This document shows, in pieces, positions 1 through 64,000 of a stretch of 64,000 bases of DNA. The translations under genes and the position numbers were made by a program. The DNA lies in NCBI GenBank assembly GCA_027451505.1, contig DAIDJD010000092.1, positions 17,588-81,587 on the forward strand, read 5' to 3'. The notes beneath the pieces are model-generated. The model had not been told where the DNA came from. It saw only the letters and a list, made by a program, of their open reading frames with translations, and made no database searches. Position 1 is the stretch's first letter. Every line of letters begins with the position of its first letter. This stretch comes from a candidate division FCPU426 bacterium (GTDB lineage: Bacteria > Oederibacteriota > JAJYGY01 > DAIDJD01).

Positions 1-717
1 CGTCTGGCCCTGCTTGCCGCCTTGAGTTCTCTGGCGTGGCGCCGGCTCAGGCCCTGGGGCTTGGTGTTCGTGGCGGTCCTGCTCTACGGGTGCGCCACGG
101 CGGGGGATTTCTACCCCGGGACCCGCTACCTGGCCTGGGGGTGGCCCCTTCTGTGGGCCCTGGCCGCGGCGGCCCTGTGCGCCTGGATCCGGCGCCCGGG
201 GTTGGCCGCGGCGGCCATGGCGCTGGCGGCGCTGTGGTCCTACCAGGCCTTTTGGGCCTTTCCAGGGCTGATGCGCGGCGGTTGGCGCGCCGGGGCCGAG
301 CGGGTCGCGGTGGCCCGGCTCATGGACGCGGTGGTGCCTCCCGGCCAGCGCGTGGCGTCGGATTGGGCCGGCACGTTCTACTATTACTCGGACGTCCAGG
401 GGGAGGACCTCCTGGGCAAGTGCGATCCGGTGGTGGCCGCGGCACGCCCCGATCCCGGACTGGGCCCCACGGCCCACGACAAAATGGACCTGGCCTATTC
501 CCTCGGGGAGGTCCGCCCGGACTGGGTGCTCCTGGTCCCGCCCGGGCAGGATCCGGGGCTGCGTTGGCTGCACACGGCCTACGACGCGCGCATCTGGAAC
601 GACCCGCTGTTCGCCGCCCACTGCCGCGCGTCCGCGCGCCTAGTGGGGGGGCATTGGGCCCTGTGCCGCTGCCGGTGGGGCGACCCCAGGGGCGGCTCCC
701 ATCCCCACCCGCGCTGA
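1..717 (+). CDS. hypothetical membrane protein, probably the 3' part of a gene that starts upstream of the window
   Basis: ORF frame is open back to position 1 with no in-frame stop; hydrophobic Trp/Leu/Ala-rich segments; no recognisable motif. Confidence 0.3.
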   Translation, partial: RLALLAALSSLAWRRLRPWGLVFVAVLLYGCATAGDFYPGTRYLAWGWPLLWALAAAALCAWIRRPGLAAAAMALAALWSYQAFWAFPGLMRGGWRAGAERVAVARLMDAVVPPGQRVASDWAGTFYYYSDVQGEDLLGKCDPVVAAARPDPGLGPTAHDKMDLAYSLGEVRPDWVLLVPPGQDPGLRWLHTAYDARIWNDPLFAAHCRASARLVGGHWALCRCRWGDPRGGSHPHPR

Positions 718-726
718 AAGGATCCC

Positions 727-2445
727 ATGGATATCTCCGACCGGAACCTGGAACGCCTCATAGAACGGTTCCACCTCCTGGACCCGGCGCAGTTGGCGGA
801 GGCGCGCCTCGAGATGGAGAAGTCCAAGAGCGGAACGGGCCTCCAGAGCGTTTTGCTCAACCTGGGATACCTCAAGGAGGAGGACCTCCTCAGGGCCTCG
901 GCCGAACACTTGGGCATCCCCTACGTGGACGTGGAAGGCCTTTCCCCGGAGCCCGCCGTGGTCCTCCTGGTGCCCGAGGAATTGGCCTTGTCCAAGGGGG
1001 TTCTGGCGCTGGAGCGCCAGGGCCAGCAGCTCGTCTGCGCGATGCAGGACCCCAACGACGTGGTGACCCAGGACCTCATCCAGAGGCGGGCCAGGGTCAC
1101 GGTGGTGCCCCATCTCGCGGCCCGCGGCGCGATCCTGAAGAAGCTCGCGGACTACCACGACCACTACAAGGTCGCGGTGGTCGAGCACCTGATGAAGACC
1201 GTGCGGGACCAGGGCCGCGAACTCACCCAGCAGATCGGGCTCAACATCCAGAGCATCGAAAGCGTCACGGAGCAGGCGCCGATCATCCGGGCGGTCAACC
1301 TCATCATCATCGGGGCGCTGCTCAAGCGCGCCTCGGACATCCACCTGGTGCCCGAGAAGCAGACGCTCAAGGTGAAGTACCGGGTCGACGGGGTGCTCCA
1401 GGACGAGCAGTCCCTCAGCATGGCGGACGCTCCGGCGGTGATCGCGCGCATTAAGGTCATGTCCAAGCTCGACATTTCCGAGCGCCGCCTGCCCCAGGAC
1501 GGCGCGTTCCAAATCCTTCTGGAGGGCCGCGAGATCGACTTCCGCGTGGCGGTGACCCCCACCATCTTCGGGGAGAAGATGGTCCTGCGCGTCCTCGACA
1601 AGAGCGGCATCGTGCTGGGCCTGGACCACCTCGGCTTCGGCGCGGACCAGCTCCGGGGCTTCAAGCAGCAGATCCACCGGCCCCACGGCATCATCCTGAT
1701 CGTCGGCCCCACGGGCAGCGGCAAGACCACCACGCTGTACGCCGCGCTCAACATCCTCAACACCGGCGACAAGAACATCACGACGGTCGAGGATCCCGTG
1801 GAATACAAAATCGAGGGGCTCACCCAGATCCAGACCCACTCCGAGATCGGCCTGGATTTCGCGGCGGCGCTGCGCAGCATCCTGCGCCAGGACCCCGACG
1901 TGGTCCTGATCGGGGAGATCCGCGACCAGGAGACCACCGAGATCGCCGTGCGCGCGGCCCTCACCGGCCACCTCGTGTTCGCCACGCTGCACACCAACGA
2001 CGCGTCCTCGGCGGTATCCCGGCTCACCGAGATGGGGGCCGAGCCTTTCCTGGTCGCCAGCGCCCTGCGCTGCGCGCTATCCCAGCGCCTCGTGCGCAAC
2101 ATATGCCCGCAGTGCCGCGAGTCCTACGACCTTCCCGCGGAACTGGCCCCGCGCCTGAGGGATTCCTTCGGAAACCTTCCGCCGGCGGGCACCAAGCTGT
2201 GGCGCGGCCGCGGCTGCAACTACTGCTTCCATACCGGGTACCGGGGGCGCAGCGCCGTGAGCGAGCTCCTGGTGGTGGACGAGGCCATCCGCGGCCGCAT
2301 CGCGGCCCGCGGCTCCAGCGTGGAGATGCAGAGCTTGGCCCTGGCTGCCGGCATGAAGTCGATGTACCAGGATGGCGTGGATAAGGTGCTTAAGGGCGTC
2401 ACCACCCTCGAGGAGATCCTCGAAGTGGCGGAGGATCTGGCCTGA
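727..2445 (+). CDS. gspE: type II secretion / type IV pilus assembly ATPase (GspE/PilB family)
   Basis: N-terminal T2SSE_N-like region, Walker A GPTGSGKTT, Asp/His boxes, C-terminal tetracysteine CPQC...CNYC zinc motif typical of GspE/PilB. Confidence 0.85.
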   Translation: MDISDRNLERLIERFHLLDPAQLAEARLEMEKSKSGTGLQSVLLNLGYLKEEDLLRASAEHLGIPYVDVEGLSPEPAVVLLVPEELALSKGVLALERQGQQLVCAMQDPNDVVTQDLIQRRARVTVVPHLAARGAILKKLADYHDHYKVAVVEHLMKTVRDQGRELTQQIGLNIQSIESVTEQAPIIRAVNLIIIGALLKRASDIHLVPEKQTLKVKYRVDGVLQDEQSLSMADAPAVIARIKVMSKLDISERRLPQDGAFQILLEGREIDFRVAVTPTIFGEKMVLRVLDKSGIVLGLDHLGFGADQLRGFKQQIHRPHGIILIVGPTGSGKTTTLYAALNILNTGDKNITTVEDPVEYKIEGLTQIQTHSEIGLDFAAALRSILRQDPDVVLIGEIRDQETTEIAVRAALTGHLVFATLHTNDASSAVSRLTEMGAEPFLVASALRCALSQRLVRNICPQCRESYDLPAELAPRLRDSFGNLPPAGTKLWRGRGCNYCFHTGYRGRSAVSELLVVDEAIRGRIAARGSSVEMQSLALAAGMKSMYQDGVDKVLKGVTTLEEILEVAEDLA

Positions 2446-4661
2446 TGTCCCTGGCCGCCGAGATTATGGCCGCCCTCGCGGCGCGCCCCGAGGGCCTGAG
2501 CCGGGCCGAGCTTTTGCGCGAACTTGGGCTTCCGCGCCGCCTGGGGTCCAAGCTCGAGGCCGACCTGGGGCGCTTGGTCGATTCCGGACGGGTGGCCCGC
2601 GACGCGCGCCACCGCTACCGGGCGGCTGCGTACCGGGCCGGCACCGGGGATCCGGGGTGCGAGGCCACCTTCATCCTTACCTCATCGGGGAGCGCCTTCG
2701 CCCGGATGGATTCCGGGGCCGAATTTTTCGTGCCCGAACGCCTGCGGGGTTGGGCCCTGCCCGGGGATCGGGTGGCCCTGAGGCCCCGCCCGGAGCCCGC
2801 CGTCCGCGCGGCGCCCCCGATGCGCGGCAGGCGCGCGCGGGCGGCCCCGACCGACGCGCCCGGACGCAAACCCGTGGCCGAGGTCACCGGGGTCCTGAAG
2901 CGCGGCCGGGAGCGCTGGGTGGGTCGGCTGCGCCGGGAGGGGGGCGCCTGTTTCAACGATGTGCGCCTGGGGGACCTGGAGCTCGAGCTGGAGCTGGATC
3001 CCGACGCGGCGCCGCCGGCCGGGACCGCGGACGGCGAGTGGATCGTCAGTTCCGCTCCGGGGCTGGACGGGTCCGGGCGCGAACCCGCCCCTTCCCGGTT
3101 CCTGAGCCGGCTGGGGGGGGACTCGACGCCCCACCTGGACACGCTGATCCTGGTGAACAAGGCGGGGCTGCGCGAAGCCTTCCCCGAGGCGGCCCTGAGG
3201 GAGGCCTCCGCCTGGGGCGGCGAGGTCGAGCCCGCGGCGCTGGAGGGCCGCCTGGACCTGCGCGCCGGTGTCGTCGTCACCATTGACGGAGCCGACGCCA
3301 AGGACTTCGACGATGCCGTATCCGTGGAGAGGACCCCCACGGGATGGCGCCTGGGGGTGCACATCGCCGACGTCTCCCACTACGTCCGCCCGGGGACGGC
3401 CCTGGACGGCGAGGCCTACGCGCGCGCGACGAGCGTGTACCTGCCGGACCGGGTGCTGCCCATGCTTCCGGAGGCCCTCAGCAACGGCCTGTGCTCCCTC
3501 AACCCGGGGGTGGATCGCCTGACCCTGAGCGCGTTGATCGAGTCCGACGCGCGCGGGCGCTTGGGGCGGGCCTCCTTCGCCCGCAGCGTGATCCGGTCGG
3601 CGCGCCGTTGCACCTATGAGGAGGTCGAGGATTTCCTGGATGGGCGCGCCGACCTGGCCGGCCCGGGCACCGGGGCCGTGGGCCCTGCCCTGAAGGACAT
3701 GCGCGAACTGGCCCATCTGCGGCGGGCGCTGAGGGAGGAGCGCGGGGCGCTGGACTTCGACTTTCCCGAGACCAAGGTGACCCTGGACGCGGAGGGACGC
3801 CCCACCGCGCTCCTGCGGAGGGCCCGGTTGTTCTCCCACCAGCTCATCGAGGAGTTCATGCTGGCGGCCAACGAGGCCGTGGCCCGGGAATTGCGGTCCC
3901 GCGGGTTCCCGCTGCTGTACCGGGTGCACGAGCGTCCGGACCAGGAAAAGCTCGCCGAAACGCTGGCGCTCTTCGGGCGCCTCAAGCTGGGGGGCGGCCC
4001 CCGCGGCGCGTCGGTGACCCCCAAAGACCTCCAACGCATCCTGGAGCGCGCCCGGGGGCTTCCCCAAAAGCGCCTGGTGGAGACCCTGCTCCTGCGCAGC
4101 CTTAAATTGGCGCGCTACAGCGCCGACCACGACATCCATTTCGCCCTGGCCCTAGAGGATTATTGTCACTTCACCTCCCCGATCCGGCGTTACCCCGACT
4201 TGGTCGTGCACCGGATGTTGGCGGCCTTCCTGGGGGGGGCGTCCCCCGCGGATGCGCGGGGACAAACCGGGCCCCTGGGCGAGGCCGGGATCCACTGCTC
4301 GGAGATGGAGCGCAAGGCCGAATCCTGTGAGCGCGACTGCGTGCGCGCCAAGCAGGTGCGCTACCTCGAGGAGCGTCTCGGCAGGGTCTATCCCGCCACC
4401 GTGGTCTCGGTGACCCATTTCGGCTTCTTCTGCGAAATCGACCCGTTCCCCGCGGAGGGCTTGGTGCCCTTGGGGGGCTTGTCCGACGACCACTACGACC
4501 ATGACGCGGCCAACCACGCCCTGGTGGGGCGCGCCTCGGGGCGCGTCATCACGATCGGCGACAAACTTTGGGTCCGTGTGCTGCGCACGGACTGGGAACT
4601 CCTGAGGGCCGACTTTGAGGCCCTTTGGAGGGAGCCCGAGGAGGGAGTCTCCGCCTCCTGA
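2445..4661 (+). CDS. rnr: ribonuclease R (RNB-family 3'-5' exoribonuclease with C-terminal S1 domain)
   Basis: RNB catalytic motif VVTIDGADAKDFDDAVSVE, cold-shock/S1-like C-terminus; start overlaps gspE stop (TGATG). Confidence 0.9.
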   Translation: MSLAAEIMAALAARPEGLSRAELLRELGLPRRLGSKLEADLGRLVDSGRVARDARHRYRAAAYRAGTGDPGCEATFILTSSGSAFARMDSGAEFFVPERLRGWALPGDRVALRPRPEPAVRAAPPMRGRRARAAPTDAPGRKPVAEVTGVLKRGRERWVGRLRREGGACFNDVRLGDLELELELDPDAAPPAGTADGEWIVSSAPGLDGSGREPAPSRFLSRLGGDSTPHLDTLILVNKAGLREAFPEAALREASAWGGEVEPAALEGRLDLRAGVVVTIDGADAKDFDDAVSVERTPTGWRLGVHIADVSHYVRPGTALDGEAYARATSVYLPDRVLPMLPEALSNGLCSLNPGVDRLTLSALIESDARGRLGRASFARSVIRSARRCTYEEVEDFLDGRADLAGPGTGAVGPALKDMRELAHLRRALREERGALDFDFPETKVTLDAEGRPTALLRRARLFSHQLIEEFMLAANEAVARELRSRGFPLLYRVHERPDQEKLAETLALFGRLKLGGGPRGASVTPKDLQRILERARGLPQKRLVETLLLRSLKLARYSADHDIHFALALEDYCHFTSPIRRYPDLVVHRMLAAFLGGASPADARGQTGPLGEAGIHCSEMERKAESCERDCVRAKQVRYLEERLGRVYPATVVSVTHFGFFCEIDPFPAEGLVPLGGLSDDHYDHDAANHALVGRASGRVITIGDKLWVRVLRTDWELLRADFEALWREPEEGVSAS

Positions 4662-4795
4662 ACCGGAACTTCGGGCGGTTCCCCGCATCCGCCTGGATCT
4701 GGCCCACCCCGGCCCTTTCGCCGCGCCAAGCGGGGCTCGGGACTCGCGCCTTGCCAATGCCGATGCCCTTGAGCAAGGTGAGGCGCCACCAAGCC

Positions 4796-4824
4796 TTGTA
4801 TGGATTATGGCAAAGGGTTATACT
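4796..4824 (+). promoter_or_regulatory. candidate sigma-70 promoter TTGTAT-N17-TATACT in an AT-rich island upstream of the sigma-54 activator gene
   Basis: hexamers read directly at 4796-4801 and 4819-4824 with 17-nt spacer; local GC far below the window average. Confidence 0.35.
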
Positions 4825-4867
4825 GAATTAGTTTCAAAATGGAACACCAAAACGTCTTTGATAGGCC

Positions 4868-5980
4868 ATGACCCAAACCATCACCTCCATCGTCCCTGTG
4901 CCCCCCGCTTCGGCATCCCTTGGGGCCGAAGCGGGACTGCCCGTGTTGGGGCAGTCCCCGGGCATCAAGCGCGTGCTGAACCTGGCCCAAAAGGTGGCCC
5001 CCACGGACAGCCCCGTGCTCATCACCGGCGAGACCGGCACGGGCAAGGAATTGATCGCCCGGATCATCCACGCGGCCTCCCGACGGGCCAGGGGACCGTT
5101 CGTGGCGGTCAACGCCGGGGCCATCCCTGAGAATCTGCAGGAGAGCGAACTCTTCGGCCACCACAAGGGCGCCTTCACCGGGGCCGTGGCGGACCGCCGC
5201 GGCCTCTTCGAGGAGGCCGATGGCGGCACGTTGTTCCTCGACGAAATCGGCGACGCCAGCCCTGGGCTGCAGGTGAGGCTCCTGCGGGTCCTTCAGAACG
5301 GCAGCATCCGTCGTGTGGGTGAGAGCGTGGAGAGGCCGGTGGACGTTCGCTTGGTCGCCGCGACCAACCGGGTCCTGGAGCGCATGGCCGAACGAGGGGA
5401 GTTTAGGGAGGACCTGTTTTTCCGGCTCAACGTCGTGCACCTGCATCTGCCGCCGCTTCGGGAGCGGGGCGAGGACTTGGACCTCCTCCTGCGGGCCAAT
5501 CTGGCGCGGTTCGCCGAACGCCTGCGCAAGGAGGTGCGGGGATTCACCGCGGCGGCCTGGGACGCCCTGCGCGCCTACTTCTACCCCGGCAACATCCGCG
5601 AATTGGAGAACATCGTCCACCACGCCGTTCTCATGGCCGAGGGTCCCGAGGTGGAACTGTCCGACCTGCCGCCATACCTTAAGGCGAGGCTGGCCCTGCC
5701 CGCTCCGGAGCCGGGTCCCTGGAGGGAGGTCGCGCCTTTGGAGGTGCCCCGGGAGGCCTGGGGCAGGCCGGGTTCGCGTCCGGCCGCCTCCGAGTCCGCG
5801 TACGTGGCGCCCCACGTGGATCTGGGGGACGGCTTCCTGAGCATCTCGGACATGGAAAAGCAGCTCATCTCCGCCACCCTGGGAAGGCTCAAAGGGAACC
5901 AGAGCGTGGCCGCCCGGAAGCTGGGTGTGAGCCGTTCCACGCTGTGGCGCAAGATGAAGGAATATGGACTCCAGGCCTGA
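4868..5980 (+). CDS. sigma-54-dependent transcriptional activator (bacterial enhancer-binding protein) lacking an N-terminal sensory/receiver domain (PspF/HrpS-like architecture)
   Basis: AAA+ sigma-54 interaction domain with GETGTGKE Walker A, ESELFGHHKGAFTGA (GAFTGA loop), C-terminal Fis-type HTH QSVAARKLGVSRSTLWRKMKEYG; only about 40 aa precede the AAA+ core. Confidence 0.85.
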   Translation: MTQTITSIVPVPPASASLGAEAGLPVLGQSPGIKRVLNLAQKVAPTDSPVLITGETGTGKELIARIIHAASRRARGPFVAVNAGAIPENLQESELFGHHKGAFTGAVADRRGLFEEADGGTLFLDEIGDASPGLQVRLLRVLQNGSIRRVGESVERPVDVRLVAATNRVLERMAERGEFREDLFFRLNVVHLHLPPLRERGEDLDLLLRANLARFAERLRKEVRGFTAAAWDALRAYFYPGNIRELENIVHHAVLMAEGPEVELSDLPPYLKARLALPAPEPGPWREVAPLEVPREAWGRPGSRPAASESAYVAPHVDLGDGFLSISDMEKQLISATLGRLKGNQSVAARKLGVSRSTLWRKMKEYGLQA

Positions 5981-7229
5981 GGAAGGCATCGCCCGGGGAG
6001 GCCTGACCCTGGCCCGGGCCAGGGAAGCGCTCAAAGATTGGCAGGGCCATATGCGGCGGGGGGCCGCCTTGCCCAGCGAGGACGAATACGTCGCGGCTTT
6101 GGCCCTGGTGCCGTGGCTGCCCCAGCCCGGCGTCTATCTGGCCCGCACGCTGCGCGCCTTCGCCGATTTCTGTTCGGCCCAGGGCCGGCTGGACGACGCC
6201 GTTTCCCTTTTGGCGCGCATCGCCGAGGGGCCCGGGCGCAAGAGCGAGGTTTTCTGGCGCGACTACGCCGTGCTGCTGTTCCGCCAGGCGCTCAAGCGCC
6301 TGGCCGCCGGGAGGGTGGCCCAGTCCAATGAATCCCTGGGGCGGGCCGCGGCGCTGTTGAGGGGCCCGGCCGCCCTTCCCGAGGTCTGGAACGCGGCCTG
6401 GGAAGGCTATTCCGAAATGGCGCTTTGGTTCGAGCGCGCCGGCGATGCGCTTCCGGCGCGCCTGCACGCGGAACACGCGCTGGAGTACGCCCAGCGCTGC
6501 GGCCGCCGAGAAGAGGCCCTGGAGTGGCTTCGCCGCCTGGCCCAAGCGGCCCAGCACGGCAGGGGCGCCTTCGCCGCCTTGGACTGGCTGCGCCGCATGC
6601 ACGCCTTGGGGCGCGAAGGTTGGACAGGAGCCGGGGCATTCGCGGTGCGCAGCGCCGTGGGTTTGGCCCAGGCCGAGGCCGCCTTGGGACGGGAGGCGGG
6701 CATGGACGCCATCTTCCACGAGGTGGAGACTTGGCTGCGGGAGCCTCCGTCGGACCTCCTGGCCTTGGCCGATTTGAACTTGGCCTGGGGCCTGGTCTTG
6801 GGACTTGAACGGGGCCGGGAACGCCTCGAACAGGCCCATCGGTTGCGTTCCACCGCGTTGGGTGAAGACCATCCCAAGACCCTCGAAGCCTTCCGGGCCC
6901 TGGGAGGATGGCGCCAAGAGGACACTGGACCTTCCCCAGGGACGGACTCCGGCCCACGCGAATGGGACGGTGGCGCAAGATTCGAAGGACCCAAAGACTC
7001 CGGGGGGGAATCCCAGGAATCCGAATTGAAGCGACTCCATCGGCGTTTGGCGCGGCTTTGCCACCCGGACGCCGGGTTGGATGACGCATCCGAGAGCGAA
7101 ATCACTTGGCGCCACGAAACCATGATCCGGGTGAATCGGGCGGCCGAGTCCGGGAACCTATTTTTACTGCGCGCGCTGTTGGATGAGGCGCTTTCCAGGA
7201 TGGGCACCGGCAAACAAGTCCCGCTTTGA
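5964..7229 (+). CDS. hypothetical helical (TPR-like) protein with a C-terminal J-domain-like segment
   Basis: C-terminus LKRLHRRLARLCHPDAG...ITWRHETMIRVNRAAESGN resembles J-domain helices II-III with the HPD tripeptide; start overlaps the activator gene stop by 17 nt; GC falls in the last ~400 nt. Confidence 0.5.
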   Translation: MDSRPEEGIARGGLTLARAREALKDWQGHMRRGAALPSEDEYVAALALVPWLPQPGVYLARTLRAFADFCSAQGRLDDAVSLLARIAEGPGRKSEVFWRDYAVLLFRQALKRLAAGRVAQSNESLGRAAALLRGPAALPEVWNAAWEGYSEMALWFERAGDALPARLHAEHALEYAQRCGRREEALEWLRRLAQAAQHGRGAFAALDWLRRMHALGREGWTGAGAFAVRSAVGLAQAEAALGREAGMDAIFHEVETWLREPPSDLLALADLNLAWGLVLGLERGRERLEQAHRLRSTALGEDHPKTLEAFRALGGWRQEDTGPSPGTDSGPREWDGGARFEGPKDSGGESQESELKRLHRRLARLCHPDAGLDDASESEITWRHETMIRVNRAAESGNLFLLRALLDEALSRMGTGKQVPL

Positions 7230-7236
7230 GGTGAGC

Positions 7237-7632
7237 ATGGCTATCAAACCTTGGTCTTTGGGAACTCTGATTCGCTTGCGTTGCCCAGTGTGCGGCGAAG
7301 ACACGTTCAAAACCGGGTGGTTCCAAACGGCTTCGGCCTGTAGAGCCTGCGCCACGGTTTTTGAGGAAGAGGATGGGTTTTATGCTGGAGCGATCTATCC
7401 TATGTATGGAATGATCGCAGGGTTGGGAGCTTTGGGCATGCTCCTGGGATGGCTTTTGGGGCTTTCATTTGAAAAAAGCCTATTTATGGACGGATTTATT
7501 ATTATTTTGGCATCTCCGTGGCTTTTCCTGTATTCAAGAATACTTTTTTTGTATACCCATCATAGATTTTTCAAAAACTTCGATGGTCCTGCTGAGTCGG
7601 CAAGCGAGGTAAAGGTAAAAAGAGAAGGATAA
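7237..7632 (+). CDS. DUF983-family zinc-ribbon membrane protein
   Basis: CPVCGE...CRAC zinc ribbon followed by DGxxF and two hydrophobic helices, matching the DUF983 pattern; the 3' half is strongly AT-rich. Confidence 0.5.
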   Translation: MAIKPWSLGTLIRLRCPVCGEDTFKTGWFQTASACRACATVFEEEDGFYAGAIYPMYGMIAGLGALGMLLGWLLGLSFEKSLFMDGFIIILASPWLFLYSRILFLYTHHRFFKNFDGPAESASEVKVKREG

Positions 7633-7644
7633 GGGTGGGTGGCC

Positions 7645-7695
7645 GGGTTCAAGCGCGGCGATGGATGGTGCGCAGGGGTTCAAGGGGTTCTTGAA
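7645..7695 (+). promoter_or_regulatory. candidate enhancer (UAS): direct repeat GGGTTCAAG x2, and inverted repeat TTCAAG-gggtt-CTTGAA at 7679-7695
   Basis: repeats read directly; centred about 125 bp upstream of the sigma-54-type promoter at 7813-7828. Confidence 0.3.
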
Positions 7696-7812
7696 ATCCC
7701 GGGGGCGCATATCTTTTCGTTTTTAAACACTTCATTGCGGTTGTTTGATTTTAGATCCATCTTTGCTTCGAAATGAAATTAACAAAAATACATATAACCT
7801 TTTAAATATAAA

Positions 7813-7828
7813 CGGCACGGTCCTTGCG
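7813..7828 (+). promoter_or_regulatory. candidate sigma-54 (-24/-12) promoter CGGCACG-gtcc-TTGCG upstream of dnaK
   Basis: GG and GC dinucleotides separated by exactly 10 nt, with extended match to TGGCACG-N4-TTGCW; about 50 nt upstream of the dnaK start; preceded by an AT-rich tract. Confidence 0.4.
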
Positions 7829-7880
7829 TGATATCCAGGCATACCAGTTCCATTAAGGATTCGAAAGCGAGGCGACATTC

Positions 7881-9800
7881 ATGGGAAAAATCATCGGCAT
7901 TGATCTGGGGACCACCAATTCCTGCGTGGCCATCATGGAAGGCGGGGAACCCAAGGTCATCAACAATTCCGAAGGCAATAGGACCACTCCTTCGGTGGTG
8001 GGTTTCGCCAAGGACGGTTCCCGGCTGGTGGGCCAGGCCGCCAAGAGGCAGGCCGTCACCAATCCCGAGAATACCGTGTTCTCGGCCAAACGGTTCATCG
8101 GTCGGCGCTTCAACGAGGTCCAGGCCGAGGCCAAGCGCATGCCTTTCAAGGTGGTCGCCGCCGACAACGGGGACGCCGCCATCGAGATCAAGGACAAGCG
8201 CTACGCCCCCCCTGAGATCTCGGCCATGGTGCTGCAGAAGCTGAAGGCCGACGCCGAGGCCTACCTCGGGGAGCCCGTGACCCAGGCCGTGATCACCGTG
8301 CCGGCCTACTTCAACGACAGCCAGCGCCAGGCCACCAAGGACGCCGGAAAGATCGCCGGCCTCGAGGTCCTGCGCATCATCAACGAGCCCACCGCGGCGT
8401 CCCTGGCCTACGGCTTGGACAAGAAGGGCAAGAACGAAAAGATCGCGGTCTACGACCTGGGCGGGGGCACCTTCGACGTCTCCATCCTGGAGATCGGGGA
8501 TGGCGTCTTCGAGGTGCGCGCCACCAACGGGGACACGCACCTGGGCGGCGACGACTACGACGAGGTCGTGCTCGAGTGGCTGGCCTCCGAGTTCCAGAAG
8601 GCCGAGGGCATCGATCTGCGCAAGGACCGCATGGCCCTGCAACGCCTGAAGGAGGCCTCGGAAAAGGCCAAGATCGAGCTCTCCAGCGCCGCCTCCACGG
8701 ACATCAACTTGCCGTTCATCACCGCCGACGCCACCGGGCCCAAGCACCTCAACGTGAGCCTGAGCAGGGCCAAGCTGGAGCAGTTGGTCGCGGGGCTGAC
8801 CGACCGCACCAAGGGCCCCTGCCAGCAGGCCCTCAAGGACGCCGGCCTTTCGGCCTCGGAGATCGACGAGGTGGTGCTGGTGGGCGGCATGACGCGCATG
8901 CCCAGCGTGGTGCAATACGTCAAGGAGCTCTTCGGCAAGCAGCCCCACCAGGGGGTGAACCCCGACGAAGTGGTGGCCGTGGGCGCCGCCATCCAGGCCG
9001 GCGTGCTCAAGGGCGAGGTCAAGGACGTGCTGCTGCTGGACGTCACCCCGTTGAGCCTGGGCATCGAAACCGAGGGTCGGGTGTTCACGAAACTGATCGA
9101 GCGCAACACCACGGTGCCGACCCGCAAGAGCCAGGTCTTCAGCACGGCCAGCGATAGCCAGCCCTCGGTGGAGGTGCATGTGCTGCAGGGCGAGCGCCCC
9201 ATGGCCTCGGACAACAAGACCATAGGACGCTTCCACCTCGACGGGATCCCGCCCGCGCCCCGGGGCGTACCCCAGATCGAGGTGACCTTCGACATCGACG
9301 CCAACGGCATCCTGGCGGTGAGCGCCAAGGACCTGGGCACGGGCAAGGAGCAGAAGATCACCATCACCGCCAGCTCCGGGCTCGCCAAAGACGAGGTGGA
9401 GCGCCTCGTCCAGGAGGCCAAGGCGCACGAGGCGGAGGACAAGAAGCGCCGTGAGGCGGCCGAGGTCCGCAACCACGCCGAGAGTCTGGCCCATTCCGTC
9501 GAGAAGACGCTCAAGGACCTCGGCGACAAGGTTCCCGAGGATAAGCGCAAGGACCTGGAGGCCCAGGCCGCCGCGCTGCGCGAGGAGCTCAAGAACGAGT
9601 CCGACGCGGAGGCGCTCAAGCGCAAGGCCGACGCGTTGGCGGAGGCCATGGCGGCGGTCTCCGAGGAGTTGTACAAGAACGCCAAGCCCGAAGCCGCTCC
9701 CGGCGGCCCGGATGGCGGGCCGGCCCAAGCCGGCGCCGCGGCCGGGGCCAAGACCGTCGACGCGGATTTCGAGGTCGTGGACGAGAAGAAAAAGGACTGA
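7881..9800 (+). CDS. dnaK: molecular chaperone DnaK (Hsp70)
   Basis: [25 protein letters not shown], full Hsp70 ATPase and substrate-binding domains; RBS GAGG upstream. Confidence 0.97.
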
Positions 9801-9833
9801 ACACCATCACCGCAGCAAGGAGGAACAACACGT

Positions 9834-10124
9834 ATGAAACTGCGTCCGCTCAACGATAAGATCGTGGTCAAGCCGATCGAGGCCGAGGAAACCGTGAAGG
9901 GGGGCATCATCATCCCCGACAACGCCAAGGAGAAGCCCCAGCAGGCCGAGGTGGTCGCCGTCGGCCCCGGAAAGCTCCTTGAAAACGGCAACCGGGTCGT
10001 CCCCGGGGTCAAGCCGGGGGAACGGGTGCTTTACTCCAAGTACAGCGGCAGCGAGTTCAAGGTCGGCGGCGACGAGCTTCTGGTCCTGGACGAGGGCGAC
10101 ATCCTGGCCGTCGTCGAGAAGTAG
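9834..10124 (+). CDS. groES: co-chaperonin GroES
   Basis: 96 aa, [13 protein letters not shown]...GGIIIPD canonical Hsp10; only 33 nt after dnaK. Confidence 0.95.
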
Positions 10125-11843
<1,719 letters not shown>

Positions 11844-11852
11844 GAGTCCCCT

Positions 11853-11891
11853 GGGGGACCCGCCGGATTGCCGGCGGGTCCCCTTCATTTT
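11853..11891 (+). terminator. rho-independent terminator after groEL
   Basis: perfect 13-bp stem GGGGACCCGCCGG / CCGGCGGGTCCCC with ATTG loop, followed by TTCATTTT. Confidence 0.8.
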
Positions 11892-11903
11892 CCACCCCGT
11901 CCG

Positions 11904-11930
11904 GGAACTTTCCCGGGCGGGTCGTGCGTC
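11904..11930 (+). promoter_or_regulatory. candidate ECF (sigma-E-like) promoter GGAACTT-N16-CGTC upstream of the ABC/GldG/CbpA/HtrA gene set
   Basis: motif read directly; GGAAC -35 is typical of group-4 sigma promoters; downstream cluster ends with htrA, a classic envelope-stress gene. Confidence 0.25.
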
Positions 11931-12041
11931 CGGTGGGTTGGGATTCGTACGTGACGTCTTGCGCCCGGCGACCGGGCCTTCCGGACCCGGGCGCCGCCAA
12001 GGCCCGCCCGGAGCCGACTACCACGCGGGGGTTTCCTGCTT

Positions 12042-13022
12042 ATGATCGAAGTCAGCGGTCTGACCAAGGAATACGGCGCCTTCAAGGCCGTCAAGGGCGT
12101 CAGCTTTTCGGTGGAGCGCGGCCAGATCCTGGGCTTCCTGGGGCCCAATGGGGCGGGGAAGAGCACGGTGATGAAGATCCTCACCTGCTACCTGCCGGCC
12201 ACCTCGGGACGGGCCGGCGTCGCCGGCTTCGACTGCGAACTGCAGGCCCGTGAGGTGCGCAAGCGCATAGGCTACCTGCCCGAGAACAACCCGCTTTACC
12301 TGGATATGCGCGTCGGCGAATACCTGGACTTCGCGGCCCACGCCAAGGGGATCGCGGGGCCGTCCCGCAGGGCCGCCGTGGCCCGGGTCTGCGAGGAGAC
12401 CGGTCTGGGGTCCGTCACGGGACGCCTCATCGGGCAGCTCTCGAAGGGCTTCCGCCAGCGCGTGGGCCTCGCCCAGGCCCTGGTGGGTGATCCCGAAGTG
12501 CTCATCCTGGACGAGCCCACCGTGGGCCTGGATCCCCGGCAGATCCTTGAGATACGCAACCTCATCCGTTCCATGGCGGGGCGCCGCACCGTCGTGCTGT
12601 CCACCCACATCCTCCCCGAGGTCAGCGCGGTCTGCGACCGCGTGGTGATCATCAACAAAGGCTTGGTGGTGGAGCAGGACAGCACCGCCAACCTCGGCCG
12701 CAAACTGGCCAAAAGCGACCGGGTCCAGGTGGGCGTCGCCGGCCCCGGCGAGGAGGCCCGGATCCTGTTGGGCGGGCTTCCCGGGGTCCAGCGGGCCCAG
12801 GTGCGCTCCGAAAGCGAAGGCGTCGCGGTGCTTGAGGTGGAGAGCACCAAGGGGACGGACCTCAGGGCGGACATAGCCCGGGCTGTGGTGTCCAAGGGTT
12901 GGGGCTTGGTCGAGCTCAAGGCCTTGGGGCTGGGCCTCGAGGAGGTCTTCCTTCAATTGGTCACCCAGGACAGCGAACACGCGGCCGCGGAGACGGCCGC
13001 GGTCACGGAGGCGGCGGCATGA
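12042..13022 (+). CDS. ABC transporter ATP-binding protein (ABC-2 subfamily)
   Basis: Walker A GPNGAGKST, signature LSKGFRQR, Walker B LILDEPTVGLD. Confidence 0.85.
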   Translation: MIEVSGLTKEYGAFKAVKGVSFSVERGQILGFLGPNGAGKSTVMKILTCYLPATSGRAGVAGFDCELQAREVRKRIGYLPENNPLYLDMRVGEYLDFAAHAKGIAGPSRRAAVARVCEETGLGSVTGRLIGQLSKGFRQRVGLAQALVGDPEVLILDEPTVGLDPRQILEIRNLIRSMAGRRTVVLSTHILPEVSAVCDRVVIINKGLVVEQDSTANLGRKLAKSDRVQVGVAGPGEEARILLGGLPGVQRAQVRSESEGVAVLEVESTKGTDLRADIARAVVSKGWGLVELKALGLGLEEVFLQLVTQDSEHAAAETAAVTEAAA

Positions 13023-13780
13023 CCACGAACCTTTACCCCATCTACCGGCGCGAGACCCGCGCCCTTTTCCTTTCCCCGGTGGCGTGGATCGTGCTGTTCG
13101 CGTTCTACTCCTTGGCCGGTTTTTTCTGGGTGGCCCCGCTGTCGCAGTACGCCTTCTATTCCGTCATGATGGCGGAACGCGGCCAGGTGATGAAGCTGGT
13201 GGACTACCTGATCGCCCCGTTCCTGGGGAACGTCACGGTCACCTTCATCTTCCTCCTGCCCCTGGTGAGCATGCGCCAGTTCAGCGAGGAGAAGAAGTCG
13301 GGGACCATTGAAACCCTCTTCACCTATCCCTTCAGCGACCTCGACATCGTCCTGGGCAAGTGGTTGGCGGCCGTCACGCTCCTGGGCGTGATGCTCCTGC
13401 CGCTGCTGATGGATTTCGGCTTGATCGCGGACAAGGTGGCCGTTCCCTGGCCCGTGGTGGCCACGGGGATGGCGGGGGTCTTCATGGTGGGCGCCTGCTA
13501 CTTGGCCGTGGGCCTGTTCACTTCGGCCCTGACGGAGAACCAGGTGGTCGCGGCGGCCCTGAGTTTCGGGGCCCTGCTGCTGCTGTTCGTGCTCAACTGG
13601 CTGGCCGCCTCGGCCAGCGGGTCGTTGCACGACCTCATCGGGCAGCTGTCGATCACCACCCACATGCAGGACCTCACCAAGGGGTTGCTCGCGCTCAAGG
13701 ACGTCACCTACTTCATCCTTTTCACCGCGTTCATGCTCTTCTGCACCCTGAGGGTGCTCGAGAGCAAGAAGTGGAGGTAA
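13019..13780 (+). CDS. ABC-2 type transporter permease
   Basis: about 250 aa, six predicted hydrophobic helices; ATGA overlap with the ATPase gene. Confidence 0.65.
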   Translation: MTTNLYPIYRRETRALFLSPVAWIVLFAFYSLAGFFWVAPLSQYAFYSVMMAERGQVMKLVDYLIAPFLGNVTVTFIFLLPLVSMRQFSEEKKSGTIETLFTYPFSDLDIVLGKWLAAVTLLGVMLLPLLMDFGLIADKVAVPWPVVATGMAGVFMVGACYLAVGLFTSALTENQVVAAALSFGALLLLFVLNWLAASASGSLHDLIGQLSITTHMQDLTKGLLALKDVTYFILFTAFMLFCTLRVLESKKWR

Positions 13781-13782
13781 GC

Positions 13783-15354
13783 GTGCGCCGGGAATACGCC
13801 AAGGCGGCCGGCTGGACCGCCCTCATCGCCCTCGCCTCCGCGGGCGTCACCTACGCCGTGCGGGGGATCGCGGACCTTTGGTTGTGGCTGCCCCTCGGCC
13901 TGGGCGTCGCGCTGGCGGCGGTCTGGGCGGCGGCCCTGGGTAGGGAAGCCTTCCAGGTGGTCTCCTCCCGGCGGGCGCGCCAGGGGGGACAAAGCCTGGT
14001 GTACGCGGCGGCCGTCCTGACCATCGTGCTCGTGCTGCAGTCCCTCGCCGTCAACAGTTCGGTGAGCGTCGACTTGACCAAGGACAAGGCCTTCACCCTC
14101 TCCGAGCAGACGGTCAAGACGGTGAAGGGGCTCACCCAGAAGGTGGAGTTCCTGGCCTTCTACGGGGCCAGCGCGCCCGGGCGCCCGGCCTTCGAGGATC
14201 TCCTGAAGCGCGTGCGCGCGCTGAATCCGGCCCGGGTCGGCTATGACTTCGTGGATCCGGTGCGCAAACCCCTGGAGGCCCAGGAGTACGGGGTCCGTGA
14301 GCAGGGGACCACGGTGGTGGTGTGCGGAGACCGCAAGGAGACCCTGACCGGATCGCAGGAGGAGGACCTGCTCAACGCCCTGCTCAAGGTCAGCGCGGGC
14401 CAGACCGAGAACGTCTACTTCCTCGCCGGCCACCAGGAGGCCGATCTGGGCGATTCCTCGGCCCAGGGCCTTTCCGGACTGAAGACCGCCCTGGAGTCCG
14501 ACTCCTTCCAGGCGAGCACGCTGAATCTCGCCACCGCGCCGGGCGGGGTGGTGCCCGAGGACGCCGCCGTCGTCGTCCTGGCGGGCCCCCGGACGGACCT
14601 CATGGAACCCGAGCTCAAAGCGCTCACCGATTTCCTGGGGCGCGGCGGCCGGATCTTCGTGGCTTTGGACCCGCGCGCCGAGGTGCCCAGGTTGCGGGCT
14701 TGGCTGGCCAAGGCGGGCATCGTCTTCGACAACGACATCGTCATCGACATGAACCCCTTCAGCCAGCTTTTCGGCGCCTCGCCGGTGGCCCCCATCGTCA
14801 ACTCCTTCGACGGCACCAATCCCGCGACCAAGGACCTTTCCCAGCAGCATGGGCAGGCCCTCTTCCCCCAGACCTCCGGCTTCAGCGAGGGAACCCTTCC
14901 GCCGCAGGCGGCCTACACGGAACTGGCCCGGACCCTGCCGACGGCCTTCGGCTGGACGGGCAAGGGCGACCGCGCGCCCACCCATCCGGGGCCCCGCGAC
15001 AAACGCGGGCCGGTGGCGGTCATGGTGTCGCTGCAGGCCCCGGTCAAGGACTTTGGGGGGGCGCCCAACGCGCCGGCGGACGAGAACGCGCGGCTGGTCG
15101 CGATGGGAAGCAGCGTGCCCCTGCAGAACCGGGCCGTGGGCGCCTTCAACAACCAGGACTTGATCGTCAACAGCCTGCGTTGGCTTTCCGACCAGGACAA
15201 GCGCATCGCCCTGGCCCCCAAGCCCGTGGACAACCAGCCCCTGTACCTGAACCAGGCCCGGGCCCGCCTCATCCACTGGAGCGTGGTCCTCCTGGCCCTC
15301 GGCGCGCTCGCCGCGGGCGTGGCCGTGTCTTTGGCGCGCCGGAGGTCGGCATGA
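13783..15354 (+). CDS. GldG-like ABC transporter auxiliary component
   Basis: N- and C-terminal transmembrane anchors flanking a large periplasmic domain; gene order ATPase-permease-GldG-like; GTG start 2 nt after the permease stop. Confidence 0.6.
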   Translation: MRREYAKAAGWTALIALASAGVTYAVRGIADLWLWLPLGLGVALAAVWAAALGREAFQVVSSRRARQGGQSLVYAAAVLTIVLVLQSLAVNSSVSVDLTKDKAFTLSEQTVKTVKGLTQKVEFLAFYGASAPGRPAFEDLLKRVRALNPARVGYDFVDPVRKPLEAQEYGVREQGTTVVVCGDRKETLTGSQEEDLLNALLKVSAGQTENVYFLAGHQEADLGDSSAQGLSGLKTALESDSFQASTLNLATAPGGVVPEDAAVVVLAGPRTDLMEPELKALTDFLGRGGRIFVALDPRAEVPRLRAWLAKAGIVFDNDIVIDMNPFSQLFGASPVAPIVNSFDGTNPATKDLSQQHGQALFPQTSGFSEGTLPPQAAYTELARTLPTAFGWTGKGDRAPTHPGPRDKRGPVAVMVSLQAPVKDFGGAPNAPADENARLVAMGSSVPLQNRAVGAFNNQDLIVNSLRWLSDQDKRIALAPKPVDNQPLYLNQARARLIHWSVVLLALGALAAGVAVSLARRRSA

Positions 15355-16712
15355 AGGAGGGGAGCCGGACCCTGGTCGCCTTGGGGGCGGCCCTCGCGTT
15401 GGGGACGGGCTATTGGGTTTGGGCCGTGAAGATCCAGCCCCGGCGGGCCCAGGAGGCCGAGGACGCCAAGCTCCTGTTCAAGGGCCTCAACCCCGCAGGA
15501 ACCTCGGAGATCCTCCTGCGCAAGGCGGGCTATCCGGACGTGCTCCTGCGCAAGGTCCAGGGACAGTGGCGCCTGGTCACCCCGGTGGCCGCCCCGGCCG
15601 ATCCGGCCGCCGTGGGGGGCATCCTGACCCAACTGGAGCAGGCCAAACGCGGCGAGGTGGTTTCCGGACCGGGCACTACGCTGCGGGACTTCGGCCTGGA
15701 CCATCCCCGGGGGGCGGTGACCTTCAGCCCGGACACGCCCGGCGCCAAGGCCCAGGTCCTGTATTTCGGCATCGACAGCCCCCTCGGCGGCCAGACCTAC
15801 GCCGAGGTGGAGGGCCGTCCTGGGGTGTTCCTCACCGACCTCTACGTCAAGGACGCGATCCTCAAGGACGCGGGCCAGTTGCGGGACAAGACCGTGTGGA
15901 GCTTCCAGAGGGACGATGTCGTTTCCGTGCGGTCCGGGATCTCGGGGTTCACCCTGGAGCGGAACAAGGACGGCTTCTGGAGGGTGGTCGCCGGGGCGCG
16001 GAACGAGCCGGCCAAGCCAGACCAGGTGCAGCAGTGGTTGGACGTCCTTTCCAGCCTGCGCGCCGATTCGGTGCCCAGCGAGACCGGACGCGGGAAGTTC
16101 GGCCTGAAGGCGCGCGCGCGCTCGCTCACGGTCACCCTCAAGGGCGGCCAGGAGATGGTCCTGCGTGAGGGCTCCGAAGCCAAGCCCGGACCCGGATTCT
16201 ACGTCCAAGTGGCCGGCCAGGGGCCGGTGTACCAGCTCCCCGAGTACCAGAAGGCCCAGATCGAGAAGAAGGCCGACGGCCTGATGGACCTGGATGCCTT
16301 CGGTTTCGACACCTCCTCGGTGGGACGCTTCACCGTGGCCCGGCCCGGGCGCAAGACCCTCACGGCGGTGCGGGCGGACGGGGTGTGGGGCTGGGTCCCC
16401 GCGGCCCCTCCCAAGCCCGGCGTCCGTGCCTTCGACTTCCCCGGGTTCCTGGCTTCGCTGGCCCACACCCAGGTCCTGGGGCGCCTTCCGGACGCGGACA
16501 GGCCGGCCCACCCCGTGGCCACGGTCACCCTCTACGGGGATACGGGTGGGGTCCTGGAGACGGTTGAATTCGGGACGCGACGTGGCCCGGGGCAGGTGGC
16601 GACGAGCGCGACCAAGCACCAGGTGGTGGTGGTGCCCGTGAACCTTCTGGACGGGCTGCCCCAGCACGCCCCATCGGCGACCCCGGCTTTGACGCCGACG
16701 GCCGCGCGCTAA
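15351..16712 (+). CDS. DUF4340-like protein that commonly follows GldG-type genes
   Basis: N-terminal signal/anchor, then soluble domain; ATGA overlap with the upstream gene. Confidence 0.45.
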   Translation: MKEGSRTLVALGAALALGTGYWVWAVKIQPRRAQEAEDAKLLFKGLNPAGTSEILLRKAGYPDVLLRKVQGQWRLVTPVAAPADPAAVGGILTQLEQAKRGEVVSGPGTTLRDFGLDHPRGAVTFSPDTPGAKAQVLYFGIDSPLGGQTYAEVEGRPGVFLTDLYVKDAILKDAGQLRDKTVWSFQRDDVVSVRSGISGFTLERNKDGFWRVVAGARNEPAKPDQVQQWLDVLSSLRADSVPSETGRGKFGLKARARSLTVTLKGGQEMVLREGSEAKPGPGFYVQVAGQGPVYQLPEYQKAQIEKKADGLMDLDAFGFDTSSVGRFTVARPGRKTLTAVRADGVWGWVPAAPPKPGVRAFDFPGFLASLAHTQVLGRLPDADRPAHPVATVTLYGDTGGVLETVEFGTRRGPGQVATSATKHQVVVVPVNLLDGLPQHAPSATPALTPTAAR

Positions 16713-16724
16713 AGGGGGGACGCC

Positions 16725-17606
16725 GTGGCGGGGGGGGTGGCCGATCTCTACGCGGCGTTGGGCGTCCCCGAATCCGCCTCGGCCGAGGAGATCAAGAGGG
16801 CCTACCGGGCCCTGGCCAAGCGGTGGCACCCCGACGCCAACCCCGGCGACCGGGGTGCGGAGGAGCGCTTCAAGCAGATCGGCCAGGCCTACGAGATCCT
16901 GTCCGACCCCGACAAGCGGCGCCGCTACGACGCCCTGCGCCGTTCCCCGGTTCCCGAACCGGAGACCGGGGCGCCCCCTTGGGCCTCCTCCGGAGGGGCG
17001 GCCGCCTGGGGAGGCTCCGCCAGCGTGGAGGATTTGTTCTCCATGTTTTTCGGCTCCGGGGAGGCCGGGCCGGGGCCCTTCGGGGTGCCGGACCAGGGAG
17101 GGGACTTCGACAGCGAAGTCTGGGTCTCCTTCGAGGACGCGGCCCTCGGGAATCCGGTGACGGTGCGCCTGGAGGGAAGGCCCCAGCCGCTGAAGCTCAA
17201 CCTGCCGCCCGGAGCGGAAAGCGGGCTGCGGATGAGGCTCGCGGGCCAAGGGGCGCCCCGGCGGCGCGGGCGGCGGGGCGACCTCTTTCTCACGCTCAAG
17301 GTGCGCCCCTCGGAGCGTTTCAGCCGCAGGGGCCTGGACATCCACGGATTCGTGGAGGTGAACCTCGCGCAGGCCCTGTTGGGCGCGCGGGTCCAAGCCC
17401 CCACCCTGCGGGGAAGCGCGCGCGTCGGGGTGCCCGCCGGGACCCAGCCCGGGACCCTGCTGCGCCTTGCGGGCCAGGGCATCGAGGCCGAGGGCCGGCG
17501 GGGAGACCATTTTGTTGAGGTGCGGGTGAAGCTGCCCACCGACCTCGACGAGCCGGAAAAAGCGGCGATCTTGGGCATGGCCCGTCGCCGCGGCTGGGCG
17601 CTTTGA
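16725..17606 (+). CDS. DnaJ-class co-chaperone without zinc-finger domain (CbpA-like)
   Basis: J domain DLYAALGV...[13 protein letters not shown]...[14 protein letters not shown], Gly-rich linker, DnaJ C-terminal domains, no CxxCxGxG repeats. Confidence 0.8.
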
Positions 17607-17620
17607 GGAGAGGGTACGCC

Positions 17621-19006
17621 ATGAAGCTCCGATATGCACTGCTTCCCGCGTTGCTGCTCGGGGCGCCGCTGCGGGCCTCCTCGGTCGCCGGCCTCCCGAA
17701 CTTCCGCGACGTGGCCCGCAGGATCCGCCCGGCCGTGGTCAACCTTTCGGTGGTCAAGGACGTGTCCGAGGACCAGCAGGACCCCTTCGCCGGGCAGTTT
17801 TTCGGGCGGTTTTTCGGCCAGCAGGGCGGTCCCCAGCAGTGGTTCCAGCAGCGCAGCCTGGGCTCGGGGGTGATCATCGACGCCAAGCGCGGCTACATCC
17901 TCACCAACAACCACGTCGTCGAGGGCGCGGACGCGATCACCGTCAAATTCGCCGACAAGCGCGAGGCCAAGGGCACCGTGGTGGGGCGGGACCCCAAGAC
18001 GGACCTCGCGGTCGTGCAGGTCAAGGGCATGCATGGACTCGCCCAGGCCTCCTTCGGCGACAGCGACAAGGTTGAGGTGGGCGACTGGGTCCTGGCGGTG
18101 GGTTCGCCCTTCGGCCTGGAGCAGACGGTCAGCCATGGCATCATTTCGGCGAAGGGGCGGGTCATCGGTGAGGGCCCCTACGACGACTTCCTGCAGACGG
18201 ACGCCCCCATCAACCCGGGCAACAGCGGGGGGCCCTTGGTGGACATGGACGGCGACGTCATCGGCATCAACACGGCCATCACCACCCAGAGCGGCGGAAG
18301 CGAGGGGGTGGGCTTCGCCATCCCCAGCGACATGGCCCGCGGCATCTACCGGCAGATCGTGGAGCACGGCAAGGTCACCCGAGCCTGGCTGGGGGTCAGC
18401 ATCCAGGACCTCGATCCCGCCCTGGCCGCCCGCTTCGGCCTTCCGGCGGACTCCCCGGGGGTCCTCATCGCAGACGTGATGCCCAAAGGGCCCGCGCACG
18501 ACGCCGGCATCCGCCCCGGGGACGTCGTCCTCGCGTTCAACGGGAAGGCCATGGCGGACTCCCGGCAGCTCCAGAGGAATGTGGCCGGGGCGCCGGTGGG
18601 CCAGCGCGCGAGCCTCAAGATCTGGCGCGATGGTTCGGCGCGGAGCGTTTCCGTTGTTTTGGGGGACATGACCCAAAGCGATGCCGGCGGCGCCCAGGAC
18701 GCGGACGAGGAGCCCATCACCAGCCCCAAGTTGGGCGTGGATGTGCGGCCCCTGACCCCGGACGAGGCCAAGGGACATGGCGCAGGCGGCGTGGTCGTGA
18801 CCCGCGTGGACAGCGGCTCCGCGGCCGACAACGCCGGGCTCCAACCCGGGGACGTCATCCTGGAGCTGGGCAAGGACAGGGTGGCTGGAACGGACCAGTT
18901 TTCGTCCTTGGTGGCCGCCCTGAAGGCGGGATCCAGCGTGGTGGTGCGCGTCCGTCGTGACGGACGGAGCTTCTACGCGGCGCTGCAGGTACCCGGGGGC
19001 CAGTAG
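17621..19006 (+). CDS. htrA: periplasmic serine endoprotease HtrA/DegP/DegQ with two PDZ domains
   Basis: catalytic triad context (HVVEGA, DLAVV, GNSGGPL), two PDZ segments; signal peptide; RBS GAGGAGAGGG. Confidence 0.9.
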   Translation: MKLRYALLPALLLGAPLRASSVAGLPNFRDVARRIRPAVVNLSVVKDVSEDQQDPFAGQFFGRFFGQQGGPQQWFQQRSLGSGVIIDAKRGYILTNNHVVEGADAITVKFADKREAKGTVVGRDPKTDLAVVQVKGMHGLAQASFGDSDKVEVGDWVLAVGSPFGLEQTVSHGIISAKGRVIGEGPYDDFLQTDAPINPGNSGGPLVDMDGDVIGINTAITTQSGGSEGVGFAIPSDMARGIYRQIVEHGKVTRAWLGVSIQDLDPALAARFGLPADSPGVLIADVMPKGPAHDAGIRPGDVVLAFNGKAMADSRQLQRNVAGAPVGQRASLKIWRDGSARSVSVVLGDMTQSDAGGAQDADEEPITSPKLGVDVRPLTPDEAKGHGAGGVVVTRVDSGSAADNAGLQPGDVILELGKDRVAGTDQFSSLVAALKAGSSVVVRVRRDGRSFYAALQVPGGQ

Positions 19007-19026
19007 GTCGGGACGGTTTCCCCAAA

Positions 19027-19056
19027 GGCCGGCCCCCCCGGGCCGGCCTTTTTTTT
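19027..19056 (+). terminator. rho-independent terminator after htrA
   Basis: stem GGCCGGCCC / GGGCCGGCC with CCCC loop, followed by TTTTTTTT. Confidence 0.85.
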
Positions 19057-19154
19057 GCTCCACCAAGCCCGTCGGCAGACAAATCACCCCCCCGGCACGC
19101 TCCTTCTTGCAGGACCATCGCCCGCTCCGGGCGCGGAGCCGCCCCCGGCAGGAC

Positions 19155-19793
19155 ATGGACCAGGGCCCACACCGAACCTTCGACGAGAGCTTCAACGCGT
19201 GGTTCGCGGGCGCGCGGCCGAGGCTTCTGCGACTCGCCTTAAGCAGGGTGCGGGACCGGGCCCTGGCCGAGGACGTGGTCCAGGACACGGCGTTGGCCCT
19301 TTGGCGGCGCCTCGCCAAAGGCGGGGTCCGCGACCTGGATTCCTACGCCGATCGGGCCGTCTGGATCAACTCGATCCGGGGGGCCTCCCGGCGGCGCGTC
19401 GATCTGCCCTTGGACGGGGCCGGGGAAGGGGACATGCCGGCGGTGCCGCCCGAAGTCGAGGAGTGGCTCGAGGCCGCCGAATGGGAGGAGGCCTTGGCGG
19501 GCCTGCCGCTGCCCCAGGCCGCCGCGTTGCGCCTGCGGTTTTACGCGGACATGACCTACGCCGAAATGGCCCGGAACCTGTCCGTGGGGCTCAACACCGC
19601 CGCCAGCCGTACCCGCTACGCCCTCACCGCGCTGCGCAAGATCCTTTCGGCCCGCGATGCCCCCCCCGCCGGCCGACGGCCCCGTGCCGCCCCGAAGGGG
19701 GATCCACTGGAGGAACGCCATGCAGATCAACGTCGAAGCCGAACGCCCCGCGCCGGGGCGCAACCGAGGCGGGGCCCCGGGCGGCCCCTTTGA
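19155..19793 (+). CDS. ECF-type RNA polymerase sigma factor (sigma-70 family regions 2 and 4)
   Basis: region 2 AEDVVQDTALALW, region 4 HTH AALRLRFYADMTYAEMARNL...TRYAL. Confidence 0.75.
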   Translation: MDQGPHRTFDESFNAWFAGARPRLLRLALSRVRDRALAEDVVQDTALALWRRLAKGGVRDLDSYADRAVWINSIRGASRRRVDLPLDGAGEGDMPAVPPEVEEWLEAAEWEEALAGLPLPQAAALRLRFYADMTYAEMARNLSVGLNTAASRTRYALTALRKILSARDAPPAGRRPRAAPKGDPLEERHADQRRSRTPRAGAQPRRGPGRPL

Positions 19794-20214
19794 GGCCGAT
19801 GCGTCCCGTACGGACCGGACGGCGATGAGTTTCGGAGGGGGCCGGGTGGCCGTCGCCGGCATCGTCGGCGGCTTCGGCATCGCGGTGGGCGGTTCCGCGG
19901 TGCTCCTGGGGCTGGGGCAGTCCCTGGGGCCGGCCGTGCTGACCGTGTTGGTGGTGTTGGCCTTGGTCGGCGGCGGTTTGGTGTGCCTGGTCTCGGCGTT
20001 CTTCGGCCTGGTCATCCCGCGCCACCTGGGCCAGGGGCCGTGGATGGACCCGGAGAAATGGCGGCGGTTCGCCCTGGAGCGGCGTTTATGGCATGAGCGC
20101 CATGGCGCGGGCGCCTGGGGGCCCTGGTATGGGGCCCGCAGGGAGGAACCCGTCGGGGAGGGGGACGCCCCGGGGAAAAGTCGGCGGCGCCGCGGAGAGT
20201 CCGTGCGCTCCTGA
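19720..20214 (+). CDS. hypothetical Gly-rich membrane protein downstream of, and overlapping, the ECF sigma gene (possible anti-sigma partner)
   Basis: RBS GGAGGAA then ATG; two hydrophobic segments; overlaps the sigma gene 3' end by about 74 nt; no recognisable anti-sigma domain. Confidence 0.35.
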   Translation: MQINVEAERPAPGRNRGGAPGGPFEADASRTDRTAMSFGGGRVAVAGIVGGFGIAVGGSAVLLGLGQSLGPAVLTVLVVLALVGGGLVCLVSAFFGLVIPRHLGQGPWMDPEKWRRFALERRLWHERHGAGAWGPWYGARREEPVGEGDAPGKSRRRRGESVRS

Positions 20215-20249
20215 GGTGACGGGCGCCCCTGGCCGGTTTACAATCGTCC

Positions 20250-20663
20250 ATGGCCACCGTGCGTTTCGTCGAATCCGCCCTCGACCTCGAGCAGGCCCGC
20301 GACCTGCGGCGATCGGTCTTTTGCGGGGAAATGAACTGGGACCGCAGCGTGGTGGATGACGGATCCGATCCGGGCGATGGCGTGGCCCTGGGATGGGAGG
20401 GGGGCAAGCCGGCCGCCACCGGGAGGCTTGCGCGTCGGGGGGAGAGGGCCTGGCTGGAGCTCCTGGCCGTACTGCCGGCCCTCAGGCGCAGGGGCCTGGC
20501 GTCGGCGGTGGTGTCCCTGCTTGGTCAGCGCGCGAAGGCAGCCGGGTCGACCGAAATCTGGGCCCTGGCGCCGGCCGGGAGCGTCCCGGCCTTCAGGGGC
20601 CTGGGCTTCCTCCCCCGCGGCGGGGAGGACGATGTGTTCCTGATGGCCAAGGGGTTGGGGTGA
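20250..20663 (+). CDS. GNAT family N-acetyltransferase
   Basis: 137 aa; acetyl-CoA binding motif region RRRGLASAVVSLLGQRA. Confidence 0.6.
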   Translation: MATVRFVESALDLEQARDLRRSVFCGEMNWDRSVVDDGSDPGDGVALGWEGGKPAATGRLARRGERAWLELLAVLPALRRRGLASAVVSLLGQRAKAAGSTEIWALAPAGSVPAFRGLGFLPRGGEDDVFLMAKGLG

Positions 20664-20665
20664 GC

Positions 20666-22459
20666 ATGGCGACGACCAAGATGCCCACGGCCGCGGCCCT
20701 CCATTCGCTGCTGCAGACGGCGCGCCCTTACATCCTGCTGCAGAACAGCCTCACCTATTATGTCGACCTGCCGGCCTTCCTGATCCTCAACGGCGACTTC
20801 AAGAGTTGGCACACCCTCGTCACGCGGCGCCAGCCCAAGGAGACGCCCATGGACTACGAGGGTTTCGCGCATTGGGAGGAGCGGGTCCGGTACAACGAAC
20901 GCTGCCTGGCCAAGGTGTGCGCAACGCGCAAGACGGTCTGCGCCCCCTTGCGCGGGCTCCACGGCCTGTTCGTGCCGGTGATCAAAGCGGGACGCTGCCT
21001 GGGCGTGCTCCAGACGGGCGTGTTCCTCATGGCCGTGCCCACGGAGGCCGAGCTCGCGGCGCTGTGGAAGGATTTGAGCGGGCGCAATCCCCTGCCCAAC
21101 GACGAGGCCTTCTGCGCTTATGCGCGCGCCGTGGCCGATACGCCGGTCCTCGATGCGGAACTCGTCGCCGCCTTGACCGAGGCGCTCGAGCTTTTTTCCG
21201 CCTTCCTCACCGGGGCGCTGGACGGGGCGGCCGCGGCGTCCCGCCTGGATGTTCTCCAGAGGGACGTCTTCGCCCGGCGCCTTTGGCACCATCAGTGGGT
21301 CGAGTGGCAGGCCATCAGCCCGAAGTTCTTCCGCTTCAACGGGGACCACCGCCGGCTCATGGCTTGGGAGGTGGAGGAACTGGGCATCGAGCGGTTCCCC
21401 ACCACCGTGATGGCGGCCAAACGCGAGGGCACGGGCAAGGAGTGGGCGGACGCCCTCGCGGCCATGTCCTTCCAACGCGAGGCCCGCCGCGTCGCGCCGG
21501 AATTGGGCCAGACCCTGGCCCATCCTTTGGGATACTACGGCACCCTTCTGCTGACCTCGGCGGACCCCGCCACCGCCGCGCCGCGCGCCGCCGAGGAGAT
21601 CCTGAACCGGGCGCACGAATTCTCGCGGCGCATGTCCCGCCGCTTCGGCTGCAAGGTCTGGGTGGGCATCGGCGGCACGGACCCGAGCGGGACGGCGCTG
21701 AAGGGCTCCTACCACGAGGCGGTGGCGGCCCTCCACGTGGCCCTGTCCAAGGGCGAGACCGTGGTGCGCTATCGGGACCTGGGGCCCGCGGCCCAGGAGG
21801 GGAGCGGTCTGCGCGCGGGCATCGAGGAGCTGTCGCGAGCCCTCCTGGAGCAGGGGCGGGCCCGGGCCGGGGAGCGCGCGGCGGCCTTCATCCAAAACGT
21901 CCTCATGAAGACCCTGGGCCGGCCCGAGGCCAGCCGGCGGGCCTTCATCGAGGTGATCGACCGCCTTCTGGGGGCCCTCGAGACCCGCAAGGGGCTGGAC
22001 GCCCAGGATTTGGCCCGCTTCGAGGCCGACGTCATCTTCAAGATGGAGACGGCCTTCGACCTGGCGGAGATGGTCGGTCGTTTCGAGTCGGCCCTGGACC
22101 TGCTGCTGTCCTTTTTGGAGCGTCCGGTGTCCGGGGACAAATACTTCCGCCTCAATCGGGCCTGCCAGGCCATCGACACGGGCCTCAACGAGCCCTGGAC
22201 CCTTCCGGGGGTGGCCCGCCAATTCGGCTTTTCCACCACCACCTTTTCCAGGGAATTCGCCCGCCACACCGGGCGGCCGTTCTCCGATTACCTGCTGCAC
22301 AAGCGCATCGAAAAGGCCAAGCGCATGCTGGCCGAGGGCCTGGCCCTGGAACAGGTGGCCGAGGCCTGCGGCTTCCGTTCGGTGAACTATTTCATCCAGA
22401 TCTTCAAACGCAAAGTCGGGCTGCCGCCGGGCCGTTACGGGCGGCAAAAAGGGGCCTGA
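20666..22459 (+). CDS. AraC/XylS-family transcriptional regulator with a large (~480 aa) uncharacterised N-terminal domain
   Basis: C-terminal twin HTH ARQFGFSTTTFSREFARHTGRPFSDYLLHKRIEKAKRML...ACGFRSVNYFIQIFKRKVGLPPGRY. Confidence 0.75.
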   Translation: MATTKMPTAAALHSLLQTARPYILLQNSLTYYVDLPAFLILNGDFKSWHTLVTRRQPKETPMDYEGFAHWEERVRYNERCLAKVCATRKTVCAPLRGLHGLFVPVIKAGRCLGVLQTGVFLMAVPTEAELAALWKDLSGRNPLPNDEAFCAYARAVADTPVLDAELVAALTEALELFSAFLTGALDGAAAASRLDVLQRDVFARRLWHHQWVEWQAISPKFFRFNGDHRRLMAWEVEELGIERFPTTVMAAKREGTGKEWADALAAMSFQREARRVAPELGQTLAHPLGYYGTLLLTSADPATAAPRAAEEILNRAHEFSRRMSRRFGCKVWVGIGGTDPSGTALKGSYHEAVAALHVALSKGETVVRYRDLGPAAQEGSGLRAGIEELSRALLEQGRARAGERAAAFIQNVLMKTLGRPEASRRAFIEVIDRLLGALETRKGLDAQDLARFEADVIFKMETAFDLAEMVGRFESALDLLLSFLERPVSGDKYFRLNRACQAIDTGLNEPWTLPGVARQFGFSTTTFSREFARHTGRPFSDYLLHKRIEKAKRMLAEGLALEQVAEACGFRSVNYFIQIFKRKVGLPPGRYGRQKGA

Positions 22460-22580
22460 TCCGCCCAACCCTCCAGGCCCCGGAAGGGGCCCCTCCCGGT
22501 CCGCGGACGGCCCCCGTGGCGGCCCGGCCCCGCATTTGCTACCATGACGCCCTCGAACCCCGCATGGAGGCGCCCGGCGC

Positions 22581-24530
22581 ATGGAATTGAGGACCATCAG
22601 CCCCGAGATCGACGGCGGCAAGTACGCCGCCAAATGCGAAACCGACCGCGACTTCGTGGTCGAGGCCGAGGCTCCGGGCGCGGCCGAGGCCGTGCTCAAG
22701 ACCCGCCGTCAAGGCGACGCCGCCTGGGACAGCGTCCCCATGGGATCCCTCGCGTCCGCCGGATGCGAGGGCCGCTTCCGGGGGGCCGTGCGCCTGGCCC
22801 GCGCGGGGACCTACGTCTACACGGTCGAAGCCCGCTCCGCCGGCCCCCGGCCCGAGACCGTCACCTATCCCGAACGCCGGGTGGTGGTGGAGCCGCCCCA
22901 CGCCCGCGTGGGGGCCTGGTACGAGCTTTTCCCCCGCTCCCAGGGGCGGGTCCCGGGGGTCAGCGGCACCTTCAAGGACTGCGAGGACCGGCTTCCGGCC
23001 ATCCAGGCCATGGGCTTCGACGTCCTCTACTTGGCCCCCATCCACCCCATCGGGCGCACCAACCGCAAGGGGCCCAACAACACCCTTTGGGCGGGCCCGG
23101 GCGACCCGGGTTGCGTGTGGTCCATCGGCGACGCCTCGGGCGGGCACACCGCCATCCATCCCGACCTGGGCACGCTGGACGATTTCCGGCGCTTTTGCGC
23201 CAAGGCCCGCGGGCTCGGAATCCGCGTCGCCCTGGATGTGGCCCTGACCTGCTCCTACGACCATCCTTGGCTCAAGGAGCATCCGGACTGGTTCTTCCAC
23301 AACCCCGACGGCAGCATCAAATACGCCGAGAACCCCCCCAAAAAGTATGAGGACACGGTCTTCCTCAATTTCTACCCGCCGGACCGCGAGCGTATGTGGG
23401 AGGAACTCAAAGGCATCTTCACCTTCTGGATCTCCCAGGGGGTGGACATCTTCCGCATCGACAACCCCCACACCAAGCCCGACGACTTCTGGGCCTGGTG
23501 CATCCCCGCCGTGAAGGCCGCGCACCCCGAGGCCGTCTTCCTCTCCGAGGCGTTCACCTACTATGAACGCCTCGAACTCCTGGCCAAGATCGGGTTTTCG
23601 CAGTCCTACACCTATTTCACCTGGCGCACGCGGCGCGACGAGATCCTGGAGTACATGGCCCGCCTGACCGGGACCTACGTGAAGGATTTCCTCAGGCCGA
23701 ATTTTTTCGCCAACACCCCGGACATCCTTCCGAAGAACCTCCAGGAGGGCGGGCGGCCGGCCTTCCTGCAGCGTCTGGCGCTGGCGGCGACGCTCTCCCC
23801 GACCTACGGGATCTATTCCGGGTTCGAACTGTGCGAAAACCGGGCCCTGCCCGGGGGCGAATCCTACGCCGACTCCGAGAAGTACGTGTGCAAGGTGTGG
23901 GACTGGGACCGCGCCGGGAACATCAAGGATTTCATCGCCTGCGTCAACCGCGCGCGCCGGGACAACGAGGCCTTGCGGCACCTCGACAACCTGGTCTTTA
24001 CCAGTTCGACCGACGAGCACGTGCTGGCCTTCACCAAGGTCAGCCCGGATCGGTCCAACGCCGTGCTGGTGGCGGTCAACCTCGATCCCTACGCCAAACG
24101 CGACACCCGGGTCACCGTGCCCCTGGAACGCCTGGGTCTGGGGCACCGCTACCGGGCCGTCGAGCAGATCACCGGCAGGGCCTACGCGTGGCTGGGCCGG
24201 GAGATCAACCTGCAGCTGCCCCGGGAGGAACCCGTGCAGATCTACCGCCTGGAGCCTCCGGCCTCGGCGGCGGCTCCGGCCCGGACCGAGCCTTCGCCCT
24301 TGGCGGAGGCCCATTTTTCGCGCTTCGCCGAGCTCCGGCGCCGGGCCGCGCGCGAAAGCGACCTGTTGGCGCGGCGCGAGATGAAGCAGTTGTTCCACGA
24401 CGAGATGCTGCACCGGGTCTACTACGGCCCCTCCTACGACGCGGCGTACCACGGGGCGCTGGACGCCCTCGCGCGCGCGCAGGGATTCGATTCGATCCTG
24501 GAGATGTCGGTGGGCACGCCGGGCCATTGA
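22581..24530 (+). CDS. glgE: alpha-1,4-glucan:maltose-1-phosphate maltosyltransferase (GH13_3)
   Basis: N-terminal ...IDGGKYAAK..., GH13 catalytic regions (FRIDNPHTKP, LSEAFT), length 649 aa typical of GlgE. Confidence 0.8.
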   Translation: MELRTISPEIDGGKYAAKCETDRDFVVEAEAPGAAEAVLKTRRQGDAAWDSVPMGSLASAGCEGRFRGAVRLARAGTYVYTVEARSAGPRPETVTYPERRVVVEPPHARVGAWYELFPRSQGRVPGVSGTFKDCEDRLPAIQAMGFDVLYLAPIHPIGRTNRKGPNNTLWAGPGDPGCVWSIGDASGGHTAIHPDLGTLDDFRRFCAKARGLGIRVALDVALTCSYDHPWLKEHPDWFFHNPDGSIKYAENPPKKYEDTVFLNFYPPDRERMWEELKGIFTFWISQGVDIFRIDNPHTKPDDFWAWCIPAVKAAHPEAVFLSEAFTYYERLELLAKIGFSQSYTYFTWRTRRDEILEYMARLTGTYVKDFLRPNFFANTPDILPKNLQEGGRPAFLQRLALAATLSPTYGIYSGFELCENRALPGGESYADSEKYVCKVWDWDRAGNIKDFIACVNRARRDNEALRHLDNLVFTSSTDEHVLAFTKVSPDRSNAVLVAVNLDPYAKRDTRVTVPLERLGLGHRYRAVEQITGRAYAWLGREINLQLPREEPVQIYRLEPPASAAAPARTEPSPLAEAHFSRFAELRRRAARESDLLARREMKQLFHDEMLHRVYYGPSYDAAYHGALDALARAQGFDSILEMSVGTPGH

Positions 24531-24612
24531 CGGCCCGCGGTGGCCGGCCTTCCGGTTTCGGCCCGTCTCTGCTATGCTTGAGTCCCACGTAACTCCCCCT
24601 GCTGTGGAGGCA

Positions 24613-25224
24613 ATGGTGCAAGTCCTCACCCTCTTGGTCCGTTGGACCCATTACGTCGCGGGTGTCCTGTGGATCGGCCACCTGTGGTTCTTCAATTTCG
24701 TGAACTCCAACCTGCAGGCCGACCCCAAGTACACCCCCGAAGCCAAAAAAGTGGCCAACCCGCTGCTGATGACCCGGGCGCTTTTCATGTTCCGTTGGGG
24801 GGCGATGTTCACCTTCCTGAGCGGCCTCTACCTGCTGTGGTTCATCTACATGTCCTCCACCGGGATCGGGTTCAACAATCCGCGCGGCATGTACATCATG
24901 ACCGGGGCCACGTTCGGAACCATCATGTGGTTCAACGTCTGGGGCATCATTTGGCCGCGCCAGAAGAAGATCATCAGCGCCCAGCAGGGCGGACCGGCCG
25001 TCGACCCCAAGCTCGCCAAGCAGGCCACCTTGGCCAGCAAGGTCAACACCTACCTCTCGGTTCCGCTGCTTTTGGGCATGATGGGCGGCCACGACCCGAA
25101 CTACGAATTCCCGGGCGGGGCCCTGGGCCTGGCCTTCGGCGTGGCCCTGGGACTGTTCGTGGTGTGGATGGCCTACAAGCTCGCGCCCAAGGTCAAGACC
25201 CAGTTGTTCCAACCGCAGGCCTAG
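24613..25224 (+). CDS. hypothetical integral membrane protein with conserved His/Trp-rich helix (HYVAGVLWIGHLWFFNF)
   Basis: RBS GGAGG 6 nt before ATG 24613; 4-5 hydrophobic helices. Confidence 0.4.
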   Translation: MVQVLTLLVRWTHYVAGVLWIGHLWFFNFVNSNLQADPKYTPEAKKVANPLLMTRALFMFRWGAMFTFLSGLYLLWFIYMSSTGIGFNNPRGMYIMTGATFGTIMWFNVWGIIWPRQKKIISAQQGGPAVDPKLAKQATLASKVNTYLSVPLLLGMMGGHDPNYEFPGGALGLAFGVALGLFVVWMAYKLAPKVKTQLFQPQA

Positions 25225-25249
25225 AGCCCGCTTCCTCCGGGGAGTGGAA

Positions 25250-25287
25250 CGCGGGCCGGGGCTTCGGCACCGGCCCGCGTTTTTTTC
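25250..25287 (+). terminator. rho-independent terminator
   Basis: stem CGCGGGCCGG / CCGGCCCGCG with 10-nt loop, followed by TTTTTTT. Confidence 0.75.
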
Positions 25288-25344
25288 GCGCAGGCTTCGG
25301 ACGTGCGCGGTGCCCGCGGACGGAATGCCCTTCTGGATTTTTGA

Positions 25345-25764
25345 ATGCCTACCTTTCCGGTGTCCCCGCAGTCGATGGCCGAACTGGAGGCCCTTTGCGC
25401 CAAGCTTGGACTGCGCGAGGAGGATCTGGAGGAGCGCTTCATCCGTTCAGGAGGGCATGGCGGGCAGAATGTGAATAAGGTAAGCACTTGCGTGGTGCTT
25501 GTGCATCGCCCCACAGGCTTGGTGGTGCGCTGCCAGCGGGAACGCAGTCAGGGGCTCAATCGCTTTTGGGCCCGGCGCCTCCTGGCCCAAAAATTGGACG
25601 AGAAAATCAATGGCGCGGTAAGCGAAAAAAGGTCCGAAGCTGAAAAGGTGCGCAGGCAGAAGCGCCGGCGAAGTCGGCGTTCCAAAGAAAAGATGTTGGA
25701 AAATAAGCGTTTTCATGGAAGCAAAAAAGCCCTGCGCAGGGCCGTTGGCGCGGGTGCGGATTGA
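25345..25764 (+). CDS. arfB: alternative ribosome-rescue factor ArfB (peptidyl-tRNA hydrolase, class I RF-like)
   Basis: GGQ motif GGHGGQNVNKVST, and basic C-terminal tail KRRRSRRSKEK typical of ArfB. Confidence 0.85.
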   Translation: MPTFPVSPQSMAELEALCAKLGLREEDLEERFIRSGGHGGQNVNKVSTCVVLVHRPTGLVVRCQRERSQGLNRFWARRLLAQKLDEKINGAVSEKRSEAEKVRRQKRRRSRRSKEKMLENKRFHGSKKALRRAVGAGAD

Positions 25765-25844
25765 GCGTTTTTCGTTTCGAAATAGTCTTGGAATAAAAGC
25801 ATATTTCTGTTAGAAGTGTTTTGTTCGATTTTCACGGAGGGTCC

Positions 25845-26135
25845 GTGACCAAGATCGAAATTGTCGAAGCACTGGCCGAGAAGACCGGTATGCAGAAGAA
25901 GGACGCCGAGGGCGTCCTGGAGACGCTGGTCAACACCATCCAAGAGAGCCTCAAAAGCGGCCAGAAGGTGAATCTGGCGGGGTTGGGAACCTTCGTGGTG
26001 GTGGAAAAAAAGGCCCGCGTCGCGCGCAATCCCAAGACCGGCGAGACCGTCCAGGTGGAGGCCAAGAAGGCTCCTAAATTCAAACCCGGCAAGCAGCTCA
26101 AAGAATTGCTCTCGGGTCAGGTTCCTTCGGCTTGA
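25845..26135 (+). CDS. hup: DNA-binding protein HU
   Basis: MTKIEIVEALAEKTG...GFGTF.V..KKAR.ARNPKTGE.V...A, about 96 aa; RBS GGAGGG; AT-rich promoter region upstream. Confidence 0.9.
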   Translation: MTKIEIVEALAEKTGMQKKDAEGVLETLVNTIQESLKSGQKVNLAGLGTFVVVEKKARVARNPKTGETVQVEAKKAPKFKPGKQLKELLSGQVPSA

Positions 26136-26992
26136 ACCGTCCTTCGAGACGGAGTTTTTCGTTTGTCGTCCCCGATGCCTCCGCGGAGCGCATAGGCGCG
26201 GCGTTGGGTGGGATCTTTCCGGATGGGGTGTTGCACCAGCCCTGCCCCGGGGGACGCACCCGGTTGCAAGGTTGGCTGCCCGCGGGACGCGCCGAATTGA
26301 GCCAGGCGCAAAAGCGCCTCCTCGCGGCCTTGGGGATAGGCCGGTTGCGGCGCGAACGTCCGGCACCGTCCAAGCCCACCAAGCCTTTCGGCCGTTTTCC
26401 GCCCCGCCGGGTGGGTCCTTTCCGCATCCTCGCCGCCGGGGATCCTGCCTTGGCCCGCCGGCCCCGTCCCCCTCGGACCATCGTGTTGACCCAGGGGCAA
26501 GCCTTCGGCAGCGGCCGCCACGAGTCCACCCTTCTGATGCTTCGGGCCTTGTGCGCCCGCCCGCCCGCGGGTACGGTGCTGGATGTCGGCGCCGGTTCCG
26601 GGATCCTGGGCTTCGCCTGCCTGGAGCTGGGCGCGGAGCGCGTCGTGGCCGTGGAGCAGGAGACGGCGGCCTGCGCCGAGTTGAGGGCCAACCGGGACCT
26701 CAACTCCGTGGAAGCGGTTCGCCTGCCGGTGCTGGCCGGGCGTTTTCCCCTGCGGCGCCTGGAGGGCCGGCGTTTCGCGACGGTGTTGGCCAACCTCGTC
26801 ACCCCGGTCCTGGTGGACCTGATGCCCGCGCTTTCCCGAGCCCTGGCGCCCGGCGGCGCGCTGCTGTGCTGCGGGATCCACACGCGCCCCGAGGCGCTTC
26901 GCGTGGCGCGGGCGGCGCGCTCCGAAGGGTTGGCGGCCCGGGGGGAAGGCGAATTGCGCGGCTGGCGCCTGCTGCGCCTCACAAGGGCCTGA
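26132..26992 (+). CDS. prmA: ribosomal protein L11 methyltransferase
   Basis: FGSGRHESTLLML (PrmA GTGxHxTT-like motif), SAM motif LDVGAGSGILG, DLN... layout. Confidence 0.65.
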   Translation: MNRPSRRSFSFVVPDASAERIGAALGGIFPDGVLHQPCPGGRTRLQGWLPAGRAELSQAQKRLLAALGIGRLRRERPAPSKPTKPFGRFPPRRVGPFRILAAGDPALARRPRPPRTIVLTQGQAFGSGRHESTLLMLRALCARPPAGTVLDVGAGSGILGFACLELGAERVVAVEQETAACAELRANRDLNSVEAVRLPVLAGRFPLRRLEGRRFATVLANLVTPVLVDLMPALSRALAPGGALLCCGIHTRPEALRVARAARSEGLAARGEGELRGWRLLRLTRA

Positions 26993-27007
26993 GGGCCCGG
27001 AGGGCCT

Positions 27008-27820
27008 ATGGTCCGCACCGCCTTGGTGCTCGTCGCCGTCGCTCTGGCGCCCGCCGGGGCGGGCGCCGACACCCAGTACGTGTCGGGCCGCGCCCTGGAC
27101 GCCTGCCAGGCCTTCGACACCACCCTGGGCGGCCTCGAGGACGGGTCCCTGGACGGCCGGACCGCCCGCGCGCGCTTCCTGGCCCTTTGGCCGGTGCTGC
27201 GCAAGGCGGGGCCCGTGCTCGGACGCGGACGGCGTTGGGCCTGGATGTTCCCCCTGCCGGGCTACGACGCGGGCTGCTTCGGCCTGAGCTACGACCCCGA
27301 CGGCTACCGCTTCCTGGACGGCCCGCGGGCCCGGGGCTACGCCGGGCTGAGGCTCTACATCCGCGACGGCGGCAGAAGGGGCTTGGAGGACCGCACCGGA
27401 AGGCCCGAACCCGTGGTCAGCGCCACCGACGGCGTGGTGGTCGCCTCGCATCCGTACCGGCGCGGCGATGGCGGCCCCTGGGGCGGGTACTGCATGGTCT
27501 ACGACCGGCGGGGGGGGCTGTTTTTCCTTTACGGGGATCTGGCCAACCTGCGCGTCAGCCCGGGCCAGTTGGTGCTCCAAGGGGAAGTTCTGGGGTGGCT
27601 GGGCCGCACCGATCCCGAGGTCCGCGCGCACGATCTGGGCACCCAACTGCGCTTCGAGGTCCACACCTTCGACGGGGGGCTGTTCTATCCGGTTTATCCC
27701 GGCCGCGACCTGCGCGAGGCCGGGCACACCGAATGGCCCATCCCGCCCGGCGTGGTGCGCCCGCGCTTCCGCGCGCCCCAGGGACCTCCGCCCACCCCCT
27801 CCGCCTTTCGGACCCCATAG
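27008..27820 (+). CDS. LytM/M23-domain protein with degenerate active site (likely non-catalytic)
   Basis: signal peptide; LytM-like GQLVLQGEVLGWLGRTDPEVRAHDLGTQLRFEVH, where the HxH zinc ligands of HLHFE are replaced. Confidence 0.45.
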   Translation: MVRTALVLVAVALAPAGAGADTQYVSGRALDACQAFDTTLGGLEDGSLDGRTARARFLALWPVLRKAGPVLGRGRRWAWMFPLPGYDAGCFGLSYDPDGYRFLDGPRARGYAGLRLYIRDGGRRGLEDRTGRPEPVVSATDGVVVASHPYRRGDGGPWGGYCMVYDRRGGLFFLYGDLANLRVSPGQLVLQGEVLGWLGRTDPEVRAHDLGTQLRFEVHTFDGGLFYPVYPGRDLREAGHTEWPIPPGVVRPRFRAPQGPPPTPSAFRTP

Positions 27821-27913
27821 AGTCCTTGCCCGGGCGCTCCGTATTCCGGACAATGGCCCCCTTTCGGACCGCCCGACCGGGCGGAGCCGCGCCCAGCCGT
27901 TTCCGGAGCGCCC

Positions 27914-29938
27914 ATGAAGCCCCTTGAGAAGGTTCCCCAGTCCGTCATCGACACCGTGCGCGTGCTGAGCATGGACGCGGTGCAGAAGGCCAACAGCGGC
28001 CACCCCGGCACGCCCATGGGCGCCGCCGAGATGAGCCTGGTTCTGTGGAGCCACTTCCTGCGTTTCCATCCCGAACATCCGGATTGGCGCGACCGGGACC
28101 GTTTCGTGCTGAGCGTGGGCCACGCCAGCGTCCTGCTGTACAGCCTGCTGCACCTGTTCGGGTACGACTGCACGCTGGACGACCTCAAGTCCTTCCGTCA
28201 GCTCGGGTCGCGCACTGCGGGCCATCCCGAATACGGCCACCTGCCCGGCGTCGAGATGACCACCGGCCCCCTGGGCCAGGGCGTCAGTTCGGCCGTGGGG
28301 CTGGCCATGGGCCAGCTGCTGCTGGCCGGGCGCTTCAACACGCCCGGGATGCCCGTGGTGCACGGCAGGGTCTGGTGCCTGGCGGGCGACGGCTGCCTCA
28401 TGGAGGGGGTCTCCGCCGAGGCCGCCAGCCTGGCCGGCCACCTCGGATTGGGCAATCTCACCGTCATCTACGACAAGAACGACGTCAGCATCGACGGCAG
28501 CACCGAGGTGACCTTCACCGAGGACGTGGCCGCGCGCTACGAGGCCTACGGCTGGAACGTGGCCAAGGTCTCGGCCTACGACCAGGCCTCCTTCGCCGCC
28601 GCCCTGGAGGCCTCGCGCCACTCCCCCCGGCGGCCCACCTTGGTCATCGCCCAGAGCGTCATCGGCCGCGGCGCGGCCAGCATGGAAGGCAGCGCCGCCA
28701 CCCACGGCGCGGCCCTGGGGCAGGCCGAGGTCGACGCCACCAAGCAGAAGCTGGGCTGGACCCTGCCGCCCTTCCACGTCCCCGACGAGGCCCGGGCATG
28801 GTGCGCCGCGCGCGTCGCCGAAAAAGCCAAGGTCCACGAGAAGTGGGAGAAGGATTTCGCGGCCTGGCGCCGTGCCGAGCCGGAGCTGGCGCGGGAGTGG
28901 GACCGCCACTGGTCCCAGGACGTCGAGGAAGGCGCCCTGCTGAAGGCCGTCGAGGGGATGGAGCGCGAGAAGGCCGCCGGCCGCAAGCACGGGGGCAGGA
29001 TCCTCAACGCCTTGGCCCGGGAGTGCCCCTGGCTGGTCGGCGGGTCGGCCGACCTCATCGAGAGCAACGGGGTCCTTCTCAAGGACAGCACCGTCATGCG
29101 CTGGAGCCCGCGGGGGGTCTTCGAGGGGCGCAACATCTACTTCGGGGTCCGGGAGCACGCCATGGGCGCCGTGGTCAACGGGCTGAACCTCCACGGCGCC
29201 TGGCGCGCCTACGGGGCCACCTTCCTGCAGTTCTCCGATTACATGCGCCCGGCCCTGAGGCTGGCGGCCTTGATGCGGCTGCGCAGCGTCTTCGTCTTCA
29301 CCCATGACAGCCTCTTCCTGGGCGAGGACGGCCCCACCCACCAGCCCATCGAGCACCTCGCCGGGCTGCGCCTCATCCCGGGGCTGACCGTGTGGCGCCC
29401 CGGCGACGGCCTGGAGACCGGCATGGCCTGGGCCTGGACCGCGGCCCACGCCCGGGGGCCGGTGGCCCTGTGCCTGAGCCGCCAGGTCCTTCCCACCCTG
29501 GCCTTCCCCGAAGGCTTCGACCGCAAGCAGGTGTGGCGCGGCGGCTATGTCCTGCGCGAGGATCCGCGGGCCCGCGTGACGCTCATCGCCACCGGCAGCG
29601 AGGTGGCCCTGGCCGACGCGGCCCTGGGTCTGCTGGCCCAGGCCGGGATCCCTGCCCGGCTGGTGAGCATGCCCAGCGTCTGCGTGTTCAAGGCCCAGGA
29701 CGCCGCCTACCGTGACGGGGTCCTGGGGCGTTTGCCGCGCGTCACCCTGGAGGCCGGATCCACGGCCCAGTGGGCCTCCTTGGCCGGCTCCGGGGCCCTG
29801 GCCATCGGGGTGGACGGTTTTGGGGTTTCCGGGCCCCCGGAGGACCTGGCCCGGCATTTCGGTTTGACCCCCGAGAAGGTGTCCGCGCGGATCCGGGAGT
29901 GGCTGCGCGCCCAGGCCCCGGACCAGGTTCCGGCGTGA
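27914..29938 (+). CDS. tkt: transketolase
   Basis: SGHPGTPMGAAE, GDGCLMEG ThDP-binding motif; 674 aa. Confidence 0.95.
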   Translation: MKPLEKVPQSVIDTVRVLSMDAVQKANSGHPGTPMGAAEMSLVLWSHFLRFHPEHPDWRDRDRFVLSVGHASVLLYSLLHLFGYDCTLDDLKSFRQLGSRTAGHPEYGHLPGVEMTTGPLGQGVSSAVGLAMGQLLLAGRFNTPGMPVVHGRVWCLAGDGCLMEGVSAEAASLAGHLGLGNLTVIYDKNDVSIDGSTEVTFTEDVAARYEAYGWNVAKVSAYDQASFAAALEASRHSPRRPTLVIAQSVIGRGAASMEGSAATHGAALGQAEVDATKQKLGWTLPPFHVPDEARAWCAARVAEKAKVHEKWEKDFAAWRRAEPELAREWDRHWSQDVEEGALLKAVEGMEREKAAGRKHGGRILNALARECPWLVGGSADLIESNGVLLKDSTVMRWSPRGVFEGRNIYFGVREHAMGAVVNGLNLHGAWRAYGATFLQFSDYMRPALRLAALMRLRSVFVFTHDSLFLGEDGPTHQPIEHLAGLRLIPGLTVWRPGDGLETGMAWAWTAAHARGPVALCLSRQVLPTLAFPEGFDRKQVWRGGYVLREDPRARVTLIATGSEVALADAALGLLAQAGIPARLVSMPSVCVFKAQDAAYRDGVLGRLPRVTLEAGSTAQWASLAGSGALAIGVDGFGVSGPPEDLARHFGLTPEKVSARIREWLRAQAPDQVPA

Positions 29939-29943
29939 TCCGG

Positions 29944-30840
29944 ATGCGCCCCTACGCGTTCGGGCTGGCCCTGGCCTGTGCGGCGGGCCGCTGCGCGGCG
30001 GCGGCCGTCCCGGCCGCCCCGGCCGCGCTGTCGTCCACGGCCGCGTCCGTGGCCCGGGCCAAGAACGGCGCGGCCGTCGAGGCCGCCCCCGGACGGGTTT
30101 CCCCGGCGCCGTCCAGCCGAACGGCCGCGGCGACGGGGTTGATTCCGGCCGGGGAGAGCACCCTCGGGCTGCTGGGCTACTACGGGACCAGCCCCCTGCG
30201 CTGGCGCACCTCGGATCTGTTGTGGCTGGCCCCCTCGGTGGCCCTTTCCTGGGTCACGCTGCACAACGACTTGCCCATCTACCGAACCCTTTCCCTGGGT
30301 TCGGCGCGCAAGACTTGGTTGAACCACAGCATGCCGACGGTCTCGGCGTTGGGCGAAGGCCTGACCGAGGCCGGCTTGACCGCGTTGGGCACCCAGTTCG
30401 GGTCCGAACGCTTCCGCCGAACCTCGGTGACCGCGTTGGAGGCCCTTTCCATCGCCGCGGTCTACGGCCAGGTCTTCAAGTTCGCGGCCTGGTCCAACCG
30501 GCCCTACGAGAACGACCAGGCCCACACCTTCTTCGACTACAGCCAGCACACCATGGGGATGCCCTCGGGGCACTCCTTCTCGGCCTTCGCCGTGGCCGAG
30601 GTCTATGGGGCCGAGTACGGGAGGGAATGGACCTATCCGGTGGCCGCGCTGATCGTGTATTCCCGCGTGTACAACCAGGACCATTGGCCCAGCGACGTGG
30701 TCGTGGGCTCCCTTTTGGGGATCACGGCGGGCGTGGCGGCCCGACATTTCGCCGCGCTCAACGGGACGTCCGACTTCGGTTTCGGGGTCTCCTCCGACGC
30801 CATCGGCACGCCGGAGGGGGTCTTCCATGCGCGCTTCTAG
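29944..30840 (+). CDS. PAP2-superfamily membrane phosphatase
   Basis: PAP2 motifs ...NRPYE..., PSGHS, SRVYNQDHWPSD. Confidence 0.7.
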   Translation: MRPYAFGLALACAAGRCAAAAVPAAPAALSSTAASVARAKNGAAVEAAPGRVSPAPSSRTAAATGLIPAGESTLGLLGYYGTSPLRWRTSDLLWLAPSVALSWVTLHNDLPIYRTLSLGSARKTWLNHSMPTVSALGEGLTEAGLTALGTQFGSERFRRTSVTALEALSIAAVYGQVFKFAAWSNRPYENDQAHTFFDYSQHTMGMPSGHSFSAFAVAEVYGAEYGREWTYPVAALIVYSRVYNQDHWPSDVVVGSLLGITAGVAARHFAALNGTSDFGFGVSSDAIGTPEGVFHARF

Positions 30841-32023
30841 CCCCGCCTTTGCGCGCCGCCCGGCCGCCGTCGCGGCCCTGTTGGCGACGGTTTGGGTCCT
30901 CCCCGCGGCCCTGCGGGCCTGGACCGATCCCTTTGCCCAATGGACCGCCGACGGCTACACCCAGGTGCTGCAGATCGACCGACCCTCAAATGGGCGGCCC
31001 CCCTACGGACCCGTGGACGCCTATGGGATCGCCCCCATGGCCGCGGGCTACATCTGGGACGGCCTGCAGTTCCGCGACCTGAACGTGAGCCTGCAGGGGC
31101 CCCTGGGATGGGACGGCTGGAGCGCGGTGGCCGAGGCCCAGGTCTACCTGAGCCAGGCCTCCATCGACGACTTCTACGTGCGCTATGACGGCGCCTGGGG
31201 CGCCTTCCGTTTCGGCAACGTCTTTCTCCCCTTCGGACAGGAGCAGCAGACCGACAAGGCCGACCTCATCGGGGTCCAGCGCAGCCTGCTCTACGGGTTC
31301 GAGAACTACGGCGCGGCCCGGCCCTGGGGCCTCCAACTGCTCAACCAGCGCGGCCTGGGGCTGCGCTGGGATGGCGCGCGCTCCTTGGGGCCGCTCACGG
31401 CCACGGCCGCGGCCTCGCTCCAGGACTTCGCCGGCGGCCAGCTCTACCAGGGGGCCTTAGGAGGGGTGGGGCGGATCGGGCTGGGTTGGAGCCGCGGTTC
31501 GTGGATGGCCTCCCTGGGCCTTTCCGGAGCCGCGGCCCGAGTGGCCCTGGAGCAGCCCTACGCCTTCGCGCCCCTGGGCGCGCCCCAAGGGGCCGCGTTC
31601 GTTTCTCCACCGGTGTTCCAGGGGAAGCACGCGATGGAGACCTGGGGGGGGGACCTGTCCTTGGGGGCCGGTCCGCTGCACGCCGCGGGGGAATGGGACG
31701 GGCAGGAACTCGACGGCTTTTGGAGGGGAGGAGGGGAAGCCACGGTGTGGCTGGATTTGGGCCCCTGGCTGGCGGCCTGGCGCGCGCCGCGGGGCTGGCG
31801 GCGGGCCCGGATCTACGGACGCTGGGAGCAGGTCGTCAGCGGCTTCAACGATGGGGTGCTGTTGGGCGGAGCGCTGTATCGGGACGCCACCGTGGGCTTG
31901 GACCTTCCCACGGGTTGGTCCCACGCGAGCGTAAGGCTGGAGTACCTGTGCCTGTACAGCCCCAGCTTCGGCGTCCTCCCGGACGGCCGCATCGCCCAGG
32001 CGGAATTCCAGGTCAAGCTGTAG
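30827..32023 (+). CDS. hypothetical exported protein, possible outer-membrane beta-barrel
   Basis: signal peptide, alternating aromatic/Gly-rich strands; no named domain recognised. Confidence 0.35.
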   Translation: MRASSPAFARRPAAVAALLATVWVLPAALRAWTDPFAQWTADGYTQVLQIDRPSNGRPPYGPVDAYGIAPMAAGYIWDGLQFRDLNVSLQGPLGWDGWSAVAEAQVYLSQASIDDFYVRYDGAWGAFRFGNVFLPFGQEQQTDKADLIGVQRSLLYGFENYGAARPWGLQLLNQRGLGLRWDGARSLGPLTATAAASLQDFAGGQLYQGALGGVGRIGLGWSRGSWMASLGLSGAAARVALEQPYAFAPLGAPQGAAFVSPPVFQGKHAMETWGGDLSLGAGPLHAAGEWDGQELDGFWRGGGEATVWLDLGPWLAAWRAPRGWRRARIYGRWEQVVSGFNDGVLLGGALYRDATVGLDLPTGWSHASVRLEYLCLYSPSFGVLPDGRIAQAEFQVKL

Positions 32024-32111
32024 CCGCAGGGGCGGACATCCTTTCCTGGCCGGTGGCCCAGTTCGGTTTCCTTCCCGCGCGGGGTAGGTTTAAGGGGGGA
32101 GAAATTATTAT

Positions 32112-32158
32112 TTGACTACCATTCATGTGTATGGTATTATACCCATACACCTGAATGG
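32112..32158 (+). promoter_or_regulatory. recA promoter (TTGACT-N17-TATTAT) with overlapping 40-bp inverted repeat CCATTCATGTGTATGG-N8-CCATACACCTGAATGG (candidate SOS/repressor operator)
   Basis: hexamers at 32112-32117 and 32135-32140; 16-bp arms with one mismatch at 32119-32134 and 32143-32158; core palindrome GGTATtATACC over the -10. Confidence 0.45.
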
Positions 32159-32242
32159 TGACGGTTCGGCCCGCCCTGACGTGATGACATCCAGGGTGCC
32201 GGTGCATGCCGAGGGAACCCCAGCCCTGTCCGGAGGATGGTG

Positions 32243-33433
32243 ATGTCCGCCAACAACGAAAAGCAGCGCGCGCTTGAGATGGCACTGGCCGAAATCGAGA
32301 AGCAGTTCGGCAAGGGTTCCATCATGAAGCTTTCCGACGCCCCGGCCATCGACGTGGAGGCCATCCCCACCGGGGCCCTCAGCCTGGACATGGCCCTGGG
32401 GGTCGGGGGCATGCCCCGCGGCCGCATCGTCGAGATCTACGGACCGGAGTCCAGCGGCAAGACCACCCTGACCCTCAGCATCGTGGCCCAGGCCCAGAAG
32501 CTGGGCGGAATAGCGGCCTTCGTCGACGCCGAGCACGCCATGGACCCGGACTACGCCCGCAAGTTGGGCGTCAACATCGACGAGCTCCTGGTCAGCCAGC
32601 CCGAAAGCGGCGAGCAGGCCCTGCAGATCGTCGAGACCCTGGTGCGCTCCTCGGCCATCGACATCATCGTCGTGGATTCGGTGGCGGCCCTCGTGCCCAA
32701 GGCCGAGATCGACGGGGAGATGGGCGAGAGCCTGCCGGGGTTGCAGGCCCGGCTCATGAGCCAAGCCCTGCGCAAGCTCACCGCGCTGGTGGCCAAGAGC
32801 CGCACCTGCGTCGTCTTCATCAACCAGTTGCGCGAGAAGATCGGGGTCATGTTCGGGAGCCCCGAAACCACGCCCGGGGGCAAGGCCCTCAAGTTCTACA
32901 GCTCCGTGCGCCTGGACATACGCCGCATCGAGACCATCAAGAACGGGCAAGATGCGGTGGGCAACCGGGTGCGCGTCAAGACCGTCAAGAACAAGTGCGC
33001 CCCCCCCTTCCGGGAAGCTCTCTTCGACATCCTCTTCGGCGAGGGCATCAGCCGCGAGGGCACGGTGTTGGACATGGCCGCGGACCTGAACGTGGTCGAA
33101 AAGGCGGGTTCCTGGTTCGCCTACGAGGGCAACCGCATCGGCCAGGGCCGCGACCAGGTGCGCGCCTTCCTCAAGGACAACCCGGCGCTTTGCGACGCCA
33201 TCGACAAGAAGGTTCGAGAGGAGATGGCCCGGCTCAACAAGGTCAAAGCTGAGGAGGCGGCGGCCCGCAGCCAGGCCAACGCCAGCCGCTACGCGGAGTT
33301 CCCCACCCCGGCGCAGATCGCCTCGGGCAAGAGCGTGGTGGCCGAGTCCGGGACATCGGCCAAGGCCCCGGTTCCTGCGGCTCCGGCCAAGGCTCCCGTG
33401 GTCCCCAAGCCCGCGGCCGCCGAGAAGAAATAA
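32243..33433 (+). CDS. recA: recombinase RecA (with about 45-aa Ala/Pro/Lys-rich C-terminal tail)
   Basis: ...[24 protein letters not shown], Walker [10 protein letters not shown]; RBS GGAGG 6 nt upstream of ATG 32243. Confidence 0.95.
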
Positions 33434-33449
33434 CCCGACTTGAGCACGT

Positions 33450-33498
33450 GGGGAGGGGGCGTCCGCCGTTGTGCGGACCGCCCCCTCCCCATTTTGTT
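33450..33498 (+). terminator. rho-independent terminator after recA
   Basis: long stem GGGGAGGGGGCGTCCGC / GCGGACCGCCCCCTCCCC, followed by ATTTTGTT. Confidence 0.7.
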
Positions 33499-33512
33499 CG
33501 TCCACTTGGCCG

Positions 33513-33887
33513 TCAGCGCCCCAGGCGCGCCCAGAGGTCGGCCGCGTTGAGCCCCAGGGAGAGCAGCGCCAGGCCGGCGCTGAAGAACGTGACCGCCTTG
33601 TCGATCCTGGCGGTGTCCACGGGCCTTCGGGTCAGCTTGCGGATGAGGAAAGGGATGTAGGGCCCGGAACTGTCTTTTCCCAGCCCCAGACGGCGGCGCA
33701 CGGCCCATTGCGCCTCGGTAAGGGGGCAGGCCCCGAACACGATCCAGGCCGCCAGGGTCAGGGCGATGAGGCCCAGGTGCCAGGGGCGGAGGGTCCTGGG
33801 GATCCACCCCACCACGATGAACCCCACAATGCCCAAGTGCAATATATGTCCCAGCACGTTCAGGATCCGGTAGCCCCACACACGCAT
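33513..33887 (-). CDS. hypothetical small membrane protein (3-4 TM helices)
   Basis: only plausible minus-strand ORF in the recA-asmA gap; hydrophobic helices; convergent with recA. Confidence 0.45.
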   Translation of the reverse strand: MRVWGYRILNVLGHILHLGIVGFIVVGWIPRTLRPWHLGLIALTLAAWIVFGACPLTEAQWAVRRRLGLGKDSSGPYIPFLIRKLTRRPVDTARIDKAVTFFSAGLALLSLGLNAADLWARLGR

Positions 33888-34041
33888 CGCTTCCCCCCGT
33901 TCCCTGGGCCTGGAGGCCCGGCCTCCCCGCGGGTTCGGCCCCGGGGAGTTGGGGCATTATAGCGCCGGGGAGGGTCGCTGTCGCGTCCCGCCCCCGGGTC
34001 GACAAGGCGGAGAGGCTTTGGTACAAAGCTACCGTCGGCCG

Positions 34042-35631
34042 ATGATTTTCCCAGACCCCTTGCCCGAGGTTCCCTTGTCCTCCCCCTCCTCAGCCTTGAA
34101 ACCGTCCCCAGCGCCCTCGGGCGTCCGTCGTTGGCCTTGGTGGCTCAAATTGTCCGCGGCCGTGGCCCTTCTCTTCATCCTGGCCAGCTTGGTGGCCCCC
34201 CTGTTGCTGCCCTGGTCCCGCCTGAGGCGCCAGGCCGTCGACGCCGGAAGCCGACGCCTGGGCCGGACCCTGGCCATAGGCGACGTCAAGGTCGGGCTGT
34301 TCAGCGGGGTGACCCTGAGGGACTTCAGCCTGGCGAACGCCGGGGCGGGCTACGCCGACCAGCCCCTTTTCCGGGCCTCCGAGGCCCGGCTCAGCGTGTC
34401 CCTTTTGCCGCTGTTCTCCGGCCGTGTCGTGGTCGACCAACTGCTTTTCGTCAAGCCGGACCTCCTCCTGGAGACGGATCGGAGGGGCGTTTCCAACCTT
34501 AGCGGACTAGGGTCCGCGGCCCCCGGCTCCCAGGCCTCCCCCGCGCGGGCGTCCCAGGCTTCCTCCGCGCAGGCGCCCCAGGCCTTCCCGGTGCTGGTCG
34601 AGAACTTCGAGATCCAGGACGCCACCCTGACCCTGCGCGACGACCGCCGTCCGGGCCAGGACCGGGTCGTGCACCACTTCAACCTCAAGGTGCTCGGGCT
34701 GGGCCTGGAACATCCCGGCACCTTCCGGGTGGAGTCGGGCCTCACCCTGACGCAAGGGGACGGGAGCCCCTTGCCCGTGGCCTTGAGCGGGGTCTTCACC
34801 TACGACCCCGCCGCGGGCTCGCTGCGGGTGCAGCGCCTGAACCTCACGGCGCCGTCGCTGGCCGTGGACGCCTCCGGCCTGCTCACGGACGTGCGCGCGC
34901 CCAAAGGGAAGTTGGGGCTGGACCTCAAGGCCGATCTCGCGCATCTGCCGGTCCTGATCGCGGCCTTCAAGCCGACGGTCGGGAAAGCCCTGGAAGGGAT
35001 GCTGGCCGGCCAGGCCCAGGCGCACGCCGACGTCACCCTGGAAGGCGGGCCCGGCGGGATGGCCGATGGGCTCCGAGCCACCGCGACCTTCGGGATCACG
35101 GACGCGGTCCTGCAGGCCTGCTCCGACCAACTCAAGATCGCCCGCGCCCTTCCCTACGCGCCGGTTCGGGACCTCCTGTCGCGGCCCCTGACCTTCGCCA
35201 CGGTCCGGGGGGCGTTGGACTACGCCGGGGGCAAGGCCACGCTGACGAGCTTCGAGGCCGGCAGCGGGCCGGGCTTGAGGGGCGGCGCGATGTTCCTGCA
35301 GGCCTCAGGCTGGCTGATTCCGGGAGGGGCCGTCGACCTCAGCTTCGTGCCCCACCTCAATCCGGCCATGATGAAGGGCGGCCCCGGGCGACTGGCGGCC
35401 CTGGCGGATCCCCAAGGCTGGCCCACCCTGGACTGGATCGGGCTCAAGGGAGCCGACTTCGCGTCCGCCCGGCCGGACGTGACCCCGGTCCTAAAAAAGG
35501 CGGCGCGCGCCGTTTGGAGCCGCGCCAAGGGGCGTTTGACGCGGACCCTGGGCGCGCGGATCCGGCAGGCCCTGCCCAAAGGCCTGCCCTCCGGCGTGTC
35601 GCGCGGCCTGGGCCGCCTGTTCGGGAATTGA
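34042..35631 (+). CDS. AsmA-family outer-membrane biogenesis protein
   Basis: N-terminal anchor, then LAIGDVKVGLFSGVTLRDFSLAN... AsmA-like beta-rich repeats. Confidence 0.45.
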   Translation: MIFPDPLPEVPLSSPSSALKPSPAPSGVRRWPWWLKLSAAVALLFILASLVAPLLLPWSRLRRQAVDAGSRRLGRTLAIGDVKVGLFSGVTLRDFSLANAGAGYADQPLFRASEARLSVSLLPLFSGRVVVDQLLFVKPDLLLETDRRGVSNLSGLGSAAPGSQASPARASQASSAQAPQAFPVLVENFEIQDATLTLRDDRRPGQDRVVHHFNLKVLGLGLEHPGTFRVESGLTLTQGDGSPLPVALSGVFTYDPAAGSLRVQRLNLTAPSLAVDASGLLTDVRAPKGKLGLDLKADLAHLPVLIAAFKPTVGKALEGMLAGQAQAHADVTLEGGPGGMADGLRATATFGITDAVLQACSDQLKIARALPYAPVRDLLSRPLTFATVRGALDYAGGKATLTSFEAGSGPGLRGGAMFLQASGWLIPGGAVDLSFVPHLNPAMMKGGPGRLAALADPQGWPTLDWIGLKGADFASARPDVTPVLKKAARAVWSRAKGRLTRTLGARIRQALPKGLPSGVSRGLGRLFGN

Positions 35632-35650
35632 CCCCCGCCGTCGAGGAGCC

Positions 35651-36796
35651 ATGAAGGTCACCCTTTTCACCCGCGAATATCCGCCCCATGTCTACGGGGG
35701 CGCCGGGGTCCACGTGAAGTTCCTCGCGCGCGAGCTCGCGGCGATCATGGACGTGGACGTCCGCTGCTTCGGGGAGCAGGACCTGCGCGAGGGCCGGCTC
35801 AGCGCCGTGGGGTACGCCCCCTGGGCCGACCTCAAAGGTCCCCAAAAGTTCATCCCGGCCCTGGAGACCCTGTCGGTGAACCTGCTGTCCCAGGCGCGGG
35901 CCATCGATTCCGACGTGGTGCACAGCCACACCTGGTACGCCCATTTCGCCGGCCTCCTCGCCAAGATCCTCTACGGCAAGCCGTTCGTCCTCACCTGCCA
36001 CAGCCTGGAACCCCTGAGGCCCTGGAAGGAGGAGCAGCTCGGCAGCGGCTACGCCCTGAGCTCCTGGATCGAGCGCACCTGCGTGGAGTCCGCCGACGCG
36101 GTGGTGGCGGTCTCCAAGGGCATGCGGGAGGACATCCTCCGCCACTTCCGCGTCCCCGAGGAGCGGGTGGCCGTGGTCCACAACGGGATCGACCCGCTCC
36201 TTTGGACCCGCAGGGCCCTCTCCCCGGCGCTCAAGGGGCGCTGGGGGATCGCCGACGACTACGTGCTCTTCCTGGGCCGCTGCACCCAGCAGAAGGGCGT
36301 CGAGCACCTGGTCGACGCCGCCGGGGAAATCCCGGCCCAGGTCGTCCTGGCCATGGGCGGGGCCGACACCAAGGAATACGCCGACCGGGTGGCCGCCAAG
36401 ATCCGGGGCCGGGACAACATCGTGCACATCGACCGCATGCTGACCGAGGACGAGGCCGCCCAACTCTACAGCGGGGCCCGGGCCTTCGTTTGCCCCTCGA
36501 TCTACGAGCCCTTCGGGATCATCAACCTGGAGGCCATGGCCTGCGGGGCCCCGGTGGTGGCCTCGGCCGTGGGCGGCATCGTGGAGATCGTCGTCGACGG
36601 GGAGACCGGGCTGTTGGTGCCCCCGGGGGATCCGGCGGCCCTGGCCCGGGCCGTGCGGGCCCTTCTGGCGGACCCGGGCCGTGCCCGGGCCCTGGGCGAG
36701 GCCGGGCGGCGGCGCGCCGAGGAACGCTTCAGTTGGGCCTCCATCGCCTCCCGTACGCGGGACCTCTACGCCGGGTTGGTCCGGGCCGGGGCGTGA
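35651..36796 (+). CDS. GT4 glycosyltransferase of the GlgA/GlgM type (alpha-maltose-1-phosphate synthase / glycogen synthase family)
   Basis: N-terminus MKVTLFTREYPPHVYGGAGVHV is close to the actinobacterial GlgM/GlgA N-terminus; GT4 C-terminal E-X7-E region. Confidence 0.7.
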   Translation: MKVTLFTREYPPHVYGGAGVHVKFLARELAAIMDVDVRCFGEQDLREGRLSAVGYAPWADLKGPQKFIPALETLSVNLLSQARAIDSDVVHSHTWYAHFAGLLAKILYGKPFVLTCHSLEPLRPWKEEQLGSGYALSSWIERTCVESADAVVAVSKGMREDILRHFRVPEERVAVVHNGIDPLLWTRRALSPALKGRWGIADDYVLFLGRCTQQKGVEHLVDAAGEIPAQVVLAMGGADTKEYADRVAAKIRGRDNIVHIDRMLTEDEAAQLYSGARAFVCPSIYEPFGIINLEAMACGAPVVASAVGGIVEIVVDGETGLLVPPGDPAALARAVRALLADPGRARALGEAGRRRAEERFSWASIASRTRDLYAGLVRAGA

Positions 36797-38127
36797 GCCC
36801 GGGACCCAACCGCCTGGAGCGCAGGCTGGCCGGGCTCACCCGGCCGGCCGTGGTGCCGGGGCTGGAGCGGGTGCGCGCCCTGCTCCGGCGCCTGGGGGAC
36901 CCCCAACGCGGGCTGCGGGTGCTGCACGTGGCCGGCACCAACGGAAAGGGCAGCGTCTGCCGCATGCTCGAAGGGGCGCTGTTGGCCTCGGGACGGCGGG
37001 CCGGGCTGTTCACCTCGCCCCACTTGGTGCGCTTCAACGAGCGCTTCCGCTTCCTGGGGCGCTCCGCCGGCGACCGCGCGCTGGAGGCCTCCGCGGCCCC
37101 GCTGTGGGCGGCCCTGGAGGCCCAGGCCGCGGCCGTGGAGGGCCCGGCCACCGTGTTCGAGGCCCTCACCGCGTTGGCCTTCCTCCACTTCCGCAGGGTG
37201 GCGGCCGAGGTGGTGGTGCTCGAGGCCGGCCTGGGGGGCCGCCTGGACTCCACCAACGTGGTCGAACGGCCGCTGTTGACGCTGATCACCAACATCTCCC
37301 TGGACCACACCCGGGAGCTCGGCCGCACCGAGGCCGCCATCGCCTTCGAGAAGGCCGGAATCCTCAAGCCCGGAAGCCCCTTGGTGACGGCGGCTTCCGG
37401 CAAGGCGCGCGCCGTGATCCTGCGGCGGTTCCGCCGGGTCCAGGGGGCGGGATCCCGCACGTCGGTGGTGGCGCTGCGGCCGGACCGGGACTGGCGGGTC
37501 CTGGAATGCCGCGAGGAGCCCGAGGAGGGCCGCCAGCGGGTCGTGATGGCGGTGGGGCCCCGGGTCCACACCGTCGATCTGCCGTTGTTGGGGGCCCACC
37601 AGCACCAGAACCTGGCCTGCGTCCTGGCCGCGTGCGGCCTTCTGGAACGGCGTCTGGAGCTCGATCCGGCCTCGGTCGCGCGGGGACTGGCCCGCGCCCA
37701 TTGGCCGGGACGGCTGCAGGTGTTGTCCCGAAGGCCCCTGACCCTTCTGGATGGGGCCCACAACCCCGGCGGCGCCAAGGCCTTGGCGGACTTCGCGCGG
37801 ATCCTTCTGGCCCGAAGGCGTCCGCGGCGCGTGGCCTGGGTGGTGGGCGTGCTGGCGGACAAGGATTGGAAGAGGATGTTCCGCTGCTGGATGGGTTTGG
37901 CCGGGCGTTGGTTCGTGGCCGAGCCCCCGGATCCCCGGGCCCTGCCCGTGGGGGAGGCGGTCCGTTGGTTGAAACGCCAGGGGGCCTCGGTCCAAGGCGA
38001 GGGAAGCCTGCCCAGGGCCCTGGAGCGGGCCCGGATCTGGGCCGGACCGGACGGGGTGGTGGTGGCCGCCGGCTCGCTGTATGGCGCCGGGGTCCTGCTC
38101 CGAGCCGAGGGCGTGATCGCGTTTTAG
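36793..38127 (+). CDS. folC: bifunctional folylpolyglutamate synthase / dihydrofolate synthase
   Basis: P-loop HVAGTNGKGS, Mur-ligase family layout; GTGA overlap with the upstream gene. Confidence 0.8.
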   Translation: MSPGPNRLERRLAGLTRPAVVPGLERVRALLRRLGDPQRGLRVLHVAGTNGKGSVCRMLEGALLASGRRAGLFTSPHLVRFNERFRFLGRSAGDRALEASAAPLWAALEAQAAAVEGPATVFEALTALAFLHFRRVAAEVVVLEAGLGGRLDSTNVVERPLLTLITNISLDHTRELGRTEAAIAFEKAGILKPGSPLVTAASGKARAVILRRFRRVQGAGSRTSVVALRPDRDWRVLECREEPEEGRQRVVMAVGPRVHTVDLPLLGAHQHQNLACVLAACGLLERRLELDPASVARGLARAHWPGRLQVLSRRPLTLLDGAHNPGGAKALADFARILLARRRPRRVAWVVGVLADKDWKRMFRCWMGLAGRWFVAEPPDPRALPVGEAVRWLKRQGASVQGEGSLPRALERARIWAGPDGVVVAAGSLYGAGVLLRAEGVIAF

Positions 38128-38148
38128 GGGCGTTTTTCCTCAACATTC

Positions 38149-38178
38149 TTGACGGAAAGAAGTTTCATAAAGTAAAAT
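38149..38178 (+). promoter_or_regulatory. candidate sigma-70 promoter TTGACG-N18-TAAAAT in an AT-rich island
   Basis: hexamers read at 38149-38154 and 38173-38178. Confidence 0.35.
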
Positions 38179-38282
38179 TTTTCGTCCTACTGGCCTTTTC
38201 CCGGCGCCGTGCCGACAAGGCGGGTTTCGTTGTCCCGCGATAAGGAAAGGCTTGGTTGGAAGGGTGTTTTTCGGAGCGTACC

Positions 38283-39383
<1,101 letters not shown>

Positions 39384-39448
39384 GGGCCTCCCCCCGCCGC
39401 GGGGAGGGCGCCCCCAGACCCGTCCGACGGGACGCCCTCCCTCCCCGC

Positions 39449-41881
39449 ATGGCCCTTTCCCTGCCTCGCATCCCCTTTCCCGCGTTCGTGCGGGGCCTTC
39501 TGGCCGCCGCGTTCCTGGCGTTGGCCTCGGGCGCCGCCGGCGCCCCCGCGCCCCTCCCTTCGGCCGCGCCGGCTCCCGTCTCCCCCACCGCCCTTGTCCC
39601 GGTCGGCACCGGTGCCCCCACCCCCTTGAGCCCTTCCGCCGGCGGCCTCACCGGCACGGCCGGCGCCCGGGGCGTCTCCGGAACCGCGAAGCCCAAGGGC
39701 GCGCGCCGCGGCCCGCGCGGCCCGGGCTTCGCCCGGTCCTTCGACCAGACCAAACCCATCTCCATCCAGGGCCACCGCGTCCGGTTCGACCAGCAGGATG
39801 AGACGCTGCTGGCCGAAGGCGACGTGGTGCTCGTCAGCGGCGACACCCAGGTCCACGCCCAGCGCCTTTGGTACGACGTGAAGCAGGGCCTGTTGAGGGC
39901 CGAGGGCAACGTGGTGGTGGCCGACTCCTCGGGCGACACGCTGTGGGCCAAGCGCTTGGCCATGAACCAGGTCAGCCGCACGGGCCAGGCGCGCGGCATC
40001 CTCTACACCCAGTCCCCATGGGTGGCGACCTGCGGCGGCGCGGACATGCTTCCCGGGAACGTGGTCGTGCTCCACGGGTGCGAATGCACGAGTTGCCGCC
40101 AGGAGGTCCCGATGTGGCGCATCTGGGCCAAGAAGATGCGCTTCAAGGCCGGGGATTCGATCACGGCCTGGGGGGTGTGGCTCTACACCGGCCGGGTTCC
40201 GGTTTTCTACATCCCCTATTTTTCCCGCAGCATCAAGGACCCCCGGCCGCCCATCGAGATCAAACCCGGATATTCCTCCGTCCTGGGCAACTACGAGGAC
40301 CTGGGCTACAACTACTACCTGGGCAACGGGCAATACGGGACCGTGCGCTACGACCAGATGTCCAACTACGGCAGCGGGTTCGGGTGGGGCCAGCACTACA
40401 AGGTCCCGGGCGGATCCGGCACCGTGGCGGGGTACTTCAACAACCAGAAGAACGACCCGTCCGTGGACAACTACAGCGCGAATTGGACCCACAAGCAGGA
40501 CCTGGGCCACGGCCTCACCCTGCAGGGCAATCTCCAGCTCCTGAGCAACCCGGACTTCAACGAGATCTTCGACATGAGCCAGGTCGACAGCTTCTCGCAG
40601 ACCAGCTACGTGGAGCTGTCCTCCCACCAGAAGACCTATTCCTGGGACCTGCAGGCCGGGTACACGAACTCCATCCAGTCCCTCCCGGTGGTGGGCAGCG
40701 CCCAGATGGTGACCCAGTCCGTGGTGACCCAGGAGACCCTCCCCAGTTTCACCTACTCCCACGACTCCACCGCGTTTTTCCCGGACAGCCTATGGGCGCC
40801 CGCGCGGCTCCTGTACTGGGGCGTCCAGGCGAGCGCCCAGCGCCAATTGGTCGTCCCCCAGGTGCTCGACAACCTTTCGGGGACCGCCACGGAGGCCTTC
40901 GACCCGAACTTGGACTACTACATGGATGGGGTCACGATCTCGCCCACCATCAGCGACACCTTCCCCATCCGCCACGACCTTTCCCTGAACACCGTCGAGA
41001 CGCTGAACATGGGTTGGGTCGAGAACGAGGCGGTGCGCTCCCAGGGGGCCGCCCCGCAGGGGACCCTGAGCCTGGTCATCCCCCCGGCCGAACCCGGCGT
41101 GGGGTCCGCGCTGGCGGGCTTCGGCACGGCGGAGGACCTGCAATGGCGGGCCCGGCGGGGTCTGACGACGGACCTCACCTACCAATACCAGCGCCAGCTC
41201 GACCCCCAGGTGGGCATCCTCTGGTCCGGGGAGGCGGTCAACCTGCTGGCGCTCAAGCTCCAGGAGGAGCCGGTCCGGCACTTGAGCCTGCTGGCCACCG
41301 GGAGCTACGACCTGAGGCCCTACAGCGTGCCCCGGCAGCTCGAACGCCTCTCCCTCATCAACCTCCAGTCCTCCTGGACCCCGCCCGACGGGCGTTCGGG
41401 CTCCCTGAGCGGGTCCTACAGCGTGCCCAACGCCGCCTTCAAGACGGTGGACGCCTCCTACAACGCCTCCGACCCGGGACGGCGCTGGCAGACCAACCTG
41501 AGCGCGGACTGGGTCAACAACGCCATCATCCAGATCCAGCCGCCGCAGGACTTCACCGCCCCGCCCGAACTGGGGCCCTACATCCCCCGCGTGATGCCCG
41601 ACCAGCTTTTCGTCGGGATCCGCAACTCCCTGGCCTTGGGCCCGAAGTGGAAGGTCAGCTACTACGACCAGTTCGATCTGGTGAACCGGCGCCTGAACCA
41701 GCAGGCCTACACCGTGGACCGGGATTTCGATTGCATCGACCTCCAGATCTACGCCCGTCAGGACCTCTTCATGGGGTGGCAATACGGCTTTTCGGTGAGC
41801 CTTTCCGCGGCCCCCAGCGTGAAGTTCGACACGAACCAGCTCAACTCGGACCTGTTCAACCCGGCCCAATACGGGTACTGA
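39449..41881 (+). CDS. lptD: LptD/OstA-like outer-membrane LPS-assembly protein
   Basis: signal peptide, OstA-like N-terminal domain, VPVFYIPYF motif characteristic of the LptD barrel, 810 aa. Confidence 0.6.
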   Translation: MALSLPRIPFPAFVRGLLAAAFLALASGAAGAPAPLPSAAPAPVSPTALVPVGTGAPTPLSPSAGGLTGTAGARGVSGTAKPKGARRGPRGPGFARSFDQTKPISIQGHRVRFDQQDETLLAEGDVVLVSGDTQVHAQRLWYDVKQGLLRAEGNVVVADSSGDTLWAKRLAMNQVSRTGQARGILYTQSPWVATCGGADMLPGNVVVLHGCECTSCRQEVPMWRIWAKKMRFKAGDSITAWGVWLYTGRVPVFYIPYFSRSIKDPRPPIEIKPGYSSVLGNYEDLGYNYYLGNGQYGTVRYDQMSNYGSGFGWGQHYKVPGGSGTVAGYFNNQKNDPSVDNYSANWTHKQDLGHGLTLQGNLQLLSNPDFNEIFDMSQVDSFSQTSYVELSSHQKTYSWDLQAGYTNSIQSLPVVGSAQMVTQSVVTQETLPSFTYSHDSTAFFPDSLWAPARLLYWGVQASAQRQLVVPQVLDNLSGTATEAFDPNLDYYMDGVTISPTISDTFPIRHDLSLNTVETLNMGWVENEAVRSQGAAPQGTLSLVIPPAEPGVGSALAGFGTAEDLQWRARRGLTTDLTYQYQRQLDPQVGILWSGEAVNLLALKLQEEPVRHLSLLATGSYDLRPYSVPRQLERLSLINLQSSWTPPDGRSGSLSGSYSVPNAAFKTVDASYNASDPGRRWQTNLSADWVNNAIIQIQPPQDFTAPPELGPYIPRVMPDQLFVGIRNSLALGPKWKVSYYDQFDLVNRRLNQQAYTVDRDFDCIDLQIYARQDLFMGWQYGFSVSLSAAPSVKFDTNQLNSDLFNPAQYGY

Positions 41882-42000
41882 GGTTTGGGCCGGCCCCGTC
41901 CGACGGGTCGTCGGCCGCCTTGAGGGGGGCGGGGCGCTCCGCTATAATCCAACTCCGGCGCGACGCACCCGCGGGTGCCGGGATTTTCAAGGGGGCGGAC

Positions 42001-43302
42001 TTGGAGCTTTGCGTCATTGGGGTGGGGTACGTCGGCCTGGTCACGGGAACATGCTTCGCCGACCTGGGCAACCGGGTGGTGTGCGTCGACACCGACAAGC
42101 CCAAGATCGAGGGGCTGAAGAAGGGGCGCATCCCCATCTATGAGCCCGGACTGGAGGAACTGGTCCGCCGAAACCACAAGGACAAGCGCCTGGTGTTCAC
42201 CACGGAATTGAAGGAGGGCCTCAAGGGGGCCCAGATCGCCTTCATCGCGGTGGGAACGCCCAGCGCGGCGGGGGGCGAGGCCAACCTGGAGTACGTCAAG
42301 GCCGCGGCCCGGGGCATAGGGCGCCACTGTTCCGGCGACCTCATCGTGGTGGACAAGAGCACGGTGCCGGTGGGCATGGGCGACATGGTGGCCGGCATCA
42401 TCTCCGACGAGCTCGAGTCGCGCGGGGCCAAACATGCCGTCTCGGTGGTCTCCTGCCCCGAGTTCCTGCGCGAGGGTTCCGCGATCCACGACTTCATGAA
42501 CCCGGACCGGGTGGTCATCGGCTGCCGCGACCGCCGTCCCGCCGACAAGGTCGCGGAGCTGTTCAAGGGCCTGCCGGGGAAGACCATGATCACGGATCTG
42601 CGCTCGGCGGAGATGATCAAATACGCCAGCAACGCCTTCCTGGCCACCAAGATCAGCTTCATCAACGAGATCGCCAATTTGTGCGAGCGGGTCGACGCCG
42701 ACGTCGCCCAGGTGGCCGAAGGCATGGGGCTGGACGGCCGCATCGGCTCGGCTTTCCTCAACGCCGGCGCGGGCTATGGCGGGAGCTGCTTCCCCAAGGA
42801 CGTCAGCGCCCTGGTGCACATCGCGGAGAAGGAAGGCTACGAGTTCCGCATCCTTAAGAGCGTGATGGCCGTCAACGAGGCGCAGAAGCGCGGCGTCCTC
42901 GCCCGCATCAAGCGCCTCATGGGCACCTTCGAGGGCAAGACGGTGGGCGTGCTGGGCCTGGCCTTCAAGGCCAACACCGACGACATGCGCGAGGCGGTGA
43001 GCCTGGACGTGGTGGCGGGCCTGCTCGAGAAGGGCGCGCGGGTGCGCGCCTTCGACCCGGCCGCCACGGAGCACGCGCGCCGCATGCTGCCCCAGGCCCA
43101 ATACTGCGAGGACGCCATCGGCGCGGCCCGCGGCGCCCATTGCTTGGTGGTGCTCACGGAGTGGAACGAGTTCAAGGAACTCAACCTAGCGGCCGTGAAG
43201 AAGGTCATGAAGACCCCGCTGCTGGTCGACGGCCGCAACCTCTACGATCCGGCCAAGGTCAAGAAGCTGGGATTCTCCTACCAGGGCGTGGGCCGTTCCT
43301 AG
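42001..43302 (+). CDS. ugd: UDP-glucose 6-dehydrogenase family (nucleotide-sugar dehydrogenase)
   Basis: Rossmann start LCVIGVGYVGLVTG, catalytic GGSCFPKD; probable TTG start. Confidence 0.85.
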   Translation: MELCVIGVGYVGLVTGTCFADLGNRVVCVDTDKPKIEGLKKGRIPIYEPGLEELVRRNHKDKRLVFTTELKEGLKGAQIAFIAVGTPSAAGGEANLEYVKAAARGIGRHCSGDLIVVDKSTVPVGMGDMVAGIISDELESRGAKHAVSVVSCPEFLREGSAIHDFMNPDRVVIGCRDRRPADKVAELFKGLPGKTMITDLRSAEMIKYASNAFLATKISFINEIANLCERVDADVAQVAEGMGLDGRIGSAFLNAGAGYGGSCFPKDVSALVHIAEKEGYEFRILKSVMAVNEAQKRGVLARIKRLMGTFEGKTVGVLGLAFKANTDDMREAVSLDVVAGLLEKGARVRAFDPAATEHARRMLPQAQYCEDAIGAARGAHCLVVLTEWNEFKELNLAAVKKVMKTPLLVDGRNLYDPAKVKKLGFSYQGVGRS

Positions 43303-43334
43303 GCCTCCCGCCCGCCCTTGAGGCGAGGCCTCCC

Positions 43335-44444
43335 GTGATTAAAGTCCCCCTGATCGACCTGCCCGGCCAGGTCCGGCCCTTCAAGGCCCGCATCCTGAAG
43401 GACTGGGCCCTCATCCTGGAGCGGGGAGCCTACATCAACGGCCCCCACGGCAAGGCCTTCGAGGCCGAGCTGGCGGCCTATCTGGGGGCCCGTTTCGTGG
43501 TCGGCTGCAACAGCGGCACCGACGCCCTGGTGCTGTCCCTGCGCGCCCTGGGGGTCGGGCCGGGGCATTCCGTCCTGGTTCCGGCGTTCAGCTTCTTCGC
43601 GACGGCGGAGGCCGTGAGCCTGGTGGGCGCCCGTCCCGTGTTCTGCGACATCCTGCCGGACAGCTTCCTGCTGGACCCGGAGGACGCCCTGCGGCGGCTC
43701 ACCCCCGACTGCCGCGCGGCCATCCCGGTGCACCTGTTCGGCCGCGTTTTCGACGTGGCGGGATTCCGCGCCCGCCTGAAGGCGGCGGGGCGGCCGGACC
43801 TGCGGATCCTGGAGGACGGCTGCCAGAGCCTGGGTGCGGAACTCAAGGGCCGCAAGGCCGGCGCCTTGGGCGACGCCGCCGCCATCAGCTTCTATCCCAC
43901 CAAGAACCTGGCCGCGGCCGGGGACGCGGGCGCCCTGGCCACCGACGACGCGGATTTGGCAGCGCTGGCCCGGCGGCTGCGCGAGCACGGCATGCCCCGG
44001 CGCTACGAACATACCGAGATCGGGTACAACAGCCGCCTCGACGAGCTGCAGGCCGCCGTGCTCCGGCGCAAGCTTCCCAAGCTCGACGTCTGGACGCGCC
44101 GCCGGCGGGAACTGGCGACGGCCTACGCCCGGGTCCTCAAGGGCCTGCCGCTGGGGCTGCCCGCGCAGGCCGCGGGGGACTGCTGGCACCAGTACACCGT
44201 GCGCGTGCCGGGCGGCCGCCGCGACGCCCTCCGGGACCACTTGGCGGCCGCCGGGATCGGCACCTCGGTGTTCTACCCCGTGTGCATGCACCAGCAGGCC
44301 CCTTACGCCGCCGGGGCGCCCGCGCTGCCGGTGGCCGAGGCGGCGGCGCGTGAGGTGCTTTCGCTGCCGATGTTCCCGGGCCTCACGGCCGCGCAGATGC
44401 GTGCCGTCGGCGCCGCGGTGCGGGGCTTCTACGCCGGGCGCTAG
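43335..44444 (+). CDS. DegT/DnrJ/EryC1/StrS (ArnB-like) PLP-dependent sugar aminotransferase
   Basis: fold-type I aminotransferase; SFYPTKNL (PLP lysine region). Confidence 0.85.
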   Translation: MIKVPLIDLPGQVRPFKARILKDWALILERGAYINGPHGKAFEAELAAYLGARFVVGCNSGTDALVLSLRALGVGPGHSVLVPAFSFFATAEAVSLVGARPVFCDILPDSFLLDPEDALRRLTPDCRAAIPVHLFGRVFDVAGFRARLKAAGRPDLRILEDGCQSLGAELKGRKAGALGDAAAISFYPTKNLAAAGDAGALATDDADLAALARRLREHGMPRRYEHTEIGYNSRLDELQAAVLRRKLPKLDVWTRRRRELATAYARVLKGLPLGLPAQAAGDCWHQYTVRVPGGRRDALRDHLAAAGIGTSVFYPVCMHQQAPYAAGAPALPVAEAAAREVLSLPMFPGLTAAQMRAVGAAVRGFYAGR

Positions 44445-44502
44445 GCCGCGCGCGAACGGCGGAAGCCCCTCCGCCGAGGCTTCCCGCGCCCTCGCCTGGG
44501 CC

Positions 44503-46982
<2,480 letters not shown>

Positions 46983-47006
46983 AGCGTCCCGCAAAGGAGC
47001 CATGAG

Positions 47007-47783
47007 ATGAAGACCCCGTCCTTGTCCCAAACGCTGGCGTTGGCCCTCGCGCTGGCCGGCCCCGCGTCCCTGTCCGCCGCGGCCCGCCCCTCCCTCGCGG
47101 CGCAGCGCGCGGCGGTGCTCGCGCGGCTGCCCGCATCGGCGCCCCGGAGGCTTTCCGACCTCTACCGCGTCTTCGAGGGGGCGCTGGGCGAGGGCCTGGG
47201 CGTCCCGGTCCGCGCGTCCGTGGTCCGGCTTTGGGGCATCAGTTGGCAGCTTGTCCGCGACGCGCGCTTCCCCAAGGCGGAAGTGCACCTGAAGACCTTC
47301 CGGGCGCAGGGGTTGCGCTTCGACAAGGCCGATTTCATCTTCCGGGATTTGGTCGTGGATCGCAGGGCCCTGTGGAAGGGTCGCCTCGAACTCAAGGACG
47401 TGCGCGAATCCCAGACCCAACTGGTGTTCACCCTCAGGTCCCTGGACCAAAAGCTCGCGTCCTCGGACGGCACCGAACCCGGGATCCGCGCGGACCTCGA
47501 GGCTCAGCGCCTCGTGCTCACCGGCAAGGGCACGTTCCTGGGGCTGGCCTGCTCCACGGTGGAGACCTGCCGGCTCGTCTGGAACCCGGCGGCCCGCACG
47601 TTGAGCCTGGTCCCGGTGGAACGGATCTTCGGGGGGCGCAAGGTGCCCCACTGGCTCTGGGGCCTCGCCAAAGGAATGGTTCCGTCCGCTCCGGTGCTGG
47701 ATTTCGGCGCATCCTGGATCCCCTTCAACATCCGCCAAGTCCACGTCGGTTGGGACGAGGTGGACCTTTCGACCGACTGGTGA
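47007..47783 (+). CDS. hypothetical secreted protein
   Basis: signal peptide MKTPSLSQTLALALALAGPASLSAA; no recognised domain. Confidence 0.4.
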   Translation: MKTPSLSQTLALALALAGPASLSAAARPSLAAQRAAVLARLPASAPRRLSDLYRVFEGALGEGLGVPVRASVVRLWGISWQLVRDARFPKAEVHLKTFRAQGLRFDKADFIFRDLVVDRRALWKGRLELKDVRESQTQLVFTLRSLDQKLASSDGTEPGIRADLEAQRLVLTGKGTFLGLACSTVETCRLVWNPAARTLSLVPVERIFGGRKVPHWLWGLAKGMVPSAPVLDFGASWIPFNIRQVHVGWDEVDLSTDW

Positions 47784-47784
47784 G

Positions 47785-48816
47785 GTGCGCGTGATCCGGG
47801 ATGCCGTCATCCTCGCGGGGGGCTTCGGGACCCGCCTGCGACCCTTGACCTCGGGGACCCCTAAACCGCTCCTGCCCGTGGCGGGGCGGCCCTTCGTGGA
47901 GACCCTCCTGGCCCGCCTGGCCCAAGCGGGGGTGAAACGGGTGGTGCTGTCGGTGCACCACCAGCCCGAAGCCTGGCGGCGGGCCCTTCCGCGGCTGAGG
48001 CGGTTTTCCATGCGCCTGGAGCTGCGCCGGGAACCCGAGCCCCTGGGGACCGGAGGCGCGATCCGCTTCGCCTGGCCCGACCCCGATCGGCCCTGCCTGG
48101 CGCTCAACGGGGACGCGCTCAGCGATTTTGACGTCCGCTCGCTGTTGAGCCGGCACGCCGCCTTGGGCGCCGCCGCCACGTTGTGGGCGGTGTCGGTCCC
48201 GGACACGAGCGCCTTCGGCGTGCTTGAGGCGGGCCGGGACGGGCTGATCCGGCGTTTCTTGGAGAAGCCGCGGCCCGGACAGACCCGCAGCCGTCTCATC
48301 AACGCCGGCCTCTACGCCCTGGAGCCGGAGGTGCTCAGGCGCATCCCGGCCGGGCGCCCCGTCAGCGTGGAACGCGAGGTGTTCCCGGGCCTGCTTGAGG
48401 CGGGGCTGAAGGTCGGCCTATGCTCGCAGGGCAGCCCTTACTGGAACGACATAGGCACCCCGGCGGCCTACCTCAGGGCGAACCAGGATGTCCTGGCGGG
48501 CGCCCTTTGGCGCGGCAAGGGGCTGGCGCCGGCGCTGTGGGGACGCCCCGACCGCGGGCGCAACATCCTGGGCCGGGGGGTCCGGATGGGGCGGGGCGCC
48601 GAAGTGTCCTCCAGCGTGTTGGGGGCGGGGTGCCGGGTGGATGAGGGGGCCGGCGTCGTCGGTAGCGTGCTCATGGATGGGGTTCACGTGGGCTCCGGCG
48701 CCCGGGTGGAAGGGGCCGTGCTCGGAACCGGTTGCGTGGTGGGCGAAGGTTGCGTGCTGCGGCCGGGCGCGGTTCTGGGCGCGGGCACGCGCTTGGCCCC
48801 GGGAAGCCGCACGTGA
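47785..48816 (+). CDS. sugar-1-phosphate nucleotidylyltransferase with C-terminal left-handed beta-helix (mannose-1-phosphate guanylyltransferase-like)
   Basis: AILAGGFGTRLRPLT nucleotide-binding motif; hexapeptide repeats at the C-terminus. Confidence 0.7.
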   Translation: MRVIRDAVILAGGFGTRLRPLTSGTPKPLLPVAGRPFVETLLARLAQAGVKRVVLSVHHQPEAWRRALPRLRRFSMRLELRREPEPLGTGGAIRFAWPDPDRPCLALNGDALSDFDVRSLLSRHAALGAAATLWAVSVPDTSAFGVLEAGRDGLIRRFLEKPRPGQTRSRLINAGLYALEPEVLRRIPAGRPVSVEREVFPGLLEAGLKVGLCSQGSPYWNDIGTPAAYLRANQDVLAGALWRGKGLAPALWGRPDRGRNILGRGVRMGRGAEVSSSVLGAGCRVDEGAGVVGSVLMDGVHVGSGARVEGAVLGTGCVVGEGCVLRPGAVLGAGTRLAPGSRT

Positions 48817-49982
48817 GGCGGTGCCCCTGGGTCCGGGCGCTGATCTTGGCCCTGGCGGCGGCTTCGGTCCCTGCGGTTCGGGCCTCGGCGTCCGTCTCCG
48901 CGGCGCCGCCGCCGCCCCATGCCGCCGTCGGCCGCGGTCCGGATCACCTTCTCGCGGCCATCTGTTACCACCGTTTCGGCCCCGAGACGGCCAAGGATCC
49001 CTACCGCATTTCGCTCAAACGCCTCGCCGGGGAGCTGCGGTGGCTGCGCGCCCACGGGTGGCAGGGGGTGACCCTCGCCCAGGTCGGGCGCGCCCTCGAC
49101 GGTGACGCCGGCGCGCTTCCGCCCAAGGCGGTGCTGCTGACGGTGGACGACGGGTACCGGGCCGGGGCGGCCGCGGCTCCCGTGTTCCGGCGCTACGGCT
49201 ACCGCGCCGTCTTTTTCGTCGTGCCCTCGGTGCTGGGGCGCGGCGCCTTCCTCTCCTACGCCGACCTCCGCCGCCTCGAACGCGAAGGCTTCCAGGTGGC
49301 CAGCCACACCCTGACCCACCCGGACCTGGCCAAGGTGCCCCGGGGCCTGGACCCGACGGGCTACGCCCGCTGGGTGCGCCGGGAACTTGGGGAGCCCAAA
49401 CGCATGCTCGAGGAGGCCCTGGGCCACCCCGTGACCGCGCTGGCGTGGCCCTACGGCGCCTACAACCCGGCCATCGCGGCGGAGGCGCTCCGCCTGGGTT
49501 ACCGCCAGCTTTGGTCGGTGAGCGGGGGCCTCAACGACGACGCGACCCTGGACCGCTCGAGGTTGCGCCGCATCATCCTCATCGGCCATCCCAGCCTGGG
49601 CTCGTTCGCCCGGCGCCTGGAGTTGCTTCCCTTGAAGCCGTTCCCGGGCGGCATCCACGAGGGCGCCCTCTACTACCGCTCCAGCCTGCCCCTGCGCGTG
49701 GATCTGCCCCCCGGGGCCCGCGCCGTGCTGGGGGGCCGTCCCGTGACCCTGGACCGGCGCCACGGCTTCTGGATCGGCGCGGGGCTGAAGAACGGGTTCC
49801 ACTACCTCAATGTGGCGGAGGCGGATCACGGGATCGAACGCATGACGCCCTTCCTGTTCCAGGTGGCCCCCGACGCCTGGAGGCCCTGTTTTGAGGCCCT
49901 GGAGGCGCCGCAAGAGCCGCCGCGGGCCCTGCTTCCGGATGGCGGCGGGGCTTCCGGGGCCGCGCCCGAGAGGAGACCATGA
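48813..49982 (+). CDS. polysaccharide deacetylase (NodB-homology / CE4) family protein, secreted
   Basis: signal peptide; LTVDDGY and HTLTHPDL motifs; GTGA overlap with the upstream gene. Confidence 0.7.
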   Translation: MRRCPWVRALILALAAASVPAVRASASVSAAPPPPHAAVGRGPDHLLAAICYHRFGPETAKDPYRISLKRLAGELRWLRAHGWQGVTLAQVGRALDGDAGALPPKAVLLTVDDGYRAGAAAAPVFRRYGYRAVFFVVPSVLGRGAFLSYADLRRLEREGFQVASHTLTHPDLAKVPRGLDPTGYARWVRRELGEPKRMLEEALGHPVTALAWPYGAYNPAIAAEALRLGYRQLWSVSGGLNDDATLDRSRLRRIILIGHPSLGSFARRLELLPLKPFPGGIHEGALYYRSSLPLRVDLPPGARAVLGGRPVTLDRRHGFWIGAGLKNGFHYLNVAEADHGIERMTPFLFQVAPDAWRPCFEALEAPQEPPRALLPDGGGASGAAPERRP

Positions 49983-50773
49983 TCGAGACCCGGGGGATAG
50001 ACCAGAAGCGCCGCATCATCCTGGCGTTGGACGTCGACAACCGCGAGAAGGCCGAGGAGTGGGTGCATCGGCTCAAGGTGCACGTTGGTTGCTTCAAGGT
50101 GGGCCTGCAGCTGTTCACCAAGGAGGGCCCCGAACTCGTGCGGTCGGTGCGCGCCCGCGGCGGGCGGGTCTTCCTGGACCTCAAGTTCCACGACATCCCC
50201 AACACGGTGGCCCGGGCCTGCGAATCGGCGGCGGCCCTGGGCGTGGACTTCCTCACCGTCCACGCCTTGGGCGGGAAGGCCATGCTGCGGGCCGGGGTCG
50301 AGGCCCTCGCCTCGACGGCCACGCGCATGCGCCTGCAGCGTCCACGCCTTCTCGCGGTCACCGTGCTCACCAGCCACGATGCGCGGTCCCTGCGCGGCGA
50401 GGTGGGGCTGCGGCTGCGGCCCGAGGCCGAGGTGCTGCGCCTGGCCGCGCTCGCCAAGGCGTCGGGCTGCGACGGGGTGGTCTGTTCGCCCATGGAGGTC
50501 GCCGCCATCCGGAAGGCCTGCGGGCCCGGGTTCCTCGTCGTCACCCCCGGGGTGCGGCCCGCCGGGGCGCCCAAGGGGGACCAGAAGCGCACCCTCACTG
50601 CGGGCCAGGCGATCGCCCGGGGTTCCGACTTCCTGGTGGTCGGCCGGCCCATCACCGGGGCCGCCGACCCGGTGGCTGCGGTGGAGGAGATCGCGGCCGA
50701 CATGGCGCGCGCCGCGGCCCCCGCCGCGCGGAGGGTGGGGGCGGTCCGGGGCGCGAAGGGGGTGCGTGCGTGA
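49979..50773 (+). CDS. pyrF: orotidine-5'-phosphate decarboxylase (long type)
   Basis: ILALDVD...CFKVG, DLKFHDIPNT motifs; ATGA overlap. Confidence 0.9.
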   Translation: MIETRGIDQKRRIILALDVDNREKAEEWVHRLKVHVGCFKVGLQLFTKEGPELVRSVRARGGRVFLDLKFHDIPNTVARACESAAALGVDFLTVHALGGKAMLRAGVEALASTATRMRLQRPRLLAVTVLTSHDARSLRGEVGLRLRPEAEVLRLAALAKASGCDGVVCSPMEVAAIRKACGPGFLVVTPGVRPAGAPKGDQKRTLTAGQAIARGSDFLVVGRPITGAADPVAAVEEIAADMARAAAPAARRVGAVRGAKGVRA

Positions 50774-51351
50774 ACGAAGCCGAGGTCTTGGAGATCTTTC
50801 GGGGGTCCGGGGCCTACCTTGAGGGGCACTTCCTGCTGACGTCGGGGCGCCATTCGGCGGCCTATGTCGAGAAATTCATGGTCCTCCAGCAGCCCCGGCA
50901 TTGCGGGGCGCTGTGCGCGGCCCTGGCGGATGAGTTCCGGGACCTCGCGCCCACGGTGGTGGTGGGGCCCGCGGTGGGCGGCATCCTTCTGGCCTACGAA
51001 ACCGCCCGGGCCCTGGGGGTGCGCGGGATCTTCCTGGAGCGCGAGAACGGGCGGCTCGTCCTCAGGCGGGGTTTCGAGATCCTGCCCCAGGACCGCGTGC
51101 TGGTGGTTGAGGACGTGGTCACCACGGGCACCTCGGTGTTCGAGGTCCTCGGGGCCCTGGGCAGGGAGGTCTCGGAGGGGCGGGTGGTGGGCGTCGGCCA
51201 CCTGGTCGACCGCAGTTCTGGCTCCGTGGATTTCCGCGTGCCGCGACAGAGGGCGCTGCTGACCTTGGACCTTCCGTCTTGGGAGGCTTCCGAGTGCCCG
51301 CTGTGCCGCGAGGGGAAGCCGCTGACCAAGAGGGGAAGCCGTGCCTCCTGA
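50770..51351 (+). CDS. pyrE: orotate phosphoribosyltransferase
   Basis: PRPP-binding VLVVEDVVTTGTS; GTGA overlap with pyrF. Confidence 0.85.
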   Translation: MNEAEVLEIFRGSGAYLEGHFLLTSGRHSAAYVEKFMVLQQPRHCGALCAALADEFRDLAPTVVVGPAVGGILLAYETARALGVRGIFLERENGRLVLRRGFEILPQDRVLVVEDVVTTGTSVFEVLGALGREVSEGRVVGVGHLVDRSSGSVDFRVPRQRALLTLDLPSWEASECPLCREGKPLTKRGSRAS

Positions 51352-52654
51352 GGCGCGGCGGGCGGTCGCCGAGACCATCACCGTGGGCTCCGAACTGACC
51401 CGGGGCCTGAGCGTGGACACCCATTCCGCCCTCCTGGCCCGCGCGCTGGAAGGGGTCGGTTTCCCGGTCCGCTTCCAGGTCAGCGTCGGGGACGCCCTGG
51501 ACGACATCGCCTCCGCGCTGACCCAGGCGCTGGGGCGGGCCGACGTGGTCGTGGTCACCGGTGGACTGGGTCCGACCGTCGACGACCTTACCCGCGAGGC
51601 GGTGGCCAAGGCCACGGGCCGGGAGCTCTCCGAGGACCCGGCCCTGTGGGCCGCGATCCAGGAGCGCTTCCGCGCGGCCGGCCGGGCCCCCAGCCCGAAC
51701 AACCGCAGGCAGGCCTTCGTCGTGCAGGGGGCCGAGCCCCTGACCAATCCCCACGGCACGGCCCCGGGCATGCGCCTCGAACACGGGGGCCGCGTGGTCT
51801 TCGCCCTGCCCGGACCGGGGGTCGAACTCAAGGCCATGCTGGAGGAGACGGTGCTGCCGTTCCTCGAGGCCCGCCGAGGCGTCACGGTGGCCCGGCGCGT
51901 CCTCCAGGTGTACGGCCTCGGGGAAAGCGCCGTGGACGCGGCCCTCCAGGGGCTGGTCCCGGAAGGGGACACCGAAAGCCTCGCGCTCCTGGCCAAGACG
52001 GACCACGTCGAGGGCATCCTGAGCGCCACGCGGCCGATCGGGCCGGAGGCCCGCGCGGCCGTCGAGGCCCTTGAGAGCGCCGCCCTGGAGATCCTCGGGG
52101 AACGGGTCTACTCCATGGATGGTCGCAGCCTGTGCGAGGTGGTGGTGGGCCTGCTCCGCGAGCAGCGGCTCAATCTGGCCGTGGCGGAAAGCTGCACCGG
52201 AGGCGCGGTCGCCGCGCGGATCTGCTCCGTTCCCGGAGCCTCGGAGGTCTTCCTCGGTGGGATGGTCACCTATTCCGACGAATCCAAGCAGGCGCTTCTG
52301 GAGGTGCCATCCTTCGTCCTGGCCAAGGCCGGGGCGGTGAGCCGCGACACGGCCTTGGCCATGGCCGTCGGGTTGGCGCGCCGCCTGGACGCGGACTACA
52401 GCCTGGCCGTGACCGGTATCGCCGGACCCGGCGGCGGGAGCCCGGGCAAGCCGGTCGGCACGGTCCATTTCGCCCTCGCGGGCCCCGCCGGTGTCGCGCA
52501 CCAGACGGCCCATTTCCGGAATTCGGACCGCGCCGGGGTGCAGGCCCGGGCCGTCCAGGCGGCCCTGTGGATGGTGTACGCGAGCCTCGCGGGGCTGGAA
52601 CTTCCGCCCGAGGTCGAGGACCGGGGGGCGGCCCCCGTCCAGCCCGGGGCCTGA
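51341..52654 (+). CDS. cinA: CinA-like protein (MocF-type domain plus NMN deamidase PncC domain)
   Basis: N-terminal TITVGSELTRG...VVVTGGLGPTVDD; C-terminal CinA domain ...AESCTGG... Confidence 0.85.
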   Translation: MPPEARRAVAETITVGSELTRGLSVDTHSALLARALEGVGFPVRFQVSVGDALDDIASALTQALGRADVVVVTGGLGPTVDDLTREAVAKATGRELSEDPALWAAIQERFRAAGRAPSPNNRRQAFVVQGAEPLTNPHGTAPGMRLEHGGRVVFALPGPGVELKAMLEETVLPFLEARRGVTVARRVLQVYGLGESAVDAALQGLVPEGDTESLALLAKTDHVEGILSATRPIGPEARAAVEALESAALEILGERVYSMDGRSLCEVVVGLLREQRLNLAVAESCTGGAVAARICSVPGASEVFLGGMVTYSDESKQALLEVPSFVLAKAGAVSRDTALAMAVGLARRLDADYSLAVTGIAGPGGGSPGKPVGTVHFALAGPAGVAHQTAHFRNSDRAGVQARAVQAALWMVYASLAGLELPPEVEDRGAAPVQPGA

Positions 52655-52659
52655 ACCCG

Positions 52660-53238
52660 GTGCCCGCGGCGGACGCGCGGCTGTTCCTCGCGGTCCCGCC
52701 GGGGCTCCGGGAGCGCCGCGCTTTGGCCGCGGCCCGGGACGCGCTTCCCCGGGGCCCGTGGATCCTGGATCCCGTGGCCGACGCGGATTTTCATCTCACC
52801 GTGCATTTCCTGGGGGCGACCCCGCTGCGTTTGGTGGACGACCTTAGGAGGGAACTGGGCGCGGTGTGCCACGCGCGCCGCCGTTTCGACCTGCGCCTGG
52901 GCCGTGTCCGGGCCTTCCCGGACGCCGGCGATCCCCGGGTGGTGTGCATCGGGATCGAGGACCCCGGGGGCCGGTTCGAGGAACTCCGGGCGGCGACGGG
53001 ACGGGTGCTGAGGGCGTACGGGATTCCGGGGACGGGGCGGGAGGTGGAGCCCCACGTGACCCTGGCCCGCGTGGAGAGGCCGGACCCGGGCCGGAGCCCG
53101 GGGGCCCCCTTGGCGGCGGCCCCGGGGGCGGGAGGCAGGGAGGGGTTCGGGGTGGAGGCGTTGGCCTTGATGAGGTCGCGGCCCGAGGCGGAGGGGCCCC
53201 CGCGCTATGAGGCCCTCGCCGTCTTGCCGTTGTCCTGA
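52660..53238 (+). CDS. thpR: RNA 2',3'-cyclic phosphodiesterase (2H phosphoesterase, ThpR/LigT)
   Basis: two H-x-T-x motifs, FHLTVHF and PHVTLAR. Confidence 0.75.
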   Translation: MPAADARLFLAVPPGLRERRALAAARDALPRGPWILDPVADADFHLTVHFLGATPLRLVDDLRRELGAVCHARRRFDLRLGRVRAFPDAGDPRVVCIGIEDPGGRFEELRAATGRVLRAYGIPGTGREVEPHVTLARVERPDPGRSPGAPLAAAPGAGGREGFGVEALALMRSRPEAEGPPRYEALAVLPLS

Positions 53239-53249
53239 GGACGGACCCG

Positions 53250-55073
53250 CTACTGCAGCGCCGCGGCGAAGAAGCGGCCGGCGATGGGCGCGGCCACGCT
53301 CATGCCGGTTCCCTCCCGGTCGCAGAACACCGCCACGGCCAGCTTGGGGTGGTCGGCGGGGGCGAAGCCGATGAACCAAGCGTCCAGGGCCGCGTGCGGA
53401 TGGGTGCGGGAGGTGCCGGTCTTGCCGGCGATGAGGATGCCCTCGACGCGCGCGCGTTTGCCGATGCCGTCCCCGCCTTCGACGGTGTCCTCCATGACCC
53501 GGGTCACCCGGGCCGCGGTCCCGGCGCGCATCACGCGGTCCTCCACGACCGGTTGGTCCTGGTACAGGATTTCACCCACCGGCCCGCGCACCGACTTGAC
53601 GATCTGGGGCTTGAGCAGGACCCCGCCGTCGGCGATCACCAAGGCCATCCGGGCCGCCTGCAGGGGGCTCACGCGGAACCCCTTGCCCAGCCCGCAGGAA
53701 AGGTTGGCCAAGTCGAACTGGTCGTCGGCCTCCTGGGGGGTGTAGGGGCGCGCGGCGCGGATATCGACGCGGCGACCGTCGGCCAAGTCGAAGCCCAAGT
53801 CCATGTCGCGGTTGAAGCCGAACAGGTTGATCATCCTGAGCAGGGCGTCCGGACCCATGGCCTCGGCCACCCGGTACAGCGCGATGTTGGAGCTCACGGC
53901 CATGGCCTGTTTGAGGCTGCCGATCTCGCCGTGGTACTCCCAGTCGCGGAAGATCTTGCCGTCCAAGGAGATGGCGGTCGGGGGGGTCATGGGGAAGAGC
54001 TTGGCCATATCCACGCCCGTCTCGAGGGCCGCGGCGGCGGTCATGATCTTGGCGATGGACCCGGGCTCGAAAAGGCCGTCCAGGGCGCGGTCCTGCAGGG
54101 GCTGGTTGGGGTCGTCCCGCAGGCGGCCCCACTGCCGGTCCACCTTCTCGGGCAGGAAGCTGGGCTGGCTCACGGCGCACAGCACCTCCCCCGTGGACAC
54201 GTCGAGGGCGACGATGGCCCCCTTGCGCCAGCCCAGCGCCTGGCTGGCCGCCTCCTGGAGGCGGGCGTCGAGCGTGAGTTGGACCTGGTCGGCGGGGAAG
54301 AGGGGCTTCAAGTCGCGCTCCAGGCCCGCATCGCCCCTTTTCTGGCTCAGGTATCCGATGACATGGGCCGTGAGCTGGGCGCGCGGGTATCCCACCGCGC
54401 CCAGGGTGTCGCCCGAGACGTCCTGGCGCGCCAGGGGCTCGCCGTTGCGGTCGATGATGCTGAAGAGGCTGCCCCGGGAGAGGGCGTCCTCGGCGATCCT
54501 CGCGCCGTTCTGGGCCTCGGTCAGGCCCGGATCGCCGGCCAGGGCCCGCTTGAAGTCGGCGTCGGCGCTGGCCACATGGCCCTGGGCCATGGCGCAGGCG
54601 CCTTCCCCGGCGCTCGCTTGGGGAAGTCCTGGGGAGAGCGCGATGGCCTGGTCGAATTCGGCGTGCGCCTCGTCCCAATCGCCGCGGTCGAGGTAGCGGT
54701 TGCCCTCGTCGCAGTGGGCCCGGGCGTAGGAAGCCCCCAGGCCCAGGCTGCGGGCCCGGGCGTACGCGGCCGCCGCGTCGGCCGGGCGGTCCAGGCGGTC
54801 CAGCGCCAAGCCCAGGGCGTCCTGGACCTGGGCGCTGGTGGGGTGGTCCGCCGCCAGGGCGTTGAGGCGGTCGAGCGCCTCCTCGGCGCGCCCGCTCTGG
54901 GCCAACCCCAGGGCGCGGTGGACCCGCGCGGGCAAACCGAATCCGAAGCGCCAAGCCACCCATAGCGCCAGGAGCGCCGCGGCGACGGTCATCAGCAGGG
55001 AGGCGACGGGCGGTCCTTGGCGCCGGCGGGAAGGTCGGCTCGAGGCGGGGGTCTTCAGGGGGGAGAGGGGCAT
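53250..55073 (-). CDS. class B penicillin-binding protein (FtsI/PBP2-type transpeptidase) with an N-terminal membrane anchor plus TPR repeats
   Basis: SxxK (GSIAKIM), SSN, KTGT motifs; upstream TPR-like repeats (YARAHCDEGNRYLDRGDWDEAHAEFDQAIAL); RBS AAGGAA before ATG at 55073. Confidence 0.8.
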   Translation of the reverse strand: MPLSPLKTPASSRPSRRRQGPPVASLLMTVAAALLALWVAWRFGFGLPARVHRALGLAQSGRAEEALDRLNALAADHPTSAQVQDALGLALDRLDRPADAAAAYARARSLGLGASYARAHCDEGNRYLDRGDWDEAHAEFDQAIALSPGLPQASAGEGACAMAQGHVASADADFKRALAGDPGLTEAQNGARIAEDALSRGSLFSIIDRNGEPLARQDVSGDTLGAVGYPRAQLTAHVIGYLSQKRGDAGLERDLKPLFPADQVQLTLDARLQEAASQALGWRKGAIVALDVSTGEVLCAVSQPSFLPEKVDRQWGRLRDDPNQPLQDRALDGLFEPGSIAKIMTAAAALETGVDMAKLFPMTPPTAISLDGKIFRDWEYHGEIGSLKQAMAVSSNIALYRVAEAMGPDALLRMINLFGFNRDMDLGFDLADGRRVDIRAARPYTPQEADDQFDLANLSCGLGKGFRVSPLQAARMALVIADGGVLLKPQIVKSVRGPVGEILYQDQPVVEDRVMRAGTAARVTRVMEDTVEGGDGIGKRARVEGILIAGKTGTSRTHPHAALDAWFIGFAPADHPKLAVAVFCDREGTGMSVAAPIAGRFFAAALQ

Positions 55074-55362
55074 GGAATTCCTTGGAATCGGAGGGGACCA
55101 TGGCGGCCGGCCGAAGGCGCATTTTAACAGAGCGGGCCCCCAGGTCAACAAACGCCGGAGCCCCGGCCGCGGCGTCGACCGTCGGTGGCCCGGGAGGCCC
55201 ACCTTGCGCCGCGGGGGCGTCCCGGGGCCGGTTCACGCCACCGCCTTGTGTTCTCCTTCGGTTTGGTCTATCGTTTCCACGGAATACCCGCCCCGCTCAA
55301 GGCCCAGGCGCACCGTCGGCCCGGGAGTTGGGGGCCCCACCTTTACTCACGTAGGAGCCGAC

Positions 55363-55410
55363 ATGGCCCGTTCCCGTCAAAAGCGCAAGACCGTCAACAA
55401 GAAGAAGTAG
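55363..55410 (+). CDS. candidate 15-aa highly basic small ORF (MARSRQKRKTVNKKK)
   Basis: strong RBS AGGAG 6 nt upstream; stop codon 2 nt before the ATG of the next gene; no homology claim. Confidence 0.15.
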   Translation: MARSRQKRKTVNKKK

Positions 55411-55412
55411 CC

Positions 55413-56093
55413 ATGAACCCCGGCCCGAACCCTACCAACCCTCGGCCCGGCTCGGCGCCGGTCCTTGTTCTCGCCCTGGCGGCCGCGGCGTTGGGCTTGG
55501 CCGCCTGCGGCACCGGCGTTCGCCAGAGCCCGGCCGCCTCCGAGGACACCGGCACCGTGCGCGCCGTCCAGGCCGCGAACTCCACGTACACCACCCGCTC
55601 CGGGGACACGCCTGTGTCGGTGGCCGCGCGTCCCGACGTGTATTCCGACCCGGAACTGTGGCCCCTGCTCAAGGAGGCCAACGCCGAGGTGCTCAAGGGC
55701 ATCTCCCCCTATGGTCCCATCCCGGCGGACACGGTCCTGGTGATCCCCCGCGGGGTGTCCCAGGAGCGCCTGGAGGCCGCCCGCGCCGAGGCCCGCAGGG
55801 TCGCCTTCGAACGCAAGCGCAAGGGGGAAGTCCGGCGGCCCACGGCTGAAGCCGCCCCGCTTTCACCGACGGTGTCCGCGGCCCAGGCGTCCCCGGTCGC
55901 GTCCGCGGCGTCCCCATCCGCAGCGCACGCGGCGGCATCCACCACGGGAGCCGCCTCCCCGGCCTCACCGACGACGAAGGCCAAGGCCGCTGGACGCGGC
56001 CTGCCCCTCACCCTGCTCATCGTGTTGGTGTTGGCCGCCCTCGCGGCGGTGCTGGTGGTGTTCTTCAGGCGGGATCGCAAGGACTTCGACTGA
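55413..56093 (+). CDS. LysM-domain lipoprotein with C-terminal membrane anchor
   Basis: lipobox LAAC; LysM segment YTTRSGDTPVSVA...VLVIP; Ala/Ser/Pro-rich linker; C-terminal hydrophobic helix. Confidence 0.6.
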   Translation: MNPGPNPTNPRPGSAPVLVLALAAAALGLAACGTGVRQSPAASEDTGTVRAVQAANSTYTTRSGDTPVSVAARPDVYSDPELWPLLKEANAEVLKGISPYGPIPADTVLVIPRGVSQERLEAARAEARRVAFERKRKGEVRRPTAEAAPLSPTVSAAQASPVASAASPSAAHAAASTTGAASPASPTTKAKAAGRGLPLTLLIVLVLAALAAVLVVFFRRDRKDFD

Positions 56094-56123
56094 GGCGGCG
56101 CGAGCCGTCTCGCGTCCCGGGTC

Positions 56124-57656
56124 ATGTCCTCGCTCTCGCCTAATCTTCAACTCCGGCAGCAGCAGCGGTTGGTGATGACGCCGCAGCTCAAGCAGGCGTT
56201 GAAGATCCTCCAGCTCAACACCGGCGAGCTGGGCGACCTCATCGAGAACGAACTGGCCGAAAACCCGATGCTGGAGGAGATCGGATCCGAGGCCGAAGCG
56301 GCCGAGGCGGGGCCGTCCTCGGAATCCGAATCCGGATCGGCGGGCGAGGCCGACGAGGCGTCCCGGGCGGCTTCGCCCGAATCCGAGGCCGCCCCCGAGG
56401 GGCCGGTGGAGGCCCCGGTCGAGGCCACCCGGGAACTGGAATTGGAGGGGCCCGGGGCCGAACTCGACGACTGGGCCCAGTACCTCGATGACGACGGCAC
56501 CGACTACAGTTTGGCCCGTTCCGAGCGCGAGGACGGCGAAGAAAAGCCCGGATTCGAGAGCTTCCTTTCCCGGGCCGAGACCCTCCAGGAACACCTGTTG
56601 CGGCAGCTCGAGTCCGAGGAACTCCCCCCCGAGCAGCGGAGACTGTGCGAGGAGATCATCGGTCGGGTCGACGAGCGGGGCTACCTTGACGAGGGCCTCG
56701 AGGGGATAGGGCGCGACTGCGGCGCCGGGGCGCCCGAGCTGTTCCATGCCTTGCGCCGTGTCCAGTCCCTGGACCCTCCGGGGGTCGCCGCCCGGGACCT
56801 GCGCGAGTGCCTCCTGCTCCAACTTGAGGCTCTGGGTGCCAAGGGCGGGGCCGCGTGGGACGCGTTGGAAAGCCATTACGACGATGTGGTGCACCGGCGC
56901 TGGGACCGCGTCGCCAAGGCGTTGCGGCTCGATCCCGGGGAGGCGGCCCGGGCCGAGGCCCTGGTCGCTTCCCTGGAGCCCATACCCGGCCGGCCCTACG
57001 GGGGGGCCCCCAACGCGGGGGTGCGGGTGGACGCGGTGGTGGAGAAGGATCCGCTCACCGGCTCCTACCGGGTGGTCATCGCCGATGGCGGCCTGCCCCG
57101 CCTCGGCTTCAACGCCTACTACCGCCGCCTGATCAAATCCGGCGGGGCCTCGTTGGCCGATCCCGAGACCCGGGCCTGGCTCAAGGACCGCCAGCAGTCC
57201 GCGTTGTGGCTCATGCGCGGCATCCAGCAGCGCCACCGCACGCTGCGTCGGGTTTTGGAGGAAATCGTCCAGGAACAGAAGGGCTTCCTGGACAGCGGCC
57301 CGGCGGCGTTCCGTCCGCTGACGCTCAAGGACATCGCCGGCCGCACGGGCCTGCACGAAAGCACCATCTCCAGGGTTTGCACCGGGAAGTACGTGCAGAC
57401 GCCCCGCGGGGTCTTCGAACTCAAGTTTTTTTTCGCCTCCTCCCTGCGCACGGACGACGGCGAGACCAGCTCCCGCGCGGTCAAGGACCGGCTGCGGGAG
57501 CTCATCGGCGAGGAGGACGAGGGCCAGGCGGTGCGGTCGGACCTGGAATTGGCCGGGATCCTGAGCCAAGAGGGTGTGCGCATCGCCCGGCGCACGGTGG
57601 CCAAATATCGCGAGGAGTTGCGCATCCCCCCGGCCCATTTGCGTCGCAAAAGCTGA
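56124..57656 (+). CDS. rpoN: RNA polymerase sigma-54 factor
   Basis: region I LQLRQQQRLVMTPQLKQALKILQL; C-terminal RpoN box ARRTVAKYRE. Confidence 0.95.
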   Translation: MSSLSPNLQLRQQQRLVMTPQLKQALKILQLNTGELGDLIENELAENPMLEEIGSEAEAAEAGPSSESESGSAGEADEASRAASPESEAAPEGPVEAPVEATRELELEGPGAELDDWAQYLDDDGTDYSLARSEREDGEEKPGFESFLSRAETLQEHLLRQLESEELPPEQRRLCEEIIGRVDERGYLDEGLEGIGRDCGAGAPELFHALRRVQSLDPPGVAARDLRECLLLQLEALGAKGGAAWDALESHYDDVVHRRWDRVAKALRLDPGEAARAEALVASLEPIPGRPYGGAPNAGVRVDAVVEKDPLTGSYRVVIADGGLPRLGFNAYYRRLIKSGGASLADPETRAWLKDRQQSALWLMRGIQQRHRTLRRVLEEIVQEQKGFLDSGPAAFRPLTLKDIAGRTGLHESTISRVCTGKYVQTPRGVFELKFFFASSLRTDDGETSSRAVKDRLRELIGEEDEGQAVRSDLELAGILSQEGVRIARRTVAKYREELRIPPAHLRRKS

Positions 57657-57688
57657 GCCCTTCGCTCGCCCGCGCCGGCGGCACCCAA

Positions 57689-57770
57689 TTGACAGTGCCC
57701 GGGTTCCCGTGGTAGTTTCGCTTAGGGAAAAATCAATAAAATCAAGGCTTTTCATAAAAGTCGGGAACCC
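57689..57770 (+). promoter_or_regulatory. candidate internal promoter (TTGACA-N18-TAGTTT) flanked by 9-bp inverted repeat GGGTTCCCG...CGGGAACCC around an AT-rich tract upstream of hpf
   Basis: TTGACA at 57689-57694; IR arms at 57701-57709 and 57762-57770. Confidence 0.25.
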
Positions 57771-57783
57771 ACGGGGAGGCGCC

Positions 57784-58323
57784 ATGCAGATCCAGATCGC
57801 CGGGCAGCACGTCGAGGTGACGCCCGGTTTGCGCCAGTTCATCGCGGCCAAATTTGAGCGGCTCGGGGACATGCATCCCAGCGCGCGCAAGGCGGCCGTG
57901 GTGCTATCGGTGGAGAAGTACCGGCACACCGCCGAAATCCACCTCCACGTCGACGGCGTGGAATTGAGCGCCAAAAAGACCACCAAGGACATGTACGCCA
58001 GCCTGGAACAGGCCTTGGAGGCGATCGAGCAGCAGGCCGACAAGCGCAAGGACCGGCTGCGCACCAGCGGCAGCCTGCGGCGGGGCAAAGCCAAGGTCGA
58101 GCGCCTGCGGGCCCGGGGCGGGGCGGCCGACGCGGAGACGGCGCCTCCCCCCAAAGTGGCGCGCCTGCGGCCCTCGACGCCCCGTTCCCTGACCCTGGAG
58201 GAGGCCGTGGAGGCCCTGGAGGCTTCGGGCAACGGGTTCGTGCTGTTCAAGGAGCCCGGACGTTCCGGGACCCGCCTGCTCGTCCGGCGCCCGGACGCGA
58301 GCTACGCGCTCACCGAGGTCTGA
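57784..58323 (+). CDS. hpf: ribosome hibernation promoting factor (long form)
   Basis: MQIQIAGQHVEVTPGLRQFI...; C-terminal dimerisation extension; canonical position after rpoN. Confidence 0.9.
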   Translation: MQIQIAGQHVEVTPGLRQFIAAKFERLGDMHPSARKAAVVLSVEKYRHTAEIHLHVDGVELSAKKTTKDMYASLEQALEAIEQQADKRKDRLRTSGSLRRGKAKVERLRARGGAADAETAPPPKVARLRPSTPRSLTLEEAVEALEASGNGFVLFKEPGRSGTRLLVRRPDASYALTEV

Positions 58324-58333
58324 GGAGGCGGGA

Positions 58334-58798
58334 ATGCGTATCTCGGAATTCCTGGTCCCGGAGGCGGTGCTGGTCGACCTTAAGGCGACCAACAAGCGGG
58401 ACGTGCTCATCGAACTGCTCCAGCCCCTTGCCAAGGCCGGCCGCATCGCCGACGCCAAAAAAATGGTGGAGGTGCTCCTTGAGCGCGAGGAGCTGGGTTC
58501 CACGGGGATCGGCGGACGCATCGCCATCCCCCACGGCAAGGCGGCCCAGGTCCGGGAACTCTCGGCCGGCCTGGGCGTCTCCCGCGCCGGGATCCCGTTC
58601 GACGCGCTGGATGGGGAACCGGTGAACCTCTTCATCGCCCTGGTGGCCCCGGAGGGGTCGGCGGGCCTGCACCTTAAGGCCCTGGCCCGCGTCTCCAGCC
58701 TGCTCAAGGATCGGGCCTTCAAGAAGGCCTTGATGGGCGCCCAGACCCGCGAGGACGTTTTGCGCCTCATCGAGGCCGAAGAGAAGGACAAGGGCTAG
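58334..58798 (+). CDS. ptsN: PTS EIIA-Ntr (fructose/mannitol-type IIA)
   Basis: phosphorylatable His context RIAIPHGK; 154 aa; canonical position after hpf. Confidence 0.85.
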   Translation: MRISEFLVPEAVLVDLKATNKRDVLIELLQPLAKAGRIADAKKMVEVLLEREELGSTGIGGRIAIPHGKAAQVRELSAGLGVSRAGIPFDALDGEPVNLFIALVAPEGSAGLHLKALARVSSLLKDRAFKKALMGAQTREDVLRLIEAEEKDKG

Positions 58799-58802
58799 CC
58801 GC

Positions 58803-60071
58803 GTGCGCCTGCGCGTTCCCAGCGGCCCGGGCATCAAACGCTGGCTTTCGCTGCTGGTCCTGAGCATCCTGGTCCTGGCCTTCGCCCTCAGCGGCATGAT
58901 GGGCAGGATCTTCGCCGGATGGCGGGTGAACGTCGTCTCCCCGGTCACGCTGCGGCGGTGGACGCGCCAGGTCCAGAGCCTGCGTTTCGTGGACTACGCC
59001 CTCGCCATGACGGCGGTGTGGGGCATCACCCTGGCCCTGCGGCGCCTCTATTTCAACGTGCTGGCCTTCGCCGCGCGTGAACCCCAGGCGGCGAGCGCCC
59101 CGGCCCTCAGGGCCCGCCGGGCCCGGGGCCCGCGGGTGGTGGCCATCGGCGGCGGAACCGGGCTGCCCAACCTGCTCAGCGGACTGAAGGCCTACACGGA
59201 CCGGCTCACCGCCGTGGTGACGGTGGCCGATGACGGCGGCTCCTCGGGGCGCCTGCGCCGCGACCTGCGCATCCTCCCCCCGGGGGACCTGCGCAATTGC
59301 CTGGTGGCGCTGGCCGAGACCGAGCCGCTCATGGCGAGGCTCTTCCAGCACCGCTTCACGCGCCAGGGGGCCCTGGCCGGGCACAGCTTCGGCAACCTGT
59401 TCATCGCCGCGCTCACCGAGGTCACGGGCGATTTCGGCGAGGCGGTCCGGGCCAGCAGCAAGGTCCTGGCGGTCAGCGGGCAGGTGCTGCCGGTCACGTT
59501 GGAGGATGTGCGCCTCGTGGCCACTTTGGCGGACGGACGCGTCATCTCCGGCGAGAGCCGCATCACCTCGGCCGGCGGCGTCATCCGCAGGCTGGTGCTG
59601 GAGCCCGCCGGGGCGAGGCCGAACGTGGAGGTGCTCCAGGCGATCGCCCGAGCCGACGCCATCGTCCTTGGGCCGGGCAGCCTCTACACCAGCATCCTGC
59701 CCAACCTGCTGCTCGAACCTGTGGCGCGGGCGGTCGAACGCAGCGGCGCCCTGAAGATCTACGCCTGCAACGTCATGACCCAGCCCGGCGAAACGGACGG
59801 CCTGCCCGTCTCGGGGCACCTCAAGGCGCTGAAGGAGCATACGCGTTTGGCGCTGGTCGACACGGTGTTGGCCAACACCGAGCAACCCAGCGATGAAATC
59901 CTGGAGCGCTACGCCCGCCAGGGCCAGCACCCGGTCGCGGTGGACCGCGACGCCATCGAGGCGCTGGGGGTCCGCCTGGTCAAGGCCCGCCTGCTGGAGG
60001 CCCGGGACGGCCTCATCCGGCACCATCCCGGACGCCTGGCCCGCGCCGTCATCCGCTTGATCGTCCTATGA
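58803..60071 (+). CDS. YvcK/CofD-family (UPF0052, gluconeogenesis factor-like) protein with an extra N-terminal transmembrane segment
   Basis: VVAIGGGTGLPNLLSGLK...VVTVADDGGSSGRLR...LFQHRF...GHSFGNLF is near-colinear with B. subtilis YvcK; about 60-aa hydrophobic N-terminal extension. Confidence 0.75.
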   Translation: MRLRVPSGPGIKRWLSLLVLSILVLAFALSGMMGRIFAGWRVNVVSPVTLRRWTRQVQSLRFVDYALAMTAVWGITLALRRLYFNVLAFAAREPQAASAPALRARRARGPRVVAIGGGTGLPNLLSGLKAYTDRLTAVVTVADDGGSSGRLRRDLRILPPGDLRNCLVALAETEPLMARLFQHRFTRQGALAGHSFGNLFIAALTEVTGDFGEAVRASSKVLAVSGQVLPVTLEDVRLVATLADGRVISGESRITSAGGVIRRLVLEPAGARPNVEVLQAIARADAIVLGPGSLYTSILPNLLLEPVARAVERSGALKIYACNVMTQPGETDGLPVSGHLKALKEHTRLALVDTVLANTEQPSDEILERYARQGQHPVAVDRDAIEALGVRLVKARLLEARDGLIRHHPGRLARAVIRLIVL

Positions 60072-60481
60072 TCCCGGTATTGGTCCTGACCCACGGTGAA
60101 CTCGCGGCGGCGCTCCTCGGGGCGGCGGAATCCATCCTTGGGCGTCAGGACCGCGCCGCGGCCCTGGGCCTGGAGGCCTCGGAGAGCAGGGAAGCCTTCG
60201 CCGGACGGGTCCGCGCCGCGGCGGACCAACTGGGCGCGCCCGCGCTGGTCCTGGTCGACCTCGCGGGAGGCACACCCTGGAACGCGGCCTTGCTCTGCGG
60301 CCTGGCGTCCGATCCCGGCGAAATCCTGGCGGGCGTGAATCTCCCCGTGCTTTTGGAGGCGCTCGGCCGGAGGGACGGGCCCGGGGCCTCGCCCAGGACC
60401 CTGGCCGCGGACCTGGCGGCCCTGGGGGCCGCGGCCTTCGCCAGGGCGTCCGACCTCATGGCGCGCGGGGCGGCGGCGTGA
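60068..60481 (+). CDS. PTS mannose-family EIIA component
   Basis: MIPVLVLTHGELAA (active His in the THG context); ATGA overlap with the upstream gene. Confidence 0.8.
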   Translation: MIPVLVLTHGELAAALLGAAESILGRQDRAAALGLEASESREAFAGRVRAAADQLGAPALVLVDLAGGTPWNAALLCGLASDPGEILAGVNLPVLLEALGRRDGPGASPRTLAADLAALGAAAFARASDLMARGAAA

Positions 60482-60960
60482 GCGTCCTCCTGGCCCGCGT
60501 CGATGACCGTCTCATCCACGGACAGGTCGTGGTGGGATGGGCGCGGGCACTGGAGGCGGACTGCCTGGTCGTGGCCAACGATGCTGTGGCCGCGGATCCT
60601 CTGCAACGGACGCTCCTGCCCATGGCCGTCCCGCCGCATATCCGCGTGGCCATCCTGCGCCTCACCGAGGCGGCCGAGGCCGTGGCCAAGGGGACCCTGC
60701 CGGGCCAGCGCGTGATCTTGCTGTTCGCGTCGCTCCCGGATGCCGCCCGTTTCATGGCCGCCGGGGGGCCGCTGAAGGAACTCAACATCGGCGGCATACG
60801 CCTGGCCCCCGGCCGCCAAGCCCTGCGCACCGCGGTGGCCCTCGGGCCCGAGGATGTGCGCGCGGCGCGCGACCTAGCCGGTTGCGGGGTTGCCTTGGCC
60901 CTGCGCATGGTGCCGTCCGAACCGGCGGAACCCCTGCTGCCCCTTCTGCCCCCGAATTGA
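60478..60960 (+). CDS. PTS mannose/sorbose-family EIIB component
   Basis: ARVDDRLIHGQVVVGW (EIIB-Man phospho-His motif); GTGA overlap. Confidence 0.85.
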   Translation: MSVLLARVDDRLIHGQVVVGWARALEADCLVVANDAVAADPLQRTLLPMAVPPHIRVAILRLTEAAEAVAKGTLPGQRVILLFASLPDAARFMAAGGPLKELNIGGIRLAPGRQALRTAVALGPEDVRAARDLAGCGVALALRMVPSEPAEPLLPLLPPN

Positions 60961-60991
60961 GCCGGGGGGGCCTGGGCCACACGAGGAACGC

Positions 60992-61786
60992 ATGCTCCCG
61001 TTGGGTACGCTGATCCTCCTGAGCGCCGTGGGCGGACTCCTGGGCCTGGATTCCACGGGTGCCCTCCAGGTGATGCTGTCCCGGCCTTTGGTGGTGGGGG
61101 CCCTCTTCGGCGTGCTCCTGGGGAACCTTTCCCTGGGGCTGGTGCTGGGCAGCATGGTCGAGCTGTTGTGCATCGCGGGTCCGCCCGTGGGCAGCCTGGT
61201 GCCGCCGGACTCCACGGCCGCCGCCGCCGCCGCCGCGACCGTGGCGGTGCGCCTCGCGCACCTCAGGCCCGGGCATTGGACCACGGCCGCGGCCGCCCTG
61301 GGGTTCCTGGCGGCGGTGCCCGCGGGCGCGCTGGGCGCGCGCGCCGAGGTGTGGCAGCGCCGATGGACCAATCGCCTGAGCCGGAGGGCCGACGCGGAGT
61401 TGGACGCCGGCAGGCTGCCCCGCCTGGGGATCCTCCTGGCCGCCGCCCTGGGAATGGCTTTCTTGAGGGGCTTTCTGGTGTGCGCCCTGGTGCTGGGGGT
61501 GGGCGTGCCCGTGTTGGCGGGCATCTTCAAGGGGTTGCCGGTGGAGGGCCTGTACGCGCTGCGCTGGTCGTTCTGGCTGTTCTGGCTCCTGGGCTTGGCA
61601 GTCGCGGCCGACCAGTTCTGGGACCGCCGCGGCCTGCGGACCGCGGCCGGCGTTTCGCTGGGCGTGGCGGTGTTCGGCGCGGCCGTGGGGGCCGGCCAGG
61701 GTGAGGTGTTGGCCGCGGTGATCGGCGCGGCCGGGGTCGCCGGGGTGTGGATCTGGCTGGCCAACCGCAACGAGGGCTGGACGTGA
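60992..61786 (+). CDS. PTS mannose-family EIIC permease component
   Basis: multi-pass membrane protein in the ManY position; RBS GAGGAA. Confidence 0.75.
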   Translation: MLPLGTLILLSAVGGLLGLDSTGALQVMLSRPLVVGALFGVLLGNLSLGLVLGSMVELLCIAGPPVGSLVPPDSTAAAAAAATVAVRLAHLRPGHWTTAAAALGFLAAVPAGALGARAEVWQRRWTNRLSRRADAELDAGRLPRLGILLAAALGMAFLRGFLVCALVLGVGVPVLAGIFKGLPVEGLYALRWSFWLFWLLGLAVAADQFWDRRGLRTAAGVSLGVAVFGAAVGAGQGEVLAAVIGAAGVAGVWIWLANRNEGWT

Positions 61787-62562
61787 AGTCCGGGGCAAGT
61801 TGGCGCATCGAGGCTGCGCTGCGTGCCACGCTCCTGCAGGGCGCCTGGAATTTCGAGCGCATGCAGAACCTCGGGTGGGCCTATTGCATGGAGCCGGCCC
61901 TGCGCGCCCTCTACCCGGATCCGGCCCGCAGGGCCGCCGCCCTGCGGCGCCACCTGGAGCTGTTCAACACCCATCCGTACCTGGCGCCCTACGTCCTGGG
62001 GGCGGCCCTGCGGGCGGAATCCGAGGCCGCGGCGGGCCGCGGCGGCGTCGAGGCCGTCGCGGCCATCAAGGCGGGCCTTTCCCCGGCGTTGGCGGCCGTC
62101 GGCGACTCCTTTTTTTGGGCCAACCTGCGCCCCGCCGCCGGGCTGTTGGGGGTGGTGTGGCTGTGGCTGGCGCCCGGCCGTCTGCGCCTGGCGGCCCCGC
62201 TGGTCTTCCTCGGGGCCTACAACCTGGCCTCCCTCCCCCTGCGTCTGCGCGGCGTGCGCGCGGGCTGGCTCAAGGGGGACGGCGTGGCGGTGCACGTCGC
62301 GCGGCTCGGCCTTCCGGCGAAGGCCGAGGGGCTGCGGCGCATGGCGCTGGTCCTGGTGGCCGGGCTCTGCGGCGCGCTCGCCCGCATCAACCAGCCCGCG
62401 GTGGGGCCTTCACCGGTGGCGGACAATTTCCTGTTCCTCGGGGCCGGGCTGCTGATGCTCCTGCTCCTGCGCCTGAGCGTCCGTCCCGTGGTGCTGCTGG
62501 TGCTGTGCACACTGGCCTCGCTGGTCCTGGCGCTGGCCATCCCCCCCATGAACCCGCATTGA
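61783..62562 (+). CDS. PTS mannose-family EIID permease component
   Basis: WNFERMQNLGW motif typical of ManZ/EIID; GTGA overlap. Confidence 0.8.
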   Translation: MKSGASWRIEAALRATLLQGAWNFERMQNLGWAYCMEPALRALYPDPARRAAALRRHLELFNTHPYLAPYVLGAALRAESEAAAGRGGVEAVAAIKAGLSPALAAVGDSFFWANLRPAAGLLGVVWLWLAPGRLRLAAPLVFLGAYNLASLPLRLRGVRAGWLKGDGVAVHVARLGLPAKAEGLRRMALVLVAGLCGALARINQPAVGPSPVADNFLFLGAGLLMLLLLRLSVRPVVLLVLCTLASLVLALAIPPMNPH

Positions 62563-62573
62563 AAGATCCGACT

Positions 62574-62852
62574 ATGGCCGAGCCCCTCCACCGCGACATC
62601 CCCATCGTCAACAAGCTGGGCCTGCACCTGCGGGCCGCGGCCCAGTTCGTCCAGCTTTGCGGACGCTATCCCTGCGACGTTTGGGTCGCCAAGGACGGGC
62701 GCCGCGTCAACGGGAAGAGCATCATGGGCGTGATGACCCTGGTGGCGGTCAAGGGCAGCACCCTGGGGGTCGATGCGGAGGGGGAGCGCGCCTCCGAGTG
62801 CCTGGATGCCCTGGCCAAACTGGCCGCCGAACGCTTCGGGGAAAAGGAGTGA
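62574..62852 (+). CDS. ptsH: phosphocarrier protein HPr
   Basis: 92 aa; active-site His15 context NKLGLHLRAAA. Confidence 0.85.
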   Translation: MAEPLHRDIPIVNKLGLHLRAAAQFVQLCGRYPCDVWVAKDGRRVNGKSIMGVMTLVAVKGSTLGVDAEGERASECLDALAKLAAERFGEKE

Positions 62853-64000
62853 ACCTTTCGCTCAAAGGCGTTCCCGCCTCGCGCGGGATCGTCATCGGAC
62901 CCGCCCTCGTGCTCTCCGGCGCCGCCGGGGACGATGGCCAGGAGCGGCGCCTGGAGCCGCGCGAGGTCGAACCCGAGATCGAGCGCCTGCTGAAGGCGGT
63001 CGCGACCACGCGCGACCAACTCCTGGACCTGAAGCGGCGGGTGGCCATGGAGATCGGCCAGAAGCACGCCGAGATCTTCAACGCGCACATCCTCTTCCTG
63101 GACGACCCGACCTTCCTCGTCGAGACCCAGGAGCAGGTCCGCAAGCAGCGGACCTGCGCGGAGTGGGCGGTCCGCGGCTACGTCGACCGCTATGCGCGCA
63201 TGCTCGACGCCGTCGGGGACGGCATGATGCGGGAGCGCCAGGGGGACATCCGCGACGTGGGGAAACGCGTCGTGCAGAATCTGCGGGGCGGGTCGCTCGC
63301 GCCGCTGTCGGAATCGGCCGAGCGGCGCATCCTGGTGGCCCGCGACCTGAGCCCGTCGGAGACCGCCCAACTCGACTTGGGCAAGGTCCTGGCTTTCGCC
63401 ACGGACCAGGGGGGCCCCACCTCCCACACCGCCGTGATCGCCCGGACCATGGAGATGCCCGCGGTGGTCGGCCTGGAGCAGGCCACCCTCCACATCAAGG
63501 ACGGGGACACGCTGATCCTGGACGGCGGGGCGGGCGTCGTGGTGGTGTCCCCGGACAAGGAGACGCTCGCCCGCTACCGCCAGCGCCAGGCCGAACTTAA
63601 GGTCAAGGAGCGCGAACTCAAGGCGGTCTCGCGGCTGCCCGCCGTCACCAAGGACGGCCGGGTCATCAAGGTCTTCGGGAACATCGAGCTTCCCGAGGAG
63701 GCCAGGAACGCCGCGGCCAAGGGCGCCGAGGGGGTGGGGCTCTTCCGGACCGAATTCCTCTTCGTGAACCGGAACAACCTGCCCACCGAGGAGGAGCAGT
63801 TCGAGGCCTACCGCCTGGCCCTCCGGCACAGCCATCCCCACCCGGTGACCATCCGGACGCTGGACCTGGGCGGGGACAAGTTCGTCACCCACCTCGGCAT
63901 GTCCGGGGAGATGAACCCCTTCCTGGGGTTGAGGGCCATCCGTCTGTGCCTGGCCCATCCCTACGTCTTCAAGGTCCAACTGCGCGCCATCCTACGGGCC
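62849..64000 (+). CDS. ptsI: phosphoenolpyruvate-protein phosphotransferase (PTS enzyme I), 5' partial; continues beyond the window
   Basis: GTGA overlap with ptsH; phospho-His region GGPTSHTAVIARTMEMPAVVG; no stop before the window end. Confidence 0.9.
   Translation, partial: MNLSLKGVPASRGIVIGPALVLSGAAGDDGQERRLEPREVEPEIERLLKAVATTRDQLLDLKRRVAMEIGQKHAEIFNAHILFLDDPTFLVETQEQVRKQRTCAEWAVRGYVDRYARMLDAVGDGMMRERQGDIRDVGKRVVQNLRGGSLAPLSESAERRILVARDLSPSETAQLDLGKVLAFATDQGGPTSHTAVIARTMEMPAVVGLEQATLHIKDGDTLILDGGAGVVVVSPDKETLARYRQRQAELKVKERELKAVSRLPAVTKDGRVIKVFGNIELPEEARNAAAKGAEGVGLFRTEFLFVNRNNLPTEEEQFEAYRLALRHSHPHPVTIRTLDLGGDKFVTHLGMSGEMNPFLGLRAIRLCLAHPYVFKVQLRAILRA

Follow-up and report, generated by a model that had tools for sequence, protein, structure and literature searches.

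The Arn pathway of Enterobacteria, Burkholderia and Cupriavidus, encoded by PmrHFIJKLM together with PmrE/Ugd, attaches L-Ara4N to lipid A, and its ArnD enzyme deformylates the lipid-linked sugar before flipping (PMC12690121). In Rhizobium, RgtA-D work with RgtE to add GalA to the core or lipid A (reviewed in PMC4402001), and in Bordetella LgmA-C add GlcN to lipid A phosphates (PMC4993483). PgaB, IcaB and BpsB are CE4 enzymes that remove N-acetyl groups from poly-beta-1,6-GlcNAc in the periplasm or outside the cell.

The locus described here lies in a 64 kb stretch of DNA (the window) from an uncultured lineage of relatives of candidate division FCPU426. Third-position GC framing and Pfam and NCBIfam scans showed that positions 42001-49982 are filled exactly by seven intact genes, in the order ugd, DegT aminotransferase, PMT_2 GT-C, fcl, g5, GMPPB-type nucleotidyltransferase and CE4 (Table 1). 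Matches in Pfam, NCBIfam and PDB agree with the gene identities given in the original prediction (ugd, DegT-family, ArnT/PMT-like GT-C, fcl, sugar-1-phosphate nucleotidyltransferase and CE4). The gene for the secreted protein g5, inside the cluster, was absent from that prediction. These are ordinary cell-envelope sugar genes forming a compact set adjoining lptD, and the interval is rather likely to be a glycosyltransferase-poor version of the LPS-type envelope glycan locus that this lineage carries between lptD and pyrF.

Table 1. Features of the lptD-pyrF locus (positions counted along the window)
Feature	Position	Strand	Remarks
Divergent LptD homologue, 810 aa	39449..41881	+	signal peptide; C-terminus ...QYGY; left border of locus
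Sigma-70-like promoter match, TTGAGG-17-TATAAT	41920..41948	+	in the 119-bp gap before ugd
ugd, UDP-glucose 6-dehydrogenase	42001..43302	+	all three UDPG_MGDP_dh domains full length
DegT/DnrJ/EryC1-family PLP sugar aminotransferase	43335..44444	+	PF01041 342 bits
ArnT-fold GT-C (Pfam PMT_2), 481 aa	44503..45948	+	PF13231 66 bits, cutoff 26.1
GDP-L-fucose synthase (Fcl/GMER)-like SDR	45945..46982	+	NCBIfam Fcl; start possibly ATG at 45966
g5, secreted 258-aa protein	47007..47783	+	lineage-restricted family
GMPPB-type sugar-1-phosphate nucleotidyltransferase	47785..48816	+	Pfam NTP_transferase + LbH; C-terminal left-handed beta-helix
CE4 polysaccharide de-N-acetylase, PgaB/IcaB type, secreted	48813..49982	+	PF01522 74.3 bits, cutoff 23.1

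Intergenic gaps in the cluster range from -4 to +58 bp, and this tight spacing and the promoter-like site 5' of ugd are in keeping with the reading as a glycan locus. The site is a consensus match only, fitting at 10 of 12 positions, and sigma-70-like sites in the region number 3 against 0.6 expected. The stop codon of the CE4 gene overlaps the pyrF ATG and the cluster continues unbroken into pyrF, pyrE, cinA and ligT. The window has some 49 genes, of which 47 run on the + strand; the co-directionality of the cluster alone is therefore no evidence and, considering also the unbroken run into pyrF-pyrE-cinA-ligT, operon membership says little about shared function. The grouping of the seven genes is nevertheless not due to chance, because their neighbourhoods recur in relatives.

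Nine related metagenome loci, one of them from a MAG labelled FCPU426, encode PMT_2 proteins 48-70% identical to the GT-C of the window. They have a common frame, lptD-ugd-degT ... g5-GMPP-CE4-pyrF, within which 10-17 kb are taken up by genes for GT9, WaaL/Wzy-type, WbaP-type and Wzx proteins and for Leloir transferases. On the left, the order LptD-Ugd-(GT9)-DegT-...-PMT_2 is present in L002/L003, L084, L085, L086 and L005, together with genes for Wzy_C, Bac_transf, Wzx, GT1/2/4 and as many as four copies of GT9. On the right, (PMT_2-Fcl)-g5-(GT2)-GMPP-(HisK)-CE4-pyrF-pyrE-cinA-ligT is found in L001/L004, L090/L091, L089, SS2e3ptU and L085. Both junctions of the window also recur: DegT is followed by PMT_2 in L086, and L001 and L090 share the PMT_2-Fcl junction. 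On the proposed reading, the locus consists of two conserved arms joined directly, and not of one linear pathway; lptD, ugd, degT and the GT-C gene would form the left arm, and g5, GMPP, CE4 and pyrF, with fcl in some cases, the right one.

All nine related loci resemble Wzx/Wzy O-antigen and LPS core (waa/rfb-type) loci in that the frame holds GT9, Wzy_C, WbaP-type Bac_transf, Wzx and GT1/2/4 genes, and these assembly genes sit with nucleotide-sugar genes (ugd, degT, fcl, manC-like). Unlike such loci, the window keeps only sugar-supply genes, the GT-C, g5 and CE4; GT9, WaaL/Wzy, a WbaP-type initiating transferase and Wzx are all absent from it, no Leloir glycosyltransferase gene is present at this locus, and taken by itself the window does not qualify as an LPS core/O-antigen locus. 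The GT-C is all that remains of the relatives' inner block, and the missing glycosyltransferase genes may be located elsewhere in the genome, outside the 64 kb. The original prediction, a self-contained new amino- or deoxy-sugar pathway, is not supported by this comparison: in relatives the two arms flank a variable block of LPS core/O-antigen type, fcl is confined to the closest of them, and the enzymes needed to link the steps (one forming a keto sugar, Gmd, and a GT2 acting on polyprenyl phosphate) are absent. The opposite case considered at the time, O-antigen-type housekeeping genes with no conserved linkage, is closer to the synteny in its first part, but the linkage is nonetheless conserved, as the recurring neighbourhoods around the cluster show.

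The pathway originally proposed was modelled on Arn, as a variant Ara4N route that would attach a new amino or deoxy sugar, with Ugd, DegT, CE4 and GT-C in the places of PmrE, ArnB, ArnD and ArnT. The cluster does start with Ugd, its aminotransferase and CE4 enzyme belong to families with Arn members, the nearest solved structure of the GT-C is ArnT, the likely target is likewise LPS, and ugd, degT and the PMT_2 gene are linked, adjoining lptD, in six related loci. However, a GT9 gene splits ugd from degT in L002, L084 and L085, and the aminotransferase does not score as an ArnB. It scores 166.8 bits with the ArnB NCBIfam model, whose cutoff is 631, and its PDB scores are 276 bits for 7b0d, 273 for DesV, 256 for WbpE, 232 for QdtB and 180 for perosamine synthase, compared to 146-150 for ArnB; by sequence, it is nearest to DesV, WbpE and QdtB. 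The CE4 enzyme had been called ArnD-like, but a CE4 protein that carries a signal peptide and is PgaB/IcaB-like cannot fill the role that ArnD plays before flipping (PMC12690121). Moreover, the only SDR of the cluster is Fcl-like and not UXS/ArnA-like, and it is missing from most relatives.

Components of the Arn pathway are also lacking. Pfam and NCBIfam scans of the genes in the 64 kb gave neither domain of ArnA (formyltransferase, UXS/ArnA-like SDR); ArnC, or any GT2, is absent from the window according to Pfam scans and to tblastn searches that used GtrA-fused and TM-bearing GT2 proteins as queries; and the short gaps leave no room for ArnE/F-type small membrane proteins. The absence of ArnA and ArnC, already remarked upon in the first reading, thus extends to the whole 64 kb, and the search for arnA/arnC-like genes and gmd suggested there gave none within it. 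Regarding these data, the resemblance of the cluster to the Arn pathway is shallow, and a variant of that pathway appears very unlikely.

The start codon of the GT-C gene is fixed by a 100% identical database protein of 481 aa. The protein shows about 10-12 TM helices followed by a C-terminal periplasmic domain, and can be placed in the PMT_2/COG1807 (GT83/GT39-like) group by its PMT_2 score, its multi-span GT-C fold and the acidic D-E of the first periplasmic loop. The NCBIfam scan gave no match, the ArnT model included, and a profile of the family matches ArnT 5ezm only (E 9e-4), the alignment being confined to the first 200 residues. In the AF2 model (pLDDT 89), the best Foldseek matches are ArnT 5ezm/5f15 (E 2e-10, TM 0.63-0.66), although the identity is only 16-17%. 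Other GT-C folds (AglB, OST, ALG, Pmt) are matched as well. D23-E24 is invariant and falls opposite the P-D-E of ArnT in the alignment; D115 does not vary either. As ArnT is the closest structure, the periplasmic, polyprenyl-phosphate-dependent transfer proposed for this enzyme from the beginning remains plausible. To our knowledge, no member of this GT-C subfamily has a tested function.

Membership in PMT_2 also raises the option of polyprenyl-phosphate-mannose-dependent protein O-mannosylation, as by the actinobacterial Pmt, in which GDP-mannose from the GMPP would be converted to polyprenyl-phosphate-mannose by an unlinked Ppm1/DPM1-like GT2 and the PMT_2 enzyme would use it on secreted proteins. 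Some homologues of the GT-C match PF02366 PMT too, the cluster contains a GMPPB-type guanylyltransferase, and the fold search also gave a significant match to fungal Pmt4 (E 9e-5, TM 0.50). This fit is far poorer than that of ArnT, however, and Pmt1/Pmt2 reach only E 1e-2 and TM of about 0.3; Pfam detected neither a MIR domain nor the PMT C-terminal module. In the relatives, GMPP and GT-C belong to separate arms, 10-17 kb apart, the GT-C of L086 lacks a neighbouring GMPP, and the neighbours are LPS genes (lptD, GT9, WaaL-type). O-mannosylation is therefore quite improbable.

Neighbours at 78 more distant PMT_2 loci include a GtrA-fused or TM-bearing GT2 (32 loci), an LptFG-like gene (12), a GT9 (9) and a PAP2 (6). 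Such a setting is like that of the Rgt and Lgm systems, which, by their descriptions, also combine an ArnT-like GT-C with an LPS target and a polyprenyl-phosphate-sugar donor, as proposed for this locus. On the same descriptive basis, the UDP-GlcA supply of the Rgt scheme and the deacetylation of the Lgm scheme would have counterparts in the cluster. Unlike them, the window has no donor-forming GT2 of the RgtE/LgmA type and no UDP-GlcA 4-epimerase.

The CE4 enzyme is assigned to its family by the Pfam score over the cutoff and by the Asp-Asp and His-x-x-x-His motifs. Its motifs DDG (residue 112), HTLTH (165) and WPYG (212) are kept in three orthologues. The N-terminal hydrophobic segment, which corresponds to conserved signal peptides in the orthologues, indicates that the CE4 domain is exported, and export is predicted for g5 as well. 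PDB matches are restricted to PgaB, BpsB, IcaB and PplD-type enzymes, with ArnD not among them. As in PgaB, IcaB and BpsB, an N-terminal His, DDG, H[ST]xxH and WPYG are present; in contrast to PgaB, the C-terminal glycoside-hydrolase-like domain is replaced by an extra region of about 150 aa.

This similarity could mean that g5, GMPP and CE4 of the right arm, perhaps along with the GT-C, serve not LPS but a secreted exopolysaccharide or biofilm polymer, for example a partly de-N-acetylated, PNAG-like HexNAc polymer, on which the CE4 enzyme would act like PgaB/IcaB. The GAF-PAS histidine kinase encoded directly before CE4 in relatives would suit a regulated modification of this kind. Against it, no PNAG synthase or export genes surround CE4, a PgaC/IcaA-type synthase and a PgaA-type porin being absent from the window and from every related locus; furthermore, the relatives carry a block of the Wzx/Wzy plus GT9 kind, and lptD stands at the edge of the locus. 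An exopolysaccharide function is thus considered unlikely.

The neighbouring g5 gave no family match in Pfam or NCBIfam scans. Its relatives form 31 database clusters, every one labelled hypothetical, and only 17 matches were obtained among 1.84 billion representative proteins. The AF2 model (pLDDT 87) has no fold match in PDB (best E 0.14). Orthologues of g5 are present in L001, L085, L089, L090 and SS2e3ptU, placed after the last GT9 and before GMPP/CE4.

The Fcl-like SDR scores 299.7 bits with the NCBIfam GDP-L-fucose synthase model, below the equivalog cutoff of 500, while the next family reaches at most 92 bits; no ArnA model is among its 22 NCBIfam matches. It aligns with the Fcl structures 8du0 and 1bws at about 229 bits (E ~1e-66; 6e-67 for 8du0), and the 8du0 alignment shows conserved T/S-x-C, Y-x-x-x-K and His positions, which we take to be the epimerase/reductase catalytic site of Fcl. 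The L001 orthologue is 84% identical. No Gmd is encoded in the 64-kb window, L001 or L090. Regarding the nucleotidyltransferase, the best NCBIfam match is man1P_GTase (268 bits, cutoff 440) and PDB matches are VTC1, GMPPB and Leishmania GMPP (about 150 bits), which suggests that it is probably a mannose-1-phosphate guanylyltransferase.

At the left border, the LptD assignment is based on an LptD_N jellyroll match, the signal peptide and the aromatic C-terminus. The LptD_N Pfam matches of the window protein and two orthologues are weak (19-23 bits, cutoff 20.4), but a three-orthologue profile finds solved LptD structures (8h1r, E 1.9e-7 over about 240 residues; 7omm, E 1e-3). An lptD orthologue is located 5' of ugd in L002, L005, L084, L085 and L086. 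Ugd itself matches TuaD best in NCBIfam (558 bits versus 174 for UDP-ManNAc dehydrogenase), and its orthologues in relatives are 78-83% identical. As the window carries no lipid A (lpx) or Kdo genes, the evidence for LPS is limited to the lptD, AsmA-like and GT9 genes.

Within an LPS-type envelope glycan locus, the most likely function of these genes is the supply of nucleotide sugars and a periplasmic, polyprenyl-phosphate-sugar-dependent decoration of LPS. Judging by their families, Ugd would produce UDP-GlcA and the GMPPB-type enzyme GDP-mannose in the cytoplasm, and Fcl could form GDP-L-fucose if the genome has a Gmd gene elsewhere. The aminotransferase would act, probably at C3, on a keto-sugar nucleotide supplied by an enzyme whose gene also lies elsewhere. 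Polyprenyl phosphate would be charged with one sugar by a GT2 from outside the window, the lipid-linked sugar would then be flipped, and the GT-C, whose predicted fold is closest to ArnT, could move it onto lipid A or the LPS core at the periplasmic face. LPS is suggested as the acceptor by gene neighbours: lptD, GT9 and WaaL-type genes at the related loci, and LptFG, GT9, PAP2 and GtrA-fused GT2 genes beside distant homologues. The secreted PgaB-like CE4 enzyme may de-N-acetylate a HexNAc residue of an exported glycan, and g5 would work in the same compartment. Since the 64 kb encodes no GT2, no flippase, no Gmd and no enzyme that forms a keto sugar, the steps from nucleotide sugar to GT-C are not traceable within it.

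It could also be considered that ugd, degT and the GT-C gene are a self-standing and undescribed system, decorating lipid A or the inner core with an amino sugar through the ArnT-fold enzyme, with g5 and CE4 as new periplasmic accessories. We regard this as doubtful, with only a small chance of being correct. If it were true, the sugar could be a 3-amino or uronic-acid-derived one and the GT-C would represent an uncharacterised subfamily. This idea leans on the trio being kept beside lptD in all the relatives examined, and on its retention here after the Leloir, WaaL, Wzy, WbaP and Wzx genes vanished.

Mechanical ORF lists of the window are crowded with false frames because its G+C content is about 70%; genes were called by third-position GC framing together with Pfam and NCBIfam family scans. 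With these calls, the region 42001-49982 is filled exactly by seven intact genes, all on the + strand and with intergenic spacing of -4 to +58 bp. The array runs unbroken into pyrF, pyrE, cinA and ligT and stops at a convergent PBP gene. The strand bias is extreme, with about 47 of the approximately 49 genes of the window on the + strand, so the shared orientation is no evidence of shared function. The original prediction had listed ugd, a DegT-family aminotransferase, an ArnT/PMT-like membrane glycosyltransferase (hereafter GT-C), fcl, a nucleotidyltransferase and a CE4 deacetylase, all of which were recovered; the secreted protein g5 was not on its list. Adjacent genes of the window frequently overlap by 4 bp. 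Two near-consensus sigma-70-like promoter matches, before ugd and before a MalK-like ATPase gene, carry TATAAT or TAAAAT boxes despite the high G+C content, and a terminator scan returned sites no commoner than expected by chance.

Features of the window and of loci carrying GT-C homologues, with their coordinates
Sequence	Feature	Position	Strand	Remarks
Window	Sigma-54 activator	4865-5980		
Window	dnaK-groES-groEL stretch	8001-12000		AT skew 0.23-0.27
Window	PAP2-family phosphatase	29716-30840	+	
Window	DUF2784	33513-33956	-	one of only two - strand genes
Window	AsmA/DUF748 protein	33874-35631		
Window	GT4 glycosyltransferase	35540-36796	+	
Window	Sigma-70-like match	38149-38178	+	10/12 positions
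Window	Divergent LptD, 810 aa	39449-41881	+	signal peptide; aromatic C-terminus ...QYGY
Window	Sigma-70-like match TTGAGG-17-TATAAT	41920-41948	+	in 119-bp gap preceding ugd; 10/12 positions
Window	ugd	42001-43302	+	three UDP-glucose/GDP-mannose dehydrogenase domains full length; best NCBIfam model TuaD, 558 bits
Window	DegT/DnrJ/EryC1 aminotransferase	43335-44444	+	
Window	GT-C (PMT_2)	44503-45948	+	start fixed by 100% identical 481-aa database protein
Window	Fcl-like SDR	45945-46982	+	
Window	g5	47007-47783	+	secreted, 258 aa; no family match
Window	GMPP	47785-48816	+	NTP_transferase + left-handed beta-helix
Window	CE4 deacetylase	48813-49982	+	
Window	TPR-PBP	53250-55232	-	other - strand gene
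Window	rpoN to ptsI	56094-64000	+	
L085	GT2	12897-13904	+	
L085	GAF-PAS histidine kinase	17704-19320		
L089	GAF-PAS histidine kinase	13321-15387		
SS2e3ptU	GAF-PAS histidine kinase	12289-14481		
L086	Second PMT_2	17346-18752	+	
L086	RHS/YD-repeat toxin-like gene	19357-21494	+	
L008	Paralogous PMT_2	6866-8383	+	
L011	Paralogous PMT_2	771-2225	+	
L012	Paralogous PMT_2	178-1680	+	

The 810-aa protein encoded before ugd was reached by no Pfam model at default thresholds. LptD_N matches are weak in three orthologues, including that of the window (19-23 bits; cutoff 20.4), and a profile of the three orthologues matched solved LptD structures (8h1r, E 1.9e-7; 7omm, E 1e-3). From these profile matches, its signal peptide and its aromatic C-terminus, the protein is identified as a divergent LptD, the LPS-assembly porin, and hence the cluster begins directly after the gene for this porin. 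The lptD gene lies directly upstream of ugd in the window and in five related loci.

The nearest homologues of GT-C are from metagenomes and MAGs that bear the label 'bacterium' or 'candidate division FCPU426'; a literature search on FCPU426 and PF13231 yielded no work on the envelope glycans of the lineage. The frame of the window recurs in nine related loci, where PMT_2 is 48-70% identical.

Gene orders in related metagenome and MAG loci
Locus	Gene order
L002/L003, L084	FolC, MalK, LptD, Ugd, GT9, DegT, GT9, Wzy_C, PMT_2, Bac_transf, ... GT9, Wzx
L005 (FCPU426 MAG)	FolC, MalK, LptD, Ugd, DegT, GT9, PMT_2, Wzy_C, Bac_transf, Wzx, methyltransferase, GT2, GT4, GT2
L086	FolC, MalK, LptD, Ugd, DegT, PMT_2, three GT9, Bac_transf, GT1, second PMT_2
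L085	LptD, Ugd, GT9, DegT, three GT9, Bac_transf, GT1, PMT_2, Wzx, GT2, two Wzy_C, g5, HisK, CE4, pyrF, pyrE
L001/L004, L090/L091 (closest, 67-70%)	... GT9, PMT_2, Fcl, g5, GT2, GMPP, CE4, pyrF, pyrE, cinA, ligT, PBP
L089	... GT9, g5, 240-aa protein, GMPP, 236-aa protein, HisK, CE4, pyrF ...
SS2e3ptU	... GT9, g5, GMPP, cNMP-binding protein, HisK, CE4, pyrF ...

These gene orders, together with tblastn orthology (Ugd 78-83% identity, DegT 56-76%, Fcl 84%, g5 50-54%, GMPP 64%, CE4 57-64%), indicate that the lineage has a conserved lptD-to-pyrF glycan locus, in which two stable arms enclose a variable core/O-antigen-type assembly block of 10-17 kb. In the window the arms are joined and just GT-C remains from the assembly block; the GT2 found between g5 and GMPP in the two closest relatives is also gone. 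Both junctions recur elsewhere (DegT-PMT_2 in L086, PMT_2-Fcl in L001 and L090), which makes a misassembly unlikely. Among the loci compared, only the window and the two relatives nearest to it have Fcl.

Concerning the accessory genes of the relatives, L085, L089 and SS2e3ptU carry a GAF-PAS histidine kinase just upstream of CE4, preceded at once in SS2e3ptU by a cNMP-binding protein gene; neither gene lies before CE4 in the window or in its two nearest relatives. L086 ends its glycan block with a divergent PMT_2 paralogue, and an RHS/YD-repeat toxin-like gene replaces the g5-CE4-pyrF arm. The GT2 proteins of L001 (276 and 310 aa) were considered as ArnC/DPM1-type enzymes and rejected, as they show weak generic NCBIfam matches only and no TM helices. 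Of all the GT2 proteins in the related loci, only that of L085, encoded just downstream of PMT_2 and Wzx, has two TM helices at its C-terminus like the ArnC/GtrB type, and it could be the donor-forming enzyme of that relative.

As a single sequence, GT-C had no detectable match in the PDB. A profile of 19 family sequences matched only ArnT, across the N-terminal 200 residues (E 9e-4), and the AF2 model (pLDDT 89) found its best fold match in ArnT (5ezm/5f15, E 2e-10, TM 0.63-0.66, 16-17% identity). By this model, GT-C is an ArnT-fold member of a distant subfamily. The next fold matches were AglB/OST (E about 1e-6), Pmt4 (9e-5) and Pmt1/Pmt2 (about 1e-2). Protein O-mannosylation, for which these Pmt matches and a GMPP gene in the cluster could speak, is considered very improbable with ArnT as the best fold match and lptD at the border.

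The GT-C subfamily is widespread, with the motif DEAYYW...YYDQGP, and we know of no member with a tested function. A distant set of 75-78 loci (26-43% identity) was drawn from Desulfobulbaceae, Acetobacteraceae, Gemmatimonadota, Armatimonadota, Nitrospirota and others. In these loci, the GT-C homologue has no ugd, degT, fcl, g5, GMPP or CE4 in its vicinity. A GtrA-fused or TM-bearing GT2 was located within 10 kb of it in 32, mostly adjacent, and other neighbours were LptFG-like (12 loci), GT9 (9) and PAP2 (6) genes. Moreover, PAP2 and PMT_2 are fused in one database homologue. These neighbourhoods and the fusion are consistent with an enzyme that uses a polyprenyl-phosphate sugar and acts on LPS. 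In Goldiibacteriota, Firestonebacteria and FCPU426 MAGs (L008, L011 and L012), an LptF/G-like permease gene comes directly after a paralogous PMT_2 that is 35-37% identical to GT-C, and the order in Desulfobulbaceae (L087, L019, L036) is LptFG, LPG_synthase_TM, GT9, PAP2, PMT_2.

DesV, WbpE and QdtB aminate sugars at C-3. The aminotransferase of the cluster, previously called ArnB-type, scored 276 bits against 7b0d, 273 against DesV (2oga), 256 against WbpE and 232 against QdtB in the PDB search, whereas perosamine synthase reached 180 bits and ArnB just 146-150; on the NCBIfam ArnB model it obtained 167 bits (cutoff 631), so that designation is not supported. The SDR gave 300 bits on NCBIfam Fcl (next family at most 92) and E about 1e-66 against solved GDP-L-fucose synthases, with the T/S-x-C, Y-x-x-x-K and His positions retained. 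A hidden UXS/ArnA-type decarboxylase completing the Ara4N route was ruled out for this protein, given its Fcl likeness and Fcl catalytic residues. Likewise, the idea that ugd encodes a WbpA-type UDP-GlcNAc dehydrogenase, acting as a pair with the WbpE-like aminotransferase, was rejected (TuaD 558 bits; HexNAc dehydrogenase models 174 and 74). The nucleotidyltransferase is closest in type to GMPPB/VTC1 mannose-1-phosphate guanylyltransferases.

The CE4 N-terminus shows a hydrophobic segment and an Ala-rich cleavage-like site, and its structure matches are only of PgaB, BpsB, IcaB and PplD types, including the N-terminal His and WPYG of PgaB. The DDG, H[ST]xxH and WPYG motifs and the signal peptide are conserved in three orthologues. 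In the Arn pathway, UndP-Ara4FN is deformylated by ArnD before flipping by ArnE/F (PMC12690121); therefore, a CE4 protein predicted to be exported cannot fill that role, and the ArnD-like label is not supported. In Pfam scans of every supported gene of the 64 kb, ArnA was absent, as were ArnC and any other GT2, Gmd, GT9, Wzy_C, Bac_transf and Wzx. The result of tblastn of the window with queries from the relatives agreed, and the original statement that ArnA and ArnC are missing holds across the window. An Ara4N-like pathway shares four protein families with the cluster, but the cluster fails the tests for ArnA, ArnB, ArnC, ArnD and ArnE/F within the 64 kb, and such a pathway is highly unlikely.

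Regarding the right arm, g5 belongs to a very narrow family, with 17 matches among 1.84 billion representative proteins and 31 database clusters (90% identity), all annotated as hypothetical. Its C-terminus is invariant (SWIPFNIQEVHVGWDxVxLSTxW), and its confident AF2 model (pLDDT 87) had no fold match in the PDB. In relatives, g5 is always near the GMPP and CE4 genes, and this fixed place by the last GT9 and GMPP/CE4 suggests a function in the periplasm that is linked to the same glycan. The PgaB- and IcaB-type matches of CE4 might also point to exopolysaccharide or PNAG-like modification by the right arm, which is judged improbable for an arm that lies in a conserved locus bordered by lptD.

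The proposed scheme builds on what was observed, namely the families and folds assigned, the signals for export, catalytic motifs that are intact, the synteny and lptD at the border. Ugd would supply UDP-GlcA, GMPP GDP-mannose and Fcl, given an unlinked Gmd, GDP-L-fucose, and DegT, if an unlinked enzyme forms the keto-sugar, may form an amino sugar, probably a 3-amino sugar. A GT2 that is likewise unlinked would put a sugar onto polyprenyl phosphate, in the periplasm GT-C would pass the sugar so carried to lipid A or core, and CE4 could de-N-acetylate a HexNAc-containing exported glycan. On balance, the cluster is probably the remnant of an LPS-type envelope glycan locus, with an ArnT-fold enzyme that decorates in the periplasm; a specific sugar or acceptor is proposed with far less confidence. 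In its likely working, the cluster is nearer than to Arn to the ArnT-family LPS decorations in general, for example Rgt (PMC4402001) and Lgm (PMC4993483), and its decoration system would be placed within a waa/rfb-type locus.

Every component of the cluster belongs to a known family; what is new is the lineage of the host, a GT-C subfamily without characterised members, the orphan g5 and the fact that the locus has, unusually, lost all assembly genes. If true, this would be routine biology of envelope glycans in a lineage of phylum rank without a cultured member, and it changes no concept. Its use is in annotation, as it marks lptD, a subfamily of ArnT-fold LPS transferases and the conserved lptD-to-pyrF glycan locus. 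The genome offers a natural 'minimal' locus where ugd, degT, GT-C, g5, GMPP and CE4 persist without the O-antigen/core assembly block. Furthermore, the GT-C subfamily is a reasonable target for studies of lipid A/core modification, since GtrA-fused GT2, LptFG, GT9 or PAP2 genes often accompany it.

Elsewhere in the window, the PAP2-family phosphatase and GT4 genes, 5-12 kb upstream of the cluster and near the AsmA/DUF748 gene, may provide further envelope functions. The dnaK-groES-groEL stretch has a strongly positive AT skew, unlike the rest of the window, and G+C is lower (0.60-0.63) in the 6-8 kb and 24-26 kb bins. A sigma-54 activator gene lies near the start of the window, and the final part encodes rpoN, hpf, ptsN (EIIA-Ntr-like) and a CofD/YvcK-like protein, followed by a mannose-family PTS (EIIA, EIIB, IIC, IID) with ptsI.

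Follow-up and report, generated by a model that had tools for sequence, protein, structure and literature searches.

The gene order in the last part of this stretch of DNA raises the question of whether sigma-54, ribosome hibernation, sugar uptake and the general phosphotransferase system (PTS) are under common control in candidate division FCPU426. The stretch analyzed (64,000 nt, hereafter the window) carries ten genes, all on the forward strand, between positions 56124 and 64000. The first-pass annotation read them as a nitrogen-PTS module joined to a complete mannose-family sugar PTS and the general PTS proteins, in a single transcriptional unit. Every gene passes the Pfam gathering thresholds and the NCBIfam names agree; together with alignments of EIIC and EIID to solved structures, this upholds the gene identities and the complete EII set. 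The genes and nearby elements are as follows.

55413..56093, + strand: lipoprotein-like gene with no Pfam domain, 30 nt upstream of rpoN
56124..57656, + strand: rpoN (sigma-54), 510 aa; Sigma54_AID, CBD and DBD; TIGR02395, 387 bits (cutoff 277)
57690..57719, + strand: candidate internal sigma-70-type promoter; TTGACA, 18-nt spacer with terminal TG, TAGTTT
57735..57752, + strand: invariant 18-nt leader element AATAAAATCAAGGCTTTT, upstream of hpf, the same in relatives
57784..58323, + strand: hpf, long form, 179 aa; Ribosomal_S30AE and Ribosom_S30AE_C; TIGR00741, 72 bits (cutoff 41)
58334..58798, + strand: ptsN-like stand-alone EIIA-2 (fructose/mannitol family); PTS_EIIA_2, E 2e-34
58803..60071, + strand: yvcK (YvcK/GlmR, CofD-like), 422 aa; TIGR01826, 379 bits (cutoff 196)
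60068..60481, + strand: mannose-family EIIA; EIIA-man, E 1.4e-15; His in THG motif
60478..60960, + strand: mannose/sorbose-family EIIB; PTSIIB_sorb, E 8e-42; His in DDRLIHGQ motif
60992..61786, + strand: divergent mannose-family EIIC, 264 aa, multi-pass membrane protein; EII-Sor, 65.6 bits (gathering score 26.3)
61783..62562, + strand: mannose-family EIID, 259 aa; EIID-AGA, E 3e-38
62574..62852, + strand: ptsH (HPr), 92 aa; PTS-HPr; TIGR01003, 82 bits (cutoff 48)
62849..64000, + strand: ptsI (Enzyme I [EI]), first 383 aa, 3' end beyond the window; TIGR01417, 354 bits (cutoff 342)

The genes are intact, ptsI as far as the window reaches. Their proposed fusion by overlapping start and stop codons holds for four junctions (yvcK/IIA, IIA/IIB, IIC/IID and ptsH/ptsI, each with a 4-nt overlap), but at the remaining junctions between hpf and ptsI the genes are 4, 10, 11 and 31 nt apart, and 127 nt separate rpoN from hpf.

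Sequence inspection and alignment show that all phosphoryl-transfer residues are present. The PtsN-like EIIA carries its active-site histidine within an IPHGK motif. It falls short of the cutoff set for the NCBIfam PtsN equivalog (93 versus 139 bits), and its assignment as PtsN (EIIA-Ntr) is positional: the protein is 45 to 58% identical across phyla, with hpf as its neighbor in every case. Among the relatives aligned, the EIIA-Man histidine is conserved throughout and the EIIB DDRLIHGQ motif is invariant. EIIC has a multi-pass hydropathy profile and aligns with Escherichia coli ManY (6K1H/7DYR; E 1.6e-6), while EIID aligns with ManZ (6K1H; E 1e-33) and retains the QGxWNFERMQ, RRHLExFNT and GDxxFW motifs; both are divergent, scoring far under the NCBIfam subfamily cutoffs. 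HPr has the equivalents of His15 (in LGLHLRAAA) and Ser46 (in GKSIMG) and reaches only 35 bits on the NPr-specific model (cutoff 119). EI comprises PEP-utilisers_N, the mobile domain and PEP-utilizers_C, with no N-terminal GAF domain, and is 577 to 602 aa long in relatives. The pair is thus of the general type, as first proposed. Finally, Hpf bears a C-terminal dimerization domain (Pfam Ribosom_S30AE_C).

Comparative synteny, the check suggested by the first-pass annotation, was strongly positive. GroEL assigns the window to a high-GC, FCPU426-like lineage. Four close relatives (a JGI relative, L084, L085 and L086) have exactly the same gene order. With one additional gene, hprK, after ptsN and before yvcK, the order recurs in candidate division FCPU426, in Goldbacteria and in further lineages, and its conservation extends over several uncultured phyla. 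Omnitrophota and Planctomycetales have a reduced core, ptsN-(hprK)-yvcK-ptsH-ptsI. Since the order is shared by independent contigs of relatives whose YvcK identity ranges from 81% down to 45%, the arrangement is not due to chance.

Does this conserved order amount to one transcript? A single transcript running from rpoN, or from further upstream, to ptsI would impose strict coexpression of sigma-54, ribosome hibernation, PtsN, YvcK, sugar uptake and the general PTS. The genes do share one strand, terminator-like sites do not rise above chance anywhere in the 55- to 64-kb region, including the position after rpoN, and in E. coli and its relatives transcription of ptsN and npr is described as starting at a promoter upstream of rpoN (PMC13104625). 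Nevertheless, the rpoN-hpf spacer holds a promoter-like element, TTGACAG-17/18-TGnTAnnnT, whose -35 and extended -10 are kept in L084, L085 and L086. Downstream of it, AATAAAATCAAGGCTTTT is identical in the window and these three loci and occurs as a single copy in the window, where 0 matches are expected. The spacer retains a length of 120 to 127 nt in all four close relatives, and its remainder, unlike these two elements, has diverged. The -10 is weak (TAGTTT/TACCCT/TAGCCT), which is why a generic promoter scan did not call the candidate. The leader element has no Rfam match; base pairing between its 3' end and the Shine-Dalgarno sequence of hpf is possible, albeit weak and with no covariation. 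More distant loci (L001, L006 and L007) have textbook sigma-70 promoters at the same junction. Moreover, unrelated genes (a toxin-antitoxin pair, a GNAT gene and a deaminase gene) are inserted between rpoN and hpf in a relative with 64% identity, which shows that the link to rpoN can be dispensed with, whereas the genes from hpf to ptsI keep together.

Because of the conserved promoter-like element and invariant leader in the 127-nt spacer, hpf to ptsI most likely form a separate putative operon from which rpoN is separable, and the proposal of one transcriptional unit that includes rpoN is not supported in that form; we regard the single transcript as unlikely. Separate transcription is not universal, since the L002 spacer is only 33 nt long and lacks a promoter. 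The coupling of ptsN to the sugar-PTS genes stands, as neither a promoter nor a terminator was found between them. Upstream, rpoN probably shares a transcript with the lipoprotein-like gene. A homolog of this gene also precedes rpoN in L085 and L086, the JGI relative has a 229-aa Pfam-less gene in the equivalent position, and neither lptA nor lptB lies upstream of rpoN at this locus.

A somewhat less likely alternative is that the modules are adjacent by descent and functionally independent: EII-Man, EI and HPr would serve ordinary catabolic sugar uptake, PtsN would be served by EI-Ntr and NPr encoded elsewhere, and yvcK would be a mere neighbor. Many bacteria do have EI and HPr paralogs (PMC2405797), our view of the genome spans about 64 kb, and relatives carry carbohydrate genes within or beside the cluster, namely GH57 between IIB and IIC and, further down, PGI/PMI-type isomerase and NTP-transferase genes, a sign of genuine hexose metabolism. 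On the other side, the ptsN-(hprK)-yvcK-ptsH-ptsI core holds together even without EII genes in 13 loci, which argues that PtsN, YvcK, HPr and EI are a conserved partnership; the junctions overlap or span at most 31 nt; and EI and HPr paralogs are absent from the window and from the 10 kb on either side of the locus in any relative. The 64-kb window contains no copy of rapZ, hprK or npr and no further PTS gene. Copies of ptsP, npr, rapZ or hprK elsewhere, if present, would weaken both a single shared phosphorelay and the replacement of rapZ by yvcK.

Least probable of all is that EII-Man is mainly a sensor or regulatory device (a transceptor that, at the membrane, modulates the phosphorylation of HPr and PtsN and the activity of YvcK) or acts on envelope amino sugars rather than importing nutrients, as might be suggested by the strong divergence of EIIC and EIID from characterized transporters, the absence of EII from related lineages, an EIID-ptsH-ptsI trio with no adjacent EIIC in a Deltaproteobacteria MAG, the predicted membrane anchor of YvcK, the putative Man-PTS of Desulfovibrio vulgaris, with an EI^R considered chiefly regulatory (PMC2405797), and the proposed involvement of E. 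coli ManXYZ in the movement of glucosamine intermediates (PMC3162934), but all four EII components are intact and keep the catalytic histidines and hallmark ManZ motifs that a working transporter needs.

Residues 111 to 417 of YvcK align over their whole length with the solved YvcK structure 2HZB (E 5e-93). They are preceded by an extension of about 110 aa with two hydrophobic helices, kept in homologs, for which the AlphaFold model proposes helices at 11 to 36 and 47 to 90 before a confident CofD domain. This predicted membrane anchor is lacking in the YvcK proteins of Firmicutes, from which function would be carried over by analogy. GlmR activates GlmS, and its interaction with YvcJ/RapZ depends on UDP-GlcNAc (PMC7525490, PMC6171935); GlmS is regulated by RapZ/YhbJ (PMC3162934, PMC13104625). 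The replacement of RapZ and NPr by a YvcK-family gene is borne out locally, with rapZ and npr absent and yvcK in the rapZ slot. Elsewhere, in 36 non-PTS loci, the gene directly preceding yvcK is rapZ, which is missing from every PTS-linked locus.

The echo of both proteobacterial and Bacillus arrangements is real. With the proteobacterial operon (lptB-rpoN-hpf-ptsN-rapZ/yhbJ-npr/ptsO), the window shares the order rpoN, hpf, ptsN, followed by a GlcN6P/UDP-GlcNAc-linked regulator and then an HPr-family gene, and a PtsN that is a stand-alone EIIA-2 without cognate EIIB or EIIC. It differs in having yvcK for rapZ, no lpt or kds genes upstream, a general HPr with Ser46, a GAF-less EI within the cluster (ptsP lies elsewhere in Proteobacteria), a complete EIIABCD-Man set and the candidate promoter before hpf. 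The Firmicute yvcJ(rapZ)-yvcK(glmR)-yvcL(whiA)-crh cluster likewise has a YvcK/GlmR ortholog with an HPr-family gene downstream, and several Firmicute yvcK loci have rpoN a few kilobases downstream; the window, in contrast, lacks yvcJ and whiA, has true HPr and EI instead of Crh, and PtsN (or HprK) rather than YvcJ upstream. The IIA/IIB/IIC/IID architecture, IIA and IIB phosphohistidines and ManZ signatures are those of E. coli ManXYZ, whereas here IIA and IIB are two distinct proteins, the IIC and IID sequences are highly divergent, and the set sits in a regulatory cluster, not a sugar-catabolic operon. In the alpha-proteobacterial hprK-manX(EIIA-Man)-ptsO module, e.g., of Brucella and Rhizobium (PMC2937029, PMC13104625), HPr feeds PtsN and EIIA-Man, as proposed here, and HprK is linked to these genes as in the sister lineages of the window; that module uses EI-Ntr, lacks EIIB, EIIC and EIID and lies away from rpoN, whereas the window has a permease and all genes are contiguous.

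The novelty initially attributed to the locus was overstated. An ancestral rpoN cluster with ptsN, hprK, IIA-Man, HPr and EI was already proposed in Proteobacteria (Comas 2008; Francke 2011; PMC2405797; PMC3162934), with IIB, IIC and IID explicitly suggested as part of it (PMC2405797); Xanthomonadales have rpoN...ptsN-ptsK with IIA-Man-ptsH-ptsI, and D. vulgaris has its putative Man-PTS (PMC2405797). The set of rpoN, ptsN, (ptsK), IIA-Man, HPr and a "regulatory"-type EI is the same here. What is new is a fuller cluster, contiguous and intact outside Proteobacteria (FCPU426, Goldbacteria and others), with yvcK, absent from that model, in the rapZ slot, and with no linked hprK in the window clade.

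We therefore favor, as probable, a vertically conserved "rpoN-PTS supercluster" in this uncultured high-GC FCPU426 lineage, with hpf to ptsI as its own operon, a shared phosphorelay and YvcK in the RapZ slot. Transcription of rpoN would proceed together with the upstream lipoprotein gene, and the tightly packed operon from hpf through ptsN, yvcK, the four EII genes and ptsH to ptsI, perhaps with the next genes, would be driven by the sigma-70-type promoter, with read-through from rpoN also possible. In sister lineages, HprK would add control of HPr at Ser46; in the window clade, hprK may have been lost or relocated, with Ser46 kept. YvcK/GlmR, anchored in the membrane, would probably serve the same theme as proteobacterial RapZ, controlling the supply of the cell envelope precursors GlcN6P/UDP-GlcNAc. 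One general EI-to-HPr chain would feed two branches: EIIA-Man, EIIB-Man and EIIC/EIID for the uptake and phosphorylation of a hexose or amino sugar, and the stand-alone PtsN-like EIIA as a regulatory output. Since both branches would draw on the same chain, the extent to which PtsN is phosphorylated would reflect the flux through the sugar branch.

Family scans, a listing of ORFs and inspection of their start codons show that the ten genes that the first-pass annotation had placed in order from rpoN to ptsI are co-directional. Over the EII membrane genes, a crude caller based on GC3 wrongly picked frames on the antisense strand; the + strand Pfam matches were used in its stead. The cluster region, with a G+C content of about 72%, comprises the following genes.

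Genes of the cluster: window coordinates, strand, product, and distance from the preceding gene (negative for overlaps)
56124-57656, +, rpoN, all three sigma-54 domains (TIGR02395, 387 bits); 30 nt after the lipoprotein-like gene
57784-58323, +, hpf, long form with the C-terminal domain present; 127 nt, the sole sizeable gap
58334-58798, +, stand-alone EIIA-2 (ptsN), phospho-site IPHGK; 10 nt
58803-60071, +, yvcK (YvcK/CofD-related); 4 nt
60068-60481, +, EIIA-Man, phospho-site THG; −4 nt
60478-60960, +, EIIB of the sorbose type, phospho-site DDRLIHGQ; −4 nt
60992-61786, +, EIIC; 31 nt
61783-62562, +, EIID; −4 nt
62574-62852, +, HPr (ptsH), phospho-sites LGLH (His15) and GKSIMG (Ser46); 11 nt
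from 62849, +, Enzyme I (ptsI), phospho-site TSH, 383 residues and then the window end; −4 nt

The fusion of these genes through overlapping start and stop codons, as had been proposed, is seen at four of the nine within-cluster junctions and is absent from the other five. The succession of rpoN, hpf and the stand-alone EIIA-2 gene on one strand is kept in relatives. Upstream of rpoN lie a Pfam-less lipoprotein-like ORF, a divergently transcribed TPR-PBP gene, ligT, cinA, pyrE and pyrF; lptA/lptB, sought directly upstream of rpoN, were not found among these genes, and no hprK was found elsewhere within the 64-kb window. The stretch that separates the lipoprotein-like gene from the divergent TPR-PBP gene holds a micro-ORF (55363-55410, +); it consists of 15 codons, is very basic (MARSRQKRKTVNKKK, followed by a stop) and has an AGGAG ribosome-binding site. 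It is nearly nucleotide-identical in two close relatives (L085 and L086), in which the flanking intergenic DNA has diverged, and could encode a small ribosome-associated protein or a leader peptide.

Our alignment of the cluster proteins shows that no phospho-acceptor residue is missing and that all are kept in relatives, including the equivalents of the phosphorylatable His10 of IIA and His175 of IIB. The mannose-family PTS (TC 4.A.6) is complete, with IIA, IIB, IIC and IID each above gathering scores (PF03610, PF03830, PF03609 and PF03613, respectively); IID is unique to this family. EIID matches E. coli ManZ (6K1H) with an E value of 1e-33 and retains the signature motifs, and EIIC is distantly but significantly related to ManY (E 1.6e-6). 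Since both score far below the NCBIfam subfamily cutoffs, they represent a divergent branch of the mannose family. EI has no N-terminal GAF domain (PEP-utilisers_N begins at residue 6), unlike the PtsP of the PTS-Ntr, and it matches the general PtsI model (TIGR01417, 354 bits) better than PRK11061/PtsP (225 bits versus a cutoff of 583). Similarly, the sole HPr-family gene in the window scores 82 bits with the general HPr model (cutoff, 48) versus 35 bits with the NPr model (cutoff, 119). The stand-alone PtsN-like EIIA-2 is common to the window and the PTS-Ntr. It matches PF00359, conserves its phospho-site, is linked to rpoN and hpf, and has no cognate EIIB/C-Fru; as its score of 93 bits falls under the TIGR01419 equivalog cutoff of 139, its assignment to PtsN rests on context.

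YvcK carries the full-length CofD-like domain common to the YvcK/GlmR family and belongs to the YvcK subfamily (TIGR01826, 379 bits versus a cutoff of 196; the F420 CofD model gives just 25 bits). Residues 111 to 417 match the solved Bacillus YvcK structure (2HZB) from one end to the other (E 5e-93). GlmR/YvcK proteins bind UDP-GlcNAc, activate GlmS and interact with YvcJ/RapZ, UDP-sugar binding and GlmS activation being known for the Firmicute proteins only (PMC7525490, PMC6171935). In contrast to the family's known gene context, the yvcK locus of the window shows no association with yvcJ/rapZ or whiA. Residues 1 to 110 (58803-59135) form a conserved extension, including KRW and SLRFxD motifs, with one strongly and one moderately hydrophobic helix; the structural model (mean pLDDT, 84.5) has helices at residues 11-36 and 47-90, followed by a CofD domain that is modelled with confidence. 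We found no discussion of an N-terminal extension for characterised Firmicute GlmR proteins. The pattern YPGxRLKRW, helix, QSLRFxD, helix, RLKRG is widespread, occurring in Negativicutes, Gastranaerophilales, Omnitrophota, some Cyanobacteria and Vulcanimicrobiota (loci L010, L011, L014, L017, L024, L072 and others), with or without adjacent PTS genes.

Homologs of YvcK span all 422 residues down to about 50% identity; in the genome-contig search, the best match among the matches listed was 50% identical, and the window's own clade was not among them. Neighbourhood look-ups and tblastn of the ten proteins, HprK, RapZ and WhiA onto the fetched loci gave four classes. Class A, the full cluster, occurs without hprK in the window, in a JGI contig with 81% YvcK identity and in L085 and L086, with partial versions in L083, L084 and L087; the JGI contig has a gene order identical to that of the window and shares its upstream genes. 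A version of class A in which hprK lies between ptsN and yvcK is found in L001, L002 (FCPU426), L005 (FCPU426), L003 and L007 (Goldbacteria), L006 and a second JGI contig (64% YvcK identity). The order is thus deeply conserved, in class A loci of FCPU426, Goldbacteria and others. Class B is a reduced core, ptsN-(hprK)-yvcK-ptsH-ptsI without EII genes (13 loci, including Omnitrophota and Planctomycetales). Class C is rapZ-yvcK(-whiA) with no adjoining PTS genes, in 36 loci from Firmicutes, Armatimonadota, Vulcanimicrobiota, Calditrichales, Ignavibacteriales and others, and class D is yvcK alone, as in Cyanobacteria and Gastranaerophilales.

With the RapZ of a fetched locus (L063) as the query, tblastn located rapZ at 36 yvcK loci, none of them PTS-linked, and gave no match in the window. 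Within ±10 kb, rapZ is missing from every class A and class B locus, and in no class C locus does ptsN, ptsH or ptsI adjoin yvcK. The rapZ and PTS neighbourhoods of yvcK are mutually exclusive across classes A to C, which lends locus-level support to the earlier proposal that yvcK stands in the place of rapZ. hprK was not found in the window or in L084 to L086, and it lies between ptsN and yvcK in deeper relatives; in the window clade (the window, L084 to L086 and the JGI contig with 81% identity), it is lost or moved, with Ser46 of HPr kept.

Several further features of these loci deserve mention. The HPr active site (62619-62645 in the window) reads HLRAAA in the full-cluster lineages (the window, L001-L007, L085 and L086), versus the canonical HARPAA in reduced-cluster lineages. 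A GH57-family glycoside hydrolase with AmyA/alpha-glucan type domains is encoded between EIIB and EIIC in several relatives (L001, 12285-14453; L006, ~12300-14300; and the JGI contig with 64% identity), and in relatives ptsI is followed by genes for PGI/PMI-type isomerase or NTP-transferase and for WecG. These neighbours hint that the EII substrate is connected with hexoses or alpha-glucans. EIID homologs are restricted to clades. A stand-alone EIID-ptsH-ptsI trio is present in L097 (10001-12806) and L098 (10001-12919), one from a Deltaproteobacteria MAG and one from another lineage, with no adjoining EIIA, EIIB or EIIC and no rpoN. For a transporter subunit, an EIID with no EIIC beside it is unusual, and the trio shows that the EIID-HPr-EI link is itself old. 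In Firmicute/Clostridia MAG loci (L008, L011, L012, L018, L021, L049, L061 and L075), rapZ-yvcK-whiA is followed by rpoN within ~1-6 kb, whiA being undetected in L061; therefore, the yvcK-rpoN neighbourhood recurs in monoderms, in the opposite order.

Elsewhere, the window encodes DnaK and GroESL. Its GroEL shares 89% identity with a protein that bears the label "candidate division FCPU426 bacterium," and the named matches that follow (~72%) come from Verrucomicrobiota, Omnitrophota and Kiritimatiellia. On this single GroEL match, the source is placed within or beside FCPU426, as an uncultured lineage of high G+C content. Also encoded are a T2SSE ATPase, RNase R, a transketolase, a PMT_2 glycosyltransferase, a GlgE-like maltosyltransferase (22548-24530, +) adjoining an AraC-type regulator and an 859-aa ORF with a strong coding signature and no Pfam match (39302-41881, +).

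The single transcript that had been proposed to include rpoN needs correction, given the conserved promoter-like elements before hpf and the separability of rpoN in one relative. The rpoN-hpf spacer contains TTGACA, an 18-nt spacer ending in TG, and TAGTTT, followed by an AT-rich leader that is conspicuous against the GC-rich genome. When the spacers of the window and three close relatives from metagenome contigs (RpoN 65-77% and hpf 52-53% identical) are aligned, the sequence has diverged except in blocks that vary little or not at all: TTGACAG, CGTGnTA(G/C)(T/C)(T/C)T and the 18-mer AATAAAATCAAGGCTTTT. The 18-mer (57735-57752, +) lies in the hpf leader, is present in a single copy in the window versus 0 matches expected and, among 96 fetched loci, is carried outside the window only by the three closest relatives. 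In more distant relatives, canonical promoters occupy this junction: L001 has TTGACA-18-TATAAT, L006 has TTGACT-16-TAGAAT with TG upstream and L007 has an AT-rich spacer with TTGACT...TATTCT; the spacer of L002 is just 33 nt long and has no promoter. In the JGI contig with 64% identity, an insertion of unrelated genes separates rpoN from hpf, and the block from hpf to ptsI is unbroken.

Judging from sequence, hpf through ptsI very probably form an operon with its own sigma-70-type promoter, and rpoN probably belongs with the lipoprotein-like gene in an upstream transcription unit. Read-through from rpoN into hpf may still occur, because no terminator follows rpoN; terminator-like sites were not above chance (4 found versus 4.6 expected). 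In relatives, a DUF748/TamB-like gene follows ptsI, closely where measured (10 nt in the JGI contig with 81% identity), with no convincing terminator between the two; therefore, the transcription unit may extend beyond ptsI. The 160-nt yvcK-IIA gap of L086 contains no recognisable promoter.

Other readings of the leader fare less well. Pairing between the hpf Shine-Dalgarno sequence and the 3' end of the 18-mer is possible, but it is weak (−4.6 kcal/mol) and shows no covariation, which leaves a structured RNA as an idea only; Rfam gave nothing, whether the whole window was searched at gathering thresholds or the hpf leader at permissive ones. TAAAAT within the 18-mer was considered as an alternative −10 element, but the −35 that would go with it is not conserved and does not resemble the consensus. 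Autoregulation by sigma-54 was rejected: the scan for TGGCAC-N5-TTGCW (up to 2 mismatches; 13 matches versus 23.5 expected) gave none upstream of any cluster gene.

In the proposal of Comas et al. (2008), rpoN, ptsK, ptsI (for a "regulatory" EI), ptsO/ptsH and ptsN came together early in the history of Proteobacteria, in a cluster that once also held IIA-Man, possibly with IIB, IIC and IID as in D. vulgaris, later lost (PMC2405797). The window likewise unites rpoN, ptsN, IIA-Man, ptsH and a GAF-less ptsI, but its cluster lacks the hprK (ptsK) of the ancestral one. Francke et al. (2011) described a conserved rpoN context of yhbJ/rapZ, lpt, kds, PTS-Ntr and hpf genes, with the yhbJ association extending to Firmicutes, and tied sigma-54 to envelope precursors (PMC3162934). 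The window resembles the proteobacterial-type rpoN operon in the succession of rpoN, hpf and ptsN, but has neither rapZ/yhbJ nor, upstream, lptA/lptB. In view of Comas et al. and other literature, the composite-cluster idea is therefore not new. A 2026 review of the PTS-Ntr describes such organisations for Proteobacteria only (PMC13104625), and in the searchable literature we found no paper placing yvcK inside an rpoN/PTS cluster. An intact, contiguous cluster outside Proteobacteria, the exchange of rapZ for yvcK, a membrane-anchored YvcK, and the hpf promoter with its leader element all appear to be undescribed there. The cluster is real, conserved and informative for PTS evolution, and it is a variant of an arrangement known and hypothesised before, not a system of a new kind.

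In the reading that we favour, the genes from hpf to ptsI would be expressed as one operon, and a single EI/HPr chain would feed EIIA-Man/EIIB/EIICD as well as PtsN, whose phosphorylation would mirror sugar flux. YvcK, in place of RapZ, would act on GlcN6P/UDP-GlcNAc supply. HprK would control Ser46 of HPr in the sister lineages and, possibly through an unlinked gene, in the window lineage. Beyond gene order, all of this is inference in uncultured organisms; it predicts an hpf-proximal promoter with its leader element, an HPr common to PtsN and EIIA-Man, and a membrane-anchored GlmR. We further speculate, while holding it to be rather improbable, that these candidate phyla preserve an undivided, ancestral-type PTS, in which one EI/HPr pair serves both the PtsN branch and the Man-type EII, and a membrane-anchored YvcK/GlmR, not RapZ, provides the link to GlcN6P/UDP-GlcNAc homeostasis, possibly at EIIC/EIID.

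The 2008 hypothesis of a single cluster of rpoN, PtsN, HprK, mannose-type EII, HPr and EI gains sequence-level support from an intact example outside Proteobacteria. Moreover, the either/or presence of rapZ or PTS genes beside yvcK suggests that control of amino-sugar or envelope-precursor supply is the conserved theme of the slot downstream of rpoN, in keeping with the proposed role of sigma-54 as governor of the bacterial exterior. If the undivided-PTS reading is true, RapZ and YvcK would be alternative occupants of one conserved regulatory slot, and these bacteria would offer a living model of the connection between PTS-Ntr and sugar PTS before their separation.
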